A stretch of DNA of 64,000 nucleotides from a phage: assembly GCA_028909515.1 (NCBI GenBank), contig GCA_028909515.1_4811.1; one strand, 5' to 3'. How positions within the stretch are numbered: position 1 is the stretch's first letter; each line of letters starts with the position of its first letter. This document shows, piece after piece, positions 1-64,000 of the stretch. The notes under the pieces were generated by a model, which was given only the letters and a program-made list of their open reading frames with translations, did not search any database and had not been told where the DNA came from. A program made the translations under genes and the position numbers.

Positions 1-1332
1 AGGAGGGTTTTGCGTTCCATAAAAATAAGGCTCAGGTCCATTTGGATTCTGAACAGGGTCGCAGACGCAAATCGAGTACCCAAACAAAAGAGCATCAGAC
101 CCTTCAGGCAATTCACGAGTTTGAGTTGATCCAGCGGCAGTCGCCTTCAACTCTATTGAGAAGCTGGTACTTACTCCAGAAGCAGCGGTTGCCGTCTGCT
201 CTACAATCCAGATTCTATACCAATCGCCGCCGATTGCTTTTATGCCACCACGGCTTGATTCCCTTCTTACTCCATCAAATTTTCCTGTAATGAAGTAGCT
301 CAAAGACGGGTCCAAGTTGAACTGTCCGGTGACAGGGTCAAACAGCTTTCCATTACTCGATGCATCACTATTCTCTGTAACAGAAACAGAAGCGACGTTT
401 TCAGAAAGCACCTTTATGTAGAAGCTATAGCAAACGTTAACGCCAGCCTGCGAAGGAAGGGCAATTGACTGTGCGCTTGGATTATTAGCCAAAGAATACA
501 CAGGCTCACCGCTTGAAGCCGTCTTGACGACCCTTACTGCGTTGGCAAAATTCTCTATTGCCTCACCTGGGTAATCGCCACACAACTGTCCATAGTAATC
601 AGGGCCGCCGTACTGTCTGGTGTCGCCGCCGACAAGGCCTGTGCCGGAACCATTCCCCCATGAGTACCAGTCTGGATGCGCCATCCGTGACACGGTGCCT
701 GATACTCCGCTGATGGTCAGCCCGGCGTTGTTGCCATGGCTTAAAAGTATCTGCTTATAATCGTGCTGAATCTCAGTTGACCCCTGCCAGTCGTACAGAA
801 GGAATGAGCCATTGGTCGATTCAGACGAAGACACCGCGCCTTGAGTGTTGTCTGTCACATATGCGTAGCGTGATGAAGAGTAATCCCAAGCTTCTCCACG
901 GTTGAAAATCCACTTAAGCATGCGGTTGATACTTTCGATGCGGCCATCACTTGTGAGCGTCAGATAACGAAGCTTAAGAAGTATGCGCGCTTCTTCGATA
1001 TTCTTTACAACCTTACCGCCAGCACCAAAGAAGTTGCCGCCGATGTTGTCAGCGCCTTCAAAGTTGTCGCGCGTCGGTCCGAACGCCCAGTTGTGTTCAT
1101 AATTGCTTAAGTCCACAAAGTCTCTTGGTATGCAAAGAATGTCGCACCAAATATAAATGCCCATTGCATCACAAGTGTCAATGTTGAAAATGTTGTTGTA
1201 CCAGTCAGTCCAAAACTGATCTTGGTATCTTTCATACCAGTCACTTTTCTTTTGCACCAAAGACGTGATGTTTGGTGCATTGTTCTGCATCCACTTAAGG
1301 TTTTGCAACAGGTTTGTGTCAAACTTTTGCAT
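1..1332 (-). CDS. Structural protein, probable tail fiber or distal baseplate component; only the N-terminal 444 codons are in the window
   Basis: ATG at 1332-1330 preceded by GAGGAA, 4 nt after the stop of the upstream gene. Frame translated by hand stays open to position 1. Gly-rich stretch GNGSGTGLVGG. Product is a guess from position after the baseplate genes. Confidence 0.5.
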   Translation of the reverse strand, partial: MQKFDTNLLQNLKWMQNNAPNITSLVQKKSDWYERYQDQFWTDWYNNIFNIDTCDAMGIYIWCDILCIPRDFVDLSNYEHNWAFGPTRDNFEGADNIGGNFFGAGGKVVKNIEEARILLKLRYLTLTSDGRIESINRMLKWIFNRGEAWDYSSSRYAYVTDNTQGAVSSSESTNGSFLLYDWQGSTEIQHDYKQILLSHGNNAGLTISGVSGTVSRMAHPDWYSWGNGSGTGLVGGDTRQYGGPDYYGQLCGDYPGEAIENFANAVRVVKTASSGEPVYSLANNPSAQSIALPSQAGVNVCYSFYIKVLSENVASVSVTENSDASSNGKLFDPVTGQFNLDPSLSYFITGKFDGVRRESSRGGIKAIGGDWYRIWIVEQTATAASGVSTSFSIELKATAAGSTQTRELPEGSDALLFGYSICVCDPVQNPNGPEPYFYGTQNPP

Positions 1333-1338
1333 AGTTCC

Positions 1339-2610
1339 TCACACAAATTTAACGTTGATAAAGCCGCGCATAGTATTCGCCTTATCCCAAGGATTGGCAA
1401 TCCACTCGCTGCCGTAATCGGATGGATAATTTGGCGCTGCCTGTCCGCTTTTCACTGCTGCAATCTTGCAATCTTTAATATACAAGCCTGGATACTCGCA
1501 AGACACTGCTGAAGCAATTTCAAAAGAAGATTGAGATTGACCTACTGTATATCCTTGCTCACCGTTAAAATTGCCATTGCCGTAATTCAAAACAGCAGCA
1601 ATAATAGATTCAGCGTCGGCGGTCGCGGTGCCTCTTGAAACAGTAATGTCGACATACAAGTCATATATTACTGCAGTGTTGAACTTAACAAAATAAGACA
1701 GTTGTGATTCTTCGTCGACAACTTCTATTCCATCAGGCGAGTTGACTGGATTGCCCTGATTGGTCGCGCCAAAGTCCCACGGCTGGCCGCCCATCTTCGC
1801 TTTGAAAATAGTCTCAGCAAAAACTTGCTTATCGAACGTTCCGCTTGCGCACACCCACACACCGTTAGGCGTTGAAAAGGTGATACCGCGTACCGTTCCA
1901 GGTAATCCCGTGTCGTTCTCCACGACCATCACCGATTCCACGCCGTCGACCGACATGGCACGGGCGCGAATGGCACCAAGCGATGCAATGCCCTGTTGGT
2001 AAAGACGCTTAACGCGAGCGGCCTTTAACGCTCCGTCTCCCATGTATTGCGTGCCTGGTACAGTCGTCGTTGCTGATGTTGAATACGTTCTTGACCATCC
2101 GATGACGTCATAGCCTTGCACCACGGTAAACTCTTCATCAGGCGCAACAGTAAATGAGCCATACTCTTTTGATGCAAGAGTCATGTTGCTTGTCTTGCCA
2201 GTCGAAGTGATTTGAACGTCTTCTAGAACATACCAGTATGTACCGTTTGAATCCGTCAGTAAACTTCCAGCAGGAATATCCAACAGCGGCGTTCCTTCTG
2301 CTGTAATTCCTTTCAGCATCGTGCTGATGTTTTTAGTTCGCTCAATCCCAAGCAATGCCGCGATGGCATCAAGGTATACGCCATACGAATAATTTGGGTT
2401 GATGAGACTTCCCAGCTCGGCGTTGTTCTTCATGACTGAAGTTCTTGCCAAAGTCTCTGTCGCGATTAAGGTGCCTTGCGGTGTCGAGGCATCAACGTCA
2501 AGCCCGACCCCTAGTGACTCAATCCATTCACTTTGAACGTCAGCCAGCAAATCGGCTGTGTCGATGGTTATTACACCAGTGCTTACTATGTAAGAATATT
2601 GTGCACTCAT
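1339..2610 (-). CDS. Baseplate wedge protein (gpJ-like)
   Basis: 423 aa ORF. Called from size and position downstream of the spike-like protein; no motif confirmed. Confidence 0.4.
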   Translation of the reverse strand: MSAQYSYIVSTGVITIDTADLLADVQSEWIESLGVGLDVDASTPQGTLIATETLARTSVMKNNAELGSLINPNYSYGVYLDAIAALLGIERTKNISTMLKGITAEGTPLLDIPAGSLLTDSNGTYWYVLEDVQITSTGKTSNMTLASKEYGSFTVAPDEEFTVVQGYDVIGWSRTYSTSATTTVPGTQYMGDGALKAARVKRLYQQGIASLGAIRARAMSVDGVESVMVVENDTGLPGTVRGITFSTPNGVWVCASGTFDKQVFAETIFKAKMGGQPWDFGATNQGNPVNSPDGIEVVDEESQLSYFVKFNTAVIYDLYVDITVSRGTATADAESIIAAVLNYGNGNFNGEQGYTVGQSQSSFEIASAVSCEYPGLYIKDCKIAAVKSGQAAPNYPSDYGSEWIANPWDKANTMRGFINVKFV

Positions 2611-3359
2611 TCTATCATATCCCCAGTTCTGTTTCCAGGTCCGTTACCTATGTGACCGTGAGTGGATACATTTGTGCCGCCGATTGTTGTGCCAGTCGGA
2701 AGCGTTGCCGTCGTTCCTTCTTTCCCTTCTATACCACCATTGAATGTCGCCTTTCCATTCACTATCAATTGTTGGTCGATAGTGGTAATTGGTGTTTTCA
2801 CGTTTACCCCAGCTGATGCGGTTATGTTTATCGAGTCATCACTTAATGCGATTCGGACAGCGCCGCTGAGTGACTGGATTACCATTGAGCCTGCATCCTC
2901 TCCGCTTATGGTGTATTTTCGGAATACATCCGGTATGAACAGTCCATCAGCGAAAGTTTTCACGCGACCATTGGTAGGCGCGGTCGGCTTCAATTCTTCA
3001 AGGAATGTCGACAACTCGCGGTCGCCAGCGAATATCCAGCCCAAATCACCTTCTTTCAAAGGAAAGTTGACTACGAAGCCGCCGCCGCCGATTGCCAATA
3101 CAGGAATTGACACCAAAGGTTGACGCTCCACTGGTTTATCATCAAGACTTACGAAATGAATAACAGGCTTTATGACTGCTAAATTCTGTTTGCGGTCATA
3201 AGATATTACTTGTGCAGGAATCATGCCGTCAGTGGTATACTTGCCACGGTCCAGCATTCCCTGCAGCGCGGCAAACATACTTGATTTGTCAGTTTGGTTG
3301 GGACTTGTAAGTTGGGTTAACTTTTCTGCCATCATAGACTCCTTATATCTGATCAACAA
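2607..3359 (-). CDS. Baseplate spike or hub protein (gpV/gp138-like)
   Basis: 250 aa ORF overlapping the next gene by 4 nt. Gly-rich core GGGGFVVNF. Assignment from position only. Confidence 0.35.
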   Translation of the reverse strand: MLIRYKESMMAEKLTQLTSPNQTDKSSMFAALQGMLDRGKYTTDGMIPAQVISYDRKQNLAVIKPVIHFVSLDDKPVERQPLVSIPVLAIGGGGFVVNFPLKEGDLGWIFAGDRELSTFLEELKPTAPTNGRVKTFADGLFIPDVFRKYTISGEDAGSMVIQSLSGAVRIALSDDSINITASAGVNVKTPITTIDQQLIVNGKATFNGGIEGKEGTTATLPTGTTIGGTNVSTHGHIGNGPGNRTGDMIE

Positions 3360-3391
3360 TTATAATCTATAAGGAGTCTATAAGCAATATT

Positions 3392-3913
3392 TTAGCGATT
3401 TGACTTTGATTCTTTAATGGCAGCTTCGTTTGAGTAGGCTTCATTAAGTGATTTTGCTATTAGTCCATCAAACATAGCGAATGCATCACGCAATGAATAA
3501 TATTCTTCCAATTCTTTTAACGAAGCAAGACCATTGTTTATTAGGCTTGCGACCATCGGCTCAAGATAATTAGGCTCTACGGTCGGGACGTCGGCCAAGA
3601 ATCTATTTGGAATCTTAGTACCTTTCCAATCACTGAGGAATCCAAAATTGTGCTTCTTCACCGCTTCCATTAGAACTTTCAATACAAGGTTTGGCGGCAA
3701 GTGATTTGGCACACTTTTCACTTCTTCACTGATGGCCTTCTCAGAGTTTAATCTGACTTTAGTTCCGTCATATTTAATAACATGGCATTCACTTAATAAT
3801 TCAAGTGGAGTTAATATGCTTATCGCATCAACCATTTCAAACGCGTCTATTGCGCTGAATTGATGTATTTCATAAGTAACTCCAAAAAGCTCAATTACTT
3901 TATTCTTTCTCAT
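3392..3913 (-). CDS. Tail/baseplate module protein
   Basis: 173 aa ORF in the co-oriented tail gene array. Confidence 0.4.
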   Translation of the reverse strand: MRKNKVIELFGVTYEIHQFSAIDAFEMVDAISILTPLELLSECHVIKYDGTKVRLNSEKAISEEVKSVPNHLPPNLVLKVLMEAVKKHNFGFLSDWKGTKIPNRFLADVPTVEPNYLEPMVASLINNGLASLKELEEYYSLRDAFAMFDGLIAKSLNEAYSNEAAIKESKSNR

Positions 3914-3915
3914 AT

Positions 3916-4788
3916 TTAGGCCGATGGTGCAACGCCGCCCGTCACCGTAAATATGTCATCACGACTTGCTAAATCATATTCAAGTTGCATGATGACAAAT
4001 GTAGTGTCGTTCAAGCTTGGGTTTAAGACTGATTTGAATTTCACACCTTGGGCAAGCTTCAAATCCGCGTTATACATGCAAGTGAAGTCAGCGCCCCACT
4101 CGTTCCACATCGGTATTCCGACAAATTCCTCAATCACCGTTATCTGTTCTGGATTCAGAATTTTGTCTTTATCCTTGACGATGAGCGTATCATCATCGAT
4201 ATATGCCGCAATAGAGTTCCTTTGATAGTTTTGAATCTCAAGCAGCAAGGCAGCTGCAACATATGTTGTTCGGCCTGGGTTCACAAGACGTTGATTGTTA
4301 ATCGACGTATCGCATATAACAGTATCAATATCCATTTGCTTTGCTGACCACTCCACAAACTCTTTGAAGGTTGGGTTTGACGGTGCAGCTTGAGTGATAA
4401 ACTTAGTCCTGTTTATCTGGTTGGTGTAGCAAGTGATGCGTATGACGATGTTCGGCGGCGGCGCTGTTATCTCGACAGTCGTCACCTGTCCCTTGTATAC
4501 CAAGTTGCTGCTGATTACGTTCCCCTCTCTGTACCCAGCTTCAATAGTCACGTTGACATAGTTCGCCGCCAACTGGCCTTGATCACGCAGACGTTTGTTG
4601 AATGCCGTGAAGTTGGAAAGCAGGTACTCTCTCAAGTACCCTGTCAATCCTGCAACTTCGATTGTGGCCTTATTCTGCACGGAAAGTGCTGCCTTTTTGA
4701 TTCGGCATCTGAGCATCAATCCTTCATCAAGCACTTGGCTTGTGCCATCCGGCATAGATAAGGTGACTTTAAGTATTCTCTTTTTCAA
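3916..4788 (-). CDS. Tail/baseplate hub-like protein
   Basis: 290 aa ORF immediately downstream of the tape measure gene. Confidence 0.4.
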   Translation of the reverse strand: MKKRILKVTLSMPDGTSQVLDEGLMLRCRIKKAALSVQNKATIEVAGLTGYLREYLLSNFTAFNKRLRDQGQLAANYVNVTIEAGYREGNVISSNLVYKGQVTTVEITAPPPNIVIRITCYTNQINRTKFITQAAPSNPTFKEFVEWSAKQMDIDTVICDTSINNQRLVNPGRTTYVAAALLLEIQNYQRNSIAAYIDDDTLIVKDKDKILNPEQITVIEEFVGIPMWNEWGADFTCMYNADLKLAQGVKFKSVLNPSLNDTTFVIMQLEYDLASRDDIFTVTGGVAPSA

Positions 4789-4792
4789 ATTA

Positions 4793-6973
4793 TCACCACT
4801 TCAAAGGTGTAGCAGTAAGGTTGTTTATGTCGTTGATATCATCTTGTTCAAGCACTCGTTTCGTTTCGAATGCCGTGCTGCGCGGGTCTTGAGCGCCGTT
4901 GACGTTGATGACAACATTTTTCTGACCCATAGTAATATCACGCCCACCAGGTCGACTATTCGCGGAAAGGTCGCCGCCGTATTTCTGGAATGCTTCAAGT
5001 TGGAATGCAGCAAGACGAGCGTTTTTCATCGCTTCGGCTTGAATGTTTGGTCTTACACCTGGAGTTGAAGCAAGCTGCATGTTTTTAATATAATCCCTTT
5101 GCGTTCCAAGTTTAAGGTAAGTTTGAGCAAAGTCAATATCACCTTTGTTAACTTGCCCCTGCATTAACTGCTCAACAGGCACGTTCAGGTATCCTGCAAT
5201 GGCTTCTTGCAACTGCCTGTATTGCACAGTTTGGCGCGATTGGCCTTGTACTGGTGCATAGCTGCCCTTTGGCGCTTCCGCTCCGCTACCGCTAAGGACT
5301 GGCGTTACTGGTGCACCTTGCGGCGCTGCCGTGGCATACTCACCATTGGATTGTCGGTCGAGAGCGGCCATGACCTTTCCAGGATACGCGCGTGTGTTCT
5401 TGCCCCAGCCGCTGCGGTCGTAGCCACCGTGATACATCGTCAGCGCAAGATTCCAATCGCCGTTGGCAGCGTTTAAATACTCTTTCAAAAGTTGAGCGCC
5501 GCCCATAATGTTTTGTCGGGGGTCACTGCCATCTGTTATTCCAAGACCCTTGAAGTTGGAAGGCATGATTTGCATCAAGCCAGTCGCGCCTGCTCCGCTC
5601 ACAGCATTTGGATTGAATCCAGATTCAACTTCAGTCACAGCTTTCATCATCGCTACAGGTATTCCATAGCGTTTTGAAGCTTCCTCATATATCGAGTCAT
5701 ATGCTGTCGGGTTGCCTGATCCAAGATTATTCCCTACGGTCGCGCCAGTATTCAATGCTGGTGTTCCAGGCATCGCGGATTGACCTGCACTTCGCCCTAT
5801 CTCACCAGCCCATGCAGCCCACGCTTGTCGCTCATCAATGACGCCAGCAAAAGTTGAAACAGCACTTGAAAACAGGTTGATGTCGCGAGTGAAAAGCGCC
5901 TGTGCAGAACGTTGTTCAGCTGCGTTCTGCTCTTGATTCCTCTGGCGTTTAATATCGCCATCAGCCATTTGTGTGATCCATCGGTCAACAGCTCTTTCGT
6001 GACGTTCATTTACAGCGGCCTGCTTGTCGAACGGATGTTTCAAGTCAGAGATGAAGTTGTCGACAAATTCGCTCCATCCGTCAGACATTCTTTGGAACAT
6101 CATTTGGAATCCTTCGACTGTATCAGCAGTTTTGCTGACAAGAGTCGAGAATGCAGGCATGACATTTTCACCAATTACCAGCTCAATACGCCGCCAATCT
6201 TCTTGAATTTGCCCCATACTATTTCGTATAGTCTCAAGAGCAGCTTGTTGGCGCTGCAGCTTTGCCGTTTCCTCATCGCTTATGCGCGTGCTTTCTTTTA
6301 CAGACTGGTTGCGCTCGCGAAGGGCGCGGACTTCATCAGCCGTGAATCCTGCCAATGCACCAATAGCACGAGCGGTCTGCTCATTAACGCTTCTCAGCTT
6401 TGTTCCAATTTCATCAAGCAGCTGGTTTGTGTCTTTTATGCCGCCGTTACTGTTGAAAGGACTTGTGCCCATCTTGTTAAGCAATAAGTTGTCCTTGTTC
6501 ATTACATCAGGGTTGGTGTATGCATTGAACGCCAAATTAGAAGCTTTACTGATTAAATCACGCGACCCCTGTGCGCCAAGGATTCCACCTGAACTTTCAT
6601 TCAACTGTCGTTGTAATTGTTCGACACCCATTGGAGAGAGTCCGGCTTCAAAGCCAAGCTTTCTTTGCGCTTCGTATTCTTTTCGAACATCAACGATGGA
6701 TTTGACAACGACGGCCAATCCTGCGACAACAGGAACGAGCGCGGCAAAGCGATATGTCAGCCGCGCAAGCATTCCGTCAATTGACCCTAGCTCACCAGTA
6801 AGGGGCTTTAGCTCGCCAAAAATATCTTTGAATGCTCCAGAGAAATCTTTGCCAGCTGATTTTGCCTTTTTGTTTGTCTGATCAACTTTATCTTGCAATT
6901 GCTCAAGACGATTGATGGACTCTTTCAAGTCCACCGTATATTGAAGTACAAATTTTTCTAATGAGTCAGACAC
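4793..6973 (-). CDS. Tail tape measure protein with lytic transglycosylase (SLT) domain
   Basis: 726 aa. Coiled-coil-like N-terminal half. SLT family motifs read directly: TEVESGFNPNAVSGAGATGLMQIMP and TMYHGG. Confidence 0.65.
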   Translation of the reverse strand: MSDSLEKFVLQYTVDLKESINRLEQLQDKVDQTNKKAKSAGKDFSGAFKDIFGELKPLTGELGSIDGMLARLTYRFAALVPVVAGLAVVVKSIVDVRKEYEAQRKLGFEAGLSPMGVEQLQRQLNESSGGILGAQGSRDLISKASNLAFNAYTNPDVMNKDNLLLNKMGTSPFNSNGGIKDTNQLLDEIGTKLRSVNEQTARAIGALAGFTADEVRALRERNQSVKESTRISDEETAKLQRQQAALETIRNSMGQIQEDWRRIELVIGENVMPAFSTLVSKTADTVEGFQMMFQRMSDGWSEFVDNFISDLKHPFDKQAAVNERHERAVDRWITQMADGDIKRQRNQEQNAAEQRSAQALFTRDINLFSSAVSTFAGVIDERQAWAAWAGEIGRSAGQSAMPGTPALNTGATVGNNLGSGNPTAYDSIYEEASKRYGIPVAMMKAVTEVESGFNPNAVSGAGATGLMQIMPSNFKGLGITDGSDPRQNIMGGAQLLKEYLNAANGDWNLALTMYHGGYDRSGWGKNTRAYPGKVMAALDRQSNGEYATAAPQGAPVTPVLSGSGAEAPKGSYAPVQGQSRQTVQYRQLQEAIAGYLNVPVEQLMQGQVNKGDIDFAQTYLKLGTQRDYIKNMQLASTPGVRPNIQAEAMKNARLAAFQLEAFQKYGGDLSANSRPGGRDITMGQKNVVINVNGAQDPRSTAFETKRVLEQDDINDINNLTATPLKW

Positions 6974-6976
6974 AGT

Positions 6977-7393
6977 TTACCCCTTATTTGGAGTCTCGCC
7001 GCTGAGGAATGGCGCGATTAATCGCATCGATTCGCCGATGAATGCTGCAGCCATTTCGCCGCCAGCCTGTTCCCAGTAGCCTTCACGCTCGGCGTGGGTG
7101 TCTGGGTTTATACCGTTCTCCATGAGAACTGCTTCAAATACTTCTTTAAGGTTTTCCCAGTCACCAAGATGGTTGTCAATTAGTGCACCAGTGCTTAATG
7201 GGATTTCTTGCCCCACGTCAAGCTCGACTTTTGCAAAGCTCAACACTTCCATCGTATACTCTGAACGAAAAGCAGGGTCTTTCGACATTGCAAATTCTAC
7301 GAATCGACGCTGAATATTCCAGCCTTCCATCGCAGTCATTTTGTTGATTTTAATTTCTACTGTACGACCAGTTTGTTTGTTGGTGATCTTCAT
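6977..7393 (-). CDS. Tail assembly chaperone-like protein
   Basis: 138 aa acidic ORF directly upstream of the tape measure gene. Confidence 0.35.
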   Translation of the reverse strand: MKITNKQTGRTVEIKINKMTAMEGWNIQRRFVEFAMSKDPAFRSEYTMEVLSFAKVELDVGQEIPLSTGALIDNHLGDWENLKEVFEAVLMENGINPDTHAEREGYWEQAGGEMAAAFIGESMRLIAPFLSGETPNKG

Positions 7394-7394
7394 T

Positions 7395-7955
7395 CTATAT
7401 TCCTACTGTTGATTTTATTTTATTATATAACGAACTCACAGTTGTAGTCAAACTGACTGGTTCTTTAATAGCAACACCATTTGATGATTCGTCTGCGGAT
7501 TGTTTAGGGTCGAAGCTTCCTTGAATGCTAAATGACGTTTGCTCGAAAGTTATTACTATTGAGACGCCATTCAAGTTTTCTTCTGACTGGGTTATTTCAA
7601 CGTCAGACATCGACATTTTACTGGCAATGATGCTTCGGGAAGTTATTGAAAATGTGACTTCGTCATCATCAAATGCATTTATGATATTTTCAATTGTAGA
7701 CTGATCATTGCAAATTACGTTTAACGCCATATGGGCTGGCATTACAACCTTTGCCGCCTGTAAATTGCTTACTGATGATGTGCTTGACACTTCGACGACC
7801 TGCATTGCTGTACCAGCAAGAGGGAATTGAGTTGTTTCTGCGGGGGATGTTATTTCTGCAGAAACAGGTGAAAGCCTTGTCCAGACAGGAAGACCTGTTG
7901 ACTCATTCGTTATGGTCAAAGATTGACCAGAAAGCAGAATCGAAACGAAGTCCAT
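7395..7955 (-). CDS. Tail module protein
   Basis: 186 aa ORF, tightly packed in the tail array. Confidence 0.35.
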   Translation of the reverse strand: MDFVSILLSGQSLTITNESTGLPVWTRLSPVSAEITSPAETTQFPLAGTAMQVVEVSSTSSVSNLQAAKVVMPAHMALNVICNDQSTIENIINAFDDDEVTFSITSRSIIASKMSMSDVEITQSEENLNGVSIVITFEQTSFSIQGSFDPKQSADESSNGVAIKEPVSLTTTVSSLYNKIKSTVGI

Positions 7956-8488
7956 CAGAACATCCCCTTGATACCATTCATCACCTTTGTAGCAACGCCA
8001 GTGACGCTGGCAGAAGTTTCTTTTATGTATGCAATGCCGCGCTCTATTACTGTTGAGTCGCCTGCCTGCGCTGTTTGAATAGACACATCCTGCTGTGTTA
8101 ATATCTCATGGAATACCAATTGTATGGGTTGCGACGTTATATTGTCAGCGTCCTGGCTGAAGTTGTTATTTTGCAGCACCATACGTTCGAATATTAAACC
8201 ACGGGAATTAATTGTGTATATAGTCGACCTGTTTTGCAACATCTTAGCTATTGCATCTGATGCGCTTTTTGTTTGTGCTATCACGGTGACAGTCAGTATT
8301 CGCGGCATCTTTACTCTGCCATCGACAATATAGCTGCCATCTTCCCTTTGGTTTTTGAATATCTTTGCTTGGAGTCTTATTTTGACGTTGACTATTGCCC
8401 ATCCAAGCGTGGATACTTCTCCAAGGTTGAAGCTCTTTATCGTGAAGCTTCTGTTTGATAAACTATATGACAATAAATCGATAGCCAT
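7955..8488 (-). CDS. Tail module protein
   Basis: 177 aa ORF, start overlaps the upstream stop. Confidence 0.35.
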   Translation of the reverse strand: MAIDLLSYSLSNRSFTIKSFNLGEVSTLGWAIVNVKIRLQAKIFKNQREDGSYIVDGRVKMPRILTVTVIAQTKSASDAIAKMLQNRSTIYTINSRGLIFERMVLQNNNFSQDADNITSQPIQLVFHEILTQQDVSIQTAQAGDSTVIERGIAYIKETSASVTGVATKVMNGIKGMF

Positions 8489-8985
8489 TAAATGGACCCC
8501 AATATGCTCTGCACCACGCCTTTTGCAATTTGAGACGTGCTCTGTGCGCCGCCGTAGCTGGCAAACACAAATGTGTATCGGTTTGTCTTGCGACGGCCTG
8601 ATTGCTCTATGGAGTCACCAAGCGGACCGCTGATTATTGTTCCGTTCGAGAATGCCACCCTTCCACCGTCAGGATATGTGATAAGCATTGATGTCACATC
8701 CTGAATTGGCAACCACTTGAATCCACCTTTACGGGCAGATAATAAAAGCTTAAGATTTATGTCATCTTCAGTGTTTGGAATGACCGCAATGGATACGCGA
8801 ACGACGGCGGCTTTGTCGTATATGCAAATGCCGCCGTCGTAAGTAAGTTGATAGCCTACTGATTCAACTTCCTCAATAATTAGCGAATCCTGGTCATCAG
8901 ACAAAGAACTGATATTCAGCCCAACAGGGAAAGATTGAAGAGCGACAATTCTAATGCTTGTGCCAAATCCACTAATATTGACCAT
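8488..8985 (-). CDS. Tail tube-like protein, paralog 2
   Basis: 165 aa. N-terminus MVNISGFGTSIRIVA matches MINVSGFGASIRLVA of the 9936-10403 product, with further shared blocks. Confidence 0.5.
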   Translation of the reverse strand: MVNISGFGTSIRIVALQSFPVGLNISSLSDDQDSLIIEEVESVGYQLTYDGGICIYDKAAVVRVSIAVIPNTEDDINLKLLLSARKGGFKWLPIQDVTSMLITYPDGGRVAFSNGTIISGPLGDSIEQSGRRKTNRYTFVFASYGGAQSTSQIAKGVVQSILGSI

Positions 8986-8987
8986 GT

Positions 8988-9254
8988 TTACTCCGCAGAT
9001 GCAGATTTAACTGCAGCAAGAATTTCATCCTTATAAGAAAGACCCTTGATGTCGATGCCATTTTCTTTGGCATAAGACTTCAATTCTGAAACACTCATGG
9101 AATCAAAATCGAGTTTTTGTTCAGTGGCCTTTTCTTCGACCTGCTCTTTGATTTCTGCAACAGGCTCGACTTTCTTGTTGAACATCTCTGATGCGTCTTC
9201 AAATTTTTCGCCAAATTTCATGACGCCATTTGCAAAATGAATTACTTGTGCCAT
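8988..9254 (-). CDS. Hypothetical tail module protein
   Basis: 88 aa acidic ORF. Confidence 0.4.
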   Translation of the reverse strand: MAQVIHFANGVMKFGEKFEDASEMFNKKVEPVAEIKEQVEEKATEQKLDFDSMSVSELKSYAKENGIDIKGLSYKDEILAAVKSASAE

Positions 9255-9610
9255 TATTGATTACTCACCTTTATACGTTCGCCATAAATAGTCACCACTT
9301 CTGCAGTGAATCCAAGGATACCGTTTTGGATGGTGACAGTCAATGAGTCGATTCCGGCAACGTCTGCTTTCTTCAGAATAGCATCTGCAATCGACTTTCG
9401 CGCACCGTCTTCGTCAACGGGCGACTTGAAAACGGTCCCCAAATAATCGACACCGTTTTCTATATCGTACAAGTCTTCACCAAGTCGCATCTGGTGCGCT
9501 GCCTTGATTACTTGCACCATCGCTTTTTCTCCTGAAAGAATATTTAAGTTTCTTCCATCAGGTAGAAAAAGATCATTATTTTCGTTAACTTCAATTGTTA
9601 GAGTTGTCAA
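9254..9610 (-). CDS. Hypothetical tail module protein
   Basis: 118 aa ORF with overlapping start/stop. Confidence 0.4.
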   Translation of the reverse strand: MTTLTIEVNENNDLFLPDGRNLNILSGEKAMVQVIKAAHQMRLGEDLYDIENGVDYLGTVFKSPVDEDGARKSIADAILKKADVAGIDSLTVTIQNGILGFTAEVVTIYGERIKVSNQ

Positions 9611-9936
9611 ATTGCAAACTCCGCTTCAGCAGTGGCCTGGAATTCAGCCAACTCAGATTCTGACATGTAATATAGATTACAGCCGCCAGAGTTAAAACTT
9701 TCATAATCAGGTACGCTGTCGAAAATGAAATTACCGTACCCAATCATAAGATACTTATAAGGCACCATTGGGATACCACCAAAACAGCGCACCCCTTGAA
9801 TCAAAAGTTCACCGTTGCGGTATACGTCGGCGCACATATGCTCGATAGCGGCAAAAATGTGCAACTGCCAATATGCACCGTCAACGTTAAAGCTGATATT
9901 CTGGTTAGGTACGCTGTCAAGTGGTATTTGATACAT
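9607..9936 (-). CDS. Hypothetical tail module protein
   Basis: 109 aa ORF with overlapping start/stop. Confidence 0.4.
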   Translation of the reverse strand: MYQIPLDSVPNQNISFNVDGAYWQLHIFAAIEHMCADVYRNGELLIQGVRCFGGIPMVPYKYLMIGYGNFIFDSVPDYESFNSGGCNLYYMSESELAEFQATAEAEFAI

Positions 9937-10403
9937 TATAAAATCTCTTGGTTGCTCACGCCAGTTTTGACTACGTTCTCAAACTTGAAGCGATATTGAC
10001 GTGTTTTCACACGACCTTGAGACTGGATGCCAGGAATTACTGAACCAGTTGTCAAGGTGCCTTTATTCAGCGTGATAACCATTCCAGAAGGATAAGTCAG
10101 CACAAGTGTGATCACGTCTTTTGCGGAGTTCTTACGCTTGCCTACGCGGTTTGCAGCCGCGAGAACGTCCAAGTTGACATCACTTTCAGAAGTAGGGATG
10201 ATGTTCACGCCTACTTCAAGCGGGTTTGCACGGTTCCATACTACCAAGTCACCGTTAAGGCCCATTGCGGCCTCAGAGATTTGCAGGTCCGGCGCGTCAA
10301 TCGGATCAGCATCATCTGCAAAATCAGAAAGAGTCACACCATTCGGAAAAGTGTTTGATGCTACCAAACGAATCGAAGCGCCAAAACCGGAAACGTTAAT
10401 CAT
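9936..10403 (-). CDS. Tail tube protein
   Basis: 155 aa ORF directly downstream of the sheath-like gene. Paralog of the 8488-8985 product. Confidence 0.5.
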   Translation of the reverse strand: MINVSGFGASIRLVASNTFPNGVTLSDFADDADPIDAPDLQISEAAMGLNGDLVVWNRANPLEVGVNIIPTSESDVNLDVLAAANRVGKRKNSAKDVITLVLTYPSGMVITLNKGTLTTGSVIPGIQSQGRVKTRQYRFKFENVVKTGVSNQEIL

Positions 10404-10450
10404 TACAGATTCCTCTCAGAGAGATGGCCGCCAGTTACGGCGGCAATTAT

Positions 10451-11989
10451 TTAAATAAGAACGTCACGACCTTCAACGCGACGCACAGCATCATCTTTAG
10501 AGTAGATTAGCGTGTATGTTGCATAGTATTCGGTGCGGTTATCGGAAGTGGTTTCAGTGTCAAAATCGACAGTCAACCAATAGCCGATAGTCTCAACCTG
10601 CCGCCAAGCAGTGTTGTCACCGGAAGTTTGCGTGATGTACTGTTTCTGGATTTCCGTCAGCGCCTTACCGACAGAGATGGTGCCGTTAACCTTCGCGTTG
10701 TCAACAGCAACTTGAATCATGGCTTGTACAGTCGCTTTGCCTTCTTCGTTCGCAGGCACGCGACCAAGATTCAAGAACATGCTGAACAGCTGAGAAGTGA
10801 TAGCAGATTTAAGCCACATCTCGTTGGCATAAGTGTTCATGTCAACTGCTGCGGTAGACCCGCCCATCAGAACGCCACGCTGGAAGAAGGCGAGCGTTTG
10901 ACCAGCTTGCTGAGTAGCGCCGATATAGTTTGCACGGTTTTGATCAGCAGTATCTGCGCGTGAATCAGTCGATACAGTAACATTTCGAGTGTCAAACTGA
11001 TAATACATGTAGTTTTGAGTTGCGTTTACAGTATTATAGTTTGTCGCTGCGAGAATTTCAGCAGGTGCCTGGTCGATGTAATCATTCGCAAGGTTGGTTG
11101 CACGGATCATCATGCCAACGCCTGAGTAACCTTTCAGCGCGGTATAGTATGAGCCGATGTTGGCGAATGCAGTCGAGAACAGATACATGTACATATTGTT
11201 CTGCGAGTGAGTCCAAGCTGCAACAGCTGTGATTTCTTCCAGCGTTCGGTCTGCTCCAGCGAAAAGGAATGAGCCAAAGTTGTTGGAAATCTCTACAGAT
11301 GCCGCGATGGCTTCTACCGGACTTGCTACACCCTGACCAGCGACCGTAACGGTGCCAGTAGTCGTCCAACCAAGCGCCTGAGATGGGTCTGTCGGTTGAC
11401 CTGTTACGTTAATCGAAAGGTTTCCAGCGCCAGCGGTCGACGGGGCGGCTTCCAAAGTGAACTGCTGGGTGTTGGCATTCCAATACACTTCTGCATCAGC
11501 AAGTGCAGGCACCGACGTGCCACCTTCTGCTGCAAACTTGGTGTTGATTGCCGTTTCCAAAAGTTCCGCTACATTGGCAAGGCTTGTTGCCGCTGAAAGG
11601 TTGATGGCGTCAGTCAGGTAATCTGTGCCGTCATAAGTAATACTTAAGATAGCGCCAGTGAATGCCTGAAAAGTAGCAAGTGTTTTAGGCTCAGTATCGC
11701 CGATAACCATTGCAGGAATCGCCGTGGATACAACGCGAGAAAAGCTGATTGAATCAGGCGAGTTGATTTGCTTGCTGATGAATCCAAAATACAGTGCTGC
11801 GCGCTTGTATTCTTCGGAAGAAAAACCGAAATATGATCCAACGGCATCAGCAGTTGAAAATTCTGCTACAATGCCTGGCGGCAGAACTGTATTGGAAGTC
11901 ATGATGCGAAGCGACAGTTTGCGAACTGCAACAGCCGCGCCTGCTCCGACCCCTGATACAATTTTAATATAACGAGATTGACTGATCAC
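10451..11989 (-). CDS. Tail sheath-like protein
   Basis: 512 aa ORF immediately upstream of the tube gene. Size and order fit a contractile tail; no motif verified. Confidence 0.45.
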   Translation of the reverse strand: MISQSRYIKIVSGVGAGAAVAVRKLSLRIMTSNTVLPPGIVAEFSTADAVGSYFGFSSEEYKRAALYFGFISKQINSPDSISFSRVVSTAIPAMVIGDTEPKTLATFQAFTGAILSITYDGTDYLTDAINLSAATSLANVAELLETAINTKFAAEGGTSVPALADAEVYWNANTQQFTLEAAPSTAGAGNLSINVTGQPTDPSQALGWTTTGTVTVAGQGVASPVEAIAASVEISNNFGSFLFAGADRTLEEITAVAAWTHSQNNMYMYLFSTAFANIGSYYTALKGYSGVGMMIRATNLANDYIDQAPAEILAATNYNTVNATQNYMYYQFDTRNVTVSTDSRADTADQNRANYIGATQQAGQTLAFFQRGVLMGGSTAAVDMNTYANEMWLKSAITSQLFSMFLNLGRVPANEEGKATVQAMIQVAVDNAKVNGTISVGKALTEIQKQYITQTSGDNTAWRQVETIGYWLTVDFDTETTSDNRTEYYATYTLIYSKDDAVRRVEGRDVLI

Positions 11990-12001
11990 GTCGGTGTCCT
12001 C

Positions 12002-12487
12002 TTATTTAATGACTTGGCTGCTGACAGATTGCCACATGAGGCTGGTGTGAATCAAAGGTTTGTCGAATCCTTTCACACGTACAGTATATCTGGCGTTTGG
12101 CTGCCACGGTCCGTTTTTAATTGATTCGACAATCTTTGCTTCCATCGCAAGCCCAATTTGACCCAATGCCTGTCTAGCGTCTATTTTACCGGAAAAAATT
12201 TTTTTAGCAATTTTATTCTCTATTTCACTGCGCTCACTAACGAATAATTCATAGGCGTATCTCATGAATGGTCTGGGTGGCACTTCTACCCTGACTGGTC
12301 CTTGTCCAAAGTTCAAAACGGCTATGTGACCAAATTCATTAAGCCGCGCAACTTCTGACACCAGAATACCTTCTCCACCAGTTTCTGAAGGGTATCTGGT
12401 AGAGTCAAACCATCCTGCCTCAACAGTAAGACCCTTCATTGATTGAAGCGCCTTTATCTGTTTTTCTATCATTTTTGATTTTGTCAT
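12002..12487 (-). CDS. Neck or tail completion protein
   Basis: 161 aa ORF between the head and tail blocks. Confidence 0.35.
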   Translation of the reverse strand: MTKSKMIEKQIKALQSMKGLTVEAGWFDSTRYPSETGGEGILVSEVARLNEFGHIAVLNFGQGPVRVEVPPRPFMRYAYELFVSERSEIENKIAKKIFSGKIDARQALGQIGLAMEAKIVESIKNGPWQPNARYTVRVKGFDKPLIHTSLMWQSVSSQVIK

Positions 12488-12488
12488 A

Positions 12489-13070
12489 TCACACCGGAAT
12501 ATCGCCTAAATCGTTATTAACAGCTCTTGCAACAGCAGGCGTGTCAATTGAAATTGCGTTTCTGTGAAGGATTACCAAATCAAAAGAAGGGAATGATTCA
12601 AACTGCGACATGTCGTCATAGAACTTTTCATTGTTGTTCATGTCGACTCTATATACTGAAGCCTGATGCTTTTTAAACCAATCCCTTAAATTAGCCTTGT
12701 GGGTTATGAATCTTGCCAAATAAGTCAAAACGTCATTAGCCGTAGGCTTTTCTGGATTGCCAGGGACTTCTGGGAATAAGCCGCTAATTTGAAAACGTGT
12801 TGCGTATATCTGATCTTCAATATCTTTAAATTTGCCATTAACGAATTGAGATTCATCATTGACAAATTCATTCTTTCTCATCGACCAACCGAATGGAACT
12901 GAGAATAAAAGGTTAAACCAAATCTGATCACCAGTCGGAATGCCCTGCTGAGTCGGTTGGTATTTTTTCTGGACCGGAACAGCAGAAAGGTCTGCACGAC
13001 TATACGCCGCCAGACCTTCTTCAATTCGCGTTGCCAGCATGTCAATCAGGTCGACATCTGTCATATACAC
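12489..13070 (-). CDS. Neck or head-tail joining protein
   Basis: 193 aa ORF. Confidence 0.35.
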   Translation of the reverse strand: MYMTDVDLIDMLATRIEEGLAAYSRADLSAVPVQKKYQPTQQGIPTGDQIWFNLLFSVPFGWSMRKNEFVNDESQFVNGKFKDIEDQIYATRFQISGLFPEVPGNPEKPTANDVLTYLARFITHKANLRDWFKKHQASVYRVDMNNNEKFYDDMSQFESFPSFDLVILHRNAISIDTPAVARAVNNDLGDIPV

Positions 13071-13071
13071 C

Positions 13072-13458
13072 TCAAGTAGACACTGGAAAGCTTTGTTTTA
13101 CTTCCACGGCAAGGCAAGACGTCCAACCATCTTGGTCAAACCATGTCGTTTCATCTTCCATCTTGTACGTTTTGCCACCAAACACGAAATAGTCGCCGGA
13201 AGCGTCGCGGTCAAGGTCAACAATGTCTTTGTCCACCCAGATTTTGACATAGTTCTTTTGAAGCTCTAATCCAAGCTCAACGTATTGGTTTCGAAGAACA
13301 GCCTGCACCGAAGCAAGTAGGGTGATTGGTTCTTCATATGTAGTTACATAGTTGCGCATCTTATCAAGGGTGCGCCCCTTGTACATGTAATATTGAATCG
13401 GTTGGCGACCGATGACCTTTGTCGCAACTCGATATAAGTTTACGCCAGGAATCCTCAC
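13072..13458 (-). CDS. Head-tail connector protein
   Basis: 128 aa ORF. Confidence 0.35.
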   Translation of the reverse strand: MRIPGVNLYRVATKVIGRQPIQYYMYKGRTLDKMRNYVTTYEEPITLLASVQAVLRNQYVELGLELQKNYVKIWVDKDIVDLDRDASGDYFVFGGKTYKMEDETTWFDQDGWTSCLAVEVKQSFPVST

Positions 13459-13919
13459 CAGAATACCCCACCAATTTTACGAAATCCTTCGCGCTCTGGA
13501 AGCCCACCGAATGACAAGCCGCCAACGGCCAGTGCTTGAAGAAGCGCCCACAACGCCATGCCATAAGGAGTGCTTGACAGCCAGTATTCCCAGCCATCAC
13601 TCGCAGGCGGCGCAACTTTGTTCACTGTGATGTCACCAATTGTTGCGCCAGTCACGAAGCCGCCTTGTTCAACTCCGTCACCAGAAGACACAGACACTTG
13701 CTGGTCTGCGGCTATGCATAAAAGATGAGCCGTCATATATTCCAATGCCAGCTCCAATTTACTGCCATTTAAAACACGACAAGGACTGTCTTGTGATTCA
13801 ATAAATTCACATGCCATGTCATAGAATACTTGAAGTGTTGTGTCAGGAAATTTAACCTGATCGGCAAACTGTGGAAATTTAATTCTGAACTTTTCGTAAT
13901 CTAATGACATGGCATTCAC
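13455..13919 (-). CDS. Head-tail connector or head completion protein
   Basis: 154 aa ORF, 4 nt overlap with the next gene. Confidence 0.35.
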   Translation of the reverse strand: MNAMSLDYEKFRIKFPQFADQVKFPDTTLQVFYDMACEFIESQDSPCRVLNGSKLELALEYMTAHLLCIAADQQVSVSSGDGVEQGGFVTGATIGDITVNKVAPPASDGWEYWLSSTPYGMALWALLQALAVGGLSFGGLPEREGFRKIGGVFW

Positions 13920-13924
13920 CTTAT

Positions 13925-14389
13925 TTAAACGCGGAATAAATCATCGTCTTGGTCGCCGCTCAATTTTACCTTGATGCGCTTGTCAGCAGTTTCACGCGTC
14001 ATAGGCGCAAACGGGTCGTCTGACATGCCGCGAACTTCTTTAGCGACGGCCTTGTGATTGCCAACAATGTCGTGATTTACGACTTTCACCAAACCTTTTT
14101 CAAGATGCTGCTTAAACACGTGATGGTCTTTAAGATGCTCAAAATCTGCATCGCTTACAACGGTGACGATTCCTTCAGGAGTCCACAAAGGTGCACCATC
14201 AGCGCCTTTTGCCATTTCACCAAAGCCGGAAGTTGCTGAAGTAAGACCAGCGCCGCCTTTGATCAGAATTTGTTTGCGGATATTTGGAAGAGCGCCTGAA
14301 CCAGCTTTTGCATTCGGGTTTTCTTTCACTTCCGTATAGAAGGTGTAGTTAACTGACATAGACATAGTTGAAACGATGTATTTTGACAT
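13925..14389 (-). CDS. Capsid-associated protein
   Basis: 154 aa ORF directly downstream of the putative major capsid gene. Confidence 0.35.
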   Translation of the reverse strand: MSKYIVSTMSMSVNYTFYTEVKENPNAKAGSGALPNIRKQILIKGGAGLTSATSGFGEMAKGADGAPLWTPEGIVTVVSDADFEHLKDHHVFKQHLEKGLVKVVNHDIVGNHKAVAKEVRGMSDDPFAPMTRETADKRIKVKLSGDQDDDLFRV

Positions 14390-14504
14390 TTTGTAGTCCT
14401 ATTTATATAAGCCTCAGATAAGCCCCTACAGCCCTTGAGGTCTATTGATATGGGGCGAAGCCTTTCGACCACGCCCCATGTGTTTTACTGTGTAATCACA
14501 GCAA

Positions 14505-15644
14505 TTAAATACCAGTCATACGGACGACTGCGAAAGGACGCTTGAGCAGAACGCCTGCTGTTGCGTTTGCGTAGTCTTCAACGTAGCTCTTAGCACGCTT
14601 TTCAACGCCCAGAGTCATGAACTTGGTCTGAACCAGCTGACTGAATACGGAACCATCATCGCTTGAACCATCGATTGAGGAATCGATGTGATCAGCGTAC
14701 AGGTATGCCACGTTCAAGAAAGTCGGGTCGCTGCCAAGTGCGCCGTTGAGTTCCGGTGCAGACTTGATCTTCATCTTCGGATAAGTCTGAGTGATCCAGT
14801 CACGTACAGAAATACCGAAGTCAGTGGTGTTGGACAGCCAATCGATAGAGTTGGTCGGCAGCGCCAGAGTCATGTCAACCTTCTCTGGATCAATCTGGTC
14901 CTGAGAGTTCACACGAATTTGACGAACCATCAAACGGATGTCTGCAGTCACCTGCTGGAAGGTCGCAGTAGCCCAGCCGGAAGTGGTGTTGGAAGTCATC
15001 GCCGCTGGCAGGTTTGGATCATTCAGGAAGCCGAACGTGCGGTTGTTCCCGTTGTACCAACCATAGAAGCCGATTGCGTTACGCATGATTTCCAGAGACA
15101 CAGCAGCCTGCTGGCGCTTGGTTTCTGCGGAGTTCAGACGCATCGCAGACGCGCGGCCTTCTTCCAGCATACCAACTGCCATACCCATTTCGCCACGAAC
15201 GATAGAGCGACGTTCAAAGTTTACGTTCCAGCTTGCCAGAGGAATAGCGGTGAAATCACCATATTCAACTGCGGTGCCAGCTGGTTCAACGATTCCCTGA
15301 ACGATTTCTGCATCTTCCCACTGGCCAACGGTATCAATACCAACCAGCTCGTCGATTTTACGAGCGGCGGTCATGATTTTGACGAAGCCAGGCAACCACT
15401 GCTGCAGGAACTGCAACGGGGTCGGGATTGACGGAGTGGTCTGCGGCGCAGTAAACGCGGCGTCACCTACGCGGAAAGCGCCTGCACGGTTTAAGTGCTC
15501 AATCTGATCACGCACAATCGCGGAATCAAAAACAATACCGATACGAGCAAGCTGGGAAACAGCCGCGTCGGTAACGGATTGCATATCAAAAGGGCGCACC
15601 TTGCTCGCTGGGAGGCGAGAGTGTGTTTGGCTAATGCGAGTCAT
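14505..15644 (-). CDS. Major capsid protein (putative)
   Basis: 379 aa. ATG at 15644 with AGGTGA upstream. Followed by a 115 bp structured intergenic region. Assigned from size and position after the scaffold gene. Confidence 0.5.
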
Positions 15645-15658
15645 TATTCACCTGCCTA

Positions 15659-16276
15659 TTAACGAGTCAATTGTACAATGGTATAAGTGGAAGACTGGAC
15701 GCTTGGGCCGGAAAGGGCAATAGCAGTCGGGTCAATCACGATACCGCCTGGAATGGCAACCATGCCAGTTGGCAGTGAGCCAGTATAGGCGATAATTGCA
15801 CCGATAGGCAAGTTGTTCGGGTTGTTGCCGCTGGAAATGCCTTTAGGTACATAAGCGAGCAGGTCGCCGTAGTTCAGCGTCTGCGGACTGGTGCCAGGGT
15901 TGAATACTTCAACTACGAGGCCCGTGCACATATCGTAAAACTCGCCTTCGCTATATTGAGGCAGAACCATGCTGGCACCCAAAGGACCAGTAGAGTTGCC
16001 ATACAGAGCGTAACGCTTGCTGTTGCCAAGGATGCCATAATAATTGGTGCCGCCCAGTTCAACTTCAAAGTCCTGCGCGCCCAATGTTTTGGTTTGACCA
16101 GTACCCATCAAGGATACGTCAGCCTTAAAACCGAACACACGGCTGATGGCGTTTACGTTTGCGCCTTCGTTGGCGTTGGCAATTCGGCCTGGCTTCCCAC
16201 GCTGTGGGCCGTCGCGAACGATGTCGCCAGGAAAGCCAGTTGTATATTGACGGCCTACACTAGTTTGGAAAGTCAT
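15659..16276 (-). CDS. Capsid decoration or head protein
   Basis: ORF track gives 15659-16297. Internal ATG at 16276 has an AGGGGA site and sits just after the scaffold stop. Confidence 0.4.
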   Translation of the reverse strand: MTFQTSVGRQYTTGFPGDIVRDGPQRGKPGRIANANEGANVNAISRVFGFKADVSLMGTGQTKTLGAQDFEVELGGTNYYGILGNSKRYALYGNSTGPLGASMVLPQYSEGEFYDMCTGLVVEVFNPGTSPQTLNYGDLLAYVPKGISSGNNPNNLPIGAIIAYTGSLPTGMVAIPGGIVIDPTAIALSGPSVQSSTYTIVQLTR

Positions 16277-16278
16277 GT

Positions 16279-17700
16279 TTATTCCCCTTTCAACCAAGCT
16301 TCAAATGCTTCGTCAGTTGCTGCAGAATCCGCAGCGGCCTTTTGTTTTGCGACTACACGCTGTTTTTGACCGTGTTCAACGCCGCGCAGATAGTTATCCA
16401 CCACGTCAAACTCAGCACCATCAACGCACTTCAAGCCTAACTTTTTAGCGCCATATTTCGCTACGGACTTGGAATCCATAGTTGCATGATCAAAGGCACC
16501 AACAACTTTAGACAGGCGCTGGTAGAGGCTATTCTTACGAGCAGAATCAGCGTAGAAAGCAGCAACTGCTGAATCAGATGCCATTGAGTGTTCCCCTTTT
16601 GCTGGACCTGGCGACGCTTTCGCCGCTTTTGTCGGTTTGTCATCTTTTTCGACCGAAGCCCCCTTTACGTTGCTGTTTTGCAGGCCGCTAACCACATCTT
16701 CAGCTTTGTCGCAAGGTGATACATCTTCAGCCTTGACTTCAACTTCTTCTTCGTCTTTGACTTCGGCTTCAACTTCTTCTTCATCACCTACCGCGCCACC
16801 TTTCAGTTTTGCAATAAGCGCTTCGATTTGGCTGATCAATTGCGGAAGTTCGCCGCCAGCGTGAGATTCAGTTTCAACTTCAAACTTCTCTTCACCTTCT
16901 GGGGTTTCTTCTGCTTCTGCCTTGACTTCTGGATCAACCATTACTTCTTCACGATTTTCGGTTGAGTCCTTCTCTTCTGCTTTCACTTCAACTTCATCCT
17001 GATGAGCAGCTTCAGTGCTCTCTTCGTTCAGAAATTGTTCGAGCGCAGGGATCAGTGATTTCAGCTGTTCAACAGCATTATCACGCGCTTTACCTTTTAA
17101 CGGTTTTGGCATGTCTAAATCCTCGTTGGATGGTGTTACAGTCGTCAAACAAAGATGGTCAAAGCAACGACCATCCAGCACCCGTGCACCTGGTACTCGA
17201 CCAACGTCCACGAGAGCAATGTGGTTGCCGCGAAGAGTTGTCTGCACCACTTCATACGGCTGCCCGTCAAACTCTCCAGACTGTATGATGAATTCACAGT
17301 CATAGCCCAAAGACAAGTCAACCTTTCCAGAATCGATGGCCTTCTTCAGACGACGGCTAAACACTTTAAGGTCGCCGCGCATCCATGGCTTGTCATAATA
17401 AACATTGCCAGTCAGAACGCCATCAACGCCATACTCTTCGGGTGCTGTGTTATCCTCATCACCTTCAAATCCAGAAAGCATTTCGTGATTGTCGATGAAA
17501 GGGATATTTTTGAATGAATCTATCGCTTCGGGGTCTTTCACCGCTGACTCAGGGCGATAGACTTTTACGATGCGATTCGGATCACCATCAAGACCAACTT
17601 GACCAGCAGAATAATCAAAAATGCCAAATGACGAAATTGGACAACCCATAATCGTCAAGAATCCATTTTTGTCAATTTCGCGTGCCGTTTGCATTCGCAT
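16279..17700 (-). CDS. Prohead scaffold protein, possibly fused to a protease
   Basis: 473 aa. Globular N-terminal ~200 aa, then a long E/K/A-rich acidic stretch typical of scaffolds. GAGGGTGG site upstream. Confidence 0.45.
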   Translation of the reverse strand: MRMQTAREIDKNGFLTIMGCPISSFGIFDYSAGQVGLDGDPNRIVKVYRPESAVKDPEAIDSFKNIPFIDNHEMLSGFEGDEDNTAPEEYGVDGVLTGNVYYDKPWMRGDLKVFSRRLKKAIDSGKVDLSLGYDCEFIIQSGEFDGQPYEVVQTTLRGNHIALVDVGRVPGARVLDGRCFDHLCLTTVTPSNEDLDMPKPLKGKARDNAVEQLKSLIPALEQFLNEESTEAAHQDEVEVKAEEKDSTENREEVMVDPEVKAEAEETPEGEEKFEVETESHAGGELPQLISQIEALIAKLKGGAVGDEEEVEAEVKDEEEVEVKAEDVSPCDKAEDVVSGLQNSNVKGASVEKDDKPTKAAKASPGPAKGEHSMASDSAVAAFYADSARKNSLYQRLSKVVGAFDHATMDSKSVAKYGAKKLGLKCVDGAEFDVVDNYLRGVEHGQKQRVVAKQKAAADSAATDEAFEAWLKGE

Positions 17701-17788
17701 CCACCCTCAAATAAGTATTGTGTATTATATCTAATGAAAAAAACTTAGGCAAACAATAATTATGGTTTGAATATGTATAACAACCGAT

Positions 17789-18090
17789 ATAGCCGCGCCT
17801 TTATTAGTGTGATACGGATGATACGGATAAAATGAGGCGTATTTTTATCCGTATCGGTGTATAAGCCGCGCTATCACTGGTGTGCTACGGATGATACGGA
17901 TGATACGGATACTTTTCATATATAAGAGTTTATAAAAAAATAAAATTAAATTAGATATATAATTTTAAATTAATTTATTTGAATTCCTATATAGTACGGC
18001 GGCAACGCGTATCATCCGTATCATCCGTAAGATTCTTTTGAAAACAACAACTTACTTGATACGGATGATACGTCATTATACGTATAAAAC
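17789..18090. repeat. Iteron-like locus 1: 9 bp ACGGATGAT repeats in both orientations around an AT-rich core
   Basis: A ~40 bp unit ending in TACGGATGATACGGAT occurs twice as a direct repeat. A 9 bp-stem hairpin lies between the copies. An AT-rich core at 17913-17995 is followed by inverted copies GTATCATCCGTATCATCCG. Confidence 0.6.
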
Positions 18091-18116
18091 TTGCGGCAAT
18101 CCTTTGCCGATGAATT

Positions 18117-18253
18117 CAGTGAATATTAAATAGCACTCCTGCCACTAAAACGCCAATCAACATCGAGTCATAAACAGCCCATTTCCAAGAAAGCAAAGAG
18201 TTGCAATTAATATTTCGCACTTTAACATAACGTGACTGAATAATCTTTTGCAT
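18117..18253 (-). CDS. Small membrane protein (46 aa)
   Basis: Not in the ORF track. ATG preceded by AAAGAGGAAG, overlapping the stop of the fiber-repeat gene. Hydrophobic C-terminal half. Confidence 0.3.
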
Positions 18254-18263
18254 AACTTCCTCT

Positions 18264-19184
18264 TTAGTTCAGCTTAATTGCGGTGATCTGTCCGTAAACG
18301 GTAGATGTCAACGCGTCGGTGCACTGATAGTTTAAATACACATTACCAGGCGCGGCAAGAGTAATTACTTTTGTTGGGATGTTGCCGCCGAAGCGACCTG
18401 CAGCCCGAATGCCAGCTGACATGGCAAATGCATCATCCGTAATATCTGAATTGCTTGTTGACAATTTGACTGTAATTCCGGTATTCGCTTGAACGCCTGC
18501 TGTCGCGACAGTCAACTGACTTGCTGTTACAAGCCATTTCCCTGCAGGAAGGTTTAAGGTTGCCAGATTGACCAAAGTTGTTGGAGGATTGCTGACGCTA
18601 TTAGTGGCATTCTGGACGGTACTTGCTGCTGCATTAAGCACACCAGACCCATCAATTGATAGAGTTGTACCGACCTTTACGCCGCCTAAAGTAGATGCTG
18701 AGGCAATCGGCAATGAGTATTGGGTGACGCTGATTGTTCCATCGCCTGCGACGCTTATTCCGGTGCCTATTTTGACGCCACCAAGAACGGAGGCTGTTGC
18801 CGCTGGTAACGTGTATTGGTTGCCGCTGGTTTTCACAACTTTGACCGCGACAGCGTTTTTCGACCCTCCAGACTCCATGCCTATAATCACTGCTTCGCCA
18901 AAAGCAATGGTGATTGTTGATGCAGTCAAGCCAGTTTGAACGTCTGTGATGTTCATCTTAGGCACAGACAATGTCAGGTTAGGCTTGCTGGTCGAATCGC
19001 CATCATTGCCAATCATAAAGAATTGACCTACTGAGTTATACCCTGATGCAAGCGGCGGGCTCAGTGGAACAATCAAGTTTTTATCAGAAGTGAATTCTGA
19101 GACAATTGCCAAGCCATTAGCATACACTGCAGGCAAGACTGGAGTTTGTCCAGATAGAGGGAATGTGTTGATTGGTATCGTCAT
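18264..19184 (-). CDS. Fiber-repeat protein inside the head module
   Basis: ORF track gives 18264-19277 from a GTG. ATG at 19184 has a GAGGT site and follows the MuF stop. Two repeats: TLPAATASVLGGVKIGTGISVAGDGTISV and SLPIASASTLGGVKVGTTLSIDGSGVLNA. Confidence 0.5.
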   Translation of the reverse strand: MTIPINTFPLSGQTPVLPAVYANGLAIVSEFTSDKNLIVPLSPPLASGYNSVGQFFMIGNDGDSTSKPNLTLSVPKMNITDVQTGLTASTITIAFGEAVIIGMESGGSKNAVAVKVVKTSGNQYTLPAATASVLGGVKIGTGISVAGDGTISVTQYSLPIASASTLGGVKVGTTLSIDGSGVLNAAASTVQNATNSVSNPPTTLVNLATLNLPAGKWLVTASQLTVATAGVQANTGITVKLSTSNSDITDDAFAMSAGIRAAGRFGGNIPTKVITLAAPGNVYLNYQCTDALTSTVYGQITAIKLN

Positions 19185-19191
19185 AATGACC

Positions 19192-20043
19192 TCAGATAAT
19201 TGGTATTTTCCTGCATTTGCAGTGTATTGCCCATCCAGGAGGACCGATGTCACCCTTTTTGAACTTAAGTTCTCCACCTACTTCCCATAAGCGTTTGTCA
19301 TCAAGCTTGAATCTCATGCCGTCGACGTGCTCATGTGATATTCGCGGCTCTTTGCCTGCTCCTGAATGCGCCCACTCAAATTCCTCAACGCCATTCTGTC
19401 GCATCCTTTCATCACTTAATACGCAATAAAGTTTGCTCGTTTGGTCTTTGGCGATAAGGTCTACGCGTTTTGCAGAGAAGTGTTTTACATTCCTTAGTGC
19501 CGCCTGAATGCCTGACGTGCCTTGTTGCGCTGGGTCTGGCGAAGTCAGCGAAAGCATCACCGCTTCGTACACCCTGTTGTGAATATCTTCGCCAACCTTA
19601 GTCACTAAAGTCGTGTTGAACGTCTCGCTTGTTTTAAGAGTGTTCTCAACGAATTTATTATATGTGGCTTTTGGCGCTTCTATTCCTGCAGATTTAAGAC
19701 TTGCAAATGTAGCAGAAGTGGCACCCTTTTCAACTGACTTGATGAAATCTGCGGCAATCTTTGACCCGACACGGGCGAAAGCCTTTGCCCATTTCAGTTG
19801 CAGTCGCTTCATCAAGGTCTGAAAAGTTGAATCAGCAGAGTCTTGCGCAAAGAACTTTTTAACCTGCTTCTTTTCAAGCCACTCAGCAATTCCTGCTTGA
19901 TAGTCGTCAATCATCGCATAGCAAAGACCTTTCATCTCACGACGATAGGCCATCGCAATAGCATTGGATGGGATTATCGGACTGCCGCGCCCGATTCTAT
20001 CGGGTGAGCGGCGTTCACGTTTTTTCGAAGCTTTAAAAGCCAT
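19192..20043 (-). CDS. MuF-like minor head (head morphogenesis) protein
   Basis: C-terminal motif HEHVDG...PGWAIHCKCRKIP resembles the MuF/SPP1 gp7 family. ATG at 20043 overlaps the portal stop. Confidence 0.6.
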   Translation of the reverse strand: MAFKASKKRERRSPDRIGRGSPIIPSNAIAMAYRREMKGLCYAMIDDYQAGIAEWLEKKQVKKFFAQDSADSTFQTLMKRLQLKWAKAFARVGSKIAADFIKSVEKGATSATFASLKSAGIEAPKATYNKFVENTLKTSETFNTTLVTKVGEDIHNRVYEAVMLSLTSPDPAQQGTSGIQAALRNVKHFSAKRVDLIAKDQTSKLYCVLSDERMRQNGVEEFEWAHSGAGKEPRISHEHVDGMRFKLDDKRLWEVGGELKFKKGDIGPPGWAIHCKCRKIPII

Positions 20044-20044
20044 A

Positions 20045-22420
20045 TCAACCTTGCTTCGGTGAATTAGTAGGATTATTGAGTGCTCCATATGCTTGAGAGC
20101 AATCACCCTTCAACCACTCCTTGAATGAGTTTACATCCAATTCGTGAATTGAGTCGAAGCCGTTCCAACCGTTACCAAATGATGCTTGATAAGCTTCTTT
20201 CGCTTCTTCTGCTGAATCAAATCCAAGCATACACTTGTGTTCATCAAATTCGCCAGAATAATTATCATTTTGGTTAATGATGAATACTTTAGGCGACTTC
20301 ATATTTGGCCCAACAAAGCAGTCGACTTCATCACCATCAGCACCCTTGGTGCCTTTGATGAATCCGTAGTGGTGCGGCATCTTAACTGCCCATTCACCAT
20401 CAAGGCTGTTTCCCCTACGAATGCTGTTGCGAGGATTCTCAATACCAAGAATCATCCCGTGCAACTTCATCTTAGGTAGCGATGCGGCATCCATCTTCCC
20501 TACGTTGTGTCGCAAGTTGACGACATTTCCTTTTACGCTTGGAAGCGTGGACGGTTGCACCGACCTTGCATCTTTTTGAGGGTCAAAATCCACATCCTGA
20601 CCTTCTTTAAGGTAATAGTCAGCAATACCCTCCAGACCTTCTTTCAGTTGCGTTAGGACATCAACGTGATGGCTTGATTCATCATCGGTATCATCCATGT
20701 TAATCTCAACTGGTGCTCTGTCAGGGTTTTCTGCCAACTCACCACGCGCGGCACCTTCCGGCATAATACCAGTTTCGCTGTAGAACTGGCCGCCCATCTT
20801 GACAACGTCAGCCTTAGCCTGTTCAATATCGGCCTTGCCTTGCAGAACTTCACCAGCAGACTTGCCAAGCAACGCCATATTCTCTGGAGACATCCCTGGG
20901 GTTTCTTCTGCCGCGTCTTCCGGCAAACGGTTGTAGCCACTGTTTTTGTCGTCCTTGATGCGGTCGCGCTCTTCATCAGGGGAGATGACGCCAGCATCAA
21001 TGAGAGTCTTGCCAGTGTTCGCTCGTTTGTCGTTAATCTCTGCAAGCTGAGTAGCAGTAAGTGAACCAACTGGCTCCCATGCCACTTTAACGTCGACTTC
21101 AACACCTTCAGATTTCAAAAGGATTTTATAGTGACGGTCAAGAATCTTCGTCAAATCGTGCTGCTGACAAGTTTCCAATTCTTCGTGATAGCTGACCATT
21201 TCGAACTCACCAGTGGCGTTAAAGCCTTTAGGTGAAGTCCCTAACAGTTTTGTCGACGGAACTTTTGCGATTGCGGCCACCAACTGGTACTGGTTCATGA
21301 TGATGCTGTCGAAGTCTGACAAGTTGATGTCAAACTGGTCCATCTCTTCTTTCTGACCAAGCACTTTTACCGCATAGTTGTCGCGGTACTTAATCCACAT
21401 CATCAAACGTTCGGCAAACGACCGCTCATTGGCAATCGCCTTGTCAACGTCGGTCCGCAGCGTGGTTGTACGCTTAGACATCGCCAGCAATGGCGCTTCG
21501 TTAGCGGTACGTTCAGCGGCATAGATACGTTCATAAATCTGCTGAGTCAGAGGAATGCCGCCGTATATATAAGTCGGCTTGAGAATATCAGCTGGCTCAT
21601 CGTTGCGCAAGATGATTAGGTGGCTGCGATGATAACGCTGTCCACTGATCACCCAGTATTCTGGATCATAGAAATGCTGTGACGCAGGGTCTGCAGTGTT
21701 TTCAGACGTCAAGAATGGCATCATCCAATAAGGGTCAACCTGAATGATTCCCTTATAAGACCCCTTTGTCACACCATCGATGTTAAAAGGTTTGCTATAA
21801 TATTCTGGGTCATCGCTGCGCACATCAAATATGATGACACGGATGCCAAAAATATTCTTGAATCGTTCGGCTTCAACTAAGTGCTCTTTGATGTTAAATT
21901 CTTTATCAATTTGCTTCAGGCGTTCGCTTGCCTGCACAGACAATTCTGATTCAGAGCTTGATTTTACTTCCCAACCTTTACGTACTGCATCGCGGCCTAC
22001 CATTGAGCAAGCCTTATTCACCAGCCAGTGCTGCGCGATAATTGCGCAAGCTTGATAGCCGATGAATGATTGTGACAAGTACCAGTTTTGCAACTGAATA
22101 GGGACTGTGTATGGATTCACCTGCCCTTCTGAACTGATGTTCTTCAAAGCATTATCCATAACTTTTTTGGATACGGTTGCTGAATCTACTGAGCGACCTT
22201 TGATGATTGCAACACCGTCTCCGTTGATATCAGGCTCATATAAAGGGAAGTCATCAACCGTTTTAAAGGTCGGTCGATTGCTTTCAGTCTTTTCCCAGCG
22301 TTGACCGCTGCCGCGCCTTTCAAGGCGTTCAAACGGTGCCAATGGGTCGCCTGGCGGCATCTCCGCTGGTTCGGCTTCTGGTTGCGTCTTCTCCCAGAGT
22401 TTTATGCCAAGAATTTTCAT
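20045..22420 (-). CDS. Portal protein with a pyrophosphatase-like C-terminal domain
   Basis: Large ORF between terminase and the MuF-like gene. ATG at 22420 with AGGTGG upstream (track gives a TTG at 22453). C-terminus contains HHYGFIKGTKGADGDEVDCFVGP. Confidence 0.6.
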   Translation of the reverse strand: MKILGIKLWEKTQPEAEPAEMPPGDPLAPFERLERRGSGQRWEKTESNRPTFKTVDDFPLYEPDINGDGVAIIKGRSVDSATVSKKVMDNALKNISSEGQVNPYTVPIQLQNWYLSQSFIGYQACAIIAQHWLVNKACSMVGRDAVRKGWEVKSSSESELSVQASERLKQIDKEFNIKEHLVEAERFKNIFGIRVIIFDVRSDDPEYYSKPFNIDGVTKGSYKGIIQVDPYWMMPFLTSENTADPASQHFYDPEYWVISGQRYHRSHLIILRNDEPADILKPTYIYGGIPLTQQIYERIYAAERTANEAPLLAMSKRTTTLRTDVDKAIANERSFAERLMMWIKYRDNYAVKVLGQKEEMDQFDINLSDFDSIIMNQYQLVAAIAKVPSTKLLGTSPKGFNATGEFEMVSYHEELETCQQHDLTKILDRHYKILLKSEGVEVDVKVAWEPVGSLTATQLAEINDKRANTGKTLIDAGVISPDEERDRIKDDKNSGYNRLPEDAAEETPGMSPENMALLGKSAGEVLQGKADIEQAKADVVKMGGQFYSETGIMPEGAARGELAENPDRAPVEINMDDTDDESSHHVDVLTQLKEGLEGIADYYLKEGQDVDFDPQKDARSVQPSTLPSVKGNVVNLRHNVGKMDAASLPKMKLHGMILGIENPRNSIRRGNSLDGEWAVKMPHHYGFIKGTKGADGDEVDCFVGPNMKSPKVFIINQNDNYSGEFDEHKCMLGFDSAEEAKEAYQASFGNGWNGFDSIHELDVNSFKEWLKGDCSQAYGALNNPTNSPKQG

Positions 22421-22582
22421 TGTTAACGCCACCTGACAGTGAAAGGGAATCAATCTATATTATAAATATTCATGTGTTTGTAAGCAAATGATATGTATAG
22501 TAATCATAAATAGTTCATAAAATATTTTGCTTTTGTATCATTTTGAGTTATATTTTAGTTAACCAAACGAAAGGAGATTGAA

Positions 22583-22999
22583 ATGAGCACAACAATTGTA
22601 TTTGTCGTCCTTCATCAAGGCGAAGTAGTAAACGTATGCGAATATGAAGAGCTGGCAAAAGCCACTGCTGCGCGATATGAAGGTGCCACAGTTGACCCTT
22701 GGATTTTGGATGCGCGAAACGTGTTGCAGGCGACCATGGATGAATGGCTTTTAGGTCGCAAGGTGTATCCGGTTGAAAACATCGAATCCATTCAAGGCGA
22801 AACGGTATACTTTGAAGATGAATGCGTTCGCGGCATTGGTAAATTTATGGGATTGTGCCCATCTTCATCCAAAAATAAATTTTATCGTATTCAAGTTGAA
22901 GAAAACGATATGTTTGACAAAGTAACGCGCTCGATTGTTCCTGGCGGCGGCACTCCAATCTTTATGGCAGAATCAGACATCAAGGGGATTATCAAATGA
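22583..22999 (+). CDS. Hypothetical protein (moron in the late module)
   Basis: 138 aa. Strong AAAGGAGA site 6 nt before the ATG. Opposite strand to the flanking portal and terminase genes. Confidence 0.5.
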   Translation: MSTTIVFVVLHQGEVVNVCEYEELAKATAARYEGATVDPWILDARNVLQATMDEWLLGRKVYPVENIESIQGETVYFEDECVRGIGKFMGLCPSSSKNKFYRIQVEENDMFDKVTRSIVPGGGTPIFMAESDIKGIIK

Positions 23000-23235
23000 G
23001 AACGTTAACCGAACTCGATGTTTTGAAAGACGTTGCAGCCGCGCTAGGCGTAGAAGTATCCGAAAAGGCGACACTAGGTGCTTTGCGTCGGGATTTACTC
23101 GAAGCCGTTGACCGCAACGATTTTGACCGTAAGTGTATGCAAAAGAAGATTCGTCAGGCGGTAAGAGCGGGTAAGCGATTCCGTGCCAGGTCATTTGCTG
23201 CAAGAAAACTCGACCTTCAGCACGGAATGCTTTGA
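22996..23235 (+). CDS. Hypothetical small basic protein (moron)
   Basis: 79 aa, Arg/Lys-rich, start overlaps the stop of the 22583 gene. Confidence 0.4.
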   Translation: MRTLTELDVLKDVAAALGVEVSEKATLGALRRDLLEAVDRNDFDRKCMQKKIRQAVRAGKRFRARSFAARKLDLQHGML

Positions 23236-23238
23236 TTG

Positions 23239-24699
23239 TTAAAGGTTAGAGAAGAAGCCGGATGCTGCAACGATTGGTTTCATCAATGCCATGATTGCTG
23301 CGTCCGCTTTGTTAGGTGATTTAACTCCACGCTTTGCCATGTCCTTTTTGGATTCAACTTTGAACTTGCCAAGAACAGACGTATCTTTGCGCGGCGCTGA
23401 CATCTCAAAAAGAAACGTCTCAATCTCTTCAGTAGTCCAAGCTGGAATTCCAAGTTCTGGTATGCCATCTGTGTCAATTGAAATCAACTCATCAGTCGGA
23501 TATACGGCCTGCCCAGTCGCATACTCGTATGTCTTTCTGAATCTCTCTGCAATCTCAGTCCACTTTTGCGCTTTTATGTTTGCGAAATGGTCTTTATTGA
23601 GTATTTCAACGTGTGGTAGTTCAAGAAAAACGTCATCAGGATCATCAACAGACCCTTGCGCGTTGAACGCATTAAATTCGATTCTTGGAAATGATGGATT
23701 TTCATGTATCGCATACTCGTTTAGTTCATCAAATTTTGAACCAGCAAAAGCGCCGACACCGATGGCGTCATAAGTTATAGAAGCGCCAAATGTAAGCGCA
23801 TCTTTCCAAACTCCGCTTGCCGATTTCAACAATTCATCTTCCAGACCTTCCCATGTCTTGATGCCGCGCAATACGTTTCCTGTAACGAATGCAGTGGCGT
23901 TAAGGTCGTCGCCATCGTCCGCTACGTCAAAGCCTATACGGTTAGACCCTGACAAACTCCAACCCAGCGTAGGGTGTTTGTGGAGGTTAAGCGCGGCCTT
24001 AACGAATGCGCGGTTGATTACAGATTTATCGCCGCCAGTCTTCGGCACGCCGCCATAAACGTGCTCTGCCTTTTTCGGGTCACGCTCGTACATGCCTGCA
24101 ATAACGTCCAGCATTGTTTGCGACAAGAATGGATTGTCTTGCCAGTTTATCTTTTTGACAATGGCATTCTTCGGCGGTCGCATGACAAAGTTTTGATAGA
24201 CGAAATCGGCCTCTTCATCAGGGTTAAAGATAATCCATATTTCGGACCCTTCTTTACGGATTGTCGGCTCAATAATGTCCCACTGTTCTTCAGTAAGCGC
24301 GTGCGCTTCTTCCAGCCAAAGAACATCAACGCCTTCTGTTGATTTGATTTCATCAACGTTACGTGCGATACCATAAAATAGAAATTCAGATTTAGTTCTT
24401 TTGTGTTCGATAGAGTTCTTTAATAAATTGAACTCATCTTTAAAATCAGAAATCTCTATTTTGTCTTTTAATAGAGTATATACAGATTCAGAAATCTTGT
24501 TCTGGAATTGTCGAACGCAAAGGAATTTTAATTTGAAGTTTGCCGCCAAATAAATAGCAAAACCAGCGGCATCGTGCGATTTGGAAGATGCACGACCGCC
24601 GTATATTACTTTGTATCGCGCTTTTGTCTTCCAGACTTCTTTTAAAGCAGGATTCAACTGGTACATGAATTTCCAATTATGTGTTAATATTTTATTCAT
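23239..24699 (-). CDS. Terminase large subunit
   Basis: 486 aa. Walker A VIYGGRASSKS and Walker B-like VLWLEEA in the N-terminal ATPase; acidic nuclease-like C-terminal half. Confidence 0.85.
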   Translation of the reverse strand: MNKILTHNWKFMYQLNPALKEVWKTKARYKVIYGGRASSKSHDAAGFAIYLAANFKLKFLCVRQFQNKISESVYTLLKDKIEISDFKDEFNLLKNSIEHKRTKSEFLFYGIARNVDEIKSTEGVDVLWLEEAHALTEEQWDIIEPTIRKEGSEIWIIFNPDEEADFVYQNFVMRPPKNAIVKKINWQDNPFLSQTMLDVIAGMYERDPKKAEHVYGGVPKTGGDKSVINRAFVKAALNLHKHPTLGWSLSGSNRIGFDVADDGDDLNATAFVTGNVLRGIKTWEGLEDELLKSASGVWKDALTFGASITYDAIGVGAFAGSKFDELNEYAIHENPSFPRIEFNAFNAQGSVDDPDDVFLELPHVEILNKDHFANIKAQKWTEIAERFRKTYEYATGQAVYPTDELISIDTDGIPELGIPAWTTEEIETFLFEMSAPRKDTSVLGKFKVESKKDMAKRGVKSPNKADAAIMALMKPIVAASGFFSNL

Positions 24700-24775
24700 A
24701 TTATAGTTTGCTTGTACAAGCTATATCAAGTAAAATTATGATTCCAGCTTAGTAGTGGATAAAGGGTGATCTTTC

Positions 24776-24802
24776 GGCCAGATTTTTTCTGGCCATTTTT
24801 TT
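24776..24802 (+). terminator. Rho-independent terminator-like hairpin
   Basis: GGCCAG, 7 nt loop, CTGGCC, then ATTTTTTT. Lies in the divergent region between terminase and the plus-strand operon. Confidence 0.5.
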
Positions 24803-24822
24803 GATTAAAATTCACAAAAAGT

Positions 24823-24850
24823 TTGCCTTTCTGAAACTCTGCGTTATAAT
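24823..24850 (+). promoter_or_regulatory. Sigma70-like promoter for the plus-strand operon
   Basis: TTGCCT, 16 nt spacer, TATAAT, then GGAGGT site and ATG at 24877. Confidence 0.5.
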
Positions 24851-24876
24851 CATATTAACTCAAAACCGGAGGTAAT

Positions 24877-25092
24877 ATGAAACTCATCGACCGTGCCATC
24901 AAAGCCATAGATAACCATTCCACAGCTATTGCATTCGTAATGGGATTCTGTTTTACTGCTGCGTTTGGCGACGTTCACACATTCAAGTCTGTCATCTTGT
25001 GCTGGTCTATCTGGTCCCTCATTTCTCTGGTTTTGATTCTTCCGATGACGTGGCTTGTCCTTACTTGTCTGGAATCTCAAGGTGAAGACTGA
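24877..25092 (+). CDS. Small membrane protein, holin-like topology
   Basis: 71 aa with two hydrophobic segments and a charged C-terminus. GGAGGT site. Confidence 0.45.
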   Translation: MKLIDRAIKAIDNHSTAIAFVMGFCFTAAFGDVHTFKSVILCWSIWSLISLVLILPMTWLVLTCLESQGED

Positions 25093-25313
25093 TGAGACTA
25101 TCAATCAAAGAGCGGGCAAAACGGCCCAAAAGGAGTGAGTCAAAAGCTAAATACACGTGCATAGGCGGTCCATTCGACGGGCAGCCTATATGGCTTTCAA
25201 AATCTAATCCATCGACGGTTGAATTCAGCCTTCATGGAATGCGCGGCAGATACCTGCTAAACAGAGAAACAAGCGTCAGTACATTTGTGGAGTGGAAAGA
25301 AAATGGCAAGTGA
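25092..25313 (+). CDS. Hypothetical protein
   Basis: 73 aa basic ORF, start overlaps the upstream stop. Confidence 0.4.
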   Translation: MRLSIKERAKRPKRSESKAKYTCIGGPFDGQPIWLSKSNPSTVEFSLHGMRGRYLLNRETSVSTFVEWKENGK

Positions 25314-25536
25314 ATTAACTTTAAAAGTACCAAAAGAAGTGCTAGATAAGGCATATGCAGATTCTGTAAAAGAATTGGCCGTGGTGCTTGGGATTGAAAA
25401 TGAATTTAACGTTCAATTGCAATTCCTTAAGGACACGCTTCAAATTAAAGAGAATAGAGAAGTTGGAAGCGGTGCGCCTTTAGCTCTGGCAATCCTCTAT
25501 GCGGGTCTGATTTTGCAATCTGGAGATGAACTGTGA
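25303..25536 (+). CDS. Hypothetical protein with hydrophobic C-terminus
   Basis: Internal ATG (MASELTLKV) chosen over the track start at 25285. Confidence 0.35.
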   Translation: MASELTLKVPKEVLDKAYADSVKELAVVLGIENEFNVQLQFLKDTLQIKENREVGSGAPLALAILYAGLILQSGDEL

Positions 25537-25731
25537 ATCGTTGGTGTAGTTGGAAGCTGAAACGACTCGCCTGGGCCAATGCCGCCAATTCTGCTGGGGT
25601 TATCACCGCTGGCGTTGGTTCGGTATGGGATGGCGAAGGCCGTTGGGATTCGCTGTGTGGCACGCGCCTATTCTTTCGCGTAAAATAATTATCACCCTTC
25701 CCGATATGGGAAGGGAATTAAAGAGGTTATC

Positions 25732-26073
25732 ATGAACAACACTTTATCACAACTGTTAATCTGGACTATCGCCGCTATCATCGGCACCGTTATTATGATG
25801 TCAAGTGCAAAGGCTGAAACGGATATTTGCGGCAGACTGATTTCTGAAAACGGCGAAATTTATTATGGCAACTCAAAAGGTGATTACATATCACCTGAAG
25901 TTTGCGCTCAGAAGAAAGCAGAGCTGCAAAAGCAGTATCATGAAGATCAATCTATATCTCAAGCCACGCTGATTGAATTAAGTATATCAGCCATCATCTT
26001 TCTAATCGTTTTTATGCTCATTATTAAACCAAATAATGGCAGCCATCGTCATATTCCTCTCAAAAGAAATTAA
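25732..26073 (+). CDS. Membrane or secreted protein
   Basis: 113 aa. Signal-peptide-like N-terminus and a C-terminal hydrophobic segment. Confidence 0.5.
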   Translation: MNNTLSQLLIWTIAAIIGTVIMMSSAKAETDICGRLISENGEIYYGNSKGDYISPEVCAQKKAELQKQYHEDQSISQATLIELSISAIIFLIVFMLIIKPNNGSHRHIPLKRN

Positions 26074-26111
26074 GGTTATAATACGGTTGTCGACAAAACG
26101 AGGACCGTAAA

Positions 26112-28499
26112 ATGCCAAGGCTAATATTCAAAAACAACTTTGAGGTCGCGCTTGCCCAGCCAACGACGACTTCAGACACCACCATCACAATTCGCTCAGG
26201 GTCGGGCTTTCCGACCTTGGGCGCAAACGAGCGTGTAGTGGCGACAATAGTCGACGCTGCGACAGGCCTCCAATTCGAAATCATCACAGTAACCGCCGTC
26301 GTCGGTGATGTCCTGACCGTTCAGCGTGCACAGGAAGGGACTGCAGCGCGTGCATGGGCTGCTGGTGATTTGCTTTCCATTCGAACTACTGCTGCATCTT
26401 TGACCAACACCGTCCGAAATTACGGCGCAATGCCATCAGGCATCAACTTGAATGCTCTTACAGGAAGTTGGTTTGGACAGTATTATCAGCCAGTAAGCTC
26501 AAATGCGCCAACAAACTTGAACTACCCAATAGCAGAGGCTGGCGTTTTACAAGTACTTCAAACTTCTGCAAATGGTTCAGAAAGCTGCATCCAAATATAT
26601 ACCACTTTTCAAAATAACATCACATTCCAAAGGACTTTTGTTGAATTATCAAGTTCATGGTCTAACTGGTCGAGAATAAGAAGGTTTACCGACATAGTAG
26701 GCATAGAGGCTGGCGGAACAGGTCAAACAACCATTCAGGGGATGAAGTCTGCTTTTGGATTCGGAACAGTCGCTGATCAAGACATCGTTCCAACTTCCAT
26801 GGGCGGCACAGGGTCAGCCGACAACGCGCAAGCATGGTTGAATATTCGCCCTCAAGGTTCAACGCCGCTTGCTGGCGACCCAGTGAATGATTATGATGCC
26901 GCGACCAAGCGTTGGGTAGAGAACTTGGTGAACACAGGCACCGTTGGCCCAAGCATGAACGGTGTAATGAACTATGGCGTCGGCGACTTCCACTTGCGTG
27001 ACAGTCGTGCATACATTCAACCATACGAAGTTGTTGCCGATGGGCAGTTGTTAAACCGCGCTGACTGGCCTGAGCTTTGGGCTTATGCGCAAATGCTTAC
27101 GCCTATTGCTGATGCCGACTGGCTTGCTGACCCACTTAAGCGCGGCAAGTATTCTTCAGGCAACGGCACAACAACATTCCGTGTACCAGACCGTAACGGT
27201 GTTCAGACAGGCAGCGTCAGAGCGCTATTTGCGCGCGGTGATGGCGGCAACTCGTCGAACGACGGAATGATCATGGAATCCTTCCTGCCAAACATCACTG
27301 GCAGCATCAACTTCCACGGGTCCGGCCCTGCAAGTGAACCAGGATCGGGAACGGTTGTCGCAAGTGCTGGCGGCGCATTCGTCAATGGAGAAGGATTCAC
27401 CATTCCGCGATATGTTAGAGGCGTTTCGCTTTTAAGTTCTGGTGCGAACTCTTTGGGAAGCGTTGCGCTAAGAGCTTCTAACTCAAGCCCAGCTTACGGT
27501 CGTAACAACCTTGCAACAGATGAAGTATTGCCGCGCAACTTTTCAGGCGTTTGGGTTATTCGTGCATCTGGTGGATTTGTTGCTGCTAAAACTTCTTGGG
27601 AGGTTGTGAACGGTGACTCAGTTCTTCCAGGCCCAGGTACCACTGTTGACGGCGGCGAAGTAAAATCAAAATATAATGTTGGAACGACTCTGCAAGCCCA
27701 ATTTAGTATGCGCGCACGCGCAGACGTTGGCGGGAACTATTATGGGCGTTTGAGCGTTTATAATGCTGCAAAAAGCGTCACCACTGTATATGATTTTGAC
27801 GATACTGGTGCTATCACGCTTCCTCAAAACGCGTCAATAAGATCAGGGTCGATGAAATTCGACTTTGCCCAATCCACAGGCGAAGTGTATTGCGCCACCT
27901 CAAGATTGCGCGTCGCCCCGTTATCAGGCGGCCAAACGATGGGTATTACATCGCTCGGCGGCGGAGGCTTGCCTGCTGAAAGTGCCTGGTTCGAGCACTG
28001 GGGCAATAGCACAAGCGGAGGTTCAGACAGAACGCGAGCGACAGTGGTTGAGTGCAAGGTTGGTGCTGATTACATGTGGTACTCGCAAAAGTTGACCACA
28101 GGAGCAAAAGAGTTGCGCGTCAACGGCGCTTGCATCGCAACGGCATTCACACAATCATCTGACAGAGACTTGAAAGAAAACATCCAAGTCATTCCAGATG
28201 CAACGGCAGCTTTGAGAAAGATGAGCGGCTATACATACACCTTAAAAGAGGATGGCATGCCGCATGCTGGTGTCATAGCGCAAGAAGCAATGGAAGCGAT
28301 TCCAGAGGCTGTCGGCTCTCAATATAAATATCCAGAAGGTGATGAAGAAGGACTAATCCCTGAAAGATATTACACCGTTGACTATTCTGCAGTCACAGGC
28401 CTTCTGGTTCAAGTTTGTCGTGAAGCTGATGAAAGAATAACGGCGCTTGAAGAGAGGATTGCGAATCTGGAAGCGTTAATAAAAAGTATGGCGAAATAA
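26112..28499 (+). CDS. Tail fiber/spike protein with C-terminal intramolecular chaperone (S74-like) domain
   Basis: 795 aa. C-terminal SDRDLKENIQ...GVIAQEAMEAIPEAV matches the self-cleaving chaperone domain of endosialidase-type fibers. Followed by a terminator. Confidence 0.75.
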   Translation: MPRLIFKNNFEVALAQPTTTSDTTITIRSGSGFPTLGANERVVATIVDAATGLQFEIITVTAVVGDVLTVQRAQEGTAARAWAAGDLLSIRTTAASLTNTVRNYGAMPSGINLNALTGSWFGQYYQPVSSNAPTNLNYPIAEAGVLQVLQTSANGSESCIQIYTTFQNNITFQRTFVELSSSWSNWSRIRRFTDIVGIEAGGTGQTTIQGMKSAFGFGTVADQDIVPTSMGGTGSADNAQAWLNIRPQGSTPLAGDPVNDYDAATKRWVENLVNTGTVGPSMNGVMNYGVGDFHLRDSRAYIQPYEVVADGQLLNRADWPELWAYAQMLTPIADADWLADPLKRGKYSSGNGTTTFRVPDRNGVQTGSVRALFARGDGGNSSNDGMIMESFLPNITGSINFHGSGPASEPGSGTVVASAGGAFVNGEGFTIPRYVRGVSLLSSGANSLGSVALRASNSSPAYGRNNLATDEVLPRNFSGVWVIRASGGFVAAKTSWEVVNGDSVLPGPGTTVDGGEVKSKYNVGTTLQAQFSMRARADVGGNYYGRLSVYNAAKSVTTVYDFDDTGAITLPQNASIRSGSMKFDFAQSTGEVYCATSRLRVAPLSGGQTMGITSLGGGGLPAESAWFEHWGNSTSGGSDRTRATVVECKVGADYMWYSQKLTTGAKELRVNGACIATAFTQSSDRDLKENIQVIPDATAALRKMSGYTYTLKEDGMPHAGVIAQEAMEAIPEAVGSQYKYPEGDEEGLIPERYYTVDYSAVTGLLVQVCREADERITALEERIANLEALIKSMAK

Positions 28500-28507
28500 T
28501 TCACTCA

Positions 28508-28532
28508 AGGCGCTGAAAAGCGCCTTTACTTT
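28508..28532 (+). terminator. Rho-independent terminator
   Basis: AGGCGCT, GAAA loop, AGCGCCT, then TTACTTT. Confidence 0.6.
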
Positions 28533-28580
28533 ATGCGCTATTAAGTTATACTCATTATACGTTAACAAGTGAGGTGTTTT

Positions 28581-28787
28581 ATGGAAATTAAAGTGTTGCC
28601 CGATTTTGTAAAAAGTATCGAAGCCAAAGGCATGACCATCAAGGCCAAAGGCAGTCTCGTTTGCATTGATAAAAAGCAAAGCGATCAAAGTATATCACTT
28701 GATGATATCAAGACTATGCAAAAACTCAACAAGAAAGGTGCTTTGCACGAGTTCTTAACGGATATTGGAGCAGTGGACAATGGATAA
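28581..28787 (+). CDS. Hypothetical protein
   Basis: ATG MEIKVLPDF with a GAGGTG site; track start is 28569. Confidence 0.4.
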   Translation: MEIKVLPDFVKSIEAKGMTIKAKGSLVCIDKKQSDQSISLDDIKTMQKLNKKGALHEFLTDIGAVDNG

Positions 28788-28881
28788 AGAGGCACGACGT
28801 TTTGCATTTTGGGGCACGGTTTGTGTTGTCGCCCTGTTTGGAATTGTTTACGCAATCATCCACGCTGCTGCAGCATGAATT

Positions 28882-29277
28882 ATGATCATTGATATTGAAA
28901 AGGCGCTTAAGCGCGAACTGACACCAGGTGCAACTCCTGGTGAAGAGGCTTATTACCGACCCAAGCCGCAACGCACCAATGATATTCCGGTCGCCAAGCG
29001 TACAGTGAATAAGAACGGCCAGCGGTCGCGACCACGCTCTATCCGGTCCGGTGAGAAGCTGAAAACGATTCGCCAATGTCTACAACGCCTCGAAATCATG
29101 GGTTGTCGCGCTTATATCGACCCTGATGGAAAGGTTTTGGTGAGAATTGGCAATAGTACACATCTGCAAGACGGATTGCCCTGCGGCGAATCCAGACCCA
29201 TAGCGAAGACCGACCGTGTGGCTACTGGCCGCGAAATTGAGGAAAGCTGGTTGGGTGCTTTCTTATTAAAATATTGA
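28882..29277 (+). CDS. Hypothetical protein
   Basis: 131 aa, basic, Pro/Arg-rich N-terminus. Confidence 0.4.
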   Translation: MIIDIEKALKRELTPGATPGEEAYYRPKPQRTNDIPVAKRTVNKNGQRSRPRSIRSGEKLKTIRQCLQRLEIMGCRAYIDPDGKVLVRIGNSTHLQDGLPCGESRPIAKTDRVATGREIEESWLGAFLLKY

Positions 29278-29284
29278 GGTTGAC

Positions 29285-29533
29285 ATGAATCAAAATGAAT
29301 CAGTAGCATTCTTACAATGGCTGGAAGGTGTGGTGGAGTATTACGCTCCAAAAGACCGCTTCATCTTTCAAGGAAAAAGTTACAAGCGCAAAGGGCAGGC
29401 CCAGAAAGCTGCGCGCAAGTACTGGAAAGAAGTTTATTCAGAATTTTTCTCTCAGATGGGAATCATCGGCGCAACGGTGTCCGGCGACCCTGCACAATTG
29501 GTATCGATTGATGAATCCAATCGTCACAATTAA
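29285..29533 (+). CDS. Hypothetical protein
   Basis: 82 aa ORF. Confidence 0.4.
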   Translation: MNQNESVAFLQWLEGVVEYYAPKDRFIFQGKSYKRKGQAQKAARKYWKEVYSEFFSQMGIIGATVSGDPAQLVSIDESNRHN

Positions 29534-29608
29534 TAAATCGATTTGAATGCCGCGCTATGCGGCTTTATTATAGTTATTGTTAATCACCCAAATATTAAAG
29601 GTAATGAT

Positions 29609-29989
29609 ATGTCAAATAAAAATGATTCTATGAGCCACACATATACTAAAGGCAGCGGCACCGCTTTTGGTTCAAGTATGAAAATTGACGCTCCATCTTG
29701 CTATTCTGATGGATTGGAAGTTGGCAACCGTGACTTGACATGGGTTTTACGTCGCCAATCCGATTTAGAAGAGAAGTTGGAAAATATTGAGCGTTCTCTT
29801 GAAAGTCTGCGCGACCAGCTTTTTGGTTGTTCTGGAGATGAGTCAAAACCTGTATCATATGCAGCCAATCGCGGTTTGATTGATAATATGCTTGCTATTA
29901 CCGCTCGATCAATTGGTAAAACTGTGTCCATTGAATCATTGATCAGCCAGATTGCGGATGGCTTTGGTGATGCCCATAAGAGTGAGTAG
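29609..29989 (+). CDS. Hypothetical protein
   Basis: Internal ATG (MSNKNDS) chosen over the track start at 29543. Confidence 0.4.
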   Translation: MSNKNDSMSHTYTKGSGTAFGSSMKIDAPSCYSDGLEVGNRDLTWVLRRQSDLEEKLENIERSLESLRDQLFGCSGDESKPVSYAANRGLIDNMLAITARSIGKTVSIESLISQIADGFGDAHKSE

Positions 29990-30009
29990 TGGGTGTTGGT
30001 TATTTAACC

Positions 30010-30038
30010 GTGAATCGTGGGTCGTGAATCTTGGGTCG
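30010..30038. repeat. Tandem direct repeat GTGAATC(G/T)TGGGTCG, two copies
   Basis: Read directly at the left edge of the island. Confidence 0.6.
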
Positions 30039-30253
30039 CTTAGTGCGGCCCTTTCTTTTGCCTGCCGTGCAGGAGTGTACTGCAAATTTACTGTGGGTAC
30101 AAAATAGTACGGTACTGTCTAGGATTTTTTCTTTGAAAAGTTAGTGGACCAAATGTGTCGTATTTTGATTAGTGTACTACAAATTTCATCAAGTACCAAA
30201 ACGCACCAAAAGACCCATGCCATAAAAACCACACGAACGCAATAATCAATCGC

Positions 30254-30338
30254 CGTTACAGTTTCCAGCGTTACAATTCGAAAGCGAATGATTCGAAGCA
30301 TAATAATATGAAGCATAATGATTCGAAAGCGAATGATT
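30254..30338. repeat. Nested direct repeats in non-coding DNA
   Basis: ATTCGAAAGCGAATGATT twice, GAAGCATAAT twice between them, CGTTACA twice just upstream. The 18-mer contains a 5 bp palindrome. Confidence 0.6.
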
Positions 30339-30463
30339 GCGTGTAGGATAATATCGGTGGGGATTATTCTAGATGCATGTAATTTCGCATGCGTACTATT
30401 TTCGGACGAAGGGTCGGCATATTCCTCGTTTTAGTTCGGAACGAAGGGAAAGTTTTGCGCCTT

Positions 30464-30537
30464 TATAAAACAACGACTTACGCGACCCTCCCTAACGGTC
30501 CGATATAGGTGTCTATATAAAACAACGACTTACGCGA
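30464..30537. repeat. Perfect 22 bp direct repeat TATAAAACAACGACTTACGCGA, two copies
   Basis: Copies at 30464-30485 and 30516-30537. Confidence 0.7.
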
Positions 30538-30662
30538 TGTTCTCCATTTAACGTAATACCCGTTATGCGAACTAAGGCGCATCTCGGCGAAGATTATGCG
30601 ACGACGAAGGGAAGGATAAAGGAGTTTTCGCGGAGAAGCGCATCGGGATAGGGACGAAGAAA

Positions 30663-30681
30663 AGCCGCGACTAAGCGCGGC
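30663..30681 (-). terminator. Weak terminator-like hairpin after small acidic gene A
   Basis: GCCGCG, 6 nt loop, CGCGGC, followed on the minus strand by TTTTCTTCG. Confidence 0.3.
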
Positions 30682-30701
30682 CTATTAGTAACGGAAGGGT
30701 A

Positions 30702-30992
30702 TTATAAGGAGACGATTTTAAAATAAGTTACTTCGCCGCCAAGTTGCGGGACCGCGATATATTCGCCGCCGATTTCGGTAATCGTATAGACGAAGCCGTT
30801 GATGGTTACGCGGTAGGATACTACGTCCTCGTCGCGATACTTGTAAAGGTCGAGGAAGTTGATCGGCTCATAAATAGACTCGATAGTCGCGTCTACGTTA
30901 GAGAGATAAACGCTCTCTAAGGTTTCGCCAAATACGTTAGAGTTTTCGGAAGTCTCGACGCGAGCGGAACGGATAGCGGATAAAGTAATCAT
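30702..30992 (-). CDS. Small acidic protein, paralog A of a three-member family
   Basis: 96 aa. AGGAG site. Blocks shared with B and C, for example SVYLSNVDATIE with EVYAANVDQTIE. Confidence 0.55.
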   Translation of the reverse strand: MITLSAIRSARVETSENSNVFGETLESVYLSNVDATIESIYEPINFLDLYKYRDEDVVSYRVTINGFVYTITEIGGEYIAVPQLGGEVTYFKIVSL

Positions 30993-31016
30993 AATATTCT
31001 CCTAGTTAGTCGGGAG

Positions 31017-31037
31017 GGTAGCGACCTATTCGCTACC
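31017..31037 (-). promoter_or_regulatory. Leader hairpin in the 5' UTR of gene A
   Basis: On the transcribed strand: GGTAGCG, loop AATAGGT, CGCTACC. Lies between the -10 element and the ribosome-binding site. Confidence 0.5.
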
Positions 31038-31058
31038 TCATCCCCTCTCGATATAAAC

Positions 31059-31088
31059 ATTATAGTCTTAGTGTACGAATAAGTAAAG
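31059..31088 (-). promoter_or_regulatory. Sigma70-like promoter of gene A
   Basis: Transcribed strand reads GTGCTTTACTT...TTCGTACACT...TATAAT then GTTTATATCGAGAGG. Shared with the promoters of B and C. Confidence 0.5.
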
Positions 31089-31097
31089 CACTTTTCG

Positions 31098-31399
31098 TTA
31101 TTCTGCGATAAAATATTTATAAGCTTTATCGCCTTCTATATCGAGATACTCGACGATAATTAACGCTTCGCCGCGCGGCGTAACGGTTTCGATGAGGGTT
31201 ACGGTTTCGTCGTCGGCCCGAATGAAGCGGATGGCGCTACGTTCGGCGTACTTAATCTCGTCGAAGGAAAGGCCGACGAAGGCGACCGCGCGGACTTTAA
31301 TTCCGCTCCACTCTAGTTCCGCGTTAACGGCTTTAAGAAGAGAAGCGACGGTTAAGCGGTCTTCGTCGTAAGTAAGAAGAGAAGAAATTAAAGTAGCCA
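31098..31399 (-). CDS. Small acidic protein, paralog C
   Basis: ATG MATLISSLL with a GGGAG site, chosen over the longer track ORF (31098-31457). Confidence 0.5.
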
Positions 31400-31457
31400 T
31401 AATAAAACTCCCGATGCTAGTAGAAGGAAGGGCCATCACCCGTCTCGATATAAACAA

Positions 31458-31485
31458 GTATACGCGAGTGTACGAAGAAGTAAAG
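31458..31485 (-). promoter_or_regulatory. Sigma70-like promoter of gene C
   Basis: Transcribed strand reads CTTTACTTCTTCGTACACT...TATACT then TGTTTATATCGAGACGG. Back to back with the promoter of B. Confidence 0.45.
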
Positions 31486-31528
31486 AAAAAAAGATAAAAT
31501 AATTTATCTCATTTTTATCGAAAAAGTG

Positions 31529-31557
31529 CTTTACTTTTTTCTACACTATATTATAAT
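31529..31557 (+). promoter_or_regulatory. Sigma70-like promoter of gene B
   Basis: GTGCTTTACTTTTTTCTACACT...TATAAT then GTACTCATATCGGGACGG. Confidence 0.5.
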
Positions 31558-31580
31558 GTACTCATATCGGGACGGGATGA

Positions 31581-31601
31581 GTTAACGAATAGGTCGTTAA
31601 C
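31581..31601 (+). promoter_or_regulatory. Leader hairpin in the 5' UTR of gene B
   Basis: GTTAACG, loop AATAGGT, CGTTAAC. Same loop as the gene A hairpin; two stem positions differ and both are compensated. Confidence 0.5.
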
Positions 31602-31625
31602 GCCTCTCCCAACTAGGAGTTTAAA

Positions 31626-31910
31626 ATGGCTATTCTTAACGTTTCTTCTATTCGCAACGCTATCGTCGAGAACTACGGCGTAAAACAAATTTTATCCGAA
31701 GTCTACGCCGCGAACGTAGACCAAACTATCGAGGCGGGTGGGGTAACGGTCGCCGAGGCTTTTAAACTTTACGCGGCGCTACCGGAATCGGACCGCGAAG
31801 CCTTCGAAGTAAACGTTAACGGATACTTCTTCGAAGCGGTCGAAATCGGTAACATCTTACTCGTTATGGGCGAAGAAGAATTTGAGACCTTCTCCCTCGT
31901 CGAAGCGTAA
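31626..31910 (+). CDS. Small acidic protein, paralog B
   Basis: 94 aa. AGGAG site. All 7 Leu codons are non-CTG and both Gln codons are CAA. Confidence 0.55.
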   Translation: MAILNVSSIRNAIVENYGVKQILSEVYAANVDQTIEAGGVTVAEAFKLYAALPESDREAFEVNVNGYFFEAVEIGNILLVMGEEEFETFSLVEA

Positions 31911-31990
31911 GAGAGGATTTTTAGAGCGTCGTGCGCGGCGCTTTAATAAAATTCTTTCGCGCCTAGCGCCCTAACAAATAGGAGTTTATT

Positions 31991-32617
31991 ATGGTTAGCT
32001 TAAATCGTTTCTCGACTAGCGGCGACGTTATCGCAACTAAGACCGCCGACCTCGTTGCATTTTATAATGCAAATTCCGGTTCGAAGCCGATTAAGAAATT
32101 TGCGGACCGCCGGACCGCCGAGACTCGCGTAATCGCGTTAATCGAGTCCTTAAACGCGCTCGATGAGCCGTCCAACGAATCGCCCATTCCCGACGCGAAG
32201 CCGCGCGAGGAAGTGTCCAGCGATGTAAAAACGCATAAGGCGCGCGCGGTCGTTAAAAAGGCCGAGCCGACCCAGGAAGAACTCGACGCGATGAGCGATG
32301 AAGAGTATGAAGCCTTCGTTAAGAGCGGCTTAAACGATAGTGCGAATTGCGTAGTGCAAAATGGAACTCCTTCCCATCGCCGTTCGAATAGCGAAGGTAT
32401 TGCAAAAAGTTGGGATAATAAGGAAGTGGCGCAAAAGCGTCTTACTCGTAACGGTGTTATGGTCGAGGGTGTAGGCGAGTTCAAATCGGTCCGCGTAGCG
32501 TTCGCCGCGCTGGGCTTACCGGATAGCAAGCATATTCGCTTCCGCATGAAGCTTAAAGAAGCTGGACGCTTAAACTTCGAGTTCGGCAACAAGTCCTACA
32601 CCTTCCAGATTATCTAA
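31991..32617 (+). CDS. Hypothetical protein with island-type codon usage
   Basis: 208 aa. AGGAG site. CpG-rich codons. Contains two copies of the ATAGTGC(A/G)AAT DNA motif in different reading frames. Confidence 0.5.
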   Translation: MVSLNRFSTSGDVIATKTADLVAFYNANSGSKPIKKFADRRTAETRVIALIESLNALDEPSNESPIPDAKPREEVSSDVKTHKARAVVKKAEPTQEELDAMSDEEYEAFVKSGLNDSANCVVQNGTPSHRRSNSEGIAKSWDNKEVAQKRLTRNGVMVEGVGEFKSVRVAFAALGLPDSKHIRFRMKLKEAGRLNFEFGNKSYTFQII

Positions 32618-33545
32618 TCGAATGGCGGCCCTTCGGGGTCGCTTTTCATAGTGCAAATTGGTGGATTATGAATACTCTTATTCTCATCGCTACGTTGTCC
32701 ATCGGAAGTGGTCGCACCTTATCCCTTTATGACCATAGTGCAAATTGCGCTTACCCTACGCGCGTTGCGGCGATAGTTAATAGTGCAAATAAGATGCTAT
32801 TCGAGACTTGCTGGCGGGTCGATAACGAGAAAGGTCGGGTAGTCTTAGGTTATAGTGCAAATCTGCTGGTGGAGTCGTTCGATTGGACGGCTGAAGGTCG
32901 TAAATTGTTACGTAAAGTGACTAAAAGATGACTTATAATAATACACTTTCTAACGCGTTTATGGTTGCAACCTTCCCCGTCGTATTACCGACGGCCCTAG
33001 AAGTGGAGAAAATGTGTTCTAGGGCCGTTTTATAGTGCAAATTGGCTAGTGGCGGGAGAATTGCTCGCCTTCTTTGGCCGCCTCTCCAAAATCCTTGTAG
33101 AAATCGTCCATAGAACGGCCCATTTTACTATTGCCGTTTTCATCAATCATCGTGATGCCGTAGATGATATTCAGTTCACGAATAGCATTAAGCTTGGCTG
33201 ACGCCGCGACTTCTGGATCACGCACAAGCTTGACCAAATTGTGAATTGCACCTTTTACGCTCCACAAATCCTTGAGTGGCATCTCTTCCATACGCTTTTT
33301 GAAGCGCATTTTGTAGTATGGGTTGCGTTGCGCGCAAAGGATTCGCTGGCCAGTGTAGTTATCCGTTGCAACTTCCATTCCAAATACTAGTGCAAAAGCT
33401 GCGCGCATGTCATGGCCCTGAATAACAAGGTCAATGAACTCATCGAATAAAGCCTGATTGTGCTCTGCAAATCGCGGGTCTTCAAAGTCTTCAGGCATCG
33501 CTACATAATCTTGACTCATAGTGCAAAATCCCATAGTGCAAATTA
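32336..33545 (+). repeat. Same-orientation array of an 11 bp motif, ATAGTGCAAAT, at least 8 copies
   Basis: Copies near 32336 (variant), 32351 (variant), 32648, 32735, 32780, 32852, 33032, 33518 (variant) and 33534. Present in coding and non-coding DNA and in different frames. Confidence 0.6.
33046..33534 (-). CDS. Hypothetical early protein
   Basis: 162 aa. The start region overlaps two copies of the 11 bp motif; an alternative ATG lies at 33519. Confidence 0.45.
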   Translation of the reverse strand: MGFCTMSQDYVAMPEDFEDPRFAEHNQALFDEFIDLVIQGHDMRAAFALVFGMEVATDNYTGQRILCAQRNPYYKMRFKKRMEEMPLKDLWSVKGAIHNLVKLVRDPEVAASAKLNAIRELNIIYGITMIDENGNSKMGRSMDDFYKDFGEAAKEGEQFSRH

Positions 33546-33744
33546 ATAGTGTGAATTATACAATGGATGGACATTATATTCAAGTGCAGATTGATGTTCA
33601 TTATGGCTATAAACGTACACAAATCATAGTGCTGATAGAGTTGCGGACCGTGGTGCGTGGTGTACTGTTTGATACGTATAAAAGAAATCCATCCCTTTCG
33701 CCGCTTGCTATGCAAATCAATGACTTAGCCGCTGCTGGCTGGTT

Positions 33745-34120
33745 GAAGCGTATCATGACGTATCATCCGTATTGCCGCAAGTCTTTGTTTTTACTTATAT
33801 CTTACGGATGATACGTATAAATATAAGTTTAGTATAAGTATGAGGATGTAGAAAAAAATTAATTTAAATTAATTCAAAATGGAGTTAATTAATTTTCTGG
33901 AATTCTATATATATTATGTTTGCACCCGTATCATCCGTATCAGCGTATTTTTCCTTATAAATCAATAGCCCAATGATACGTCATGATACGTATGAATGAC
34001 TGCCTTCGCGGCAAAACAATCCCAGTGTATACCAACAATCCCAGGCGCGGCGCACCACAGGGCCACGGTACAATATCCTGTGAAGAGGTGACTCTCATTT
34101 CCTTATACGTATCATCATGG
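33745..34120. repeat. Iteron-like locus 2: GATACG-type repeats in both orientations around an AT-rich core
   Basis: GTATCATCCGTAT, ACGGATGATACG and GATACGTCATGATACG flank an AT-rich stretch at 33840-33920. Homologous to the locus at 17789-18090. Confidence 0.55.
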
Positions 34121-34483
34121 ACTACGATTACTAAAACTAAAAACATTATTAAAATTCTGAGCACCAACACCACAAGCACCAAGACCCACGGCTAACGCAC
34201 CGTTAGCCAATACTCCACGATAAAATATCCTATAAATTACAAACAATCCGCGTATATAATAGCACCATAATTATTTATTTTTGATTCAATATTTACACTA
34301 AAATAAGCCATTGTATTTTCCTCACTGTTCTATCCGTATTATTTAGTGGATTAAACTGTCATAAATACTTATAAACGTTGATTGCCACAATATGCAATAA
34401 TCTTGATAAATTATTATAATATTTTCGCTCTCTTAAATTACAGCCTTGAATCGTAAATAACCACAAAAAGCCTCACATTACAC

Positions 34484-34514
34484 AGGCAAACAAAAAGGGC
34501 CAATCGGCCCTCTT
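34484..34514 (-). terminator. Rho-independent terminator at the end of the minus-strand early operon
   Basis: On the minus strand: GGGCC, 4 nt loop, GGCCC with extended pairing, then TTTTTGTTTG, directly after the stop of the 34529-34981 gene. Confidence 0.55.
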
Positions 34515-34528
34515 AACATTAATCATAA

Positions 34529-34981
34529 TTAAAATATAAAATTCTTCACTCCAAGCCTTTTGAATTCTTTCCTTAACATTATATTAAACTTCTTCAATTT
34601 AGTTTTATTCATCCTTAGCGGATTGTAGGTGAACACCTTTTCTATTACTTCCTTACGCATCTTTGAGCGCATATTAGTTAAGTAATAATTCTTGAACATA
34701 TTAATAAGGTGATTGGCTTCCAGCTTAAGCTCAATTACTTCTTCCGATTCATCAAGCTCAAGCAGTCCTTTTTGCGTAAGAATATCTCTTAATATATCCT
34801 GACATTTCTTGCAATCACCTTTGCCTAAAAGCGAGTCGATGTAATCGCCGCTGACGCGCTCATCACCGAAATAAGTTGCGCGACCACAAAGGCTTTGCAC
34901 TTCTCCTTCATCAAAGTAGTGCGCACGATGAGCCCACTTCGGTATGGCCCAACCAGCGGCGATAAGCTTTTTACCCATCAC
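34529..34981 (-). CDS. Hypothetical early protein with Cys-rich N-terminus
   Basis: 150 aa. CGR...CKKC zinc-binding-like motif. Lys-rich C-terminal half encoded by AT-rich DNA. Confidence 0.4.
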   Translation of the reverse strand: MMGKKLIAAGWAIPKWAHRAHYFDEGEVQSLCGRATYFGDERVSGDYIDSLLGKGDCKKCQDILRDILTQKGLLELDESEEVIELKLEANHLINMFKNYYLTNMRSKMRKEVIEKVFTYNPLRMNKTKLKKFNIMLRKEFKRLGVKNFIF

Positions 34982-35403
34982 CCCTCCTTAACAACCCGAT
35001 AAGCAATAATGTCGCTGCCTTTGAGTGCTCCTATATGACCCCAGTGAAGATGGTCAGAAAGTCTCGACAGTACTTTATCACCTCCATTGCGCAGCTTGTA
35101 TTCAACAATCTCGCCAGGCACCGGATTCTCGCCACCAAACCACACGGTCCACGCTTCCTCCTTCGGCGCATCATCATCCACGCCTATAGTGGCAACAACG
35201 TCGTGCAACTGCTTAACGAGCGCCCACGCATCACGGACCTGCGAGCGTAATGCAACCAACTCGCGTTGCGCTTCACCATATTTCGCTTCCAGCGCGGCAT
35301 AGTCCTCATATTCAACGTAGCCGCCTTCATCATCCTTTACAACTTCGCAGGTGCAAGCGTGCTGCGTGCAATAATCAACATCGTAACGTTGTATCATGAT
35401 CAA
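34978..35403 (-). CDS. Hypothetical early protein sharing a C-terminal domain with the 36803-37303 product
   Basis: 141 aa. C-terminus WTVWFGGENPVPGEIV...SDIIAYRVVKEG. Confidence 0.5.
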   Translation of the reverse strand: MIMIQRYDVDYCTQHACTCEVVKDDEGGYVEYEDYAALEAKYGEAQRELVALRSQVRDAWALVKQLHDVVATIGVDDDAPKEEAWTVWFGGENPVPGEIVEYKLRNGGDKVLSRLSDHLHWGHIGALKGSDIIAYRVVKEG

Positions 35404-35660
35404 TACTCCTTGTTTACTTCTTCAATTATTTTTTCGGCCAATTTGATTGCCTGTTCTTTGTTTAACACCAAACATGATGTTTCACTGTATATCGACAGCT
35501 CAACAAGATTGCAACCTCCTTCACCATCGTTGTAAAACTGAATGCTGCACACATCGCCGTCATTATCTTCAAACTCAAAGGTTGGGCATTCAGGGGTCCG
35601 AAGATTGCTCCTGTCCTTGAACATTTCTTTTAAGCAATCATTAATCATTTTAAGCTCCAA
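35400..35660 (-). CDS. Hypothetical small acidic early protein
   Basis: 86 aa, overlapping start/stop. Confidence 0.4.
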   Translation of the reverse strand: MELKMINDCLKEMFKDRSNLRTPECPTFEFEDNDGDVCSIQFYNDGEGGCNLVELSIYSETSCLVLNKEQAIKLAEKIIEEVNKEY

Positions 35661-36136
35661 GTATTTAACAGGGTGTTTCGTAAGTTCTGCACTTCTATCT
35701 TGAGAAGGTCAATTTGCAAGTCACGATGGGCCAGTTCAGCGGCGATGTCCGACTTGCTGTAAAGTCCTTCATGAGTCATGGCATAGATGTGGCGCGTATA
35801 ATAGCCGCCCTCGTCGAGTTGCTCGATGTCACGCTGCCCGACTGCGTATTGTTTATCGGTCGATGGCGCTGGGTCCTGGATTTTGATTGATTCGACTTCC
35901 TTCAATGAATCGCGTGATGCTGGCCTGTTCTCTTCGAACATCTTTCCATCACCAATTTGCTTGCACCAAAGCGAATCGCCAATTGCGTATCCCCACTGGC
36001 CGCGCCAATCGTTCCATGCAGGCTTCCCCTCATACGCCCAGATGGTTCCGTTAGAGTCACGCGCAACGAATCGCGCACGAGCGTCTATTTCGTATTCTTT
36101 ACCTTCAAAATTGATGCGCTGCGTTTTGTTAGTCAT
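35645..36136 (-). CDS. Hypothetical early protein with a Trp-rich motif
   Basis: 163 aa. Motif VARDSNGTIWAYEGKPAW...GQWGYAIG recurs in the 39240-39557 product. Confidence 0.45.
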   Translation of the reverse strand: MTNKTQRINFEGKEYEIDARARFVARDSNGTIWAYEGKPAWNDWRGQWGYAIGDSLWCKQIGDGKMFEENRPASRDSLKEVESIKIQDPAPSTDKQYAVGQRDIEQLDEGGYYTRHIYAMTHEGLYSKSDIAAELAHRDLQIDLLKIEVQNLRNTLLNTWSLK

Positions 36137-36465
36137 GATGCATCCTTAGTTGGATAGAATTTAGGGTTGTTCTTATAGAACGCCTTGAGCCATGCCTTTG
36201 CTTCAGCAATGCTGCTGAACTCTTCCTTGGAGAGTCCGGTGCGGTCCTCGCCTGCGACCTTGAAATGGATGCGCACCTTGAGACGAAGGTTGGTTGCTCT
36301 CGCGTAGTGGCCTTCATAGCCGTCATGGTTAAGGCTTACTATCGCGGCGAGCATCTCGCAGTCTTCTTTATCGGGATTGCCGCTGTAACAAATCGGCCAG
36401 CCACGACGTTGGAATGACCTGTATGAGCCTGTCGGCTCAGGGTCCACGTACCATTTCAATTTCAT
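36133..36465 (-). CDS. Hypothetical early protein
   Basis: 110 aa ORF. Confidence 0.45.
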   Translation of the reverse strand: MKLKWYVDPEPTGSYRSFQRRGWPICYSGNPDKEDCEMLAAIVSLNHDGYEGHYARATNLRLKVRIHFKVAGEDRTGLSKEEFSSIAEAKAWLKAFYKNNPKFYPTKDAS

Positions 36466-36803
36466 TTAACCTTCTCCAATTGGAATCTCGTTTCAGGAAA
36501 GCCCGCAACAAACATGTCACGGCCCTCTACATCACGCTTCACAAACCATCTCATGCCGTTAACAACCGTGAAGACAATTTGCTTTCCATCAATAATAAGT
36601 CCTTTTGCCTCATAAAGCAAATAAGACTGACCGACCTTGAAGATTGACAGTTCTTTGCCTGTGCTGGTGCACTTGAGCCGCCACTTGGTGAGATTGGATT
36701 CACTCGCCTCGATGTCAACAATCTTACCGCGCAGCGGCGATGTGCGCTGAAGCTCGGCCATCTGTTCATCGAACGTTAGCTCACGGCCTTCTTGCTCTTC
36801 CAT
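36462..36803 (-). CDS. Hypothetical early protein
   Basis: 113 aa ORF. Confidence 0.45.
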   Translation of the reverse strand: MEEQEGRELTFDEQMAELQRTSPLRGKIVDIEASESNLTKWRLKCTSTGKELSIFKVGQSYLLYEAKGLIIDGKQIVFTVVNGMRWFVKRDVEGRDMFVAGFPETRFQLEKVK

Positions 36804-37303
36804 TATTCCTCCACGACGCGATAAGCGATGATGTCATACCCCGATTCTTTATGACTCCAACGCCATTTTTCGGATTTTGAAGGAAAAATCGTCTTTGTGC
36901 CTTGCCTTACCGCCACGCGGACTAACTTGCCAGGCACCGGATTGTCGCCGCCATCCCAATCAATCCAACCGTCAGCAGTCTTTTGTTTATCCTTCAAATG
37001 CTCATGCTTCTCACCGATGTGGGCGACAGGTTGACGGCTTCCGTAATAGAATGCTAATGCAACGTCGTAGGATGGATGAGTATTCGAAAGACAGATGTCA
37101 TCGCACCAAAGCTCCATGGTGCGCGACTTAAGCGTCATCATGTTAGTATACCACTCGATGGTGTAGTGGTCGTTAAGGTTGCCGACGATATAGAAGTTGC
37201 GACAAAAGTGCGCAGCGTCATCCGACTTCTCGCGGCTATAGCTTCTGATTGCGCCTGCCTTTACAGCCATTTCCAATACTGCTTCGAGTTGTTCGATTTT
37301 CAT
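36803..37303 (-). CDS. Hypothetical early protein sharing a C-terminal domain with the 34978-35403 product
   Basis: 166 aa. C-terminus GWIDWDGGDNPVPGKLV...YDIIAYRVVEE. Confidence 0.5.
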   Translation of the reverse strand: MKIEQLEAVLEMAVKAGAIRSYSREKSDDAAHFCRNFYIVGNLNDHYTIEWYTNMMTLKSRTMELWCDDICLSNTHPSYDVALAFYYGSRQPVAHIGEKHEHLKDKQKTADGWIDWDGGDNPVPGKLVRVAVRQGTKTIFPSKSEKWRWSHKESGYDIIAYRVVEE

Positions 37304-37536
37304 TTCTTTGCTCCTAGTTCAATTTGATAGCCGATTGACAATTCATTTTCGCCGATGTTGAATGCATCAACGGGCTGCGACATCACCGCTTTTAAATATA
37401 CCTTCTTGCGCCGCTTCGCCTTGTACAGACAACGGTCGCCGCTGCGGTTGTAGATGTTAAGCCAGGTGCGCTTGCTAATCTTATACGGCACATGCGGCTT
37501 GATGAACAGTAAACGGGCTTTAAGGTTGGATGTCAT
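37300..37536 (-). CDS. Hypothetical small basic protein
   Basis: 78 aa ORF. Confidence 0.35.
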   Translation of the reverse strand: MTSNLKARLLFIKPHVPYKISKRTWLNIYNRSGDRCLYKAKRRKKVYLKAVMSQPVDAFNIGENELSIGYQIELGAKK

Positions 37537-37831
37537 AATAGTATTTTCCTCCTCTCATGTTCTCTTTAATTCCTTGTAATGCCTCGCGACCCTTCTTTGT
37601 CATCACCACGGATGAATAGCGCGTCGGGTCTTTCTCTCCTGGCACCGCCCAATCAACAAGGCCCAACCGGAATAAGACAGGGATTGATGGCGCATTGATG
37701 TCGTGAAACAGTGATGGCCGCTTTTCATAAGCCTTCTTGCAATCGCCGCGCAGCATGTATGGCGTTCCGTCTTCCATGCGATATAATGTCTGAATCTGAG
37801 CTAGGCTTAATCTCATTGCTGTCTTCTCCAA
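37520..37831 (-). CDS. Hypothetical early protein
   Basis: 103 aa ORF. Confidence 0.4.
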   Translation of the reverse strand: MEKTAMRLSLAQIQTLYRMEDGTPYMLRGDCKKAYEKRPSLFHDINAPSIPVLFRLGLVDWAVPGEKDPTRYSSVVMTKKGREALQGIKENMRGGKYYYDIQP

Positions 37832-37998
37832 ACTGCGTGTAATGTTTTCTGGTCAAACTTGGACAGCGTTTCACGCTCCGAAGCCTTAAGGAATCGCGTG
37901 CCAAAGAACAGCATGCCTTGCGGCGTTTTAACGAGTGACACGCCTTTGTTGCGGTAGAAGCTTACCAGTGCTGATGCGTTATGGACTTCGGTACTCAT
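37813..37998 (-). CDS. Hypothetical small protein
   Basis: 61 aa ORF. Confidence 0.3.
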   Translation of the reverse strand: MSTEVHNASALVSFYRNKGVSLVKTPQGMLFFGTRFLKASERETLSKFDQKTLHAVWRRQQ

Positions 37999-38360
37999 AA
38001 AACGCCTCCAAAAGTCGCAACACGAATGCCGCGACGCTCAAACGTTAACATAGGATTAATACCCGTCGCGCAGGTGATGTAAGCGTCATCGGCGACAAGG
38101 TCATAACCGCCTGCGCAAAGAATGAAGGTCGTGTCGCTGTTCTTCAAGAGCATAACAGCAGCTGCCGCACCTTTCTTGTTCTTAAAGAAGAATACTGGTT
38201 CACCGCCTTCTTGCGTCTCTTTGAACTCCTGAATAGCGCCGCACTCTACTGCGGCCTGCATCACCTTCAACAACTTGCTCTTCATCGCTTCGGTGCTCAT
38301 AATAACCTCTCCTTTGCTTGATGAAGTAAGTATAATACAGACAAATAAAAAGGCAAGCAA
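37995..38360 (-). CDS. Hypothetical early protein
   Basis: Track ORF of 121 aa with a TTG start; an internal ATG (MSTEAMKSKLL) is the more likely start. My reading of the sequence near 38280 was one base out of register with this ORF. Confidence 0.4.
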   Translation of the reverse strand: MLAFLFVCIILTSSSKGEVIMSTEAMKSKLLKVMQAAVECGAIQEFKETQEGGEPVFFFKNKKGAAAAVMLLKNSDTTFILCAGGYDLVADDAYITCATGINPMLTFERRGIRVATFGGVL

Positions 38361-38378
38361 TTAGCTCACCTTTTTGAA

Positions 38379-38639
38379 TTAAATCTGATCGGCTTCTTCG
38401 TGTAGACCAACTGACCTTAACTTACGCCGCAAGTAAGCTTTCTTTTCACACTCGCGTCCGGCTGGCGTGACGCGGTACTTTAATGTGTTCTCTCTATTCT
38501 TGCGTCGGTTGTTCTCGTCGAGTAGCTCTACCAGCGCCTTTGCGTCGTCGAGTGTTAACACCACGGGCCGCGACCCATTAACGGCCTGTCGAAGCTTCCG
38601 CGCGGCAAGGGCCAGTGGCGTCATCGGTCCCTTATTCAA
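38379..38639 (-). CDS. Hypothetical small basic protein, possibly DNA-binding
   Basis: 86 aa, Arg/Lys-rich. Likely ATG at MTPLALAARKL. Same register caveat near 38580. Confidence 0.4.
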   Translation of the reverse strand: MNKGPMTPLALAARKLRQAVNGSRPVVLTLDDAKALVELLDENNRRKNRENTLKYRVTPAGRECEKKAYLRRKLRSVGLHEEADQI

Positions 38640-39028
38640 GCCAACTCCTTATTCATCGGCGTGATGGACAAGACCTTTACTTCAGTGATGTCGCGGTTGT
38701 ATTCGCGCTTGATTTGAAGAATCTGGGATTGGATGCGCGCGATGAAGTGCGGCGTGACTCCTTCCTTAACGTTAATCCAGGCCGCAAGCTGCATTGAGTC
38801 GATGTCGCTTCTCATCACCGTTGGGCAGTTGATGGTACTTGGTGCACCGTTCGCGCCGTAGGCCAGTTGGGAATCATAAGCCGAATACCTGAACGCAACC
38901 AGGAACATTCGCTCTTCAAGCTGGCTTTCGCTTCTTGGATTCTTATCGCAACCAGACATGTGCTGCACAAACTCTTCATGCGGAAGGTGCATGACGTCGT
39001 GGCAATAAGGGCAACGTTTCATTCTCAT
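38636..39028 (-). CDS. Zinc-finger-like early protein
   Basis: 130 aa. N-terminal CPYCH...H...C motif. Confidence 0.45.
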   Translation of the reverse strand: MRMKRCPYCHDVMHLPHEEFVQHMSGCDKNPRSESQLEERMFLVAFRYSAYDSQLAYGANGAPSTINCPTVMRSDIDSMQLAAWINVKEGVTPHFIARIQSQILQIKREYNRDITEVKVLSITPMNKELA

Positions 39029-39261
39029 TTTGCATACTCCATAGCATATCGCTGCAACTTGAATGCAGCCTTGTTTAGTTGCTTGTGTCTTGCGTACAAG
39101 CGCTCACGTTCTTCTTCAGGGCAATCGGCACGAAGAATAGACATGGCAATACTTGACATGGCATTAAGGGTGCGCTGAAAGGCAGACACCATGCGCAACT
39201 CATTGCGCTTATTAAAAGACAACTTACCCAGCGCGGCATTCATAATTGCACCTCGACACAC
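39025..39261 (-). CDS. Hypothetical small protein
   Basis: 78 aa ORF. Confidence 0.35.
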   Translation of the reverse strand: MCRGAIMNAALGKLSFNKRNELRMVSAFQRTLNAMSSIAMSILRADCPEEERERLYARHKQLNKAAFKLQRYAMEYAK

Positions 39262-39557
39262 GATTCACTGGCCTTGAAGCTCCAGCCTTCCAGACCGACT
39301 TCGCCGCAACAGCGCACCTTTGCCCAGCCAGTCATGAGCCATTGGTGATACTTTTCGAAGTATGTCGGCTTTTCTGAGTAACAATGAACAAGGCCGTTAT
39401 CGTCAATGGCCACGTAACGCGTCCAAGGTGCAACGGGTACAACTACGTCGGGGTGGCCTTCTGGCCAAGGCTTGGTGTGTACAGCTGTGTTCAAGTCTAT
39501 GTTTAACACGCTTCCTAACCGCTCGTCTTGTTCCTTGTCGATGCCTAAGTAAATCAT
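39240..39557 (-). CDS. Hypothetical early protein with a Trp-rich motif
   Basis: 105 aa. Motif VAIDDNGLVHCYSEKPTYF...WLMTGWAKV, as in the 35645-36136 product. Confidence 0.45.
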   Translation of the reverse strand: MIYLGIDKEQDERLGSVLNIDLNTAVHTKPWPEGHPDVVVPVAPWTRYVAIDDNGLVHCYSEKPTYFEKYHQWLMTGWAKVRCCGEVGLEGWSFKASESCVEVQL

Positions 39558-39641
39558 AATTCACCTCACTTGTTCGCCTTGATGAAAAGAGTATAAATAT
39601 TGATAAAAGAAAAGGCAAGCATTTAGCTCACCTTTTGATAT

Positions 39642-39836
39642 TCATTTCTGCTTTATGTATTCATCAACTATGTCGATTATGTATCGATGCTCAACAAGCC
39701 ACTCAAGCATACTTTCCGGTCTTACGTCGCCGTTTGGAACGCTTCCATAAAGCGTGCAACTGGCATAACAATCCATGAAGTTCTTTATTGCAGCGGCCTT
39801 ATCAAGAGTTTTCTGTATGTCTAGTTTAACACTCAT
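39642..39836 (-). CDS. Hypothetical small protein
   Basis: 64 aa ORF. Confidence 0.35.
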   Translation of the reverse strand: MSVKLDIQKTLDKAAAIKNFMDCYASCTLYGSVPNGDVRPESMLEWLVEHRYIIDIVDEYIKQK

Positions 39837-39854
39837 AAATCACCTTTTTGATAT

Positions 39855-40187
39855 TCATTTTACATAGTGGAGTAGATCAATCTCTATCTGATCACGCGTC
39901 CTTGTTATCTTTGTATCACCCGTCCGGTGAGAGAATCGATAGATGGTCAACTCTCCGTCACCTCCCCTATCGAACTTCATGTTGGCTAGTCGACAAGCAT
40001 ATATTGCATTAAGCTTATTACCATAAGACAAGATGTTAAATGTCAAAACGGTATTGCCCATCCTCACATTCTCTTTTATGCACCTCTTTAAGAAGTAATA
40101 GGACTCGGCAAAAGCGTTTTGTCTTTTCCAGATTTCTTTAACCTTCTCACGCTCATGCGCGGCGAGTATCTGATCACGGGTCATCAC
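39855..40187 (-). CDS. Hypothetical early protein
   Basis: 110 aa ORF. Confidence 0.4.
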   Translation of the reverse strand: MMTRDQILAAHEREKVKEIWKRQNAFAESYYFLKRCIKENVRMGNTVLTFNILSYGNKLNAIYACRLANMKFDRGGDGELTIYRFSHRTGDTKITRTRDQIEIDLLHYVK

Positions 40188-40420
40188 TGCACCTCTGTTA
40201 TTCCGGTAATTCGAACGATGACGGTGTCATCCAAATTGAACTGCTGCCGCGCGACGCGTTTGATGTCGTCCTTAAGGTCGGCAATCAACTCCCTTGTTAA
40301 CACTGTACGCTCTGAAACGTCATATTGAACGTCAAAGGTATACTCGCCATAGAATACCGCGCCATTGGGAAGCTGCACGACATAGAATGCCATATACATG
40401 GCGTTGATATAATCTTCCAT
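40184..40420 (-). CDS. Hypothetical small protein
   Basis: Internal ATG (MEDYINAM) chosen; the longer track ORF (to 40534) overlaps the upstream gene. Confidence 0.35.
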   Translation of the reverse strand: MEDYINAMYMAFYVVQLPNGAVFYGEYTFDVQYDVSERTVLTRELIADLKDDIKRVARQQFNLDDTVIVRITGITEVQ

Positions 40421-40767
40421 TATACATTCTCCACGGGTCGACGGATGAGTTTGCGTAATCCTTCGGGCCATACCTTCTTGATGACGGCCTTCGCTGGGCT
40501 TGATGAAAGCTTCTTCAGCTTCAATAGGACACATCCTTCATCATCGTTCGGTTGCACCTGGATAACGACTCGCGCTTGTCGGTCGATGACCATGACATCA
40601 CCAATGCGAATGTCCTTCACCAACACGCCCATCTCCTTCGTGCCGGATACACCAATCACATGGTCACATCGAACGCGCGGCGGGAGTAGCGTTCCACCGT
40701 CAGCCATCTCACGCACGCGCTTCTTAATCTCTGCACCGTATAACACTTCGTCTTTAACATGAGCCAT
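40420..40767 (-). CDS. Hypothetical early protein
   Basis: 115 aa ORF. Confidence 0.4.
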   Translation of the reverse strand: MAHVKDEVLYGAEIKKRVREMADGGTLLPPRVRCDHVIGVSGTKEMGVLVKDIRIGDVMVIDRQARVVIQVQPNDDEGCVLLKLKKLSSSPAKAVIKKVWPEGLRKLIRRPVENV

Positions 40768-41248
40768 GGTCGAGTACCTTATAAAGAGTGCAAGAAGGGC
40801 TGCTGAATTCCCTTAATGCATAAGCCACGTTCAAGCTGCCAGGTTCTTTCTTTGCGTTTGTCACTTCCATGTATTGGCAGCCGTTTATGCTGTATCGTCT
40901 TACTACAACAGCATTGAAAATCTGACTGCCGTAATAGACGCAGACGATAACATCACCGACTTCTATTTTATCAGCCGGAACAGGCTTAAGGCGCGGCTTT
41001 TTATCAACATAAGTTTGAATAGGAACTCTTACGCAACGTGATTGATGGTGAATAGGTCTTGTTGCACCTTTGACGTTGCGCTTCAGTAATTCATCAATGG
41101 CATAGTCAACATCACCACTTTCGAACTGCTTCATGATGAAGTCTCTTACCTTTACGCGAAGGTTAACATCTGCTTCTGCACGTCTCAATGCGTGTAAAAT
41201 TTCTTCACACTCTTCTTTGTTTAACATTAAAGGGCGATGGATGATCAT
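40754..41248 (-). CDS. Hypothetical early protein
   Basis: 164 aa ORF. Confidence 0.45.
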   Translation of the reverse strand: MIIHRPLMLNKEECEEILHALRRAEADVNLRVKVRDFIMKQFESGDVDYAIDELLKRNVKGATRPIHHQSRCVRVPIQTYVDKKPRLKPVPADKIEVGDVIVCVYYGSQIFNAVVVRRYSINGCQYMEVTNAKKEPGSLNVAYALREFSSPSCTLYKVLDHGSC

Positions 41249-41250
41249 AA

Positions 41251-41406
41251 TTAACCTCTTATTTGTGACACAAAACGTTTATAATGTTCTTTGGCTAGGA
41301 CGCGTGCGCGCTCTTTCGTATGGCCGCTGGCTTCAAGTACGCGGCGAAGCTGCTTGATTGCGTCTGCCTTACTGATTTTATTATCGCTAAATTGATGTTT
41401 ATTCAT
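41251..41406 (-). CDS. Small basic protein (51 aa)
   Basis: Not in the ORF track. ATG overlaps the upstream stop (ATGA). Confidence 0.3.
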   Translation of the reverse strand: MNKHQFSDNKISKADAIKQLRRVLEASGHTKERARVLAKEHYKRFVSQIRG

Positions 41407-41624
41407 GCTTCACAAGCAGCCTTGATTTGACGTGGAGTTACAATGACGACTTCACCAACCAGTGACTTGTCATCTTCTTTTACTGTATCGATTCTTACAC
41501 GGTAATGATTGCGACCGCGTGAATCGGTAAGGTATTCATCCAGCTCAAGGATGGTGCCTGCACGCATATTCTGTCCTGACATCCAACGGATACGGTCGCC
41601 AGCCTTAAGGGTTTTCTTGCTCAT
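41403..41624 (-). CDS. Hypothetical small protein
   Basis: Internal ATG (MSKKTLKAGD) chosen; the longer track ORF overlaps the 41632-41910 gene. Confidence 0.35.
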   Translation of the reverse strand: MSKKTLKAGDRIRWMSGQNMRAGTILELDEYLTDSRGRNHYRVRIDTVKEDDKSLVGEVVIVTPRQIKAACEA

Positions 41625-41631
41625 CTTCAAC

Positions 41632-41910
41632 TCACTTATAATATTTAAACATAGCCGCGCAAAAGTCTTGCATGGCATTCTTGATTTGCTTCTTGAACAA
41701 CGGGTCATGCATCGTTTCAACATTCGTCTTAATCCGAACGTGACCGATAACATCAAACGCAGTCGCTGGCATCGGCTCATAGATTTCATGATCGTTCAAG
41801 ATTATATCTAGCTTTGACTCAGAAATCACGGGATAATTCTTGCCAGCAGTAAATTGGTCATCAATAGATGATGTGCACTTGACAAAGAATACTTTGTATG
41901 TAGTAATCAT
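41632..41910 (-). CDS. Hypothetical early protein
   Basis: 92 aa ORF. Confidence 0.4.
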   Translation of the reverse strand: MITTYKVFFVKCTSSIDDQFTAGKNYPVISESKLDIILNDHEIYEPMPATAFDVIGHVRIKTNVETMHDPLFKKQIKNAMQDFCAAMFKYYK

Positions 41911-42116
41911 AGAGAATCCTTCGGGCCGCAGTAGCGCCCGTCCAGGTAGCGGTCATATTGGATTAAAGCGAATGTTTTTAGCGAAAGGTTACGGCGCTTA
42001 AACAGATGACCAGTTGCTGGATTCTGCTCGTGCGCCGTTGGATAAAGGCGTGACAGGTAGTGGATGAGGACTTGTAAAGCCCTACGTTGATTTGTGATTC
42101 TTCCCTGTGTATTCAT
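41907..42116 (-). CDS. Hypothetical small protein
   Basis: 69 aa ORF; overlaps the alternative 42082-42306 ORF, so the boundary is uncertain. Confidence 0.3.
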   Translation of the reverse strand: MNTQGRITNQRRALQVLIHYLSRLYPTAHEQNPATGHLFKRRNLSLKTFALIQYDRYLDGRYCGPKDSL

Positions 42117-42345
42117 GGCTGAATCTACCCTCTGTCAATATCCGGTCATGGATGACTATACCAGTACAGCGCAGGCGGTTGGCATTGCTTCGCGCCTTTG
42201 CTGCTTGATGAGGATTGAACAAGCCAAACAAACTAGCCTTAAAAGCAAACTGGTAATATTTGATTAAGGTACTAAGTGCTAACTCAATCCTGTCTAAATT
42301 AATCATAATATCACCTCGTCAGAAAAGCAAATATTTTGATGATAA

Positions 42346-42993
42346 TTATCCTGTGGCCTGCATATTGCGTACATACTTCTGCTCTAATGAATAGATGAAG
42401 TCGGCGACAGTTAATCCCTTCGTGTGCCATTCATACATGGTGAAGCCTGTATTCAGGAAATAGCCGCGCACCTTGTCCATCGCTTCAGCTTCCTCCATTG
42501 AAGCCATCAGCGCGGCGACGTTGTCATAAGAAGGCACAAATCCCTTCTTGCGTAGCGCATTGCGCAAATCTTTAGTTCTGAATCCAATCTTGCAAGGGTC
42601 ATCACGGCCCGTGGATGATGCAACCTTCGGTAGCGCAAGGAACTCTTTAAGGAACATTGCAATGTTCAAGTCTCCTGCGTCATCAAGCTTCTGGATTCGG
42701 TTGCGACCGCGACCCTTGAATTCACTTGCACGAGGGTGAGCGCCAAAACAGTGCGCCCCTTCCAGTTTAGGGTCGATGATCATTACATCTTTACCAATGC
42801 GCAGCTCTACGTAGTAAAGATAAGACTCATCGACAAGCTTTGTGCGCTTGCAAGTGATTGAGTCCTTATCATAACCAAAGCCACGCAACACGGTTGAAAT
42901 CATCCGGTTCATTTCTTCGCCGTGAACGTCACTCTCTTTGTTCAGTTCACCAAGATTTTGAAAGAATTTAGCGATGTTGATTGCTTTATTCAT
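42346..42993 (-). CDS. Hypothetical early protein
   Basis: 215 aa ORF directly downstream of the helicase. Confidence 0.45.
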   Translation of the reverse strand: MNKAINIAKFFQNLGELNKESDVHGEEMNRMISTVLRGFGYDKDSITCKRTKLVDESYLYYVELRIGKDVMIIDPKLEGAHCFGAHPRASEFKGRGRNRIQKLDDAGDLNIAMFLKEFLALPKVASSTGRDDPCKIGFRTKDLRNALRKKGFVPSYDNVAALMASMEEAEAMDKVRGYFLNTGFTMYEWHTKGLTVADFIYSLEQKYVRNMQATG

Positions 42994-44663
42994 CAGAATT
43001 CATCCTTATCTCTTCCCAAAGAACGTTTACGCTCAATAACCTTCTTCAAGAATTCAATATCTTCAGGGTCAGACTCATCGCGGATGAGATACGCTAAGAT
43101 GGTCATCAAATCAGAAATGTATTCCCCTGATTCATTCTTAATCAGCGGCGTAAAGTAACCGCGCTGGTTGCGATAGGTTGCAGGCTCAAAACCAAGCTTC
43201 GACATGTGCGGCGCAAGGGTACGAGAGAAAGGCGACTTGCCGCACTTCGCTCTGAATCCCATAGCAATAGCACCACTGGTGATGTGCCAGCGTCCGCTGT
43301 GATGTCGGTCATAAGGCGCGGTGATGACGACTTCAACAAGGTCGTTGTCAACCATCTCATCACGGATAACGCCGCGCGCACGTTCCATTTCGTTCTTGCT
43401 GAACTCAGTAAGCATGCGAGATGTTTCACCAACAAACGCATTGTAACCTGCTTCGCCGTGCTTCTCCATCCACGCAGCACACTCAGCCATCAACTGCCAA
43501 ACGTCTTCTTTCAAAGTGGAAAGGTCAGCTTGGAAATCTTTCGACCAGTTCGGTTGCCCGTCCTTGTCAGCGAGTTGGCCAACAAAGATAGGATACACAC
43601 GACGGTTGCCCGTGTCATCGCGCTGCATACCTGCGTATTCATTGCCGTCCATGATAGCAATCCACTGGCGTGGTTTAACCTGCGTATCTTCAAATTTGAA
43701 GTCCAGGTCATCTTCTGTCTTAGTCAGGAATGCTTTCATGTTTTCGATGTCGGCCTTTTTAAAGCCTGTCATCTCGCCGACGTTCGCGATAATCGAGCGA
43801 CCCGTAATAGCTCGCAAGAACGGGTTGAAGTTTTGCGCGGCTAAGTTTAACGGAATCGGTGTTGCGTGGCGGTCGTTCATAATAGCTTCGCAAAGCAGCT
43901 TGCTAAAATAACTCTTCCCTGCGTTCTGGCCGCCGATGAGCGCGATGGAGATTGGCGCTTGACAGCCAGGGTTGGTCAGGCGGTTATAGAGCGATAGCCA
44001 AAAATACACACCGATTTGTCGGTTTAACTCTGTATCGAATGGTCGGAATAGCTCGATAAGGTATTTCTCGATGCGCGCAGTACCGTCCCATTCAGGCAGC
44101 TTCTTGTAGAAGAAGTCCATCAGGTCGTCGCGCTGATAACGCATGGCCCATTCCTTATAGGATTGAGCGACCTGACGTGAGTTTGGGTTGGACAATCCTG
44201 CTGCGTCGACAGCGGCAACTATCTCTGTGACTTCCAAAGTACGGTCGGTGAATGTTTCGCCGCGATGGTCGACTAAGCGCCCACGAAAAGTATCTTTGTG
44301 AGGGAATGGAACAACGCCACTTCCCTTATCAAACAACGCGTCGAAAACCGCATAACGGTTCATGTCACTCGTCCTGTCTGCCTGTAGAACGAAGTCATCT
44401 TTGGTAGGCTTGTAGTGAGGGAACTTGATTACCTGAAGTGAGGCGAGCAAGCGTGCTCTTTCAACCAAGTCTTCTTCACCGTAGCATTCCATGCGCTCTG
44501 AATCTTTTTCAACGGCTTTATGTTGAAGGCTGATTTTAGCTCTGGTGCCTTGCTGCTCTGCCGCCTGCATTTCTTCCGAAACGCCTGCATCTTGAATTTC
44601 GTCAAAGATTGCACCAAATTCATCACCTGTATCCTCTGGAAGATTGTCATTATTAATTGACAT
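42993..44663 (-). CDS. P-loop NTPase, replicative helicase (SF3 / primase-associated type)
   Basis: 556 aa. Walker A IALIGGQNAGKSYF. Sits downstream of the primase-like gene. Family assignment is inferred. Confidence 0.55.
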   Translation of the reverse strand: MSINNDNLPEDTGDEFGAIFDEIQDAGVSEEMQAAEQQGTRAKISLQHKAVEKDSERMECYGEEDLVERARLLASLQVIKFPHYKPTKDDFVLQADRTSDMNRYAVFDALFDKGSGVVPFPHKDTFRGRLVDHRGETFTDRTLEVTEIVAAVDAAGLSNPNSRQVAQSYKEWAMRYQRDDLMDFFYKKLPEWDGTARIEKYLIELFRPFDTELNRQIGVYFWLSLYNRLTNPGCQAPISIALIGGQNAGKSYFSKLLCEAIMNDRHATPIPLNLAAQNFNPFLRAITGRSIIANVGEMTGFKKADIENMKAFLTKTEDDLDFKFEDTQVKPRQWIAIMDGNEYAGMQRDDTGNRRVYPIFVGQLADKDGQPNWSKDFQADLSTLKEDVWQLMAECAAWMEKHGEAGYNAFVGETSRMLTEFSKNEMERARGVIRDEMVDNDLVEVVITAPYDRHHSGRWHITSGAIAMGFRAKCGKSPFSRTLAPHMSKLGFEPATYRNQRGYFTPLIKNESGEYISDLMTILAYLIRDESDPEDIEFLKKVIERKRSLGRDKDEF

Positions 44664-44729
44664 TTAATCCTCCTGATACGGCTTTGTTATATTGTTGCAT
44701 GGATATATCCTTTCAGGGTGCGGTAAATA

Positions 44730-44749
44730 AACGCCAGAAATCTGGCGTT
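44730..44749 (-). terminator. Perfect 9 bp inverted repeat, possible weak terminator or operator
   Basis: AACGCCAGA, short loop, TCTGGCGTT. Only a weak T-tract on the minus strand. Confidence 0.3.
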
Positions 44750-44799
44750 GTATATTAATATAGTAAAACTCAATTTAAAGCAATATAACTGGTGAACTA

Positions 44800-45090
44800 T
44801 CAGCAAGGAAATTGGTTGGCGTATGCCTTTCTCAATTTGTTTACTGATTGAACAGCATGAAGGTATTGGCAATCGGTGAAGATGCGGCGCAAATGATCCA
44901 TAGAAGACAGGTCATCGTTAGTAACCACCAGAATCTCTTCCGAAGGGCAGCCAGCTTCTTTGACAATCTCATTGAGATTTGCGCCACTAATTTCTTCAAC
45001 ACGTTTCACCTCATCGATACCGTAAACATCAACGGCAACTTCGATGTCGTCATCGCTGATATTTTCACCATAAAGAATTACAATATTCAT
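44800..45090 (-). CDS. Hypothetical acidic early protein
   Basis: 96 aa ORF. Confidence 0.4.
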   Translation of the reverse strand: MNIVILYGENISDDDIEVAVDVYGIDEVKRVEEISGANLNEIVKEAGCPSEEILVVTNDDLSSMDHLRRIFTDCQYLHAVQSVNKLRKAYANQFPC

Positions 45091-45209
45091 CCGCTCACCC
45101 CTGCCAAATAATATGCCATATCCAATACATATAATAGCCCCAGGATGATGACAAGGGAAATGATTAATGTGTATTTCTTTACGGCTTTCATAAGTATCTA
45201 TACCTAAAT

Positions 45210-45476
45210 TTACTGTTGAGGATCACCAATGGAGTCTGTCGCATCCCATTCAACGCGTGCTGTGCGCTCTGCTGGTGGGCAACCTTCGCCAGCGTAAAGC
45301 TCCACAACGCCTTCATGAGAGCAGCACTGGCACTCTACAAGGTCGCCATCTTCCCAGGCACCTTCCTCCGCGTTGCGATGCTGCCGCACCTTGATAACAT
45401 CGCTCGCACAGTTAGGACAAGTCGAGAGATTGCTGGCAACGTTCCAGATGAACTCGTTACGGAAAGCACCCATGCT
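45210..45476 (-). CDS. Zinc-ribbon protein
   Basis: CPNC...CQCC motif. Internal ATG (MGAFRNEF) chosen over the track start at 45554. Confidence 0.4.
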   Translation of the reverse strand, partial: SMGAFRNEFIWNVASNLSTCPNCASDVIKVRQHRNAEEGAWEDGDLVECQCCSHEGVVELYAGEGCPPAERTARVEWDATDSIGDPQQ

Positions 45477-45765
45477 ACACCTCTTGATCTCTTTGCTGTT
45501 GAATCGCGGCTGAAGCTTCGTCAAAATTGACTGGCTCAACGGTGAACGTTGCACTGACTGTAAGGTCTTTAATAGTCAGCAGTGTGTTGAATCGCTCGGC
45601 CTGAAGATTCATAGCTACATGCGTGGATACGTTAAGGATTGCACCAACAACTTCCTCCACTGCGTAGCCTGCAAACAAGGGGAGAATCTGGTTGACAAGC
45701 TTAAGCTCGTTTTCAACACGAAGCTTTTGTGCTTCTTCAACGGTCATCATTTTTGGTTCGTTCAT
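45475..45765 (-). CDS. Hypothetical early protein
   Basis: 96 aa ORF. Confidence 0.4.
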   Translation of the reverse strand: MNEPKMMTVEEAQKLRVENELKLVNQILPLFAGYAVEEVVGAILNVSTHVAMNLQAERFNTLLTIKDLTVSATFTVEPVNFDEASAAIQQQRDQEV

Positions 45766-45972
45766 TTTTATTCCTTAACAAATTCAGAGTAGTGTTTGGC
45801 CGCAGCCGCTTGATGGTGAGCCATGACTCCTTGAAGGGTCGGAAGCTCTGCTGGTTTAGGTTCTAACGACTTTAACAGACATTCAACCTCGATGTTCAAT
45901 TCTTCGCTTTGCATAAATCACCTCTGCTTCAGTTCATAAAATGATTATAGTTACTATGAAAGTAAAAGCAAA

Positions 45973-47055
45973 CTATTTTATGCCACCTGCACGACGATTT
46001 ATCATGTCAAGTTGATTCTCAATATAAGGCATGACGATTGCTTCAACAAAAGCGGTCCAACCTTTCTTGCCTTCCCCTTTACGGTGACAGTCGTGGGCGC
46101 AACCGAACACAAATTCATGTTCTGCACCAGGGATAGGGCCGCGAAAGTAAGCGCCATACGGGTCGCCGTTGGTGTGTTCTTCACCCCAAGGACAGATTAT
46201 GCGGCACTTGCCTGACATGTTCTCGATGACGTCACCATCAGACCCTTCACCCATCTTGCTGCGCGCTAGAATCTGCTGGGCTATTTTATACCAAACAGCA
46301 TCATACTTGTATTCATCGACGTCAATTTGAATCTCACGCTTTTGCGGCATGACGACGTGAAAGCCAAATGCCTGACAAATGTCTTCGATGGTGTAGCGCA
46401 ATGAGTAGTCTGCATGGACAAGTCGGCAGCGGAACGGGTCGCCGTTCTCATCGACATATTTATAGGGGCCGTCATGAGTCACACGCTTGTTGTTGATGCA
46501 CCCAGGAACACGGCCCACGCGCGTTACGTCTTTAATCGTGTTGTCGCCGCCCTTCTTGAGTACCATGTTAACGAAAGACCCAAGGAACGCTTTGAACTGA
46601 ATAAGATGGTCAATCGGTTCTTTAAAGAAGTACCAAAGCTGGTGGTTGTTCGGTGAAGTCTCGACGATGACAGTCGGCTTCAGTCGCTCAAAAAAGAATT
46701 CCAAATCTAAATCGCCTTTGGACCCTTTACCGTGACCGATGTCGTCGACCATCATCGCCATGCCGTGACCAAAGGCCGACTCTGTACGCCAGTATCGCAT
46801 CTCACCCGTCTTTGGGTTGGGAGACTTACGCATTGAACTGATGCAAGCATAGCCGTTTTGGTGCTGCATGAGCGGCTTTCCCAACTTCCAAGGCTTAGGC
46901 CAGAAGCTGCTGTTAATCTTCTTGCCGCGCTCGTCAGTCTGCACCGTTGCTTCAGGCGCAAACACCGTCATGACGCGCTCATCTTCTGGAATGCCTCTTT
47001 GGAGTTCTGTTAAAAACTCTTCGATTATTTTTGCTTCTTCTCTTAAACTAGCCAT
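45973..47055 (-). CDS. Primase-polymerase-like protein (archaeo-eukaryotic primase type, putative)
   Basis: 360 aa. Motifs MVDDIGHG and NHQLWYF, C-terminal Cys/His cluster CPWGEEH...CAHDCH. Lies upstream of the helicase. Family is inferred. Confidence 0.45.
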   Translation of the reverse strand: MASLREEAKIIEEFLTELQRGIPEDERVMTVFAPEATVQTDERGKKINSSFWPKPWKLGKPLMQHQNGYACISSMRKSPNPKTGEMRYWRTESAFGHGMAMMVDDIGHGKGSKGDLDLEFFFERLKPTVIVETSPNNHQLWYFFKEPIDHLIQFKAFLGSFVNMVLKKGGDNTIKDVTRVGRVPGCINNKRVTHDGPYKYVDENGDPFRCRLVHADYSLRYTIEDICQAFGFHVVMPQKREIQIDVDEYKYDAVWYKIAQQILARSKMGEGSDGDVIENMSGKCRIICPWGEEHTNGDPYGAYFRGPIPGAEHEFVFGCAHDCHRKGEGKKGWTAFVEAIVMPYIENQLDMINRRAGGIK

Positions 47056-47215
47056 CTTTCTTTCCTTTGGTGATCAATACCTGCAGTATAATATTGAGTG
47101 ATACAAAGTCAACAATATTTACCATTTAGTTCACAATTTCGATTTACTTTGCTTTATACTATATCTGCAATTATACTATCAGAAAATATTTCCGCACTAA
47201 CAAAGGTCGCCTGAA

Positions 47216-47542
47216 ATGAACGAAAAAGAGACGAAGCAACGCGAACGTGCAACACACGTCGGAATCGTTGAGTCCTTCCTTAATACAAGATTGAATTCAA
47301 GCCTAACAATCATGCGATTCCTGGGTCAACCAGACAGAATCAAATTTATTTTTGCCGCAAATCCGGTATCGCTGTACATCCCTGTTGAATCCATGGCGTA
47401 CTTAGTGCGCGACGAGAAAGGATGGAAGATACCAAACACAACTGTTTTCTTCAGCCATGTTGATGGTGAGATGTTTGAACGAAAAGAAGATTGCCATTTT
47501 ATTCCAGTATATCTGGACCTTGAAAGCGTAGTGGAGTTATAA
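47216..47542 (+). CDS. Hypothetical protein
   Basis: 108 aa, first gene of the plus-strand block, stop overlaps the helicase start. Confidence 0.4.
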   Translation: MNEKETKQRERATHVGIVESFLNTRLNSSLTIMRFLGQPDRIKFIFAANPVSLYIPVESMAYLVRDEKGWKIPNTTVFFSHVDGEMFERKEDCHFIPVYLDLESVVEL

Positions 47543-48726
47543 TGAACATTCCAGAATTTAATGATGAGCCAGTTATTCAGTTTAACGCGCAACAAATCGA
47601 TGCCATCGAGAAGGCCGTTGCATGGTACAAGCGATTGCAGGACGGTAAAACGACGAAGCGCGTGTTTTTCATTGCTGGCTATGCAGGGACTGGTAAAACC
47701 TCTATTGCTCGCGAGATTGTGCGCCGATGTGTCGGTGAGTACGGCGCTATCTATATTGCGCCGACCGGAAAGGCTGCAAGCCGATTAAAGCAAAAAGGCT
47801 GTCGTGGAGCTAAGACCCTCCACCAGTTCATCTATAACGTGCGCGGCGTAAATGACGATAATGAGCCAATCTTTTCGAGAAAGTCAAAGCTGGATGAAAG
47901 GCCGCACCTTGTTGTACTCGATGAAGCGTCGATGGTTGGCGAGTGGGACACAGAGCGCCTTCTTGATCACCGCATCCCTGTCCTGGCATTAGGCGACATT
48001 GGACAAGTACCTCCGGTAAAATCCGCCGCCTACTTTACTGAAGATGCCGTTGACGTACTGTTAACAGAAATCATGCGGCAAGGGAAAGAGTCCAATATAA
48101 TCCGCGCCTCCTTCTTCGTGCGCCAAGGCAACCGCCTTCCTCCGCGTGAATACGATGACGTCAAAGTATTGGCAGAATCGCCGCGCGTTACTGCATTGAA
48201 GAAATTCATGGGCGAAGATGATCAAATTATTTGCTCCTATAATAGCACCAAAGATAAATGGAATTCATTATTACGGCAAGTGAGCGGACGTATAACGCCA
48301 ATGCCAGGAATCGGCGAGAAAGTTATTTGCACCTTCAACCAGCACGGGCCAGGATTCTGTAATGGCGAGCAAGGGATTGTTATTAGCTATGAGCCAGTGC
48401 CGGACTTTGAAAGGGACGAGGACGAGTCCAATGAAATAATGTATGTCAATTTGCGCTCGCTTACCGATGGCAAAGATATAAAGGTTAAGATTAATCCTCT
48501 TTCCTTCTCTACTGATCAGGAAGTGCGCAAAGAGGCCCAACGCGCTGTTGGAGGCATGGACTATGGCTATGTCATCACGGTGCACAAATCACAAGGCAGC
48601 GAGTGGGACAATGTGTGCGTGCTGGAAGAAATCTTACGCGGCGTTCCGTACTCCAAGATGATGTACACCGCTGTCACCCGTGCTAAGAAGAATCTGACCG
48701 TGTACCGTGATTTGAAAGCGCGTTAA
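47542..48726 (+). CDS. Dda/RecD-like SF1 DNA helicase
   Basis: 394 aa. Walker A AGYAGTGKTS, Walker B VVLDEASMV, C-terminal VITVHKSQGSEW. Confidence 0.85.
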   Translation: MNIPEFNDEPVIQFNAQQIDAIEKAVAWYKRLQDGKTTKRVFFIAGYAGTGKTSIAREIVRRCVGEYGAIYIAPTGKAASRLKQKGCRGAKTLHQFIYNVRGVNDDNEPIFSRKSKLDERPHLVVLDEASMVGEWDTERLLDHRIPVLALGDIGQVPPVKSAAYFTEDAVDVLLTEIMRQGKESNIIRASFFVRQGNRLPPREYDDVKVLAESPRVTALKKFMGEDDQIICSYNSTKDKWNSLLRQVSGRITPMPGIGEKVICTFNQHGPGFCNGEQGIVISYEPVPDFERDEDESNEIMYVNLRSLTDGKDIKVKINPLSFSTDQEVRKEAQRAVGGMDYGYVITVHKSQGSEWDNVCVLEEILRGVPYSKMMYTAVTRAKKNLTVYRDLKAR

Positions 48727-48885
48727 TGTTGACGTAAATTTACGAAAAATAAAACTGAAAATCAGTTTAATTAAAGTGGCATTGCCGCCATAGTTTTTAG
48801 TTGCTACTGGCGGCGACTGAAGGCATAATTAAGTTATCCCAAACGGGGAATATAAAATAAACTAATTTATTTAAGGACTGTGAAT

Positions 48886-49725
48886 ATGGCCGAAGCAATC
48901 AAAGTATTATCTAAAGAAGAAAAACAAGCAGCCGCAGCAGAACGTCGTCGCGTGGCTGAAGAAAAACGCCTGGCTAAAAAGAAAGAAGCCGAAGAAAAAC
49001 GCCAGAAGCGTGAGCAGGAAAAACAAGCCAAGCGTGAAGAAGCTGCGCTGAAACGCAAGCAGGCTGCTGATGAGAAGGCTCAGAAGCGTGCTGAAGAAGC
49101 AGCTAAGAAAGCTAAAGAGCGTGCAGAAAAGGCTGCTGCTAAGAAAGCAGAGCGTGAAGCCGCTAAAGCAGCAAAAGAAATCGAAAAGGCAAAGGCTAAA
49201 GAAGAAGCCAAGCGCCTGAAAGCTGAGCAGGCTGCGGCCAAGAAAGCAGAGCGTGATCAAGCCCGTGCTGCAGCGAAGGCCGAAAAAGAGAAGGCCAAAG
49301 AAGAAGCTAAAGCGAAACGCAAGGCAGAGCGTGAAGCTGCTAAGATTGCGGCGAAAGAAGCTGCAGAACAGCAGAAAGAACAGCGTAAGAAAGAAGCTGA
49401 AGAACGTCGCAAAGCCATCGCAGAACGTAAGGCTGCTAAAAAGGCAAACGGTCAGCGTCGTGCAAAAGCCACTCACTTCATCTACACTGGCAATGGCCTG
49501 AGCCAGCCGCAAGAGCATTCCACCCGTGGACGCGTTCTGGCGGCGATCAAAGAAGGCGAAGTTGGCGTGGCGCAGTCTATCGATGAGCTGGGCGAAAAAG
49601 TTAAAGATCAACTGTTTGGCGCTTCCGTTCGCTCCTACCTGAGCAAGCTGGAAGAGATGGGCCACATCGAGTTTGTCGATGTTGAATCCAACGGCGATGC
49701 CGAAGACGGTGATCAAGCGGAATAA
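48886..49725 (+). CDS. Charged Glu/Lys/Ala/Arg-rich protein with a globular C-terminal domain
   Basis: ATG at 48886 with an AAGGA site (track begins at a GTG, 48880). About 190 aa of KAAK/EEKR low-complexity sequence, then an ~80 aa non-repetitive tail. Confidence 0.55.
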   Translation: MAEAIKVLSKEEKQAAAAERRRVAEEKRLAKKKEAEEKRQKREQEKQAKREEAALKRKQAADEKAQKRAEEAAKKAKERAEKAAAKKAEREAAKAAKEIEKAKAKEEAKRLKAEQAAAKKAERDQARAAAKAEKEKAKEEAKAKRKAEREAAKIAAKEAAEQQKEQRKKEAEERRKAIAERKAAKKANGQRRAKATHFIYTGNGLSQPQEHSTRGRVLAAIKEGEVGVAQSIDELGEKVKDQLFGASVRSYLSKLEEMGHIEFVDVESNGDAEDGDQAE

Positions 49726-49751
49726 CCTGTAGGACGGTTATAGCGGTAATT

Positions 49752-49778
49752 GACCCACACTTGTTGTGGGTCTTTTTT
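49752..49778 (+). terminator. Rho-independent terminator
   Basis: GACCCACA, 5 nt loop, TGTGGGTC, then TTTTTT. Confidence 0.65.
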
Positions 49779-49804
49779 CGTCTGTACTAAATAGAAATGA
49801 CTTG

Positions 49805-49833
49805 TTGCTGTAAAATAATTTAGCTATTATACT
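49805..49833 (+). promoter_or_regulatory. Sigma70-like promoter upstream of the flavoprotein gene
   Basis: TTGCTG, 17 nt spacer, TATACT. Confidence 0.4.
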
Positions 49834-49857
49834 TCTCATATCACCCACAAAGGACAA

Positions 49858-50853
49858 ATGAACATGAAACAACCTGTAATGATTATCGGCGGCGGACTGG
49901 CAGGACTTATCACCGCGTGTCACTTCCCGAACTCTATTGTGTACGAAGCAGGGGAACGAGCGCAACAGCACAAGGCACTGCTACGCTTTCGCGGCGAAGA
50001 AGTAAGCCGTATTACCGGAATCCCTTTTAAGGCCGTGACAGTTGACAAGGCTGTGTATTTTCGCGGTAACTACTACCACGACCATTGCCCAATCAACCTT
50101 GCCAATATGTATTCCATGAAGGTCACCAATCAGTTTGGCAGTCGTTCAATCATGAAGCTTAAAACTGCAACGCGTTATATTGCGCCTGATGACTTTTATG
50201 ATCAGCTTGTCGACAAACTGGGTGACCGCATATTCTTTAATACTCCGGTTGATACTCTTTGCGGCTATAGCGAGACGCCAATCATCAACACGTCGCCGCT
50301 GCCAGTAATGATGAAGCTTGCTGGGATTGATCAAAAGCTTGATTTCTCATTTGATAAAGCAAACATTCGCGTTTACCGCTTTAAGATTAAACGTAAGTGT
50401 GATTTGTATCAGACAATTTACTTCCCTGACTACTCCGTCAGAACTTACCGCGCATCAATTACTGGTGACACGCTTATCATTGAAACAATTCCTTTGGTCA
50501 GCGTGAGTGAAGCTGCAGTTGAAGCCGCTGGCGGCATCACCCGTTATCGCGACATGAAGCTGCGCGCGGAAGTGGACGAAGTTCTGACCGCTTTTGGTCT
50601 TTCATGGAATGACATCTCTTTGGAAGAAGTTGAAAAGGTTGACCAGAAGTATGGCAAGATTGTAGACATTCCGAAAGACTTGCGACACGCCTTACTGCTC
50701 CAGCTGACTATGGATTTGAACGTATTCAGTGTTGGCCGATTCGCTACATGGCGCAACATCTTGCTTGATGACGTAGCTCATGACCTTGTTGAAGTTGAAA
50801 AACTCATCAAAGCAAATAACTATCAAAAATTTGCTTATATTGCTAATAAATAA
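49858..50853 (+). CDS. FAD/NAD(P)-binding oxidoreductase-like protein
   Basis: 331 aa. N-terminal Rossmann motif VMIIGGGLAGL. Exact family not resolved. Confidence 0.5.
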   Translation: MNMKQPVMIIGGGLAGLITACHFPNSIVYEAGERAQQHKALLRFRGEEVSRITGIPFKAVTVDKAVYFRGNYYHDHCPINLANMYSMKVTNQFGSRSIMKLKTATRYIAPDDFYDQLVDKLGDRIFFNTPVDTLCGYSETPIINTSPLPVMMKLAGIDQKLDFSFDKANIRVYRFKIKRKCDLYQTIYFPDYSVRTYRASITGDTLIIETIPLVSVSEAAVEAAGGITRYRDMKLRAEVDEVLTAFGLSWNDISLEEVEKVDQKYGKIVDIPKDLRHALLLQLTMDLNVFSVGRFATWRNILLDDVAHDLVEVEKLIKANNYQKFAYIANK

Positions 50854-50895
50854 TTTGCTTTCTTCTTCAATGTGCGTATACTTTAATCATTGAAG
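50854..50895 (+). promoter_or_regulatory. Sigma70-like promoter with an inverted repeat straddling the -10
   Basis: TTTGCT, 17 nt spacer, TATACT. CTTCAATG at 50865-50872 pairs with CATTGAAG at 50888-50895. Confidence 0.4.
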
Positions 50896-50918
50896 CAGAA
50901 CTCATAGAGGAAACGAAA

Positions 50919-51365
50919 ATGAAACGAATCACTGGAATCGCGCTTGCCGCGACTGCTATTCTCGGCACCATGTATATGGAAGCGACTGAAGCCGCCGTCC
51001 GTACTTCCGATTCAATCGCTGTTTACGATTGTGAAGCGATGGACGGTAAGACCGCAGCAACGACTGGTGCGAAGATTACCACTTACATCGGTGTGAATGA
51101 GCAAGAAGGTCTGAATATTCAGATTCAGGGATTCACGGGAAAAGGCGCCAACCGGACTCCGTGGATGCAGCGTTTCACTTTCGTTCAACCTCGTTCAACT
51201 GGCGCCTTTATCAACCTGATTGGTGAAAACCGTTCTGGTGCAGAAATCTTTACATCAATGAGTTCCAATAATGAACCAAAGAAAAGTTTTCAGTTGCTTT
51301 ATAACGCACAATTCGTTTATCATTGCACCTTCTCTGGTGATCAGCAACTAGTTAACTACCGTTAA
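50919..51365 (+). CDS. Secreted or periplasmic protein
   Basis: 148 aa. Signal-peptide-like N-terminus MKRITGIALAATAILG. Confidence 0.5.
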   Translation: MKRITGIALAATAILGTMYMEATEAAVRTSDSIAVYDCEAMDGKTAATTGAKITTYIGVNEQEGLNIQIQGFTGKGANRTPWMQRFTFVQPRSTGAFINLIGENRSGAEIFTSMSSNNEPKKSFQLLYNAQFVYHCTFSGDQQLVNYR

Positions 51366-51378
51366 TAGGATAATTAAA

Positions 51379-52182
51379 ATGAAAGTTGAATTAATTCGAT
51401 ACACCCAAGATGCACTTGACCTTTTGCTGGAAACAAAGAACACGCGCATGACTGGTAAGCCAGTCTCTGAGATGACAGAATCAGAGAAGCAAGAGCACTG
51501 GCGATACATGCTTGACACAATCAAGTCGCCTTTTGATTTTGTGGACTATATCTTTGACATCACTGATGTATCAAAGAATATGACTCATCAGATGGTGCGC
51601 ACGCGCACAGGTGCATATCAAGAACGTACAAGCCGCGCTCAGGAATCTTCTGCTTTTGATGCGATTCGTCCTGCCAAATTTACTTACCCAGAGGATGATC
51701 CAAAGGGATGGACTCGTCATGACGAGAAGGCTGCTGAACTGGCAGAGAAATGGGATGATGCGATGGCCACGATTGACGCCCTCTACCAAGAGCTTCGCGC
51801 GGCTGGCGCAGAGATTCAAGATGCACGTGCCGTGTTGCCTTCTAATATGCAAACGCATATCATGGCAAAGTTCAACTTGCGAACGCTGCAACAGATGGCG
51901 TCAAACCGCTTGTGCACGCGCACCCAAGGCGAGTATCAGGAAGTTTTCCGTGCGATGGTAGCTGAAGTCCTCAAGGTGCATCCGTGGGCTAATCCTTTAC
52001 TACAGCCGCAATGCATCGGCATGGGCAAGTGCGCATTCCCTCGCCATGGCAAGGCCCATTGCCCTTGGTATCGTGATTGGATGGATACCACTGCACAGCA
52101 AGAAGAATTACGCATCCAGTTTTGGAATGCAATGCCAATCACCAATAATCCGGTTGCCAAAGATGGAGTATCAAAAGGATGA
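51379..52182 (+). CDS. ThyX-like protein (flavin-dependent thymidylate synthase fold) with altered signature motif
   Basis: 267 aa. C-terminal ARAVLPSNMQTHIMAKFNLRTLQQMASNRLC resembles ThyX. The canonical RHR...S motif position reads VRTRTGAYQERTS. Confidence 0.55.
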   Translation: MKVELIRYTQDALDLLLETKNTRMTGKPVSEMTESEKQEHWRYMLDTIKSPFDFVDYIFDITDVSKNMTHQMVRTRTGAYQERTSRAQESSAFDAIRPAKFTYPEDDPKGWTRHDEKAAELAEKWDDAMATIDALYQELRAAGAEIQDARAVLPSNMQTHIMAKFNLRTLQQMASNRLCTRTQGEYQEVFRAMVAEVLKVHPWANPLLQPQCIGMGKCAFPRHGKAHCPWYRDWMDTTAQQEELRIQFWNAMPITNNPVAKDGVSKG

Positions 52183-53051
52183 GCATTAAAAACAGCGAAA
52201 TCTTAAACGTATTCGACCTTGACGGAACGCTGTTTGATGACCGTTGGCGCTTAGACCGCATCAAGGTGGCAGGTCCGTTGTCAGACTATGATGACTATCA
52301 CAGCGGTATTGGTTATGATCAGTTCTATCCTCACATTGCATCAGCAGTAGAGTCGGCATCTCTTCGCGGTGAGGCGGTTGAATATTGGACTGCAAGGCCA
52401 GAAAAATACAGACAAGTGACTTTTGAACGTCTGGACAATGTTTTCCCTTTTGATGAATTTACAATCAAGATGAGAGACTATGGCGACAAACGTCCATCAA
52501 CTATCATGAAATCTGCATGGCTATCGCACGCATTGCGGCACGGTGATTATCGAATCATCAATGTATTCGACGACCGACAAGACGTACTCGCGCGGATGCA
52601 AGATGAAGCATTGTATTATAATTCCGTTGCTCAAAATAAAATCGCTTTTACATTTAATCTTTGCAAGGCAGGTGAAGTGGTGCAACAATTAGCAATTGAT
52701 CCAAGCGCAACAGGGCAAGAAGAGACTAAGGCTGTGGAAGTTGAACAATCTCCGGCAACTGCCGCCGATATTCTTGATGCAATGGCAGCAACCTTCCGTG
52801 AGCGCAACGCTGTCTATGGCGATAACGCTGTGATGGTAGGTCAGGTTATGCAGGTGCTTTTCCCTAATGGCGTAACGTTGAAAACGCCGGAAGACTACCA
52901 CATGTGGCATCTGTTCGAGCTTAAGATTGTCAAGCTTACACGCTTTGCAATCAGCGGCCTGAAGCACGAAGACTCTATACACGATGATGGTGTTTACAGC
53001 GCCATGTGTGAACGTCTTGTAAACACCCATAATATTAATTTCAATAAATAG
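52179..53051 (+). CDS. HAD-family phosphatase fused to an unassigned C-terminal domain
   Basis: 290 aa. Motif I LNVFDLDGTLFDD and motif IV INVFDDRQD in the N-terminal ~150 aa. Confidence 0.55.
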   Translation: MSIKNSEILNVFDLDGTLFDDRWRLDRIKVAGPLSDYDDYHSGIGYDQFYPHIASAVESASLRGEAVEYWTARPEKYRQVTFERLDNVFPFDEFTIKMRDYGDKRPSTIMKSAWLSHALRHGDYRIINVFDDRQDVLARMQDEALYYNSVAQNKIAFTFNLCKAGEVVQQLAIDPSATGQEETKAVEVEQSPATAADILDAMAATFRERNAVYGDNAVMVGQVMQVLFPNGVTLKTPEDYHMWHLFELKIVKLTRFAISGLKHEDSIHDDGVYSAMCERLVNTHNINFNK

Positions 53052-53095
53052 TTTACTTGTGCGTTTCGATGAGTTATATTTACCTCATCGAAACG
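53052..53095 (+). promoter_or_regulatory. Sigma70-like promoter with an 11-12 bp inverted repeat straddling the -10
   Basis: TTTACT, 17 nt spacer, TATATT. CGTTTCGATGAG pairs with CTCATCGAAACG. The leader TCATCGAAACGAA recurs at 59915. Confidence 0.45.
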
Positions 53096-53116
53096 AAGTC
53101 CAAAAAGGATAAATAA

Positions 53117-53800
53117 ATGAAAAAAGTAATTGTTGTAACAGGTTCCAATTCCGGTCTTGGTAAATCTATTTTTGACACCCTTGGCGCTTACGGTCATAAC
53201 GTGCTTGGCATCGATTCAGCATACGGATATGACGTCCGCGATGCTAAACAGATGAAAGAAATTTTAAGCCCATATGATGTTGAAGGCTTGATCAACTGTG
53301 CTGGTGTCAACTCTAACAACTGGTTCGAAGATGTTAACTACGAAGAGTTCAATCGCGTTATGCACACCAACGCCTTCTCTTTCGTCAACACGACTCAGGC
53401 CGCGCTGAAAAGTCTTATCGACAACAAAGGCTTTGTGATCAACATCGTTTCCAACGCTGCGCATATTCCTATGACGTCCAGCTTGTGTTATAATGCATCC
53501 AAGGCTGCTGCGCTTATGATCAGCAAGCAGATGGCTCACGAACTTACGCCTAAGTACGGCATCACGGTATTCTCTATTAGTCCTAACAAGTTGCGCGGCA
53601 CTGGCATGTCTAAACAGATTGAAGATGCCGTTTGTGCGACTCGCGGCTGGACTCCTGAATACGCTGCTGAATACCAGAAAAAGGCATTGATGAATGGATT
53701 GGAGACTGAGCCGCAAGTAATTGCCGACTTCATTCGCCATATCTTAATTACGGGCGCATGGCGCTTTATGTCTGGCACTGATATTCCATTTGGTAAATAA
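53117..53800 (+). CDS. Short-chain dehydrogenase/reductase (SDR) family oxidoreductase
   Basis: 227 aa. Motifs VIVVTGSNSGLGKS, NCAG and catalytic YNASK. Confidence 0.75.
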   Translation: MKKVIVVTGSNSGLGKSIFDTLGAYGHNVLGIDSAYGYDVRDAKQMKEILSPYDVEGLINCAGVNSNNWFEDVNYEEFNRVMHTNAFSFVNTTQAALKSLIDNKGFVINIVSNAAHIPMTSSLCYNASKAAALMISKQMAHELTPKYGITVFSISPNKLRGTGMSKQIEDAVCATRGWTPEYAAEYQKKALMNGLETEPQVIADFIRHILITGAWRFMSGTDIPFGK

Positions 53801-53896
53801 ATCACGAACATTTTAAGTTGTCACACCCGCTCCTGAAAAGAAACAGGACGAAGACAACACAGTAATTAATCAATAATATTTAATTAAGGAAACAAA

Positions 53897-54448
53897 ATGC
53901 CACATTTTAAAATTGAACAAATCGCCCTGTCAATTCCAGATGCTCAGCGCGCACAGGATTTCTTGGCTAAAATCGGCCTGACGGAATGGTTCCATGATCA
54001 TGTTGTTGCTACTGGTCGCGTATTTGAAGCTGATGACTTTAAAGGTCGTCGCGACGATTGCACCAATGAAGCTGACTTGCGCTTCAACTATCAGGCTGGC
54101 AACGGTACTGATGGCGGCGCTGGTAAGCCTCTTGAGCTTGAAATACTTGACTACACAATGGGCTGCAACTGGATTAACGAAAACATCGAATATATCGATG
54201 CGCATGACAATCAGGTCAGCCACCTTGGCATGCATGTGACTGCCGCTGAACTTGCTGAATGGCGTAAGTTCTTTAGCGAAGAAGGCATTCAGGTTGCACA
54301 GGAAGTTGTAACTGACTCTCATACCAACCCGAACATTGCTGGTCAACGTCGTTACAACTATGTGATCTTTGATACGCGTGAAATCATCGGTGTTGATTTG
54401 AAGTTTATCGTGCGCTTGAATCAAGACGGTACTCCGTACACTGTATAA
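53897..54448 (+). CDS. Hypothetical protein, possibly glyoxalase/VOC-like
   Basis: 183 aa. N-terminal KIEQIALSIPDAQRAQDFLAKIGL pattern. Weak assignment. Confidence 0.35.
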   Translation: MPHFKIEQIALSIPDAQRAQDFLAKIGLTEWFHDHVVATGRVFEADDFKGRRDDCTNEADLRFNYQAGNGTDGGAGKPLELEILDYTMGCNWINENIEYIDAHDNQVSHLGMHVTAAELAEWRKFFSEEGIQVAQEVVTDSHTNPNIAGQRRYNYVIFDTREIIGVDLKFIVRLNQDGTPYTV

Positions 54449-54464
54449 CGAATCGTGAATCTGT

Positions 54465-54489
54465 GGCCGTCCTAATGGGCGGCCTTTTT
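54465..54489 (+). terminator. Rho-independent terminator
   Basis: GGCCGTCC, 4 nt loop, GGGCGGCC (one G-U pair), then TTTTT. Confidence 0.6.
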
Positions 54490-54502
54490 GTAGGAGGCTA
54501 AT

Positions 54503-55045
54503 GTGTTATTTCTCCCTTATGACTTCGAAACAACCGGATTGACCGTGCACCCGAAAGCGCCGCTTGGGATGCAGCCGCGCCCTATTGAATTTGCAGGTCT
54601 GTTGACAGACGGCAAAGAGATTCTTGAAACGTTTGAATTCATAATTAATCCTGAAATCGTGATTGAAGAAATTATCACAAAGATTACCGGATTAACAAAT
54701 GAAGACCTTGAGTGCAATCCACCATTCATCAATTTCGTCCCGCAGCTAAAAGAAATCTTCAAGAAGACTGATGCAACTATCGCGCACAACCATGCGTTCG
54801 ATAAAAACATTCTTGATTATGCACTACAGCGCGAAGGACTTACGCTTGATGATGTTAATTTTCCAGAAATAAACATATGTACAGTTGAGCAAACCTTGCC
54901 TATTTTTGGCCGAAGAGTTAAGCTTCAAGAGCTGTATGAATTATATTTCGGAAAATATGAACAGAAGCACCGTGCATTAGACGACGTAATATTACTGCAC
55001 AAAGTCTGCCAACAAATTGGCGTATATGACATCTGGAGTAAATAA
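54503..55045 (+). CDS. DnaQ-like 3'-5' proofreading exonuclease
   Basis: 180 aa. GTG start with AGGAGG site. Exo motifs LPYDFETTGL, AHNHAFDKNIL and HRALDDV. Stop overlaps the polymerase start. Confidence 0.8.
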   Translation: MLFLPYDFETTGLTVHPKAPLGMQPRPIEFAGLLTDGKEILETFEFIINPEIVIEEIITKITGLTNEDLECNPPFINFVPQLKEIFKKTDATIAHNHAFDKNILDYALQREGLTLDDVNFPEINICTVEQTLPIFGRRVKLQELYELYFGKYEQKHRALDDVILLHKVCQQIGVYDIWSK

Positions 55046-57942
55046 TGTTTCCACAATTGAGAGTTCGCAGCGGTTACACGTTCAAAGAAGTTTATGGACG
55101 GCATCCTGAAATTATAGCACGGCTCAAAGAGTTGGGCTGCGAAGTCGCGGCATTAGTTGATAACAACACATGGGGTCACGTCCGCTGGGAAAAGGAATGC
55201 CAGAAAAATGATATTAAGCCTATGTTTGGGATGGAGATTCCAATCATCGACCCTGATGCGGACCCTAAAAAGGGATTCAAACCGAAGGCTTGGATATTGG
55301 CCCTTGACTTAAAATCTTTTTACAACGCTACGACACTTGCAACGCAGCGTGGTGGCCTTACCCGTGCAGAGTTCGGTGCGCTTGATGGCGTCGTTAAATT
55401 CTGTGGCGGTGCCGTTGAGCTGCTGCGGCCAGAGGACTACGATTATATAGACGTCAACCCATCATCGTTCCTTTTGGCTAAGCGCCAGGTGTTGGCTCAC
55501 CGCAGCAACGGAAGGCCGCTGGTTTTAACCGGATACAACCACATGCCTTCACCTAAGCACGTTGACTTTGCTTATGCTTGGGAAGTGCGCGACACGGTCA
55601 AGCCGCACTGCATCGTTGACGCGGAAGACTTGCGCAAACAGCTTAAAGGCATCTTGACTGAAGATGAGCTCAATCAGGCAACGGCCAATGCTGTTGACAT
55701 AGCAAACGGCATAGTCGGACTTGACCTGAAATTGCGTAAGGCACCGATTATTCACCTTGCTGGTGACATGGTAAAGCTTGCTCGCGAGGGGATGGAGTAT
55801 CGTCTCAAAGCAGGTCACATCAAAGAGTGGACTCAGGAATATGAGGACCGCTTCAACGAAGAAATTCACCAGATTCAGCTGAAAGATTTCGACTCATACT
55901 TTCTGGTAGTAGCGGACCTTGTACGATTCGCAAAAACAAAAATGCTCGTCGGGCCTGCTCGCGGCTCATCGGCTGGTTCACTTGTTTGCTATTGCCTCGG
56001 CATCACGGAAGTGGACCCAATCCCGTATAAGCTGCTGTTTGCCCGATTCATCGACGTAAGCCGCGCCGACCTTCCTGACATCGACATCGACTTTGAAGAT
56101 ACCAAACGCTACATGGTGTTTGATTATCTTAAAGAGAAATATGGCGAAATGAACGTTGCAAAGCTTGGCAACATCAACACGCTTAAGGCCAACTCAGTAA
56201 TGGCGCAGGTTGGTAAGAAGTTCAACATTGGATACCACGAAACGGCCAACATTAAAAACGCACTGCTTGAATACTCATCCGGTGACGCCCGTTATGGTCA
56301 CGGCCTGGAGGATACCTTTGCAACAACGACCACGGGCCAAGAGTTTGTGGCGAAATATCCTGACGCCGCGCGTTGCATGGGTGACCTTGAGATTCACCCG
56401 TCTCACACAGGTGTTCACGCAGCGGGAATCATTGTGTGTAATGACCCAATCTCTGATTACTGTACTGTAACTGCAGAAGGGATTGCGCAAATCGATAAGC
56501 CTGACAGCGAATACCTAAACCTTTTGAAGCTTGATGCGCTGGGCCTTCGTACTCTCGGAATCATTTCTGATACTGGCGTGATAGATGCTGAAACGCTGTA
56601 CGGAATCAAGCTTGATGACCAAAGCGTCCTTGACATCCTTAACGAAAACAAGATGTCAGGCATCTTCCAGTTTGAAGGCGACGCTGTACGCTCAGTAACC
56701 AACTTTGTGCACGTTGATAACTTTAACAAAATCGATAACCTGACAGCACTTGGCCGACCTGGCCCGTTGTCGTCCGGTATGGCCCAGAAATACATTGAAC
56801 GCGCGGCAGGACGTGCGCCGATTGAGTACGACGTGCCGCAGCTTGAGCCGTACTTAAAAGAGACTTACGGCGTGTTTCTTTACCAAGAGCAAATCATGGC
56901 CGTGGTTAAAGAGATTGGTTCATTTGACTGGGCGAAAACATCCGCTGTACGTAAGGCGATGTCAGGTCGTAAGGGTGAGGAATACTTTAACAAGCTTGGC
57001 GAAGACTTCGTTGCAGGAGCAATAAATAACGGCGTACCGGAAGCGGATGCAAGAAAGCTTTGGCAAGCGATGGCGACGTTCGGGTCATGGGGCTTTAACA
57101 AGTCACACTCCGTATCATACGCGGTCGTGACCTACTGGACCTTGTGGCTTAAGCGACACTACCCGTTGGAATTTGCCGCTGCTTGCTTACGCGCTGCTAA
57201 GGACGAAGACCAGACGATTGCGATATTACGTGAACTTGCGAAGGAAGGCGTGGATTATGTGCCAATCGACCCTGATCACTCTTCAATGAACTGGACCATC
57301 GCTAACGGAAAGCTAATCGGCGGCATCATGAACGCAAAAGGATATGGCATGGTGAAGGCAATGAAGTATATCGAAGCACGTGAAGCCGGAACCTTAACGC
57401 AAAAGCAAAAGGATGCATTGGCCAATGCTGAAGTCAAATACGGCGACCTTACAGAGATGCACACAAAGTTCGGATGGGCATATAATGACCCCTATCTGAT
57501 TGGCGTTACTTCCGGTGCTTCAATACGCCAGATGAAGGAAGTCGGCGATGACGAGCGTGCAATAGTGATCGGCAAGTTGACCAAGAAAGTGCTGGCTGAC
57601 GAGAACGAAGCGACACGCATCCGTAAACGTCTTGAGCGCGGCATTTATACAAAGCACGGCAAACTTAAAAAGGGTCTTCAAGCTGATGGCCGCTACGCAG
57701 AGTTTGACCAGTATGGAAACAAGCTTGAGACTCAGTTCATTGACCTTATGTGCAAGGACGATTCGACCGACTCGCCAATGCGCTTCAGGATTCGTCCAGA
57801 GAAGTTCCAGAAATACGGGAAATACATTGCAGAGAACGTCGGGAACGGCGCATTCTTCCTGATGAAAGGCCGCAAACTTGAAGGCATTGACATGTTCATC
57901 GTCGACGTTATCAAACAGGTGTATCCAGATGGCAACAAATAA
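55045..57942 (+). CDS. DNA polymerase III alpha-like (DnaE family) replicative polymerase
   Basis: 965 aa. Catalytic LPDIDIDFED and SYAVVTYWTLWLKRHYPLEFAAACL. N-terminus QLRVRSGYT sits where PHP domains carry a His-x-His metal site. Confidence 0.8.
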   Translation: MFPQLRVRSGYTFKEVYGRHPEIIARLKELGCEVAALVDNNTWGHVRWEKECQKNDIKPMFGMEIPIIDPDADPKKGFKPKAWILALDLKSFYNATTLATQRGGLTRAEFGALDGVVKFCGGAVELLRPEDYDYIDVNPSSFLLAKRQVLAHRSNGRPLVLTGYNHMPSPKHVDFAYAWEVRDTVKPHCIVDAEDLRKQLKGILTEDELNQATANAVDIANGIVGLDLKLRKAPIIHLAGDMVKLAREGMEYRLKAGHIKEWTQEYEDRFNEEIHQIQLKDFDSYFLVVADLVRFAKTKMLVGPARGSSAGSLVCYCLGITEVDPIPYKLLFARFIDVSRADLPDIDIDFEDTKRYMVFDYLKEKYGEMNVAKLGNINTLKANSVMAQVGKKFNIGYHETANIKNALLEYSSGDARYGHGLEDTFATTTTGQEFVAKYPDAARCMGDLEIHPSHTGVHAAGIIVCNDPISDYCTVTAEGIAQIDKPDSEYLNLLKLDALGLRTLGIISDTGVIDAETLYGIKLDDQSVLDILNENKMSGIFQFEGDAVRSVTNFVHVDNFNKIDNLTALGRPGPLSSGMAQKYIERAAGRAPIEYDVPQLEPYLKETYGVFLYQEQIMAVVKEIGSFDWAKTSAVRKAMSGRKGEEYFNKLGEDFVAGAINNGVPEADARKLWQAMATFGSWGFNKSHSVSYAVVTYWTLWLKRHYPLEFAAACLRAAKDEDQTIAILRELAKEGVDYVPIDPDHSSMNWTIANGKLIGGIMNAKGYGMVKAMKYIEAREAGTLTQKQKDALANAEVKYGDLTEMHTKFGWAYNDPYLIGVTSGASIRQMKEVGDDERAIVIGKLTKKVLADENEATRIRKRLERGIYTKHGKLKKGLQADGRYAEFDQYGNKLETQFIDLMCKDDSTDSPMRFRIRPEKFQKYGKYIAENVGNGAFFLMKGRKLEGIDMFIVDVIKQVYPDGNK

Positions 57943-58351
57943 CCGTGAACAGAAATACATATTCGTGCCTTTGAAGAAGCATTCAGAATCAATCTTGAAG
58001 CTTCAAAGAATCGAATCAATGACGGGTGATGGTGTGCCGGACGTAATCGGCACCAACCGGAAAGGGCGCGGCTTTTGGCTTGAAATGAAGTTCTTTGAAT
58101 CGTGGCCTGCAAGGGCCACCACTCTTCCTTTCAAGAGCGCATTTGAGAAAGGTCAACAAAGCTTTTTGACTTCTTGGAGTGATTGGAAATTCTCGTCATT
58201 CGTGTTGCTGAAGGTGGACTCTGAAAAGGCTTATTATTTAGTTCACCCTTCATTGCGATTAAAAGAATATACTAAGCATGAGATTCTGGCTATGGTCGCC
58301 GCGAGCGGGTCCATCCATCACATCATCAAGTATTTAGAGGAATTGTCATGA
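57929..58351 (+). CDS. VRR-NUC-like nuclease
   Basis: ATG MATNNREQ overlaps the polymerase 3' end. Motif GVPDVIGTNRKGRGFWLEMKF resembles a PD-(D/E)xK site. Confidence 0.5.
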   Translation: MATNNREQKYIFVPLKKHSESILKLQRIESMTGDGVPDVIGTNRKGRGFWLEMKFFESWPARATTLPFKSAFEKGQQSFLTSWSDWKFSSFVLLKVDSEKAYYLVHPSLRLKEYTKHEILAMVAASGSIHHIIKYLEELS

Positions 58352-59871
58352 AAACACAAGGGATGCGCCACCAGCTTCTGGCGCTTGATAAAGCAGGCCG
58401 CAGAAAATACTTTGCCTATTTCATGGAACAGGGTCTTGGTAAAACTTGGACCGCTTTGGCAGAGTTTGAAAAGCACTTCACTGCTGGCGCGTTCGATGCC
58501 ATGGTCGTCATCGCTCCAAACGGTGTCCACTCCAACTGGATTCGTCGTGAAGCACCAGAACACCTTTCCATCAAGTGGATTGGGCACTACTGGCGCGGCA
58601 ACGACAAGATGAAGACTAAAAAGGGCAAGGTGCTTTGGGAGAAGATGTTTGCTGATCACTACCCTGAAGGCGAAGTGCCTGCGCGCATCTTCTCATTCAA
58701 CATCGATACCGTCAACACACCAGTAGGTTATCAACACATCGAGTCGGTCTTGAAGAAATACCGCTGCCTGATGATCATTGATGAATCGACTCGCATCAAA
58801 AATAACACAGCAAAACGCTCCATCAAGGTCGTGGAATTGGGTCGGCTGGCAAAGGCCCGTCGAATCCTTTCTGGCACGCCGCTGCCGCGCTCGCCTGCGG
58901 ATATTTACATGCAATATCACTTCCTTGAAGCAGGCTTGCTCGGCACCAAATCTTTCCGCGCCTTCAACTCTGAATTCACTGTGCTACTTGAAGCGCACGA
59001 CCCAGAAATGCAAGCCATCCTCAAGAAAATCGGCGGCAATGGCTATGGGATTCCGCAAGTGCCGCGCAAAGACCAGTTTGGCCGACCGATGTACAAAAAC
59101 CTTGACAAGCTTATCCGGCTGATGGAACCGCACTATTTTCGTGCGACAAAAGCGGAATACTTGCCTGACCTTCCAGAGAAGGTGTATAAGTTTATCGACT
59201 TCGAGCTGTCGCCTAAACAACGCGATGTCTACGATGAACTCAAGAATGAGTACAACTATTTGATGGAATACAAGGGCGAAGAAGAAAACGTTAAGTTTGA
59301 GATGATCGCATCTCGCACTAAGATGAAGCAGGTTACATCAGGCTTTGTTAAGGTGTATGATGAGATGGTCTACATGGAAGACAACCCACGATTCACGGCC
59401 TTTAAGGACTATGTGGAAGGGGTGCTGGAAGACGACCCAGAGCGCAAATTCATTGTTTGGGCCATCTTTAAGGAAGAGATGAACCAGATTAAGGATTGGC
59501 TTGAGTCTGAAGGAGTGGTCACTGGTGTATATAACGGTGAGACGTCAAAAGAGCAGCGTGAGTTCTTGATTGATGACTTCCAGAAGAACACAGTCGAGAA
59601 CGGTGGGACGCAAGTGCTTGTTTGTCACGCTGCAGCGGCAGGAATCGGTATCACGCTTACCGCCGCCGACTTGGCAATCTATTATTCTTGCAACTATGAC
59701 AACGAGTTGCGCAAGCAATCTGAAGACCGAAATCACCGAATCGGCACAAAATCAAGCGTGTTGTATGTTGATTTTATTGGTGTTGATACCATCGACGAAG
59801 AAATTCAGCGTTCATTAAGTATGAAGTCTATGCTTGCTGATCACATCCTCGACGGCAAAAAGATGAATTAA
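58348..59871 (+). CDS. SNF2-family helicase
   Basis: 507 aa. Motif I MEQGLGKTWTAL, motif II MIIDESTRIKN, C-terminal block QSEDRNHRIGTKSSV. Confidence 0.8.
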   Translation: MKTQGMRHQLLALDKAGRRKYFAYFMEQGLGKTWTALAEFEKHFTAGAFDAMVVIAPNGVHSNWIRREAPEHLSIKWIGHYWRGNDKMKTKKGKVLWEKMFADHYPEGEVPARIFSFNIDTVNTPVGYQHIESVLKKYRCLMIIDESTRIKNNTAKRSIKVVELGRLAKARRILSGTPLPRSPADIYMQYHFLEAGLLGTKSFRAFNSEFTVLLEAHDPEMQAILKKIGGNGYGIPQVPRKDQFGRPMYKNLDKLIRLMEPHYFRATKAEYLPDLPEKVYKFIDFELSPKQRDVYDELKNEYNYLMEYKGEEENVKFEMIASRTKMKQVTSGFVKVYDEMVYMEDNPRFTAFKDYVEGVLEDDPERKFIVWAIFKEEMNQIKDWLESEGVVTGVYNGETSKEQREFLIDDFQKNTVENGGTQVLVCHAAAAGIGITLTAADLAIYYSCNYDNELRKQSEDRNHRIGTKSSVLYVDFIGVDTIDEEIQRSLSMKSMLADHILDGKKMN

Positions 59872-59884
59872 TATCAAAAATAAT

Positions 59885-59930
59885 TTGACTTGTCACGGAA
59901 GATGAGTCATAATTACTTCATCGAAACGAA
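59885..59930 (+). promoter_or_regulatory. Sigma70-like promoter with a conserved leader
   Basis: TTGACT, 17 nt spacer, CATAAT, then leader TACTTCATCGAAACGAAACAG, nearly identical to the leader at 53081. Confidence 0.5.
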
Positions 59931-59945
59931 ACAGAGGAATACAAA

Positions 59946-60209
59946 ATGGTACGCATCCTTGAACGTTACAAAAATGAAGCTACTGGTGCAATCGCTTTCA
60001 AACGTCTTTTGGTCAAAGAAATTGACGGGATGTTCCGCGTTGTTAAAGAGTTTGATTATGGCAACGGTGCTGGGGTGAATACCGTTATTATGCCTGGCAT
60101 CAAGGCATATAAAACATTGAAAGGCGCTGAGAAGGCTTTGGCGGCTTGGAAACCTGAACGTTATCAAATGACCCGTGTTGAAGGGCTAATGCAAGAAGGT
60201 AAAATATGA
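59946..60209 (+). CDS. Hypothetical protein
   Basis: 87 aa ORF. Confidence 0.4.
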   Translation: MVRILERYKNEATGAIAFKRLLVKEIDGMFRVVKEFDYGNGAGVNTVIMPGIKAYKTLKGAEKALAAWKPERYQMTRVEGLMQEGKI

Positions 60210-60763
60210 GCAATATTAATTGGGAAGATGATTTGCCGCAGGTCGCTCCTGAGAGCATTCAAGAGCGCCTTGCGCGCTTAGTATCTGAACTGGCAGAACG
60301 CCAAGAAGCTTTGACAGAGCTTGAAGATGAAGCTGATATGCAAAAGCAGCGAATCAGTGAAATCAAAACTGTTCTGCTTCCTGGCGTTATGGATGAGCTT
60401 GGCGTGTCCGAAATCAAGCTTGAGGACAAGACCAAAATCAAGGTCGAGTCCAAGGTGAACGCTTCAATCAAGAAAGAAAACGAATTAAAAGTTTTCGATT
60501 GGCTTGTCAACAACGGTTACGGCGGCTTGATCAAGTCCAGCGTCACGGCTGAGTTCGGTCGCGAAGAAATCGAACAGGCGCAAGAGATTGTTGCCGCGCT
60601 GCGTGAAGATGGTGTTGAAGCCACGTTGAAACAAGGCGTTCATTCTGCTACACTGAAGTCGTTTGTAAAAGAACAGCTGGAAGCGGGCAATCCAGTTAGT
60701 GAAGATATTAGCGTTTTTGAATACAAAGAAGCTAAAATAACCTTGCCTAAAAGCAAAAAGTAA
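60206..60763 (+). CDS. Hypothetical acidic protein
   Basis: 185 aa. Acidic, helix-like N-terminal region. Confidence 0.4.
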   Translation: MSNINWEDDLPQVAPESIQERLARLVSELAERQEALTELEDEADMQKQRISEIKTVLLPGVMDELGVSEIKLEDKTKIKVESKVNASIKKENELKVFDWLVNNGYGGLIKSSVTAEFGREEIEQAQEIVAALREDGVEATLKQGVHSATLKSFVKEQLEAGNPVSEDISVFEYKEAKITLPKSKK

Positions 60764-60822
60764 TTTAACCTTTATCTTGAAATCAGGTTGCCACGAAACT
60801 TGATACTATAGGAAAATATCAA

Positions 60823-61683
60823 ATGTCTAAGAAAGAAACCACCGAAGTTGCAGTGAAAAACACCCAGATGTCCGCTATGGCTGATTTTGTCGACATGACC
60901 GATTTTGGCGCTGGTTTTGAAGGTGCCGATGCCGATGCGTATGCCATTCCTTTTATCGTCGTACTGCAGAAGATGTCTCCTATGGTCGACGAAGATGATC
61001 CGAAACACGTTCCTGGCGCAAAAGCTGGCATGCTTTACAACACCGTTACTGGTGAGTTGTATGACGGCAAGAAAGGCGTGCAGATCATCCCTTGCGCATT
61101 CAAACGCACCTTCATTCTTTGGGGCGGTCGCGAGTCCGACGATAAAGGCTTTAAAGGTGAATTCACCAAAGAGCACGTTGATGCAGAAGTCGCGGCAGGC
61201 CGCGCTGTTGAGATCAACGGTAAGGTATTCGTGCCGGACGAAAACGGCAAGGTGCACGAGAAGAAATCTCCTTACTACGCAGATACACGCAACCACTTCG
61301 TAATTCTGTTGAACGAAGAAACTGGTGAATTTGGTAGCGCAATGCTGTCTCTGACTTCTTCCATGATCAAGCCGTCTCGCATGCTGATGACCGCCCTGCA
61401 GCAGAAGAAAGTTCAGACTCCGCAGGGTCTGAAAACGCCGCCGACCTTTATGAACATTGTTCGCATGGGTACTGCATCCCAGTCCAAAGACGGCAATACA
61501 TGGTCTGTTCTGAAGTTTGAGCTGGAAGGTCTGGTGCAGGACAAAGGTCTGTACGAAGTCGCCAAGGCATTCCACAACGACGTAGTTGGCGGTAACGTTA
61601 ACATCGACCGCAGCAAGCAGGAAGAAGCAAGCGGTGCCGCTGGTCCTGTCAATGAAACTCCGACCGACGCAGAAGAGTTTTAA
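60823..61683 (+). CDS. ssDNA-binding protein-like (acidic C-terminal tail ending in Phe)
   Basis: 286 aa. C-terminus ETPTDAEEF resembles SSB interaction tails. No OB-fold verified. Confidence 0.4.
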   Translation: MSKKETTEVAVKNTQMSAMADFVDMTDFGAGFEGADADAYAIPFIVVLQKMSPMVDEDDPKHVPGAKAGMLYNTVTGELYDGKKGVQIIPCAFKRTFILWGGRESDDKGFKGEFTKEHVDAEVAAGRAVEINGKVFVPDENGKVHEKKSPYYADTRNHFVILLNEETGEFGSAMLSLTSSMIKPSRMLMTALQQKKVQTPQGLKTPPTFMNIVRMGTASQSKDGNTWSVLKFELEGLVQDKGLYEVAKAFHNDVVGGNVNIDRSKQEEASGAAGPVNETPTDAEEF

Positions 61684-61702
61684 TCGACAATCAAATCAAC
61701 AA

Positions 61703-61728
61703 GGCTGCCGTTTGGCGGCCTTTTATTT
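61703..61728 (+). terminator. Rho-independent terminator
   Basis: GGCTGCC, GTTT loop, GGCGGCC (one G-U pair), then TTTTATTT. Confidence 0.55.
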
Positions 61729-61740
61729 ATCTGGTGCATC

Positions 61741-62256
61741 ATGATAGAAAGAATTGTACCGCTCCTGAAGATTCTGGCCCTTGTTGGCGCGTTTGCCGCT
61801 GGATCATACGTTGAAGACCTGCAGCAAACCAACGCATCACTGGCCAAGGATAATCAATATCTGACATCGCTTAATGAGCGTAAGGACAAGATAAATGCAC
61901 TCGAAGAGCAAATTGCAACTTTACAGGTTGAATCGGCATCGGCATATGAGAAGGGTCGCCAGGAAGCGCAACTGGTTGCTGATGACACTATTGCTCGTTA
62001 CAAGTCTGGGAATGTCAAGTTGCGCGAGCAACTCAGCTGCTCCCGTGAGTTACTCAGGAGTGTGCCCGACTCTGCGACCACTGGACGCCTCTCTATCCCA
62101 GAAGGAAACTGTGGACTATCAGAAGAGGATGTCAGATTTCTTGTTCAGTTCGCCGCAGAAACAAATCGATTAAAAGAGAAAGTTAATAGCTTGATTGATA
62201 CTTATAATCAGGCTAAAATAAAAATCGATCAATTCAATGCATCAAAGGAAAAATAA
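61741..62256 (+). CDS. Inner-membrane spanin (Rz-like)
   Basis: 171 aa. N-terminal transmembrane segment LLKILALVGAFAAG, then a coiled-coil-like domain with one Cys. A lipoprotein ORF is embedded in the +1 frame. Confidence 0.55.
   Translation: MIERIVPLLKILALVGAFAAGSYVEDLQQTNASLAKDNQYLTSLNERKDKINALEEQIATLQVESASAYEKGRQEAQLVADDTIARYKSGNVKLREQLSCSRELLRSVPDSATTGRLSIPEGNCGLSEEDVRFLVQFAAETNRLKEKVNSLIDTYNQAKIKIDQFNASKEK
61895..62173 (+). CDS. Outer-membrane spanin (Rz1-like lipoprotein), embedded in the Rz-like gene
   Basis: ORF lies wholly inside 61741-62256 in another frame. Hydrophobic stretch then Cys (LLLVTSLGMSSC), Pro-containing mature part. True start uncertain. Confidence 0.4.
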   Translation: MHSKSKLQLYRLNRHRHMRRVARKRNWLLMTLLLVTSLGMSSCASNSAAPVSYSGVCPTLRPLDASLSQKETVDYQKRMSDFLFSSPQKQID

Positions 62257-62880
62257 ATGAAACAGATTTATGCAAACATTCGCCAGTGGGCTTCTGACCG
62301 TAACATCATCCAAGGTTGCGACCTTAAGGACCAATACCCGAAGCTTATCAGCGAGTTTGGGGAGTTAACCGACCACGTTGATCAACTCCATGACCTTGTG
62401 TTCTTCGACCCTGAAATTGGATATACAGAGCAGGCCATCTGTGACTTGCAAGCTGCAATCAAGGACGACATTGGCGATTGTCTTGTTGTGTTGACCATCC
62501 TGGCGGCGCAAAACGGTACTGAAATCGAAAACATTAATGGCGGCGGTTGTGCTGATAAAGGCGCTCACCCTCATTCATTCATCCTTCGCCTGGCAAAGAC
62601 CCTTGGACGGCTTGGTGATGCTATTGCTAAGAATCAGACCATGGATATTGACGTCACCATCATGGCCGCAGTCGATTACCTTTCCGGCGTAGCTCATGAT
62701 TATGGCCTTCGCTTATCCGACTGTGCGCAAGCGGCCTACGAAGACATCAAGGACCGCAAAGGTGTCATGTACAACGGAACGTTCATCAAATCTACTGATC
62801 CAGCTTATGAGCACTCCTGCAAAATGGTAAAGAAGCTGGAACTTGAAGACCGTGTGATCAGAGAAGTTACAGGACAATAA
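62257..62880 (+). CDS. MazG-like nucleotide pyrophosphohydrolase (putative)
   Basis: 207 aa. Motifs KLISEFGEL and DDIGDCLVVL. Weak assignment. Confidence 0.45.
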   Translation: MKQIYANIRQWASDRNIIQGCDLKDQYPKLISEFGELTDHVDQLHDLVFFDPEIGYTEQAICDLQAAIKDDIGDCLVVLTILAAQNGTEIENINGGGCADKGAHPHSFILRLAKTLGRLGDAIAKNQTMDIDVTIMAAVDYLSGVAHDYGLRLSDCAQAAYEDIKDRKGVMYNGTFIKSTDPAYEHSCKMVKKLELEDRVIREVTGQ

Positions 62881-62882
62881 TT

Positions 62883-63845
62883 ATGACAGCATTAAAACCA
62901 ATGAAGGGTTGCCAACGTAAGCAGATTATCGAGCGCGGCGAGGACGTGCCGCTGCCTTGCGGACTGTCATTCAAGGTCGATGGCATACGTGCAATGGCGT
63001 ATGACAACTTGCCAATGGGCACTTCCGGCATGCCGTTGCGCAACGTTCAAATCAAAAAAGAGTTCCTCTTTTTGGGTGAACTAATTCACGGACTTGATGG
63101 AGAGCTAATCGACGGAAATCCAAATGATAAGAACGTCATGCAACAGGCCTATACTGCATGCATGAATACTGATGCAATCACTAACTTTACATGGTGGGTG
63201 TTTGATGACTTCAGCGACCCTGATCTGCCTTTTGAAAAGCGTTATGCAAACTATCGAGCTAGAGTTGCTGAAGTTAATCAGCATCTCATCAACCATGGTC
63301 GACGCCCATTCCTTCGCGCTCTCGAATATCGAAACATCGAAAATATGGAACAGTACGCGGCGATGCAAATCGAAGCAGACCAGCTTGGATATGAAGGCTT
63401 GTATGGCAAGTCTTGGACGGGCAAATATAAGCATGGCCGCGCGACGCCGAAGTCACGTGATGTGTGGAAGGACAAGCCGTGGACCGATGAAGAAGGGTTG
63501 ATCATAGACTTCGTTGAGATGATGGAGAACAACAACGAAGCATTCATTGACGAATTGGGTCGCACCAAGCGTTCAAAAGAGGCTGAAGGTTTAGTTGCGA
63601 AAGGATACCTTGGCTCATTCGTAGTCGTCAATCCAAAATATGTGGATGAGAAAGGTGAAATGATTCCTTTCCGCGTCTCCGCTGGTTCAATGCCTATGGC
63701 AGAGCGTAAAATGCTTTGGGAGAATCGCGAGAACTATCGCGATAAATACCTAACGTATAAATTCTTTAACTTTGGCATCGTCGACGTGCCGCGCTCTGCT
63801 TTGTATAAATGCTTCCGTGATATTACCGATATGGAGTATTTTTAA
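62883..63845 (+). CDS. ATP-dependent DNA ligase
   Basis: 320 aa. Adenylation motif I FKVDGIR, motif III FLGELIHGLDGEL, motif IV EGLII, motif V WKDKPW. Confidence 0.75.
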   Translation: MTALKPMKGCQRKQIIERGEDVPLPCGLSFKVDGIRAMAYDNLPMGTSGMPLRNVQIKKEFLFLGELIHGLDGELIDGNPNDKNVMQQAYTACMNTDAITNFTWWVFDDFSDPDLPFEKRYANYRARVAEVNQHLINHGRRPFLRALEYRNIENMEQYAAMQIEADQLGYEGLYGKSWTGKYKHGRATPKSRDVWKDKPWTDEEGLIIDFVEMMENNNEAFIDELGRTKRSKEAEGLVAKGYLGSFVVVNPKYVDEKGEMIPFRVSAGSMPMAERKMLWENRENYRDKYLTYKFFNFGIVDVPRSALYKCFRDITDMEYF

Positions 63846-63919
63846 GACACTAGATAAATAATTGATGCGGATAATCTATCGCGTCGTTTTATAGAATTTA
63901 ATATACAGTGTATACATAA

Positions 63920-63945
63920 AGCCGGAAATCTCCGGCTTTTCTTTT
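63920..63945 (+). terminator. Rho-independent terminator
   Basis: AGCCGGA, AATC loop, TCCGGCT, then TTTTCTTTTATTT. Confidence 0.65.
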
Positions 63946-64000
63946 ATTTACCTTTCGCCTTATTTACTTTCAAAACCTTCGGCCTATACTATTAATATTC

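What the first reader, a model, noticed from the sequence alone, without database searches (positions are those of the whole stretch)
22454..23235. Two opposite-strand genes inserted between portal and terminase
Two plus-strand ORFs, the first with a strong AAAGGAGA site and an AT-rich upstream region, interrupt the minus-strand late operon. Such morons often carry fitness or defence-related cargo. No small terminase gene is evident next to the large terminase; these ORFs are in the wrong orientation to be one by normal synteny.
Basis: partly seen in the sequence, partly recalled or inferred. Interest (0 to 1): 0.5.

Follow-up and report, generated by a model that had tools for sequence, protein, structure and literature searches.

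The report
Conserved two-gene cassette between portal and terminase
The two opposite-strand genes are real and expressed, but they are conserved genes of unknown function found in every related E. coli phage of this genus, not newly acquired cargo and not the missing small terminase, which lies 8 kb away.

Summary
Two plus-strand genes (138 aa at 22583-22999, 79 aa at 22996-23235) lie between the portal and TerL of a Wifcevirus-type E. coli myophage. They follow a 78% AT spacer and an AAAGGAGA ribosome-binding site.

The moron reading does not hold:
- Both genes are in all 29 Wifcevirus records at 95-99% aa identity.
- They are under purifying selection (dN/dS 0.11 and 0.06) and have ordinary G+C.
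- They recur in five more distant lineages. There they sit in a larger opposite-strand cassette that also carries a Trypsin_2 lipoprotein and a DUF2786 protein.
- The 138-aa family is phrog_5124. Its Pbunavirus homologue occupies the same portal-proximal position in 298 records.

Neither gene is TerS. A clear homologue of the E217 small terminase (PDB 7UXE, E 6e-34) sits at 33046-33534.

Neither protein was found in published virion mass spectrometry. A C-terminally tagged 138-aa protein is expressed and tolerated.

The predicted folds are generic: an acidic two-domain protein with an SH3/Tudor-like barrel, and a basic helix-loop-long-helix protein.

The one unusual feature is transcriptional. 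There is no terminator between the cassette and the convergent TerL gene. A conserved plus-strand terminator lies just past TerL, so the cassette transcript probably runs antisense across TerL.

Verdict: ordinary, already annotated, low interest.

The parts
22421..22582 (.). Divergent control region between the portal and the cassette. It holds two back-to-back sigma-70-like promoters: minus strand 22487->22459 (TTGCTT-17-TATAAT) for the portal, and plus strand 22527-22554 (TTGCTT-16-TATATT) for the cassette. The RBS AAAGGAGA is at 22570-22577.
   Evidence: The motif TTGCYT-N15-18-TATAWT occurs 7 times in the window against 0.26 expected, always intergenic and correctly oriented. Only 4 of 129 positions vary among 8 relatives whose synonymous divergence is about 0.25. 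The region is 78% AT. Relatives L016 and L017 have 10-11/12 sigma-70 matches at the same place. Promoter activity is inferred, not shown.
22583..22999 (+). Gene for a 138-aa acidic protein (pI 4.7). It belongs to the phrog_5124 family and is always the first, portal-proximal gene of the cassette.
22996..23235 (+). Gene for a 79-aa basic protein (pI 10.3). It has an acidic N-terminal helix-loop-helix (HeH/SAP-like pattern) followed by a long arginine/lysine-rich helix, with an invariant Cys47.
   Evidence: dN/dS is 0.060. It is present in 29/29 Wifcevirus records. Homologues occur in L003, L015, L016, L017 and Pantoea phage Kyle. The AF2 model has pLDDT 85.6, with helices at residues 6-17 and 27-78. 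There is no significant Pfam, PDB or Foldseek match.
23239..24699 (-). Large terminase (TerL), convergent with the cassette. Its stop codon is 3 nt from the stop of the 79-aa gene. The probable true start is 24666.
   Evidence: Terminase_3 E 3.2e-37 and phrog_3717 E 5e-75. Relatives mostly annotate a 475-aa product. Variable sites by codon position are 11/2/162, so there is no sign of an overlapping plus-strand gene.
24700..24729 (-). TerL's own sigma-70-like promoter, TTGATA-18-TATAAT (11 of 12 matches).
   Evidence: The same TTGAnn-18-TATAAT arrangement lies upstream of TerL in L003, L016, L017 and Kyle.
24776..24802 (+). Plus-strand intrinsic terminator (GGCCAGA-loop-TCTGGCC followed by ATTTTTTT). 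It lies just beyond the 5' end of TerL and is the probable 3' end of the cassette transcript.
   Evidence: It is annotated as a terminator in WFC and WFH. Among Wifcevirus relatives the stem is invariant while the loop varies. L003 keeps the hairpin through a compensatory change, GGCCAGG..CCTGGCC. L016 and L017 have unrelated plus-strand terminators at the same position. No conserved plus-strand promoter lies between the cassette promoter and this site.
20045..22420 (-). Portal protein with a C-terminal InPase domain, transcribed divergently from the cassette.
   Evidence: Phage_portal_3 E 4.5e-88 and InPase E 4.4e-46. phrog_4660 scores 1266 bits.
33046..33534 (-). It lies about 8.3 kb from TerL.
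   Evidence: phmmer against the PDB gives the E217 small terminase 7UXE, E 6.1e-34, query residues 7-152. Separation of TerS and TerL is published for the related phage E217 (PMC9611059).

Best explanation
The two genes are a conserved, independently transcribed operon for two small non-virion proteins. They are the reduced form of an old opposite-strand accessory cassette that sits between TerL and the portal throughout the Pbunavirus-like myophages.

Shown:
- Both are real genes under purifying selection, present in every Wifcevirus.
- The 138-aa family (phrog_5124) keeps the portal-proximal position from Wifcevirus to Pbunavirus.
- The 79-aa family accompanies it in all the enterobacterial-type lineages examined.
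- Neither is the small terminase, which is encoded at 33046-33534.
- Published data show the 138-aa protein is made during infection and tolerates a C-terminal tag. Neither protein was detected in virion preparations.

Inferred:
- Host sigma-70 RNA polymerase starts at about 22561, from a promoter set back-to-back with the portal promoter.
- The two genes are translated from strong ribosome-binding sites.
- Because no terminator separates them from the convergent TerL gene, the transcript continues antisense through all of TerL to the conserved terminator at 24776-24802.
- The proteins then act inside the infected cell. One is an acidic SH3/Tudor-like-barrel protein and the other a basic HeH-like helical protein. 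The most likely role is nucleic-acid or protein binding in gene-expression control or host takeover, not virion building.
- The antisense tail may hold down TerL expression while the cassette promoter is active.
For: - Conservation within the genus: 29/29 Wifcevirus records carry both genes.
- Selection: dN/dS is 0.106 and 0.060. Variable sites by codon position are 20/10/73 and 6/0/21.
- Wider conservation: the cassette is present in L003, L015, L016, L017 and Kyle, with the 138-aa family always first and the 79-aa family always present.
- Pbunavirus link: phrog_5124 is hit by all 7 family members. hhalign to the Pbunavirus portal-proximal gene gives 97.6%, E 3.3e-12. That gene is in 298 phage records.
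- TerS is elsewhere in the window.
- Composition is ordinary.
- Signals: promoter motif 7 hits against 0.26 expected, with a nearly invariant spacer. There is no terminator between the cassette and TerL in the window, L002, L003, L016 or L017. A plus-strand terminator lies just beyond TerL in 4 of 5 lineages, once with a compensatory stem change.
- Virion mass spectrometry: gp34 and gp35 are absent from the 33 proteins detected in vB_Eco4M-7. Their homologues are absent from the 28 detected in ECML-117 (PMC7048862).
- Tagging: the gp35-HiBiT phage gave 336 plaques against 332 for the untagged phage. I calculated its signal by subtracting rows of Supplementary Table 2. It is about 3.1e6 RLU above the untagged control, against 1.08e7 for the tagged portal (PMC11074155).
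- Folds and charge.
Against: - No function is demonstrated for either protein.
- No Wifcevirus transcriptome exists, so the promoter, the timing and the antisense read-through are all inferred.
- Kyle shows no plus-strand terminator beyond TerL in my scan.
- In Pbunavirus and MTx a terminator sits between the cassette and TerL. The antisense arrangement is therefore not ancestral to the whole clade.
- The same promoter motif also precedes structural and replication genes, so it does not indicate timing.
- The fixed position next to the portal could instead reflect a role in head assembly.
Confidence: 0.6

Rival explanations
1. Head-assembly or packaging accessory factor. The 138-aa protein, perhaps together with the 79-aa protein, is a non-virion helper of portal, procapsid or terminase function. 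Its gene has stayed beside the portal for that reason and is co-regulated with it through the shared divergent promoter region.
For: The 138-aa family has kept the same portal-proximal, divergent position from Wifcevirus to Pbunavirus, across about 36% TerL divergence. The shared control region is nearly invariant. Absence from virions (PMC7048862) is compatible with a chaperone-like or scaffold-like helper.
Against: No homologue of either family is detectable in MTx or Pluto, which share TerL, the portal-InPase fusion and head genes. The rest of the cassette in relatives is accessory in character: a Trypsin_2 lipoprotein, DUF2786 and a methyltransferase. A C-terminal tag has no effect on plaque yield. 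There is no similarity to any known assembly protein.
Confidence: 0.2
2. Moron or anti-defence cargo. On this view the genes form an add-on transcription unit that improves fitness on particular hosts, for example by inhibiting a host defence system.
For: The unit has its own promoter-like site and strong RBS, lies on the opposite strand and encodes small proteins with no known family. The position is a plasticity zone whose gene content varies between genera, from 1 to about 15 genes. Conserved anti-defence genes do exist in phages.
Against: The genes are not variable among close relatives: 29/29 records carry them. The 138-aa family is present in 298 Pbunavirus records, close to the ~310 that carry a TerL of 60-80% identity. 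G+C and synonymous divergence match the neighbouring genes. PADLOC gives no hit. The Pbunavirus anti-defence island mapped experimentally is a different locus, gp80-88 (PMC13307970).
Confidence: 0.12
3. The unit acts mainly at the RNA level. Its main role would be to send convergent, antisense transcription through TerL (and to receive TerL read-through), so that terminase production is timed. The two small proteins would be secondary.
For: The convergent stop codons are 3 nt apart here and overlap in L002, L003, L015, L016 and L017. No intervening terminator is found. A positionally conserved plus-strand terminator lies just past TerL in 4 of 5 lineages. No other conserved plus-strand promoter lies upstream of that terminator.
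Against: Both proteins are under clear purifying selection, so they matter in their own right. Synonymous sites of TerL are as variable as those of the portal, which gives no sign of added RNA-level constraint. Pbunavirus and MTx terminate before TerL. There are no expression data.
Confidence: 0.15
4. One of the two ORFs is the small terminase.
For: No TerS gene lies next to TerL. The 79-aa protein is small, helical and basic.
Against: A bona fide TerS homologue is at 33046-33534 (E 6e-34 to PDB 7UXE). Profiles of both families find no terminase in the PDB, Pfam or PHROGs. TerS-TerL separation is already documented for the related phage E217 (PMC9611059).
Confidence: 0.01

Closest known systems
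phrog_5124 / Pbunavirus portal-proximal hypothetical protein (for example fHoPae01 FHP_033c, 133 aa)
   Same: It is homologous to the 138-aa protein: hhalign 97.6%, E 3.3e-12, 116 aligned columns, and all 7 family members hit the PHROG. It has the same size and the same position and orientation, as the first gene divergent from the portal. It is present in nearly all records of its genus (298).
   Different: Identity is only about 27%. HMMER alone does not link the two groups. In Pbunavirus it heads a cassette of about 15 genes that ends at a terminator before TerL. Function is unknown there as well.
Opposite-strand cassette between portal and TerL in the Kylevirus-like lineages (Pantoea phage Kyle and metagenomic contigs L003, L015, L016, L017)
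   Same: The layout is the same: portal, divergent promoter region, 138-aa family gene first, 79-aa family gene present, and a last gene convergent with TerL and overlapping its stop codon.
   Different: These relatives also carry a Trypsin_2-type lipoprotein between the two families, a DUF2786/DUF7168 protein next to TerL, and 0-3 further small genes. Wifcevirus keeps only the two genes discussed here.
Phage morons (lambdoid-type add-on transcription units)
   Same: It is a self-contained unit with its own promoter-like site, set among morphogenesis genes.
   Different: Morons are defined by patchy presence among close relatives, often atypical composition, and their own terminator. Here presence is universal, composition is ordinary and no terminator follows the unit.
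E217-type split terminase arrangement (TerS far from TerL; Lokareddy et al. 2022, as cited in PMC9611059)
   Same: The window has the same arrangement: TerL stands alone and a TerS homologue lies about 8 kb away. This explains why no TerS is seen next to TerL.
   Different: This concerns the surroundings, not the two genes themselves.
Convergent or antisense transcription used for timing in phages (for example the antisense RNAs mapped in Pseudomonas phages, PMC10914365)
   Same: Convergent promoters with no terminator between them, and a terminator placed beyond the opposing gene.
   Different: Here it is only predicted from sequence. Such antisense RNAs have been mapped in other phages, but none was listed for the Pbunavirus 14-1 in that study.

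Membership tests
Small terminase (TerS) | Sequence or profile similarity to a known TerS | tested here: not met
   Family profiles searched against the PDB find no terminase. Pfam and PHROGs give no terminase hits.
Small terminase (TerS) | It is the phage's only candidate for the role | tested here: not met
   Window 33046-33534 (-) matches the E217 TerS, PDB 7UXE, at E 6.1e-34.
Small terminase (TerS) | Ring oligomer that binds pac DNA and TerL | not testable with these tools
Moron | Own promoter, separate from the surrounding operon | tested here: met
   The TTGCTT-16-TATATT site at 22527-22554 belongs to a motif found 7 times against 0.26 expected. Relatives have 10-11/12 sigma-70 matches at the same place. 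Activity is inferred.
Moron | Own terminator directly after the unit | tested here: not met
   No terminator-like site lies between 23235 and 23239 or within the cassette. The next plus-strand terminator is at 24776.
Moron | Present in some close relatives and absent in others | tested here: not met
   Present in 29 of 29 Wifcevirus records and in all five divergent lineages examined.
Moron | Atypical base composition or divergence | tested here: not met
   G+C is 43.6% and 49.6% against 46.1% for the window. pS is 0.285 and 0.198 against 0.24-0.26 for the portal and TerL.
Known anti-phage defence or counter-defence proteins | Similarity to a catalogued defence-system protein | tested here: not met
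   PADLOC gave 0 families for six members of the two families at E <= 1. PADLOC covers defence rather than anti-defence proteins, so this is weak evidence.
phrog_5124 (138-aa protein) | Profile match of the protein and its relatives | tested here: met
   7 of 7 family members match, best E 1.9e-5. The Pbunavirus member matches the PHROG at E 1.4e-88 and aligns with the family by hhalign at 97.6%.
phrog_5124 (138-aa protein) | Shared genomic position | tested here: met
   It is the first gene divergent from the portal in the window, L002, L003, L005, L015-L017 and Pbunavirus L018.
SH3-like barrel (Tudor / Sm / KOW) fold, C-terminal half of the 138-aa protein | Significant structural superposition | tested here: inconclusive
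SAP / HeH / Rho_N-type DNA-binding motif (79-aa protein) | Profile or fold match to the motif | tested here: inconclusive
   No Pfam hit for SAP or Rho_N at E <= 1. Foldseek against the PDB has nothing below E 2.6, and the SAP domains of MANF and CDNF appear only at E 8-9.5. Only the helix-loop-helix pattern and the sequence pattern resemble the motif.
Type II toxin-antitoxin-like pair | Obligate adjacency of the two genes | tested here: not met
   In L003, L016, L017 and Kyle a Trypsin_2 gene separates the two families.

The most novel reading that the evidence does not exclude
In the Wifcevirus/Kylevirus branch the terminator that separates the cassette from TerL in Pbunavirus and MTx has been lost. 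Termination now occurs beyond TerL. The cassette mRNA would then carry a 1.5-kb antisense tail covering the whole terminase gene, and TerL read-through would cover the cassette. This convergent pair, possibly together with the basic 79-aa protein acting on the nearly invariant divergent promoter region, would form a timing switch for DNA packaging. That could matter in phages reported to have unusually short infection cycles.
Probability: 0.2. Interest if true: 0.5.

Novelty: already known. Interest (0 to 1): 0.22.

Why it matters
There are three practical outcomes for annotation:
- The small terminase of Wifcevirus phages can be assigned. It is homologous to E217 TerS and lies about 8 kb from TerL.
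- The two genes should not be treated as strain-specific cargo.
- The 138-aa protein can be linked to a gene family, phrog_5124, found in nearly all records of the therapeutically used Pbunavirus phages.

A gene family kept at one position beside the portal across two genera, with no known function, is a reasonable target for a knockout. The predicted antisense arrangement over TerL can be tested cheaply with one strand-specific RNA-seq experiment. None of this is surprising to a phage specialist.

Tried and rejected
- Small terminase: rejected. A search of the PDB with concatenated window ORFs found the real TerS homologue elsewhere.
- Recent horizontal acquisition: rejected on conservation, composition and synonymous divergence.
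- Toxin-antitoxin pair: rejected because the two families are not adjacent in relatives.
- Known defence proteins: PADLOC is empty.
- Deeper homology for the 138-aa family:
  - the word-indexed search gave 9 close proteins;
  - the exhaustive HMMER search of 1.84 billion representatives gave only 4 real relatives;
  - the PDB profile search gave only noise;
  - BFVD returned only the family itself;
  - the afdb50 library was unavailable.
- Deeper homology for the 79-aa family:
  - 2 proteins with the single sequence and 4 with a profile;
  - IMG/VR returned only 4 Wifcevirus contigs;
  - Foldseek against the PDB returned nothing significant.
- The search for related loci with the broad 138-aa alignment failed, because no stretch was conserved enough to search with.
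- Homologues in MTx, Pluto or other Pbunavirus cassette genes: none found by HMM or hhalign, apart from FHP_033c.
- Overlapping plus-strand genes inside TerL (160-aa and 122-aa ORFs): rejected. TerL third-codon positions vary freely, at 11/2/162 by codon position.
- Rfam and tRNA scans of the window: empty.
- The plus-strand promoter-like site at 24713-24742, which could have produced a short RNA ending at the terminator: its -35 element is not conserved among relatives.
- Short inverted repeats in the control region: too short and AT-rich to interpret.
- The E217 terminase paper itself and the supplementary tables of the 14-1 transcriptome paper are not held.

Full report
**Observation.** One runs 22583-22999 (138 aa, ATG). 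The other runs 22996-23235 (79 aa, ATG) and overlaps the first by ATGA. AAAGGAGA lies at 22570-22577, 5 nt upstream of the first ATG, and the spacer 22454-22582 is 78% AT. To the left, on the minus strand, is a portal protein (Phage_portal_3, E 4.5e-88) fused to a C-terminal InPase domain. To the right, also on the minus strand, is TerL (Terminase_3, E 3.2e-37). The stop codons of the 79-aa gene and of TerL are 3 nt apart.

**What the window is.** The region 19000-26000 matches 29 phage records at 91-97% nucleotide identity. All are Wifcevirus-type Escherichia or Shigella myophages such as WFC, WFH, FEC19, ECML-117, vB_Eco4M-7 and Bas98-101. The BASEL paper describes this genus as a distant relative of Pbunavirus (PMC11990801).

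**The genes are real and conserved, not variable.**
- Both proteins are encoded in all 29 records at 95-99% aa identity. Every annotated record calls both genes.
- In an alignment of 8 relatives, dN/dS is 0.106 for the 138-aa gene and 0.060 for the 79-aa gene, against 0.014 for TerL and the portal. Variable sites by codon position are 20/10/73 and 6/0/21.
- G+C (43.6% and 49.6% against 46.1% for the window) and synonymous divergence match the neighbouring genes.

**The cassette is old.** More distant relatives found through the protein searches show the same architecture. The portal lies on one strand, followed by a divergent spacer and then an opposite-strand cassette whose last gene is convergent with TerL and overlaps its stop codon.

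| Lineage | Cassette genes | Notes |
|---|---|---|
| Wifcevirus-like contigs | 2 | the two genes discussed here |
| L003 | 4 | 137 aa, Trypsin_2 lipoprotein, 79 aa, DUF2786/DUF7168 |
| Pantoea phage Kyle | 5 | |
| L016 | 5 | |
| L015 | 6 | |
| L017 | 7 | |
| Serratia phage MTx | 7 | |
| Pbunavirus fHoPae01 | about 15 | |
| Luteibacter phage Pluto | 1 | |

- The 138-aa family is always the first, portal-proximal gene. The 79-aa family is present in every enterobacterial-type lineage.
- All seven diverse members of the 138-aa family hit phrog_5124. The Pbunavirus portal-proximal gene FHP_033c is that PHROG (E 1.4e-88).
- FHP_033c aligns with the family by hhalign at 97.6% probability, E 3.3e-12, and occurs full-length in 298 phage records.
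- Neither family is detectable in MTx or Pluto, and the 79-aa family is not detectable in Pbunavirus.
- TerL is flanked by opposite-strand genes on both sides in every relative. It is therefore better seen as a single-gene island with its own promoter than as part of an operon that was interrupted.

**Not the small terminase.** A PDB search with concatenated window ORFs found one strong match. Window 33046-33534 (minus strand, 162 aa) matches the E217 small terminase, PDB 7UXE, at E 6.1e-34 over residues 7-152. A review states that E217 TerS is encoded about 58 kb from TerL (PMC9611059). Separated terminase genes are therefore a known trait of this clade. Profiles of the two cassette families find no terminase in the PDB, Pfam or PHROGs.

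**What the proteins look like.**
- The 138-aa protein is acidic; the family pI range is 4.5-4.9. Its AlphaFold2 model is confident (pLDDT 85.9, pTM 0.75). It has an N-terminal beta-beta-alpha-beta unit and a C-terminal small beta-barrel.
- An exhaustive HMMER search of 1.84 billion representative proteins finds only four real relatives, so the family is narrow.
- The 79-aa protein is basic (pI 10.3). Its N-terminal half is acidic and its C-terminal half has pI 12. The model (pLDDT 85.6) shows a helix at residues 6-17, a loop, and one long helix at 27-78.
- The N-terminal sequence pattern resembles HeH/SAP/Rho_N motifs, but no profile or fold search supports this significantly.
- PADLOC has no hit for either family.

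**Expression signals.**
- The 162-bp spacer between the probable portal start (22420) and the cassette is almost invariant: 4 of 129 scored positions vary among relatives whose synonymous divergence is about 0.25.
- It holds two back-to-back promoter-like sites of one type: TTGCTT-17-TATAAT towards the portal and TTGCTT-16-TATATT towards the cassette.
- The pattern TTGCYT-N15-18-TATAWT occurs 7 times in the window against 0.26 expected. It is always intergenic and correctly oriented, and it precedes structural genes and replication genes alike. It therefore marks a promoter class but not a temporal class.
- TerL has its own site, TTGATA-18-TATAAT (11 of 12 matches). The same TTGAnn-18-TATAAT arrangement recurs in L003, L016, L017 and Kyle.
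- No terminator-like site lies between the cassette and TerL on either strand.
- A plus-strand intrinsic terminator lies at 24776-24794 plus a T-tract, just past the 5' end of TerL and just before the next plus-strand promoter.
  - Among Wifcevirus relatives its stem is invariant while the loop varies.
  - L003 keeps the hairpin through a compensatory pair change.
  - L016 and L017 have unrelated plus-strand terminators at the same position.
- No conserved plus-strand promoter lies between the cassette promoter and this terminator.
- The simplest reading is that the cassette transcript runs antisense across the whole TerL gene. This is an inference.
- In Pbunavirus and MTx a terminator sits between the cassette and TerL instead. 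Kyle shows none beyond TerL in my scan.

**Published experiments.**
- Mass spectrometry of vB_Eco4M-7 and ECML-117 preparations detected 33 and 28 proteins, including the portal. It did not detect the 79-aa or 138-aa products (gp34 and gp35; PI34_gp32 and gp33) (PMC7048862).
- In a synthetic-genome study of vB_Eco4M-7, gp35 (138 aa) was among 20 tagging targets, which included genes chosen for lying immediately after a transcription start site. A C-terminal HiBiT tag gave 336 plaques against 332 for the untagged phage (PMC11074155).
- Subtracting rows of Supplementary Table 2, as I did, puts the gp35 signal about 3.1e6 RLU above the untagged control in strain ATCC 43888. The tagged portal gave 1.08e7. 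In strain Ec134 the gp35 signal exceeded the portal's. The protein is therefore made during infection.
- In Pbunavirus, the experimentally mapped anti-defence island is gp80-88 of phage 14-1, which is a different locus (PMC13307970).

**Interpretation.**
- The best-supported account is a conserved, independently transcribed operon for two small intracellular proteins. It is the minimal remnant of an ancestral accessory cassette.
- The acidic barrel protein and the basic HeH-like protein most plausibly bind protein or nucleic acid in a regulatory or host-takeover role. I hold that part loosely.
- The main rival is an assembly or packaging helper. The fixed position beside the portal favours it. 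Absence from MTx and Pluto and tolerance of the tag argue against it.
- The moron or anti-defence reading is weak. The TerS reading is refuted.
- The only feature that goes beyond routine annotation is the predicted antisense coverage of TerL in the Wifcevirus/Kylevirus branch.

**Verdict.** These genes are already present, as hypothetical proteins, in 29 GenBank records, and one of them has been tagged experimentally. Interest is low. Useful by-products are the location of TerS, the link of the 138-aa protein to phrog_5124 and its Pbunavirus counterparts, and a testable prediction about convergent transcription over TerL.

Noticed in passing
window 33046-33534 (-): This 162-aa ORF is a clear homologue of the E217 small terminase (PDB 7UXE, E 6e-34). 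It is the last gene of a long minus-strand block and lies about 8.3 kb from TerL. The Wifcevirus paper I read (PMC7048862) lists only the large terminase subunit among predicted functions.
   Followed up: yes
window 20045-22420 (-): The portal protein carries a C-terminal InPase domain (PF18823, residues 660-782, E 4.4e-46). The fusion is shared with the relatives L003, L004, L005 and L017. Luteibacter phage Pluto annotates its portal-sized gene as an inorganic pyrophosphatase.
   Followed up: partly
window 3387, 17752, 22487, 44783, 45971 (-); 22527, 24823 (+): The promoter-like motif TTGCYT-N15-18-TATAWT occurs 7 times against 0.26 expected by shuffling. Every site is intergenic and oriented towards the downstream gene. 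The motif precedes structural genes and replication genes alike.
   Followed up: partly
window 24776-24802 (+); L003 11601-11618; L016 10769-10796; L017 12575-12597: A plus-strand intrinsic terminator sits just beyond the 5' end of the minus-strand TerL gene. Its position is conserved across lineages while its sequence turns over, and one compensatory stem change is seen. Pbunavirus and MTx instead have a terminator between TerL and the cassette.
   Followed up: partly
between window 24802 and 24803; L001 8816-9046: Mansfield carries a roughly 260-bp insertion with a 76-aa ORF right after that terminator; vB_Eco4M-7, ECML-117, TH32 and TH35 match this region in two pieces, consistent with the same insertion. 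The window lacks it. This is the genuinely variable, moron-like element near TerL. The 76-aa product in vB_Eco4M-7 (gp32, 7.8 kDa) was detected by mass spectrometry with a high score (PMC7048862).
   Followed up: partly
window 24666-24699 (-): The long TerL start (ATG 24699, 486 aa) directly abuts the -10 hexamer of the TerL promoter-like site. The start at 24666 (475 aa), used in most annotated relatives, is more plausible.
   Followed up: partly
L005 (GCA_018093385.1, contig ABADYA010000024.1, 68.6 kb): An assembly labelled Escherichia coli contains a contig of whole-phage length that is a divergent Wifcevirus-like genome. Its 138-aa protein is 84% identical to the window's. It could be contamination or a carrier-state phage.
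   Followed up: no
L004 8001-8471: In this metagenomic Wifcevirus-like contig the homologue of the 138-aa gene is frameshifted near codon 97, giving a 156-aa product. It could be a sequencing error or a pseudogene.
   Followed up: no
L003 8411-9019; L016 7353-7952; L017 8426-8998; L002 8414-8959: Relatives carry a Trypsin_2-type serine protease between the two families. It has a lipoprotein signal peptide with a lipobox (LAGC). L015 retains only a 45-aa remnant of the signal peptide.
   Followed up: no

What the first reader, a model, noticed from the sequence alone, without database searches (positions are those of the whole stretch)
24877..29989. Tail fiber with S74-type chaperone encoded in a separate opposite-strand operon with small membrane proteins
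The 795 aa fiber is on the plus strand, outside the minus-strand structural module, in an operon with a sigma70-like promoter that starts with several small membrane or secreted proteins. The arrangement looks like an exchangeable host-range cassette; the membrane proteins could be holin-like or superinfection-exclusion factors.
Basis: partly seen in the sequence, partly recalled or inferred. Interest (0 to 1): 0.45.

Follow-up and report, generated by a model that had tools for sequence, protein, structure and literature searches.

The report
Known Wifcevirus tail fibre, new tip
This is the variable side tail fibre gene of an E. coli phage of the genus Wifcevirus, already described in the literature; it carries a receptor-binding tip not seen before, and the small membrane-protein genes upstream are conserved genus genes that are not swapped with it.

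Summary
A 795-aa fibre gene (26112-28499, +) with a C-terminal Peptidase_S74 chaperone (Ser683/Lys688) lies divergent from the terminase gene, behind five small genes and a conserved sigma70-like promoter.

The window is a Wifcevirus. Its structural module is 96-97% identical to Bas101, Eco4M-7n and SP13. Humolli et al. 2025 described this fibre as the genus's 'T-shaped' dual-receptor-binding fibre with a conserved N-terminal anchor and swapped binding domains.

The 'exchangeable cassette' idea is only partly right. Exchange happens inside the fibre gene: four modules assort independently between conserved linkers. The five upstream genes are 74-100% identical in 12 relatives whatever the fibre allele, are under strong purifying selection (pN/pS 0.03-0.11), and orf1 and orf5 occur only in Wifcevirus.

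The range given spans two transcription units. What is new is the distal 275 aa (second binding domain plus chaperone): at most 45% identical over most of its length to anything among 5.8 billion proteins.

The function of the membrane proteins remains open. No holin is annotated in the ManiWeber (Bas99) reference genome, but nothing beyond topology links these genes to lysis or exclusion. This is an ordinary new member of a known kind.

The parts
24822..24850 (+). Promoter-like element of transcription unit 1 (TTTGCC-N17-TATAAT)
   Evidence: Invariant in 13 genomes, including those with a different upstream context. The motif family occurs 11 times against 0.28 expected. Activity was not measured.
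24877..25092 (+). orf1, 71 aa, two hydrophobic segments (about 15-33 and 36-67), acidic C-terminus
   Evidence: pN/pS 0.03. 96-100% identical in the 12 relatives compared and in the 29 Wifcevirus records of the phage collection, with no match elsewhere in it. One 76%-identical variant occurs on metagenome Wifcevirus contigs.
25092..25313 (+). orf2, 73 aa, basic and soluble; its start overlaps the orf1 stop (ATGA)
   Evidence: phrog_12090 E=4.5e-27, function unknown. Distant homologues (about 33% identity) in Ralstonia phages, not next to their fibres.
25303..25536 (+). orf3, 77 aa, C-terminal hydrophobic segment (54-71); overlaps orf2 by 11 nt
   Evidence: pN/pS 0.11.
25533..25688 (+). orf4, 51 aa, GTG start overlapping the orf3 stop; basic and Trp-rich
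   Evidence: pN/pS 0.05. Annotated in most relatives.
25695..25715 (+). Conserved stem-loop between orf4 and orf5 (CCCTTCCC-loop-GGGAAGGG), with no T tract
   Evidence: Stems are invariant and loops vary in 16 genomes. -15.5 kcal/mol, z=-2.8. Role unknown.
25732..26073 (+). orf5, 113 aa: N-terminal signal-like segment, about 50-aa two-Cys middle domain, C-terminal membrane segment, basic tail
   Evidence: Phobius note in the Eco4M-7 record. 95-98% identical in 29 Wifcevirus records only. No credible homologue outside Wifcevirus among 1.84 billion representatives.
26077..26082 (+). Invariant TATAAT 30 nt upstream of the fibre start, with no good -35 (possible internal promoter)
   Evidence: The 38-nt intergenic stretch is identical in 13 genomes except at one position.
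26112..26471 (+). Fibre aa 1-120: conserved N-terminal baseplate anchor
   Evidence: 89-96% identical to relatives. Matches the N-terminus of the tail fibre in PDB 8jov, E=2e-16 with the profile. The same adaptor occurs in Ralstonia, Burkholderia, Klebsiella and Yersinia phage fibres.
26472..26711 (+). Fibre aa 121-200: variable knob-like module
   Evidence: 36-49% identical to relatives. Similar to R1/R2 pyocin fibre knobs (6ct8, 6cl6), E about 1e-8 with the profile.
26712..27191 (+). Fibre aa 201-360: conserved shaft and base of the first receptor-binding domain
   Evidence: 93-98% identical to relatives. Part of the 219-570 match to DT57C LtfA, E=1e-129.
27192..27671 (+). Fibre aa 361-520: head of the first receptor-binding domain (SP13/kaset allele), ending in a conserved linker at about aa 481-520
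   Evidence: 88-90% identical to SP13 and kaset, 40-49% to the other ten. The linker bin 481-520 is 58-72% identical to all.
27672..28157 (+). Fibre aa 521-682: second, distal receptor-binding domain; allele not seen elsewhere
   Evidence: 11-23% identical to 12 relatives. For the aa 500-795 query that includes this domain, the best matches covering nearly all of it are 42-45% identical. aa 566-676 resemble the T4 gp34 C-terminal region (phmmer E=2e-5; Foldseek probability 1.0 but TM 0.24).
28158..28499 (+). Fibre aa 683-795: Peptidase_S74 intramolecular chaperone with the Ser683/Lys688 dyad, plus the stop codon
   Evidence: 22-30% identical to the chaperone domains of relatives. The last codons, the stop and the downstream sequence are conserved.
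28507..28526 (+). Terminator-like hairpin ending transcription unit 1
   Evidence: -13.6 kcal/mol. Stem invariant, loop variable. Annotated as a terminator in WFC.
28525..28552 (+). Promoter-like element of transcription unit 2 (TTTACT-16-TATACT)
28581..28787 (+). orf7, 68 aa, in a variable gene slot just after the fibre
   Evidence: Present in only 4 of 12 relatives. Start inferred. The ECML-117 orthologue (PI34_gp23, assignment inferred from gene order and mass) was weakly detected by mass spectrometry.
28780..28878 (+). orf7b, 32 aa, single membrane segment
   Evidence: Annotated as a 99-nt gene in relatives.
28882..29277 (+). orf8, 131 aa, basic and soluble
   Evidence: pN/pS 0.07.
29285..29533 (+). 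orf9, 82 aa
29609..29989 (+). orf10, 126 aa (381-nt gene in relatives)
30033..30051 (+). Terminator-like hairpin with T tract ending transcription unit 2, about 160 nt before the position that corresponds to the inner end of the 3.7-kb terminal repeat of WFH
   Evidence: -14.0 kcal/mol. Terminal-repeat mapping; the repeat is reported in PMC6563267.

Best explanation
**What it is.** This is the genus-typical accessory tail-fibre locus of a Wifcevirus. That genus comprises E. coli myoviruses of about 68 kb, distantly related to Pseudomonas Pbunavirus.

**Layout.** Two sigma70-type transcription units on the plus strand fill the space between the terminase gene and the position of the 3.7-kb terminal repeat.
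- Unit 1 runs from the promoter at 24822-24850 through four overlapping small genes (orf1-4), a conserved stem-loop and orf5 to the 795-aa fibre gene. It ends at the hairpin 28507-28526.
- Unit 2 starts at a promoter overlapping that hairpin. It carries five more small genes and ends at 30033-30051.

**The fibre (inferred to be a homotrimer).** Its parts, in order:
- a conserved N-terminal adaptor, which would attach it to the baseplate;
- a variable pyocin-knob-like module;
- a conserved shaft;
- a first receptor-binding domain related to DT57C LtfA (called Gp12-like in the literature);
- a second, distal binding domain;
- a C-terminal S74 intramolecular chaperone.

The chaperone would drive trimer folding and then cut itself off at Ser683, using Lys688. 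In characterised relatives the receptor is O-antigen.

**How host range changes.** Homologous recombination at conserved linkers exchanges the four variable modules independently. The linkers are aa 201-360, aa 481-520, and the last codons plus the terminator. The neighbouring genes are not exchanged.

**This phage.** It combines the SP13/kaset allele of the first binding head with a second binding domain and chaperone not found elsewhere.

**The small genes.** The five upstream genes are conserved genus genes whose function does not depend on fibre specificity. Most likely they act at the host membrane during infection, in lysis timing or exclusion. That step is a guess.

**Shown:** gene structure, domain homology, the Ser/Lys motif, module mosaicism, and conservation of the promoter and hairpins.

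**Inferred:** trimer shape, cleavage, co-transcription, the receptor, and the role of the membrane proteins.
For: - **Genus.**. The same gene order occurs in 12 isolates and 3 metagenome contigs.
- **Chaperone domain.** Pfam S74 at 53.5 bits. Ser683, Asp684 and Lys688 are invariant. The profile matches the S16 gp37 chaperone (E=1.8e-10) and the MYRF domain (E=1.7e-9).
- **Other fibre domains.** DT57C LtfA E=4e-168; 8jov N-terminus E=2e-16; pyocin knobs E about 1e-8.
- **Mosaicism.** Module-by-module identity matrices show independent assortment. Conserved sequence resumes at the last fibre codons.
- **Upstream genes.** 74-100% identical in relatives, pN/pS 0.03-0.11.
- **Regulatory elements.** The promoter is invariant and belongs to an 11-copy motif family. 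Hairpins.
- **Literature.**
  - PMC11990801 describes the T-shaped dual-binding-domain fibre with a conserved N-terminus and swapped binding domains. It also shows that Bas98-101 depend on O16 O-antigen.
  - PMC11074155 shows O157-antigen dependence of Eco4M-7.
  - PMC7048862 found the Eco4M-7 orthologue as the top-scoring protein by mass spectrometry (80% coverage).
Against: - **Cleavage is not shown.** In the Eco4M-7 mass-spectrometry table, six peptides C-terminal to the predicted cleavage Ser are present. IEVLEAEIAALK, for example, has 223 spectra. That preparation also held non-structural proteins, so the result is ambiguous.
- **The fold of the second binding domain is unresolved.** The AlphaFold monomer model is mediocre (pLDDT 68). 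Foldseek found only T4 gp34, at TM 0.24. It found neither the T5 fibre tip nor solved chaperone structures.
- **The T shape could not be tested.** No multimer prediction was available.
- **Transcription is inferred.** Promoter activity, timing and co-transcription rest on sequence only. A conserved stem-loop and an invariant TATAAT lie inside unit 1.
- **The receptor-binding domain is not known.** No data show which of the two domains binds the receptor, or which receptor this phage uses.
Confidence: 0.82

Rival explanations
1. One reading: the whole plus-strand operon, membrane proteins included, is a mobile host-range cassette swapped as a unit, and the membrane proteins are functionally tied to fibre specificity.
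For: The genes share one promoter and are tightly packed. The gene slot just downstream of the fibre is variable.
Against: orf1-5 are 74-100% identical in 12 relatives whose fibres are only 53-72% identical to this one. The promoter and both flanks of the variable part are invariant. Variation starts inside the fibre at about aa 121 and ends at its last codons.
Confidence: 0.04
2. One or more of the small membrane proteins form the holin or antiholin that is missing from annotations of the genus, expressed with a late structural gene. orf1 is the best candidate; orf5 could be a partner.
For: - No holin is annotated in Bas99.
- The Bas99 endolysin has no N-terminal hydrophobic signal-anchor segment, so it should need a holin.
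- Lysis genes are scattered: the endolysin lies at the end of the structural module and the spanins in the replication module.
- Apart from the i-spanin, orf1 and orf5 are the clearest small membrane proteins in the 64 kb, with orf3 and orf7b as weaker ones.
- orf1 is 71 aa with two membrane segments, the size and topology of class II holins (established knowledge).
Against: - No hit to any holin family in Pfam, PHROGs or NCBIfam.
- The orf1 C-terminus is acidic rather than basic.
- It is not next to the endolysin or the spanins.
- A 70-aa protein with one weak hydrophobic segment lies beside the endolysin in Bas99, outside this window, and is an alternative candidate.
- None of the orf1, orf2, orf3 or orf5 orthologues was detected in the Eco4M-7 proteome.
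Confidence: 0.25
3. The small membrane proteins are superinfection-exclusion or envelope-modifying factors, expressed from a host-RNA-polymerase promoter and unrelated to the fibre.
For: orf5 has a membrane and periplasmic topology. The promoter is sigma70-like. The genes sit in a block of small genes typical of early or accessory regions, next to the terminal repeat. Lytic phages such as T4 (Imm, Sp) have small inner-membrane exclusion proteins (established knowledge).
Against: No homology to known exclusion or defence proteins. The same promoter type also precedes the portal and protease genes, so it says nothing about timing. PMC11990801 argues that modifying the receptor is unlikely to pay off for lytic phages that target O-antigen.
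Confidence: 0.2
4. This fibre is an accessory adhesin. The conserved second fibre in the structural module is the protein that triggers irreversible adsorption.
For: PMC11990801 reports a second, highly conserved fibre with a T4 gp37-like tip. It also reports that some Wifcevirus isolates lyse rough strains. T5 and DT57C lateral fibres, the closest relatives, are dispensable on rough hosts (PMC10713586).
Against: Bas98-101 depend completely on O16 O-antigen, and Eco4M-7 on O157 antigen (PMC11990801, PMC11074155). Within the region compared, only this fibre varies while the structural module is 96-97% identical. This rival is compatible with the best explanation and does not exclude it.
Confidence: 0.35
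5. Fibre variation is generated within the genome, by an invertible segment or by a diversity-generating retroelement.
For: None found.
Against: No long inverted or direct repeats flank or lie within the fibre. The best are 25 nt at 76% and 21 nt at 76%. Alleles differ over whole domains at 11-49% identity, not at scattered adenine-templated sites.
Confidence: 0.01

Closest known systems
T-shaped dual-receptor-binding tail fibre of Wifcevirus (ManiWeber/Bas99 Gp114; Humolli et al. 2025, PMC11990801)
   Same: Same locus, gene order, promoter and terminator. The N-terminal anchor is 96% identical and aa 201-360 are 96% identical. The domain order is the same and it ends in an S74 chaperone.
   Different: The first binding head is 48% identical, the second binding domain 14% and the chaperone 22%. 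The second domain here resembles T4 gp34 by sequence, rather than being recognisably T5-like.
Lateral tail fibre protein LtfA of the T5-like phage DT57C (PDB 8hqz chain d; PMC10713586)
   Same: Strong sequence homology over aa 219-570 (E=1e-129), and with the profile over 235-780 including the chaperone. DT57C infects strains with complex O antigens, and its lateral fibres are essential on O-antigen-producing hosts (PMC10713586).
   Different: LtfA is 1076 aa, on a siphovirus. It attaches through a different N-terminus and an LtfC ring, and it carries a second protein, LtfB, as a branch. Only its N-terminus is resolved in the structure.
Peptidase S74 intramolecular chaperone domains (K1F endosialidase, T5 pb1, S16 gp37, phi29-type neck appendage, MYRF)
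   Same: Pfam match above threshold, the Ser-x4-Lys dyad, a C-terminal position, and a long C-terminal helix.
   Different: Self-cleavage is not demonstrated for any Wifcevirus fibre. Chaperone peptides were present in the Eco4M-7 preparation.
Tail fibre of PDB 8jov (439 aa, 18 copies in the entry) and related N-terminal adaptors in Ralstonia, Burkholderia and Klebsiella phage fibres
   Same: aa 3-98 align at E=2e-16 with the profile. The adaptor is widespread, at 35-50% identity.
   Different: The rest of those proteins is unrelated. I could not establish which phage 8jov comes from.

Membership tests
Peptidase S74 / intramolecular chaperone domain | Match to Pfam PF13884 above the gathering score | tested here: met
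   53.5 bits against a cut-off of 22, E=3e-14, residues 683-734.
Peptidase S74 / intramolecular chaperone domain | Catalytic Ser and a Lys five residues downstream | tested here: met
   Ser683 and Lys688. Both are invariant in 35 distant homologues and 14 Wifcevirus fibres. They align with SSDRRIK of S16 gp37.
Peptidase S74 / intramolecular chaperone domain | C-terminal position after a fibre or spike body, ending in a long helix | tested here: met
   It is the last 113 residues. The model has a helix at fragment residues 259-295, with block-mean pLDDT 77-92.
Peptidase S74 / intramolecular chaperone domain | Autoproteolytic release after trimer folding | not testable with these tools
   Published mass spectrometry of the Eco4M-7 orthologue shows chaperone peptides in an impure preparation, which is ambiguous.
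Wifcevirus T-shaped dual-binding-domain fibre | Conserved locus between the terminase gene and the terminal repeat, with a conserved N-terminal anchor | tested here: met
Wifcevirus T-shaped dual-binding-domain fibre | Gp12-like first receptor-binding domain | tested here: inconclusive
   Pfam Collar reaches only E=0.058, below its cut-off. T4 gp12 was not found by sequence or profile. However, aa 201-360 are 93-98% identical to fibres for which the paper reports this domain.
Wifcevirus T-shaped dual-binding-domain fibre | T5-like second binding domain and a T-shaped trimer | tested here: inconclusive
   The monomer model has pLDDT 68. Foldseek finds T4 gp34 only.
Holin (considered for orf1 and orf5) | Small protein with one or more membrane segments | tested here: met
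   orf1 is 71 aa with two segments; orf5 is 113 aa with two segments.
Holin (considered for orf1 and orf5) | Homology to a described holin family | tested here: not met
   No hit in Pfam, PHROGs or NCBIfam. There are no credible homologues outside Wifcevirus.
Holin (considered for orf1 and orf5) | Position next to an endolysin or spanin gene | tested here: not met
   The spanin gene is at 61741-62256. The endolysin gene lies beyond the window, at the far end of the structural module.
Holin (considered for orf1 and orf5) | Lethal membrane permeabilisation when expressed | not testable with these tools
   Needs an experiment.
Superinfection-exclusion or defence proteins | Homology to known exclusion or defence families | tested here: not met
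   PADLOC gives only chance-level hits: KwaA at E=0.018 for orf1, and a type II restriction-enzyme model at E=7.5e-4 for orf7, which is not one of the membrane-protein candidates.
Invertible-segment or diversity-generating-retroelement host-range switch | Flanking inverted repeats, or template/variable repeat pairs | tested here: not met
   Only short, imperfect repeats.

The most novel reading that the evidence does not exclude
The genus-restricted, strongly conserved membrane-protein cluster orf1-orf5 is the missing lysis-control system (holin with partners) of Wifcevirus. It would be co-transcribed with the fibre, and possibly connected to the unusually short latent periods reported for Eco4M-7 and ECML-117 (PMC7048862).
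Probability: 0.2. Interest if true: 0.4.

Novelty: new member of a known kind. Interest (0 to 1): 0.22.

Why it matters
It matters modestly.

The locus confirms that Wifcevirus host range is set by a modular fibre. Its two binding domains and its chaperone recombine independently at defined conserved linkers. That gives exact junctions for engineering chimeric fibres: about aa 200, 360, 480-520, and the stop codon.

This phage adds a distal binding domain and chaperone with no close relative in very large databases, so its glycan target is unknown.

The small sample also hints at a division of labour. The four O16-dependent phages share the first binding head. The phages isolated on O157 share a family of second binding domains. 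This could be tested to assign specificity to each domain, a question the published work left open.

The conserved membrane-gene cluster is a defined set of candidates for the unannotated holin of the genus.

Tried and rejected
- **Remote homology for orf1 and orf5.** I ran tblastn against 50,697 phage records, a word-indexed search of 5.8 billion proteins, and full HMMER against 1.84 billion representatives (orf5 only). Only Wifcevirus copies turned up. One 1276-aa hit at E=7e-5 over a short stretch I judged uninformative.
- **Family scans of all small ORFs.** Pfam, PHROGs, NCBIfam and PADLOC gave nothing usable. orf2 hits an unknown-function PHROG.
- **Structure of fibre aa 500-795.** The monomer model has pLDDT 68. 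Foldseek against the PDB found only T4 gp34, with low TM. This neither confirms nor excludes a T5-like tip.
- **Shared anchor with the second fibre.** The fibre's N-terminus has no significant similarity to Bas99_0030 or Bas99_0031.
- **Repeats, invertible segments, retroelement-style repeats.** None found.
- **Source of PDB 8jov.** Not found in the literature library.
- **Published proteomics as a test of chaperone cleavage.** Chaperone peptides are present, but the preparation was impure, so the result is undecided.
- **Early versus late promoter classes.** The same motif precedes structural, replication and small-gene operons, so it gives no timing information.
- **Not used.** I left the second structure-prediction job unused. 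Only shallow or single-sequence input was allowed for the remaining targets.
Full report
**What the window is.** The region 24700-30000 matches 35 phage records at 80-95% nucleotide identity. Nearly all are Escherichia or Shigella phages of the genus Wifcevirus: WFC, WFH, FEC19, ECML-117, Eco4M-7, SP13, kaset and Bas98-101. None covers more than 75% of the query. The adjacent structural module (window 1-24700) is 96-97% identical over its full length to Bas101, Eco4M-7n and SP13. The window is therefore a Wifcevirus genome with one locally divergent spot. Compared with the annotated ManiWeber/Bas99 genome, the window lacks roughly 5 kb. That missing stretch holds most of Bas99_0030, the tail protein Bas99_0031 and the endolysin.

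**Checking the observation.**
- The 795-aa ORF at 26112-28499 (+) is real. It matches tail-fibre PHROGs (phrog_6921, E=1e-178) and Pfam Peptidase_S74 at residues 683-734, with 53.5 bits against a cut-off of 22.
- SDRDLK begins at Ser683, with Lys688 five residues on. Ser683, Asp684 and Lys688 are invariant in 35 distant homologues and in 14 Wifcevirus fibres. They align with the SSDRRIK motif of the S16 gp37 chaperone.
- The terminase and portal genes and the rest of the structural module are on the minus strand. The fibre is therefore divergent from the terminase gene.
- Upstream lie five small ORFs, all under strong purifying selection against 12 relatives (pN/pS 0.03-0.11). They are genes, not noise.
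- Hydropathy shows membrane segments in three of them. orf1 has two. orf3 has one at its C-terminus. orf5 has an N-terminal signal-like segment and a C-terminal segment followed by a basic tail.
- orf2 and orf4 are basic and soluble. The authors of the Eco4M-7 record noted a signal peptide and a transmembrane domain for the orf5 orthologue.

**Transcription signals.** All of these are sequence inferences; no transcript data exist.
- TTGCCT-16-TATAAT at 24823-24850 is identical in 13 genomes. That includes four genomes where an extra 231-nt gene replaces the sequence upstream of it.
- It belongs to a motif family, TTTRCY-N15-18-TATAMT. The family occurs 11 times in the window against 0.28 +/- 0.52 in Markov simulations. 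Almost every copy lies just upstream of a gene, including the portal and head-protease genes.
- The promoter is thus the phage's general host-polymerase type and does not indicate timing.
- orf1-4 overlap or abut (ATGA, an 11-nt overlap, GTGA).
- A stem-loop at 25695-25715 has invariant stems and variable loops in 16 genomes, and no T tract.
- An invariant TATAAT lies 30 nt before the fibre start, with a poor -35.
- Directly after the fibre stop comes an invariant hairpin (28507-28526, -13.6 kcal/mol). It is annotated as a terminator in WFC. A second promoter of the same family overlaps it.
- The range given in the finding therefore spans two transcription units. The second ends at 30033-30051.

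**Position in the genome.** WFC and WFH have a 3.7-kb terminal repeat (PMC6563267). The WFH repeat is 3701 nt and maps to window positions of about 30209-33942. The fibre block therefore fills the space between the terminase gene and the terminal repeat.

**Is it an exchangeable cassette?** Not as a unit.
- The five upstream proteins are 74-100% identical in 12 relatives whose fibres are only 53-72% identical to this one.
- orf1 and orf5 occur in 29 Wifcevirus records and nowhere else in the phage collection. The large protein databases hold only Wifcevirus copies, apart from one uninformative short match for orf5.
- Three metagenome-derived relatives show the same gene order.
- Variation is inside the fibre:

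| Fibre segment | Identity of this phage to the 12 relatives |
|---|---|
| aa 1-120, anchor | 89-96% |
| aa 121-200, knob-like module | 36-49% |
| aa 201-360, shaft | 93-98% |
| aa 361-520, first binding head | 88-90% to SP13 and kaset, 40-49% to the rest |
| aa 521-682, second binding domain | 11-23% |
| aa 683-795, chaperone | 22-30% |

- Among the relatives the modules assort independently. Bas99 shares its first binding head with FEC19 and Bas98/100/101 (86-90%). It shares its second domain with WFH and WFC (91-99%).
- A conserved linker at about aa 481-520 (58-72% identical to all) separates the two binding regions. Conserved nucleotide sequence resumes about 9 nt before the stop codon.
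- This is the pattern expected from homologous recombination at conserved junctions. No inverted or template-type repeats exist.

**Fibre domain assignments.**
- Sequence and profile searches of the PDB give four matches:
  - aa 3-98 match the N-terminus of the 8jov tail fibre.
  - aa 105-192 match R1/R2 pyocin fibre knobs.
  - aa 219-570, or 235-780 with the profile, match DT57C LtfA (E=4e-168).
  - The C-terminus matches the S16 gp37 and MYRF S74-type domains.
- DT57C LtfA is the lateral fibre protein of a T5-like phage that infects strains with complex O antigens (PMC10713586).
- The N-terminal adaptor is widespread in Ralstonia, Burkholderia, Klebsiella and Yersinia phage fibres. None of the listed hits is a Pbunavirus. 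It is unrelated to the other tail proteins of the genus.
- I infer that the fibre is an add-on acquired by the Wifcevirus lineage. That would explain its position outside the inherited structural module.
- aa 566-676 resemble the T4 gp34 C-terminal region. An AlphaFold monomer model of aa 500-795 reached only pLDDT 68. Foldseek returned gp34 alone, at low TM. The fold of the second binding domain is therefore unresolved.

**What is new here.** The distal 296 aa have no close relative. The best matches covering nearly all of the query are 42% identical in the phage collection. They are 44-45% identical among 5.8 billion proteins, mostly E. coli prophage fibres. Partial matches to the chaperone part reach 60-68%.

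**Comparison with the literature.**
- Humolli et al. 2025 (PMC11990801) describe this fibre, using ManiWeber Gp114 as the example. They call it a T-shaped fibre with a Gp12-like first and a T5-like second binding domain plus a chaperone.
- They note that the N-terminus is conserved while the binding domains and chaperone vary and move horizontally. They also note a second, conserved fibre in the structural module.
- Bas98-101 depend on O16 O-antigen (PMC11990801). Eco4M-7 depends on O157 antigen (PMC11074155).
- The Eco4M-7 orthologue was the top-scoring protein by mass spectrometry (PMC7048862).
- That table contains six peptides from the chaperone domain, up to 223 spectra each. The preparation also held helicase and endolysin. 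Cleavage is therefore neither shown nor excluded.
- The orthologues of orf1, orf2, orf3 and orf5 were not detected.
- The published work does not discuss the small upstream genes.

**A small extra observation.** In my 13-fibre sample, the four O16-dependent phages share the first binding head (86-99%) but carry two unrelated second domains. The phages isolated on O157 share a family of second domains (60-75% among FEC19, Eco4M-7 and ECML-117; EC150, host serotype unrecorded, is 98% to FEC19) but have dissimilar first heads. This hints that each domain has its own glycan specificity. It rests on host labels in the records and few genomes.

**The membrane proteins.**
- No homology links them to holins, exclusion proteins or defence systems.
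- No holin is annotated in Bas99, and the endolysin has no signal-anchor segment. A holin must therefore exist somewhere.
- Within the window the clearest small membrane proteins besides the i-spanin are orf1 and orf5, with orf3 and orf7b as weaker ones.
- A 70-aa protein beside the endolysin in Bas99 is an alternative candidate.
- I put about 0.25 on a lysis role and about 0.2 on exclusion or envelope modification. The rest is unknown.

**Verdict.** However, it is an already described, genus-conserved feature. The cassette idea must be narrowed to intragenic module exchange. This phage is a new member of a known kind with an unseen distal binding module. Interest is low to moderate.

Noticed in passing
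window, 11 sites: 17753-, 22488-, 24822+, 28525+, 31087-, 31484-, 31530+, 45972-, 47148+, 50854+, 63963+: A phage-wide promoter-like motif, TTTRCY-N15-18-TATAMT, occurs 11 times against 0.28 expected. Almost every copy lies just upstream of a gene, in structural, replication and small-gene regions alike.
   Followed up: partly
window 25695-25715: A stem-loop between orf4 and orf5 has invariant 8-bp GC-rich stems and freely varying loops in 16 genomes, and no T tract. It may be an RNA processing, stability or attenuation element inside the fibre transcription unit.
   Followed up: partly
window 24776-24794: A plus-strand terminator-like hairpin with a T tract sits between the divergent terminase and orf1 promoters. 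In Eco4M-7, ECML-117, Bas100 and Bas101 a 231-nt gene replaces it. That gene's product was abundant in the Eco4M-7 proteome (gp32, 390 spectra).
   Followed up: partly
window 28581-28787 and the same slot in L001-L013: The gene slot directly after the fibre is variable. This phage has a 68-aa gene there, while most relatives have a 91-95-aa gene or both. The Eco4M-7 version (gp26) was detected with 65% coverage by mass spectrometry, so it may be associated with the virion or the fibre.
   Followed up: partly
window about 30052-30660 and 30209-33942: A noncoding stretch of about 600 bp lies between convergent terminators. It contains the position matching the inner end of the 3.7-kb direct terminal repeat of WFH. 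The window is thus a circularly joined assembly with the repeat collapsed (PMC6563267).
   Followed up: partly
window 20045-22453 (-); L014 5169-7544: In a relative, precomputed hits give the portal protein a Pfam PF18823 (InPase) domain in addition to Phage_portal_3.
   Followed up: no
window 22583-23235 (+): Two plus-strand genes (138 and 79 aa) sit between the minus-strand portal and terminase genes. They are conserved in all relatives examined.
   Followed up: no
L003 27875-29314 (Bas99; outside the window): The endolysin has no N-terminal hydrophobic segment. Next to it, on the opposite strand, lie a 70-aa protein with one weak hydrophobic stretch and a 180-aa protein with a signal peptide. 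No holin is annotated in this genome.
   Followed up: partly
window 25092-25313; hits H190-H203: orf2 has distant homologues (about 33% identity) in Ralstonia phages. Several of those phages also carry the fibre's N-terminal adaptor domain, but the two genes lie about 20 kb apart there.
   Followed up: no

What the first reader, a model, noticed from the sequence alone, without database searches (positions are those of the whole stretch)
30000..32620. Compositionally distinct island with CpG-rich, CTG/CAG-poor codon usage
Genes in this stretch use GCG, TCG, ACG, CCG, CGC, GTA, TTA and CTA heavily. In gene B none of 7 Leu codons is CTG and both Gln codons are CAA, whereas CTG and CAG are common in the flanking replication and structural genes. 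Coding density is also low. This suggests a horizontally acquired cassette or sequence constraints unrelated to the rest of the genome.
Basis: seen in the sequence. Interest (0 to 1): 0.65.

Follow-up and report, generated by a model that had tools for sequence, protein, structure and literature searches.

The report
CA/TG-free early island at phage terminus
About 200 bases from one physical end of this E. coli phage genome lies a 2.2-kb block of strongly promoted early genes from which the dinucleotide CA/TG has been almost erased; selection keeps it that way in three phage genera, probably so that the first DNA exposed in the cell gives host nucleases little to recognise.

Summary
The window is a Wifcevirus, an E. 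coli myophage related to PB1. Positions about 30400-32650 have normal G+C (0.47). CpG o/e is 1.98 and TpA o/e 1.20, against 1.09 and 0.66 elsewhere. The root signal is loss of CA/TG: o/e 0.35 against 1.18±0.06 (z = -14). It affects both strands, all codon positions, codon junctions and non-coding DNA.

It is not an acquired cassette. Gene gD is a core gene of PB1-like phages. All ten Wifcevirus genomes I aligned keep the island. Kylevirus and Myosmarvirus have equivalent islands despite 21-48% protein identity. Polymorphisms show continuing selection against new CA/TG.

In all three genera the island starts about 200 bp from one boundary of the ~3.6-kb direct terminal repeat, which is a physical genome end. 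It carries TTTACT-N16/17-TATAAT promoters and small acidic proteins.

Best explanation (confidence about 0.5): this is leading, pre-early DNA recoded to escape DNA-targeting defences. The repeat has no CACAG (EcoCFT_II; EOP about 1) but five or six AGACC (EcoP1_I; no plaques). That fits a published phenotype its authors left unexplained. The agent that reads CA/TG is unknown.

The parts
30128..30228 (.). Boundary of the direct terminal repeat (DTR). It is one physical genome end and also the inner edge of the other repeat copy.
   Evidence: WFC carries an exact 3784-bp DTR at both record ends; its last base maps to about window 30128. Mansfield's PhageTerm DTR of 3673 bp maps to about 30228.
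30267..30354 (.). 15-bp-periodic direct repeats (GCGAATGATTCGAA / GAAGCATAAT) just inside the terminus. CA/TG content is still normal here. Candidate packaging or terminus-recognition signals (inferred).
   Evidence: the repeat finder family D1, 4 copies spaced 15 nt; 12-14 CA/TG per 100 bp.
30400..32650 (.). The CA/TG-depleted, CpG- and TpA-enriched island. Core 30400-32250; sharp left edge, graded right edge.
   Evidence: 1-7 CA/TG per 100 bp, against 12-20 outside.
30400..30660 (.). Non-coding part of the island: two 25-nt direct repeats (30461-30485, 30513-30537) and several ACGAAGGG motifs. It is CA/TG-free too.
   Evidence: No Rfam match. Relatives annotate inconsistent small ORFs here.
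30662..30683 (-). Terminator-like hairpin after gA.
   Evidence: also annotated in Mansfield and WFC.
30702..30992 (-). gA: 96 aa, pI 4.2, paralogue of gC. Alleles within the genus are only 61-99% identical.
31059..31087 (-). Promoter-like site TTTACT-17-TATAAT for gA. First copy of a repeated promoter-plus-leader cassette.
31098..31400 (-). gB: 100 aa, pI 4.6. Found only on Wifcevirus-type contigs.
31457..31484 (-). Promoter-like site TTTACT-16-TATACT for gB.
31530..31557 (+). Promoter-like site TTTACT-16-TATAAT for gC-gD. It reads away from the terminus, into the genome.
31626..31910 (+). gC: 94 aa, pI 4.05. Absent from ECML-117 and RCIP0319.
31991..32617 (+). gD: 208 aa, pI 8.9. Core protein of PB1-like phages (phrog_4730), function unknown. 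CA/TG depletion weakens along the gene.
32622..32650 (+). Hairpin plus T-run after gD, a putative terminator.
   Evidence: Sequence; WFC annotates a terminator directly after the gD orthologue.
32668..32931 (+). gE: 87 aa. Only mildly depleted (26 CA/TG observed, 34.6 expected). Homologue in phage Kyle.
33046..33534 (-). Small-terminase-like gene in the remainder of the DTR, with normal composition (75 CA/TG observed, 67 expected).
   Evidence: Mansfield annotation.
33869..33900 (.). The other DTR boundary.
   Evidence: The start of the WFC record maps to about 33869-33880; the Mansfield DTR runs to about 33900.

Best explanation
The island is the terminus-proximal, host-RNA-polymerase-transcribed pre-early ('leading') segment of a phage with direct terminal repeats. 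It would be exposed in the cytoplasm before any phage protective function exists. Selection has therefore recoded it, in coding and non-coding DNA alike, to remove CA/TG-containing words. That strips it of most recognition sites for DNA-targeting defences, chiefly Type I and Type III restriction enzymes. The small acidic proteins gA, gB and gC, together with gD, made from three repeated strong promoters, would then protect or take over before the rest of the genome is at risk.

Shown here: the composition, its position next to a physical end in three genera, continuing purifying selection, the promoter-like sites, the restriction-site content, and its match to published plating data.

Inferred: that this end enters first, that entry is stepwise or transcription-coupled, that the island proteins are anti-defence factors, and that restriction is the selective agent.
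For: 1. Position. The island starts about 170-270 bp from the DTR boundary in this phage, about 200 bp in Pantoea phage Kyle (DTR 3603 bp) and about 200 bp in Serratia phage MyoSmar (DTR 1-3559 by PhageTerm). In MyoSmar the single TTTACT-N17-TATAAT promoter sits at position 255 and reads inward, as T7's A1-A3 promoters do.

2. Shape. One edge is sharp; on the other side depletion fades with distance from the terminus.

3. Selection. In the island core, CA/TG-creating polymorphisms number 99 against 130.6±8.9 expected (none of 2000 simulations as low). Flanks show 77 vs 71.7 and 96 vs 93.7. Transitions:transversions inside CG/TA steps are 66:90 in the island, 143:85 at other island bases, and 61:32 and 64:47 in the flanks.

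4. Published efficiencies of plating for Bas98-100 (PMC11990801 raw data): EcoCFT_II about 1-1.5, EcoRI 0.3-0.9, EcoRV about 1, EcoCFT_I about 1, EcoP1_I no plaques. In the Bas99 DTR: CACAG 0 (5.0 expected, P = 0.007), EcoRI 0, EcoRV 0, EcoAI-type 0, AGACC 6 in both orientations. The window gives the same picture.

5. Type I sites. For 27 specificities recalled from memory, the island has 1 site; 50 control windows average 9.0 (minimum 3). The 12 specificities that need no CA/TG give 0 sites against 6.8±2.7 in dinucleotide shuffles (P = 0.002). Control windows run at 0.73 of their shuffle expectation.

6. Precedent. The T5 terminal repeat comprises the first-step-transfer DNA that enters the cell first (record annotation), and sites in the leading region decide Type I sensitivity in Autographiviridae (PMC12455610).
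Against: The depletion acts on a dinucleotide, which is broader than any known set of restriction sites would require.

Distinct 6-mers fall by only about 17%. CG/TA-rich palindromes become more frequent (35 six-bp palindrome occurrences vs 29 in controls), so Type II sites are not minimised overall.

The classical leading regions do not look like this. T7 shows no CA/TG depletion. T5 shows only raised CpG.

Which end enters first is unknown, and stepwise entry has never been shown for these phages.

Bas99 has one EcoKI site inside the island; EcoKI was not tested on these phages.

The Pantoea PA1 island carries 7 of the E. coli/Salmonella Type I words.

Only two of the five tested restriction systems are informative. 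A selective inhibitor that fails against EcoP1_I would explain the plating data equally well.

No island protein matches a known anti-restriction fold, and the models are poor.
Confidence: 0.5

Rival explanations
1. One specific reader of TG/CA steps. A single factor with very short specificity acts while only this DNA is in the cell. It could be a phage pre-early nuclease that destroys host DNA (like the A1-dependent host DNA degradation of T5), or a host nuclease or DNA-binding protein. The island would then be self-immune because it lacks the factor's target.
For: The depletion is clean at the dinucleotide level, on both strands, and reaches the -35 hexamer (TTTACT in place of TTGACA) and non-coding DNA. 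There is a context hierarchy across five islands: TCAG/CTGA at 0.06 and TCAA/TTGA at 0.08 of expected, while ACAC/GTGT (0.93) is tolerated. T7 and T5 leading regions lack the feature, which suggests a lineage-specific agent. These phages complete development in about 10 min (PMC7048862).
Against: No nuclease domain was found in gA-gE with Pfam, PHROGs, NCBIfam or PDB sequence search. I know of no dinucleotide-specific nuclease in these hosts. It does not by itself explain why CA/TG-free Type I words are also missing.
Confidence: 0.2
2. A priming-free or replication/recombination-related zone. CTG, the template trinucleotide of enterobacterial DnaG primase (my own knowledge), is nearly absent. 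The lagging strand could then not be primed near this end. That would leave long single-stranded tails for concatemer formation, or otherwise serve DTR duplication.
For: CAG/CTG is the most depleted trinucleotide: 2 observed against 62 expected in the core, and 0.17 of expected across five islands. The island abuts a physical end inside the repeat that must be recombined and duplicated.
Against: All CA/TG contexts are depleted, not only CTG. The phage encodes its own primase(s), of unknown specificity. The half of the DTR at the other physical end has normal composition, so complementary tails would not overlap. The idea does not explain the restriction-site pattern.
Confidence: 0.07
3. A regional mutational bias rather than selection. 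For example, a DTR-specific repair, recombination or replication process that suppresses transitions at CG/TA steps or drives CA/TG to CG and TA.
For: The low transition:transversion ratio at CG/TA steps (66:90) could in principle be mutational. T5's terminal repeat also has raised CpG.
Against: Only part of the DTR is affected. Sharp internal edges lie at 30400 here and at about 2050 in MyoSmar, and the terS half is normal. Amino-acid usage is reshaped (C+W+H+Q+M 4.2% vs 10.5%). Functional motifs such as GTACAC in the promoters keep their CA/TG. Both repeat copies undergo the same replication.
Confidence: 0.08
4. A horizontally acquired cassette that still carries its donor's composition.
For: Composition is strikingly different from the flanks. 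Gene content varies: gC is present or absent, and gA alleles are divergent.
Against: G+C is identical to the genome. gD is a core gene. The island is present in all relatives examined and in three genera at the same terminus-proximal position, even where the proteins are not detectably homologous. Purifying selection continues.
Confidence: 0.03
5. Avoidance of a sequence-specific DNA modification. The phage would modify TG/CA contexts genome-wide, which would explain its restriction resistance, and keep the early region unmodified so the host polymerase can use it.
For: [quoted passage not shown]
Against: No modification genes were found. The thymidylate synthase is an ordinary ThyX, next to a PNKP-type kinase/phosphatase and a short-chain dehydrogenase. 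EcoRI and EcoRV sites contain no CA/TG, yet the phage resists both enzymes.
Confidence: 0.05
6. Translational or codon optimisation of early genes.
For: Early and late phage genes often differ in codon usage (PMC5683454, listed but not read).
Against: The depletion is equal in non-coding DNA, at codon junctions and on both strands. From my own knowledge, the favoured codons TTA and CTA are not preferred in E. coli.
Confidence: 0.02

Closest known systems
First-step-transfer (FST) / pre-early region in the terminal repeat of phage T5
   Same: It lies in a long direct terminal repeat, carries host-polymerase promoters and small early genes, and enters first (record annotation). T5-like phages resist restriction through an unidentified function encoded in the early-injected region (PMC8594841). 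From my own knowledge, T5 mutants that gain an EcoRI site in the FST region become EcoRI-sensitive. T5's repeat also shows raised CpG (1.3-1.5 vs 0.5-0.9 beyond it) and about half the density of Type I words.
   Different: T5 has no real CA/TG depletion (0.8-1.08). Its FST is 10 kb with known A1, A2 and dmp genes and a mapped injection stop signal. No homology to gA-gE. Stepwise transfer is unproven here.
Leading region of T7 and other Autographiviridae (the Ocr gene 0.3 region); 'early injected region determines Type I sensitivity' (PMC12455610)
   Same: Host promoters lie a few hundred bp from the entering end and read inward. The first gene products are small, acidic anti-restriction proteins. 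Sites in the leading region, not elsewhere, decide restriction. MyoSmar's promoter at 255 bp resembles T7's A1-A3 at 498-750.
   Different: T7's leading 12 kb has ordinary dinucleotide content. T7 avoids individual sites, not a dinucleotide. gA-gC show no detectable similarity to Ocr.
Restriction-site (palindrome) avoidance in phage genomes
   Same: Under-representation of recognition words beyond what composition predicts: Type I words 0 vs 6.8 expected, CACAG 0 vs 5.
   Different: Classical avoidance is genome-wide and word-specific. Here it is confined to 2.2 kb, acts on a dinucleotide, and CG/TA-rich palindromes actually increase.
Compositional genomic islands from horizontal transfer
   Same: A sharply bounded stretch with deviant oligonucleotide and codon usage.
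   Different: Normal G+C, core gene content, presence in all relatives examined and in sister genera, and maintenance by selection.

Membership tests
Horizontally acquired compositional island | G+C content differs from the host genome | tested here: not met
   0.47 vs 0.46±0.02.
Horizontally acquired compositional island | Patchy presence among close relatives | tested here: not met
   29 phage records match this stretch at 90-95% identity, and all ten aligned Wifcevirus genomes keep the island. Equivalents occur in Kylevirus and Myosmarvirus. Only gC varies.
Horizontally acquired compositional island | Cargo genes foreign to the lineage | tested here: not met
   gD is a core gene of PB1-like phages. 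gE is shared with Kyle.
Leading / first-step-transfer pre-early region of terminal-repeat phages | Lies within the terminal repeat next to a physical genome end | tested here: met
   About 200 bp from the DTR boundary in three genera.
Leading / first-step-transfer pre-early region of terminal-repeat phages | Host sigma-70-type promoters driving small early genes | tested here: met
   Three TTTACT-N16/17-TATAAT/TATACT cassettes here; the same motif in the Kyle, PA1, MyoSmar and TropicalSun islands. These are consensus matches only; activity was not measured.
Leading / first-step-transfer pre-early region of terminal-repeat phages | This DNA enters the cell first, with a pause or transcription-coupled entry of the rest | not testable with these tools
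   Needs interrupted-infection or time-resolved entry experiments.
Leading / first-step-transfer pre-early region of terminal-repeat phages | Restriction sensitivity depends on sites in this region, not elsewhere | tested here: inconclusive
   Site content matches published plating for 5 of 5 systems, but only EcoCFT_II (0 sites, EOP about 1) and EcoP1_I (6 sites, no plaques) are informative. No engineered-site test exists.
Leading / first-step-transfer pre-early region of terminal-repeat phages | Encodes anti-defence or host-takeover proteins | tested here: inconclusive
   gA, gB and gC are small and acidic (pI 4.05-4.6) and fast-evolving. No family or fold match.
Restriction-site avoidance | Recognition words of host systems rarer than composition predicts | tested here: met
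   12 CA/TG-free Type I words: 0 vs 6.8±2.7 (P = 0.002). All 27 words: 1 vs 9.0 in controls. The word list comes from memory and was not checked against REBASE.
Restriction-site avoidance | Short palindromes (Type II sites) under-represented | tested here: not met
   16 distinct 6-bp palindromes vs 19.8 in controls (range 11-27). Total occurrences 35 vs 29. TCGA, CGCG and CTAG are enriched.
Ocr/ArdA/Arn-type DNA-mimic anti-restriction proteins (for gA-gC) | Small, strongly acidic protein | tested here: met
   94-100 aa, pI 4.05-4.57.
Ocr/ArdA/Arn-type DNA-mimic anti-restriction proteins (for gA-gC) | Sequence or fold similarity to a known DNA mimic | tested here: inconclusive
   No Pfam, PHROG or NCBIfam hit. 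AlphaFold models have pLDDT 61 and 51. No PDB match with E<=0.001.

The most novel reading that the evidence does not exclude
The near-complete, selection-maintained exclusion of one dinucleotide (CA/TG) from the terminus-proximal early DNA of three enterobacterial phage genera marks a mode of self-protection not yet described. Either it is 'dinucleotide stealth': wholesale recoding of the leading DNA to escape a broad class of DNA-reading defences. Or it is immunity to a still-unknown host or phage factor that reads TG/CA steps.
Probability: 0.35. Interest if true: 0.85.

Novelty: new variant of a known kind. Interest (0 to 1): 0.72.

Why it matters
First, it offers a concrete and testable explanation for a published puzzle. 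Wifcevirus phages resist five tested restriction systems with no known protection, yet EcoP1_I blocks them completely even though its sites are about as frequent genome-wide as EcoCFT_II's.

Second, it points to gA, gB, gC and gD as candidate pre-early anti-defence or takeover proteins, in a phage group of therapeutic interest because it is related to Pbunavirus.

Third, it shows that a plain dinucleotide scan can locate the leading end and pre-early module of terminal-repeat phages.

Fourth, if one factor reads CA/TG, that factor is a new player in phage-host conflict. If the cause is collective site avoidance, this is the most extreme local case I know of. It would also bear on how host range is predicted from restriction-site counts: where the sites lie matters, not only how many there are.

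Tried and rejected
- Function of the island proteins. Pfam, PHROGs, NCBIfam and PDB sequence searches gave only phrog_4730 (unknown function) for gD.
- Structure. AlphaFold models of gA (pLDDT 61) and gB (51) were too poor. Foldseek against PDB found nothing. BFVD returned only the WFH orthologue and a 94-aa phage Kyle protein.
- RNA. Rfam found no RNA family in 29500-34500.
- Binding-site array. A search for one repeated 5-6-mer found only modest excess of CGAAGG/CCTTCG.
- Generic 'fewer k-mers' stealth. Distinct 6-mers fall by only 17% and palindromes are not reduced, so this alone is weak.
- Hypermodification cluster. The ThyX, PNKP and SDR genes look ordinary.
- Other CpG-rich patches in the window. 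17800-18100 is an unrelated iteron region. 63700-64000 lies at the window edge and was not resolved.
- Universality. T7's leading region and T5's FST do not share the CA/TG depletion, so this is not a general property of leading regions.
- PB1, XcP1 and Burkholderia WTB. The gD-homologue neighbourhoods show no comparable island in the stretches fetched.

Full report
**What the window is.** Positions 29500-33000 match 29 phage records at 92-95% nucleotide identity. All are Wifcevirus-type myophages of E. coli or Shigella, such as EC150, Mansfield, WFC and ECML-117. These are distant relatives of Pseudomonas PB1-like phages (PMC11990801).

**Checking the observation.**
- I compared 30400-32650 with 225 size-matched windows elsewhere in the 64 kb.
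- CpG o/e is 1.98 vs 1.09±0.08. TpA o/e is 1.20 vs 0.66±0.07. CAG+CTG is 2.7 per kb vs 34±6.4. G+C is unchanged (0.47 vs 0.46).
- A k-mer comparison shows one root cause: the dinucleotide CA/TG occurs 118 times against 352 expected, while CG and TA rise by 1.9-fold and 1.7-fold. Pyrimidine-purine steps have been shifted from CA/TG to its two transition neighbours.
- CA/TG o/e is 0.35 vs 1.18±0.06 (z = -14). No control window falls below 1.03.
- CA and TG are both depleted in the sense strand of genes on either strand, at all three codon positions and across codon junctions. Non-coding DNA is depleted equally. This is therefore a constraint on the DNA, not on codons.
- gA, gB and gC carry 9, 6 and 8 CA/TG. 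The minimum their protein sequences allow is 2, 2 and 4. The phage's own codon usage would give 33-36.
- Protein composition has also shifted. C+W+H+Q+M make up 4.2% vs 10.5%.
- Even the -35 hexamers are TTTACT rather than TTGACA.
- The left edge is sharp, falling from 12 to 3 CA/TG per 100 bp at about 30400. The right side recovers gradually between 32200 and 33200.

**Where it lies.**
- Mansfield's record annotates a 3673-bp direct terminal repeat predicted by PhageTerm. WFC's record carries an exact 3784-bp copy at both ends.
- Mapped onto the window, the repeat spans about 30128/30228 to about 33880/33900.
- The island therefore begins 170-270 bp inside one repeat boundary. That boundary is a physical end of the virion DNA.
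- The other third of the repeat, which holds the small-terminase-like gene, has normal composition.

**Anatomy.**
- After the terminus come 15-bp-periodic repeats (30267-30354), then about 260 bp of CA/TG-free non-coding DNA with direct repeats.
- Next are gA and gB on the minus strand, and gC, gD and gE on the plus strand.
- Three copies of one promoter-plus-leader cassette drive gA, gB and gC-gD.
- gA and gC are paralogues (33% identical). gA, gB and gC are 94-100 aa with pI 4.05-4.6. gD is basic.
- No protein has a family or fold assignment. The structure models were poor.

**It is not an acquired cassette.**
- gD has homologues in 356 phage records across Pbunavirus, Kylevirus, Myosmarvirus, Carpasinavirus and Burkholderia phages.
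- All ten aligned Wifcevirus genomes keep CA/TG o/e at 0.33-0.46.
- Pantoea phages Kyle and PA1 have an equivalent island at the syntenic position. gD is only 47-48% identical there, and the two acidic proteins in the gA and gB slots show no detectable sequence similarity. One of them is a weak structural match to gA (21% identity).
- Serratia phage MyoSmar and Erwinia phage TropicalSun (Myosmarvirus) have one too. It holds a gD paralogue and two acidic proteins.
- In Kyle (DTR 3603 bp) and MyoSmar (DTR 1-3559 by PhageTerm, PMC6753285) the island again starts about 200 bp from a repeat boundary.
- At such divergence synonymous sites are saturated, so the signature must be actively maintained.

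**Evidence for continuing selection.** Polymorphism within Wifcevirus agrees.
- In the island core, changes that create CA/TG number 99 against 130.6±8.9 expected if the same substitutions fell at random. None of 2000 simulations was as low.
- The flanks match expectation: 77 vs 71.7, 96 vs 93.7 and 92 vs 85.1.
- Transitions inside CG/TA steps, which always create CA/TG, are specifically rare. The transition:transversion count there is 66:90. It is 143:85 at other island bases and 61:32 and 64:47 in the flanks.

**Likely mechanism.** The architecture is a terminal repeat, a physical end, host-type promoters within a few hundred bp, and small acidic first gene products. This resembles the leading or pre-early DNA of T7 and T5. 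MyoSmar's single promoter at position 255 reads inward, as T7's A1-A3 do. In Autographiviridae, restriction motifs in the first-injected region decide the outcome even when the motif occurs elsewhere in the genome (PMC12455610).

**Test against published phenotypes.**
[quoted passage not shown] The exception is EcoP1_I, although its sites are about as numerous as those of EcoCFT_II.
- Their raw data for Bas98-100 give efficiencies of plating of about 1 for EcoCFT_I, EcoRV and EcoCFT_II, 0.3-0.9 for EcoRI, and no plaques on EcoP1_I. EcoKI was not tested on these phages.
- I reproduced their site counts exactly: AGACC 89, EcoRI 38, EcoRV 8, EcoKI 5, EcoAI-type 3.
- I deduced that EcoCFT_II recognises CACAG. 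It is the only 5-mer that gives both published counts, 92 in Bas99 and 58 in Bas02.
- In the Bas99 repeat there are 0 CACAG (5.0 expected, P = 0.007), 0 EcoRI, 0 EcoRV and 0 EcoAI-type sites, but 6 AGACC in both orientations. The window shows the same: 5 AGACC and 0 CACAG.
- AGACC contains no CA/TG and so survives the recoding.
- Restriction sensitivity thus tracks sites in the repeat, not in the genome. That is what a leading-region model predicts.

**Further support from Type I sites.**
- I listed 27 Type I specificities of Escherichia, Salmonella, Klebsiella and Citrobacter from memory. The list was not checked against REBASE.
- They give 1 site in the island. Fifty control windows average 9.0, with a minimum of 3.
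- The 12 specificities that need no CA/TG give 0 sites. Dinucleotide-preserving shuffles of the island expect 6.8±2.7 (P = 0.002).
- Control windows run at 0.73 of their own shuffle expectation. Scaling by that factor still leaves about 5 expected (my arithmetic).
- Kyle gives 0 vs 5.1, MyoSmar 2 vs 5.0, and PA1 7 vs 5.4.

**Reasons for caution.**
- Erasing a dinucleotide is much broader than avoiding sites. It lowers 6-mer diversity by only 17% and increases CG/TA-rich palindromes.
- T7's leading region has no such bias. T5's first-step-transfer repeat shows only raised CpG (1.3-1.5 vs 0.5-0.9) and roughly half the Type I word density.
- The depletion depends on context. TCAG/CTGA is at 0.06 and TCAA/TTGA at 0.08 of expected, whereas ACAC/GTGT is at 0.93, partly because of the conserved GTACAC promoter motif.
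- A single unknown reader of TG/CA steps therefore remains a serious alternative. It could be a pre-early phage nuclease acting while the rest of the genome is still outside the cell.
- Weaker alternatives are a zone free of DnaG priming sites, a regional mutational bias, and avoidance of a DNA modification. I found no modification genes.
- Which end enters first, and whether entry is stepwise, cannot be settled by computation.

**Verdict.**
- The 'acquired cassette' reading is rejected. The 'special sequence constraint' reading is upheld.
- The feature is a conserved, selection-maintained CA/TG-exclusion zone covering the terminus-proximal early-gene module of enterobacterial PB1-like phages with terminal repeats.
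- I place it as a new and extreme variant of leading-region defence avoidance, with confidence about 0.5.
- There is a substantial chance, about 0.35, that it reflects something not yet described.
- My paper searches found no description of this feature.

Noticed in passing
window 17790-18090: A 300-bp intergenic region holds about 12 copies of GATACGGAT/ATCCGTATC in both orientations around a ~70-bp stretch of almost pure A+T (about 17915-17985). It looks like iterons plus an unwinding element, so it may be a replication origin or a regulatory hub. Its high CpG comes from the repeat itself and is unrelated to the island.
   Followed up: partly
L019 (phage T5) 1-10219 vs 10220-25000: T5's terminal repeat, the first-step-transfer DNA, has CpG o/e 1.3-1.5 (about 1.0-1.1 at 6-8 kb), against 0.5-0.9 in the next 12 kb. 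It also has about half the density of the 27 Type I words (mean 3.3 vs 6.8 per 2.5 kb). CA/TG is nearly normal.
   Followed up: partly
L003+L004 (Bas99) and L010 (Bas02), whole genomes: The recognition site of the Type III system EcoCFT_II is shown only in a figure of the BASEL papers. It can be deduced as CACAG: this is the only 5-mer whose counts (92 and 58) match the published tables for both genomes.
   Followed up: yes
window 31626-31910 (gC); L013 and L014: gC is present in only 12 of the Wifcevirus records. In ECML-117 and RCIP0319, gB is followed directly by gD. gA alleles drop to 61-63% identity in WFC-type phages, while the surrounding DNA is over 90% identical. This is the pattern expected of arms-race genes.
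   Followed up: partly
L022 (MyoSmar) 346-849, and record 65029-65661: Myosmarvirus phages carry two gD homologues. One is a 167-aa copy inside the CA/TG-free island at the genome end. The other is embedded in a longer protein about 3 kb before the other repeat copy. This explains the 'two places' in the tblastn tables.
   Followed up: partly
window 30195-30260; L022 1-110: The DNA at or next to the mapped terminus is strand-asymmetric, with a C+A-rich, G-poor top strand (ACCAAAACGCACCAAAAGACCC... here; CCACTTACACCCGCCCCACCACAATCCACC... in MyoSmar). It lies directly beside the zone that excludes CA. It may be a conserved terminus or packaging element.
   Followed up: no
L008 (Xanthomonas phage XcP1) 7001-7500: A 500-bp non-coding patch beside the primase/helicase gene has CA/TG o/e 0.61, CpG 1.80 and TpA 1.12. 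It may be a vestigial or miniature counterpart of the island. XcP1's termini were not examined.
   Followed up: no
L004 26601 (Bas99 record 61601): Bas99 has one EcoKI site (AAC-N6-GTGC) inside its island. The BASEL data sheet has no EcoKI value for Bas98-100, so this natural test of the leading-region idea remains open.
   Followed up: no
window 63700-64000: A second small patch has low CA/TG (o/e 0.50) and high CpG (2.17), plus a TTTACT-N16-TATACT promoter-like site at 63963. The window end cuts it off.
   Followed up: no
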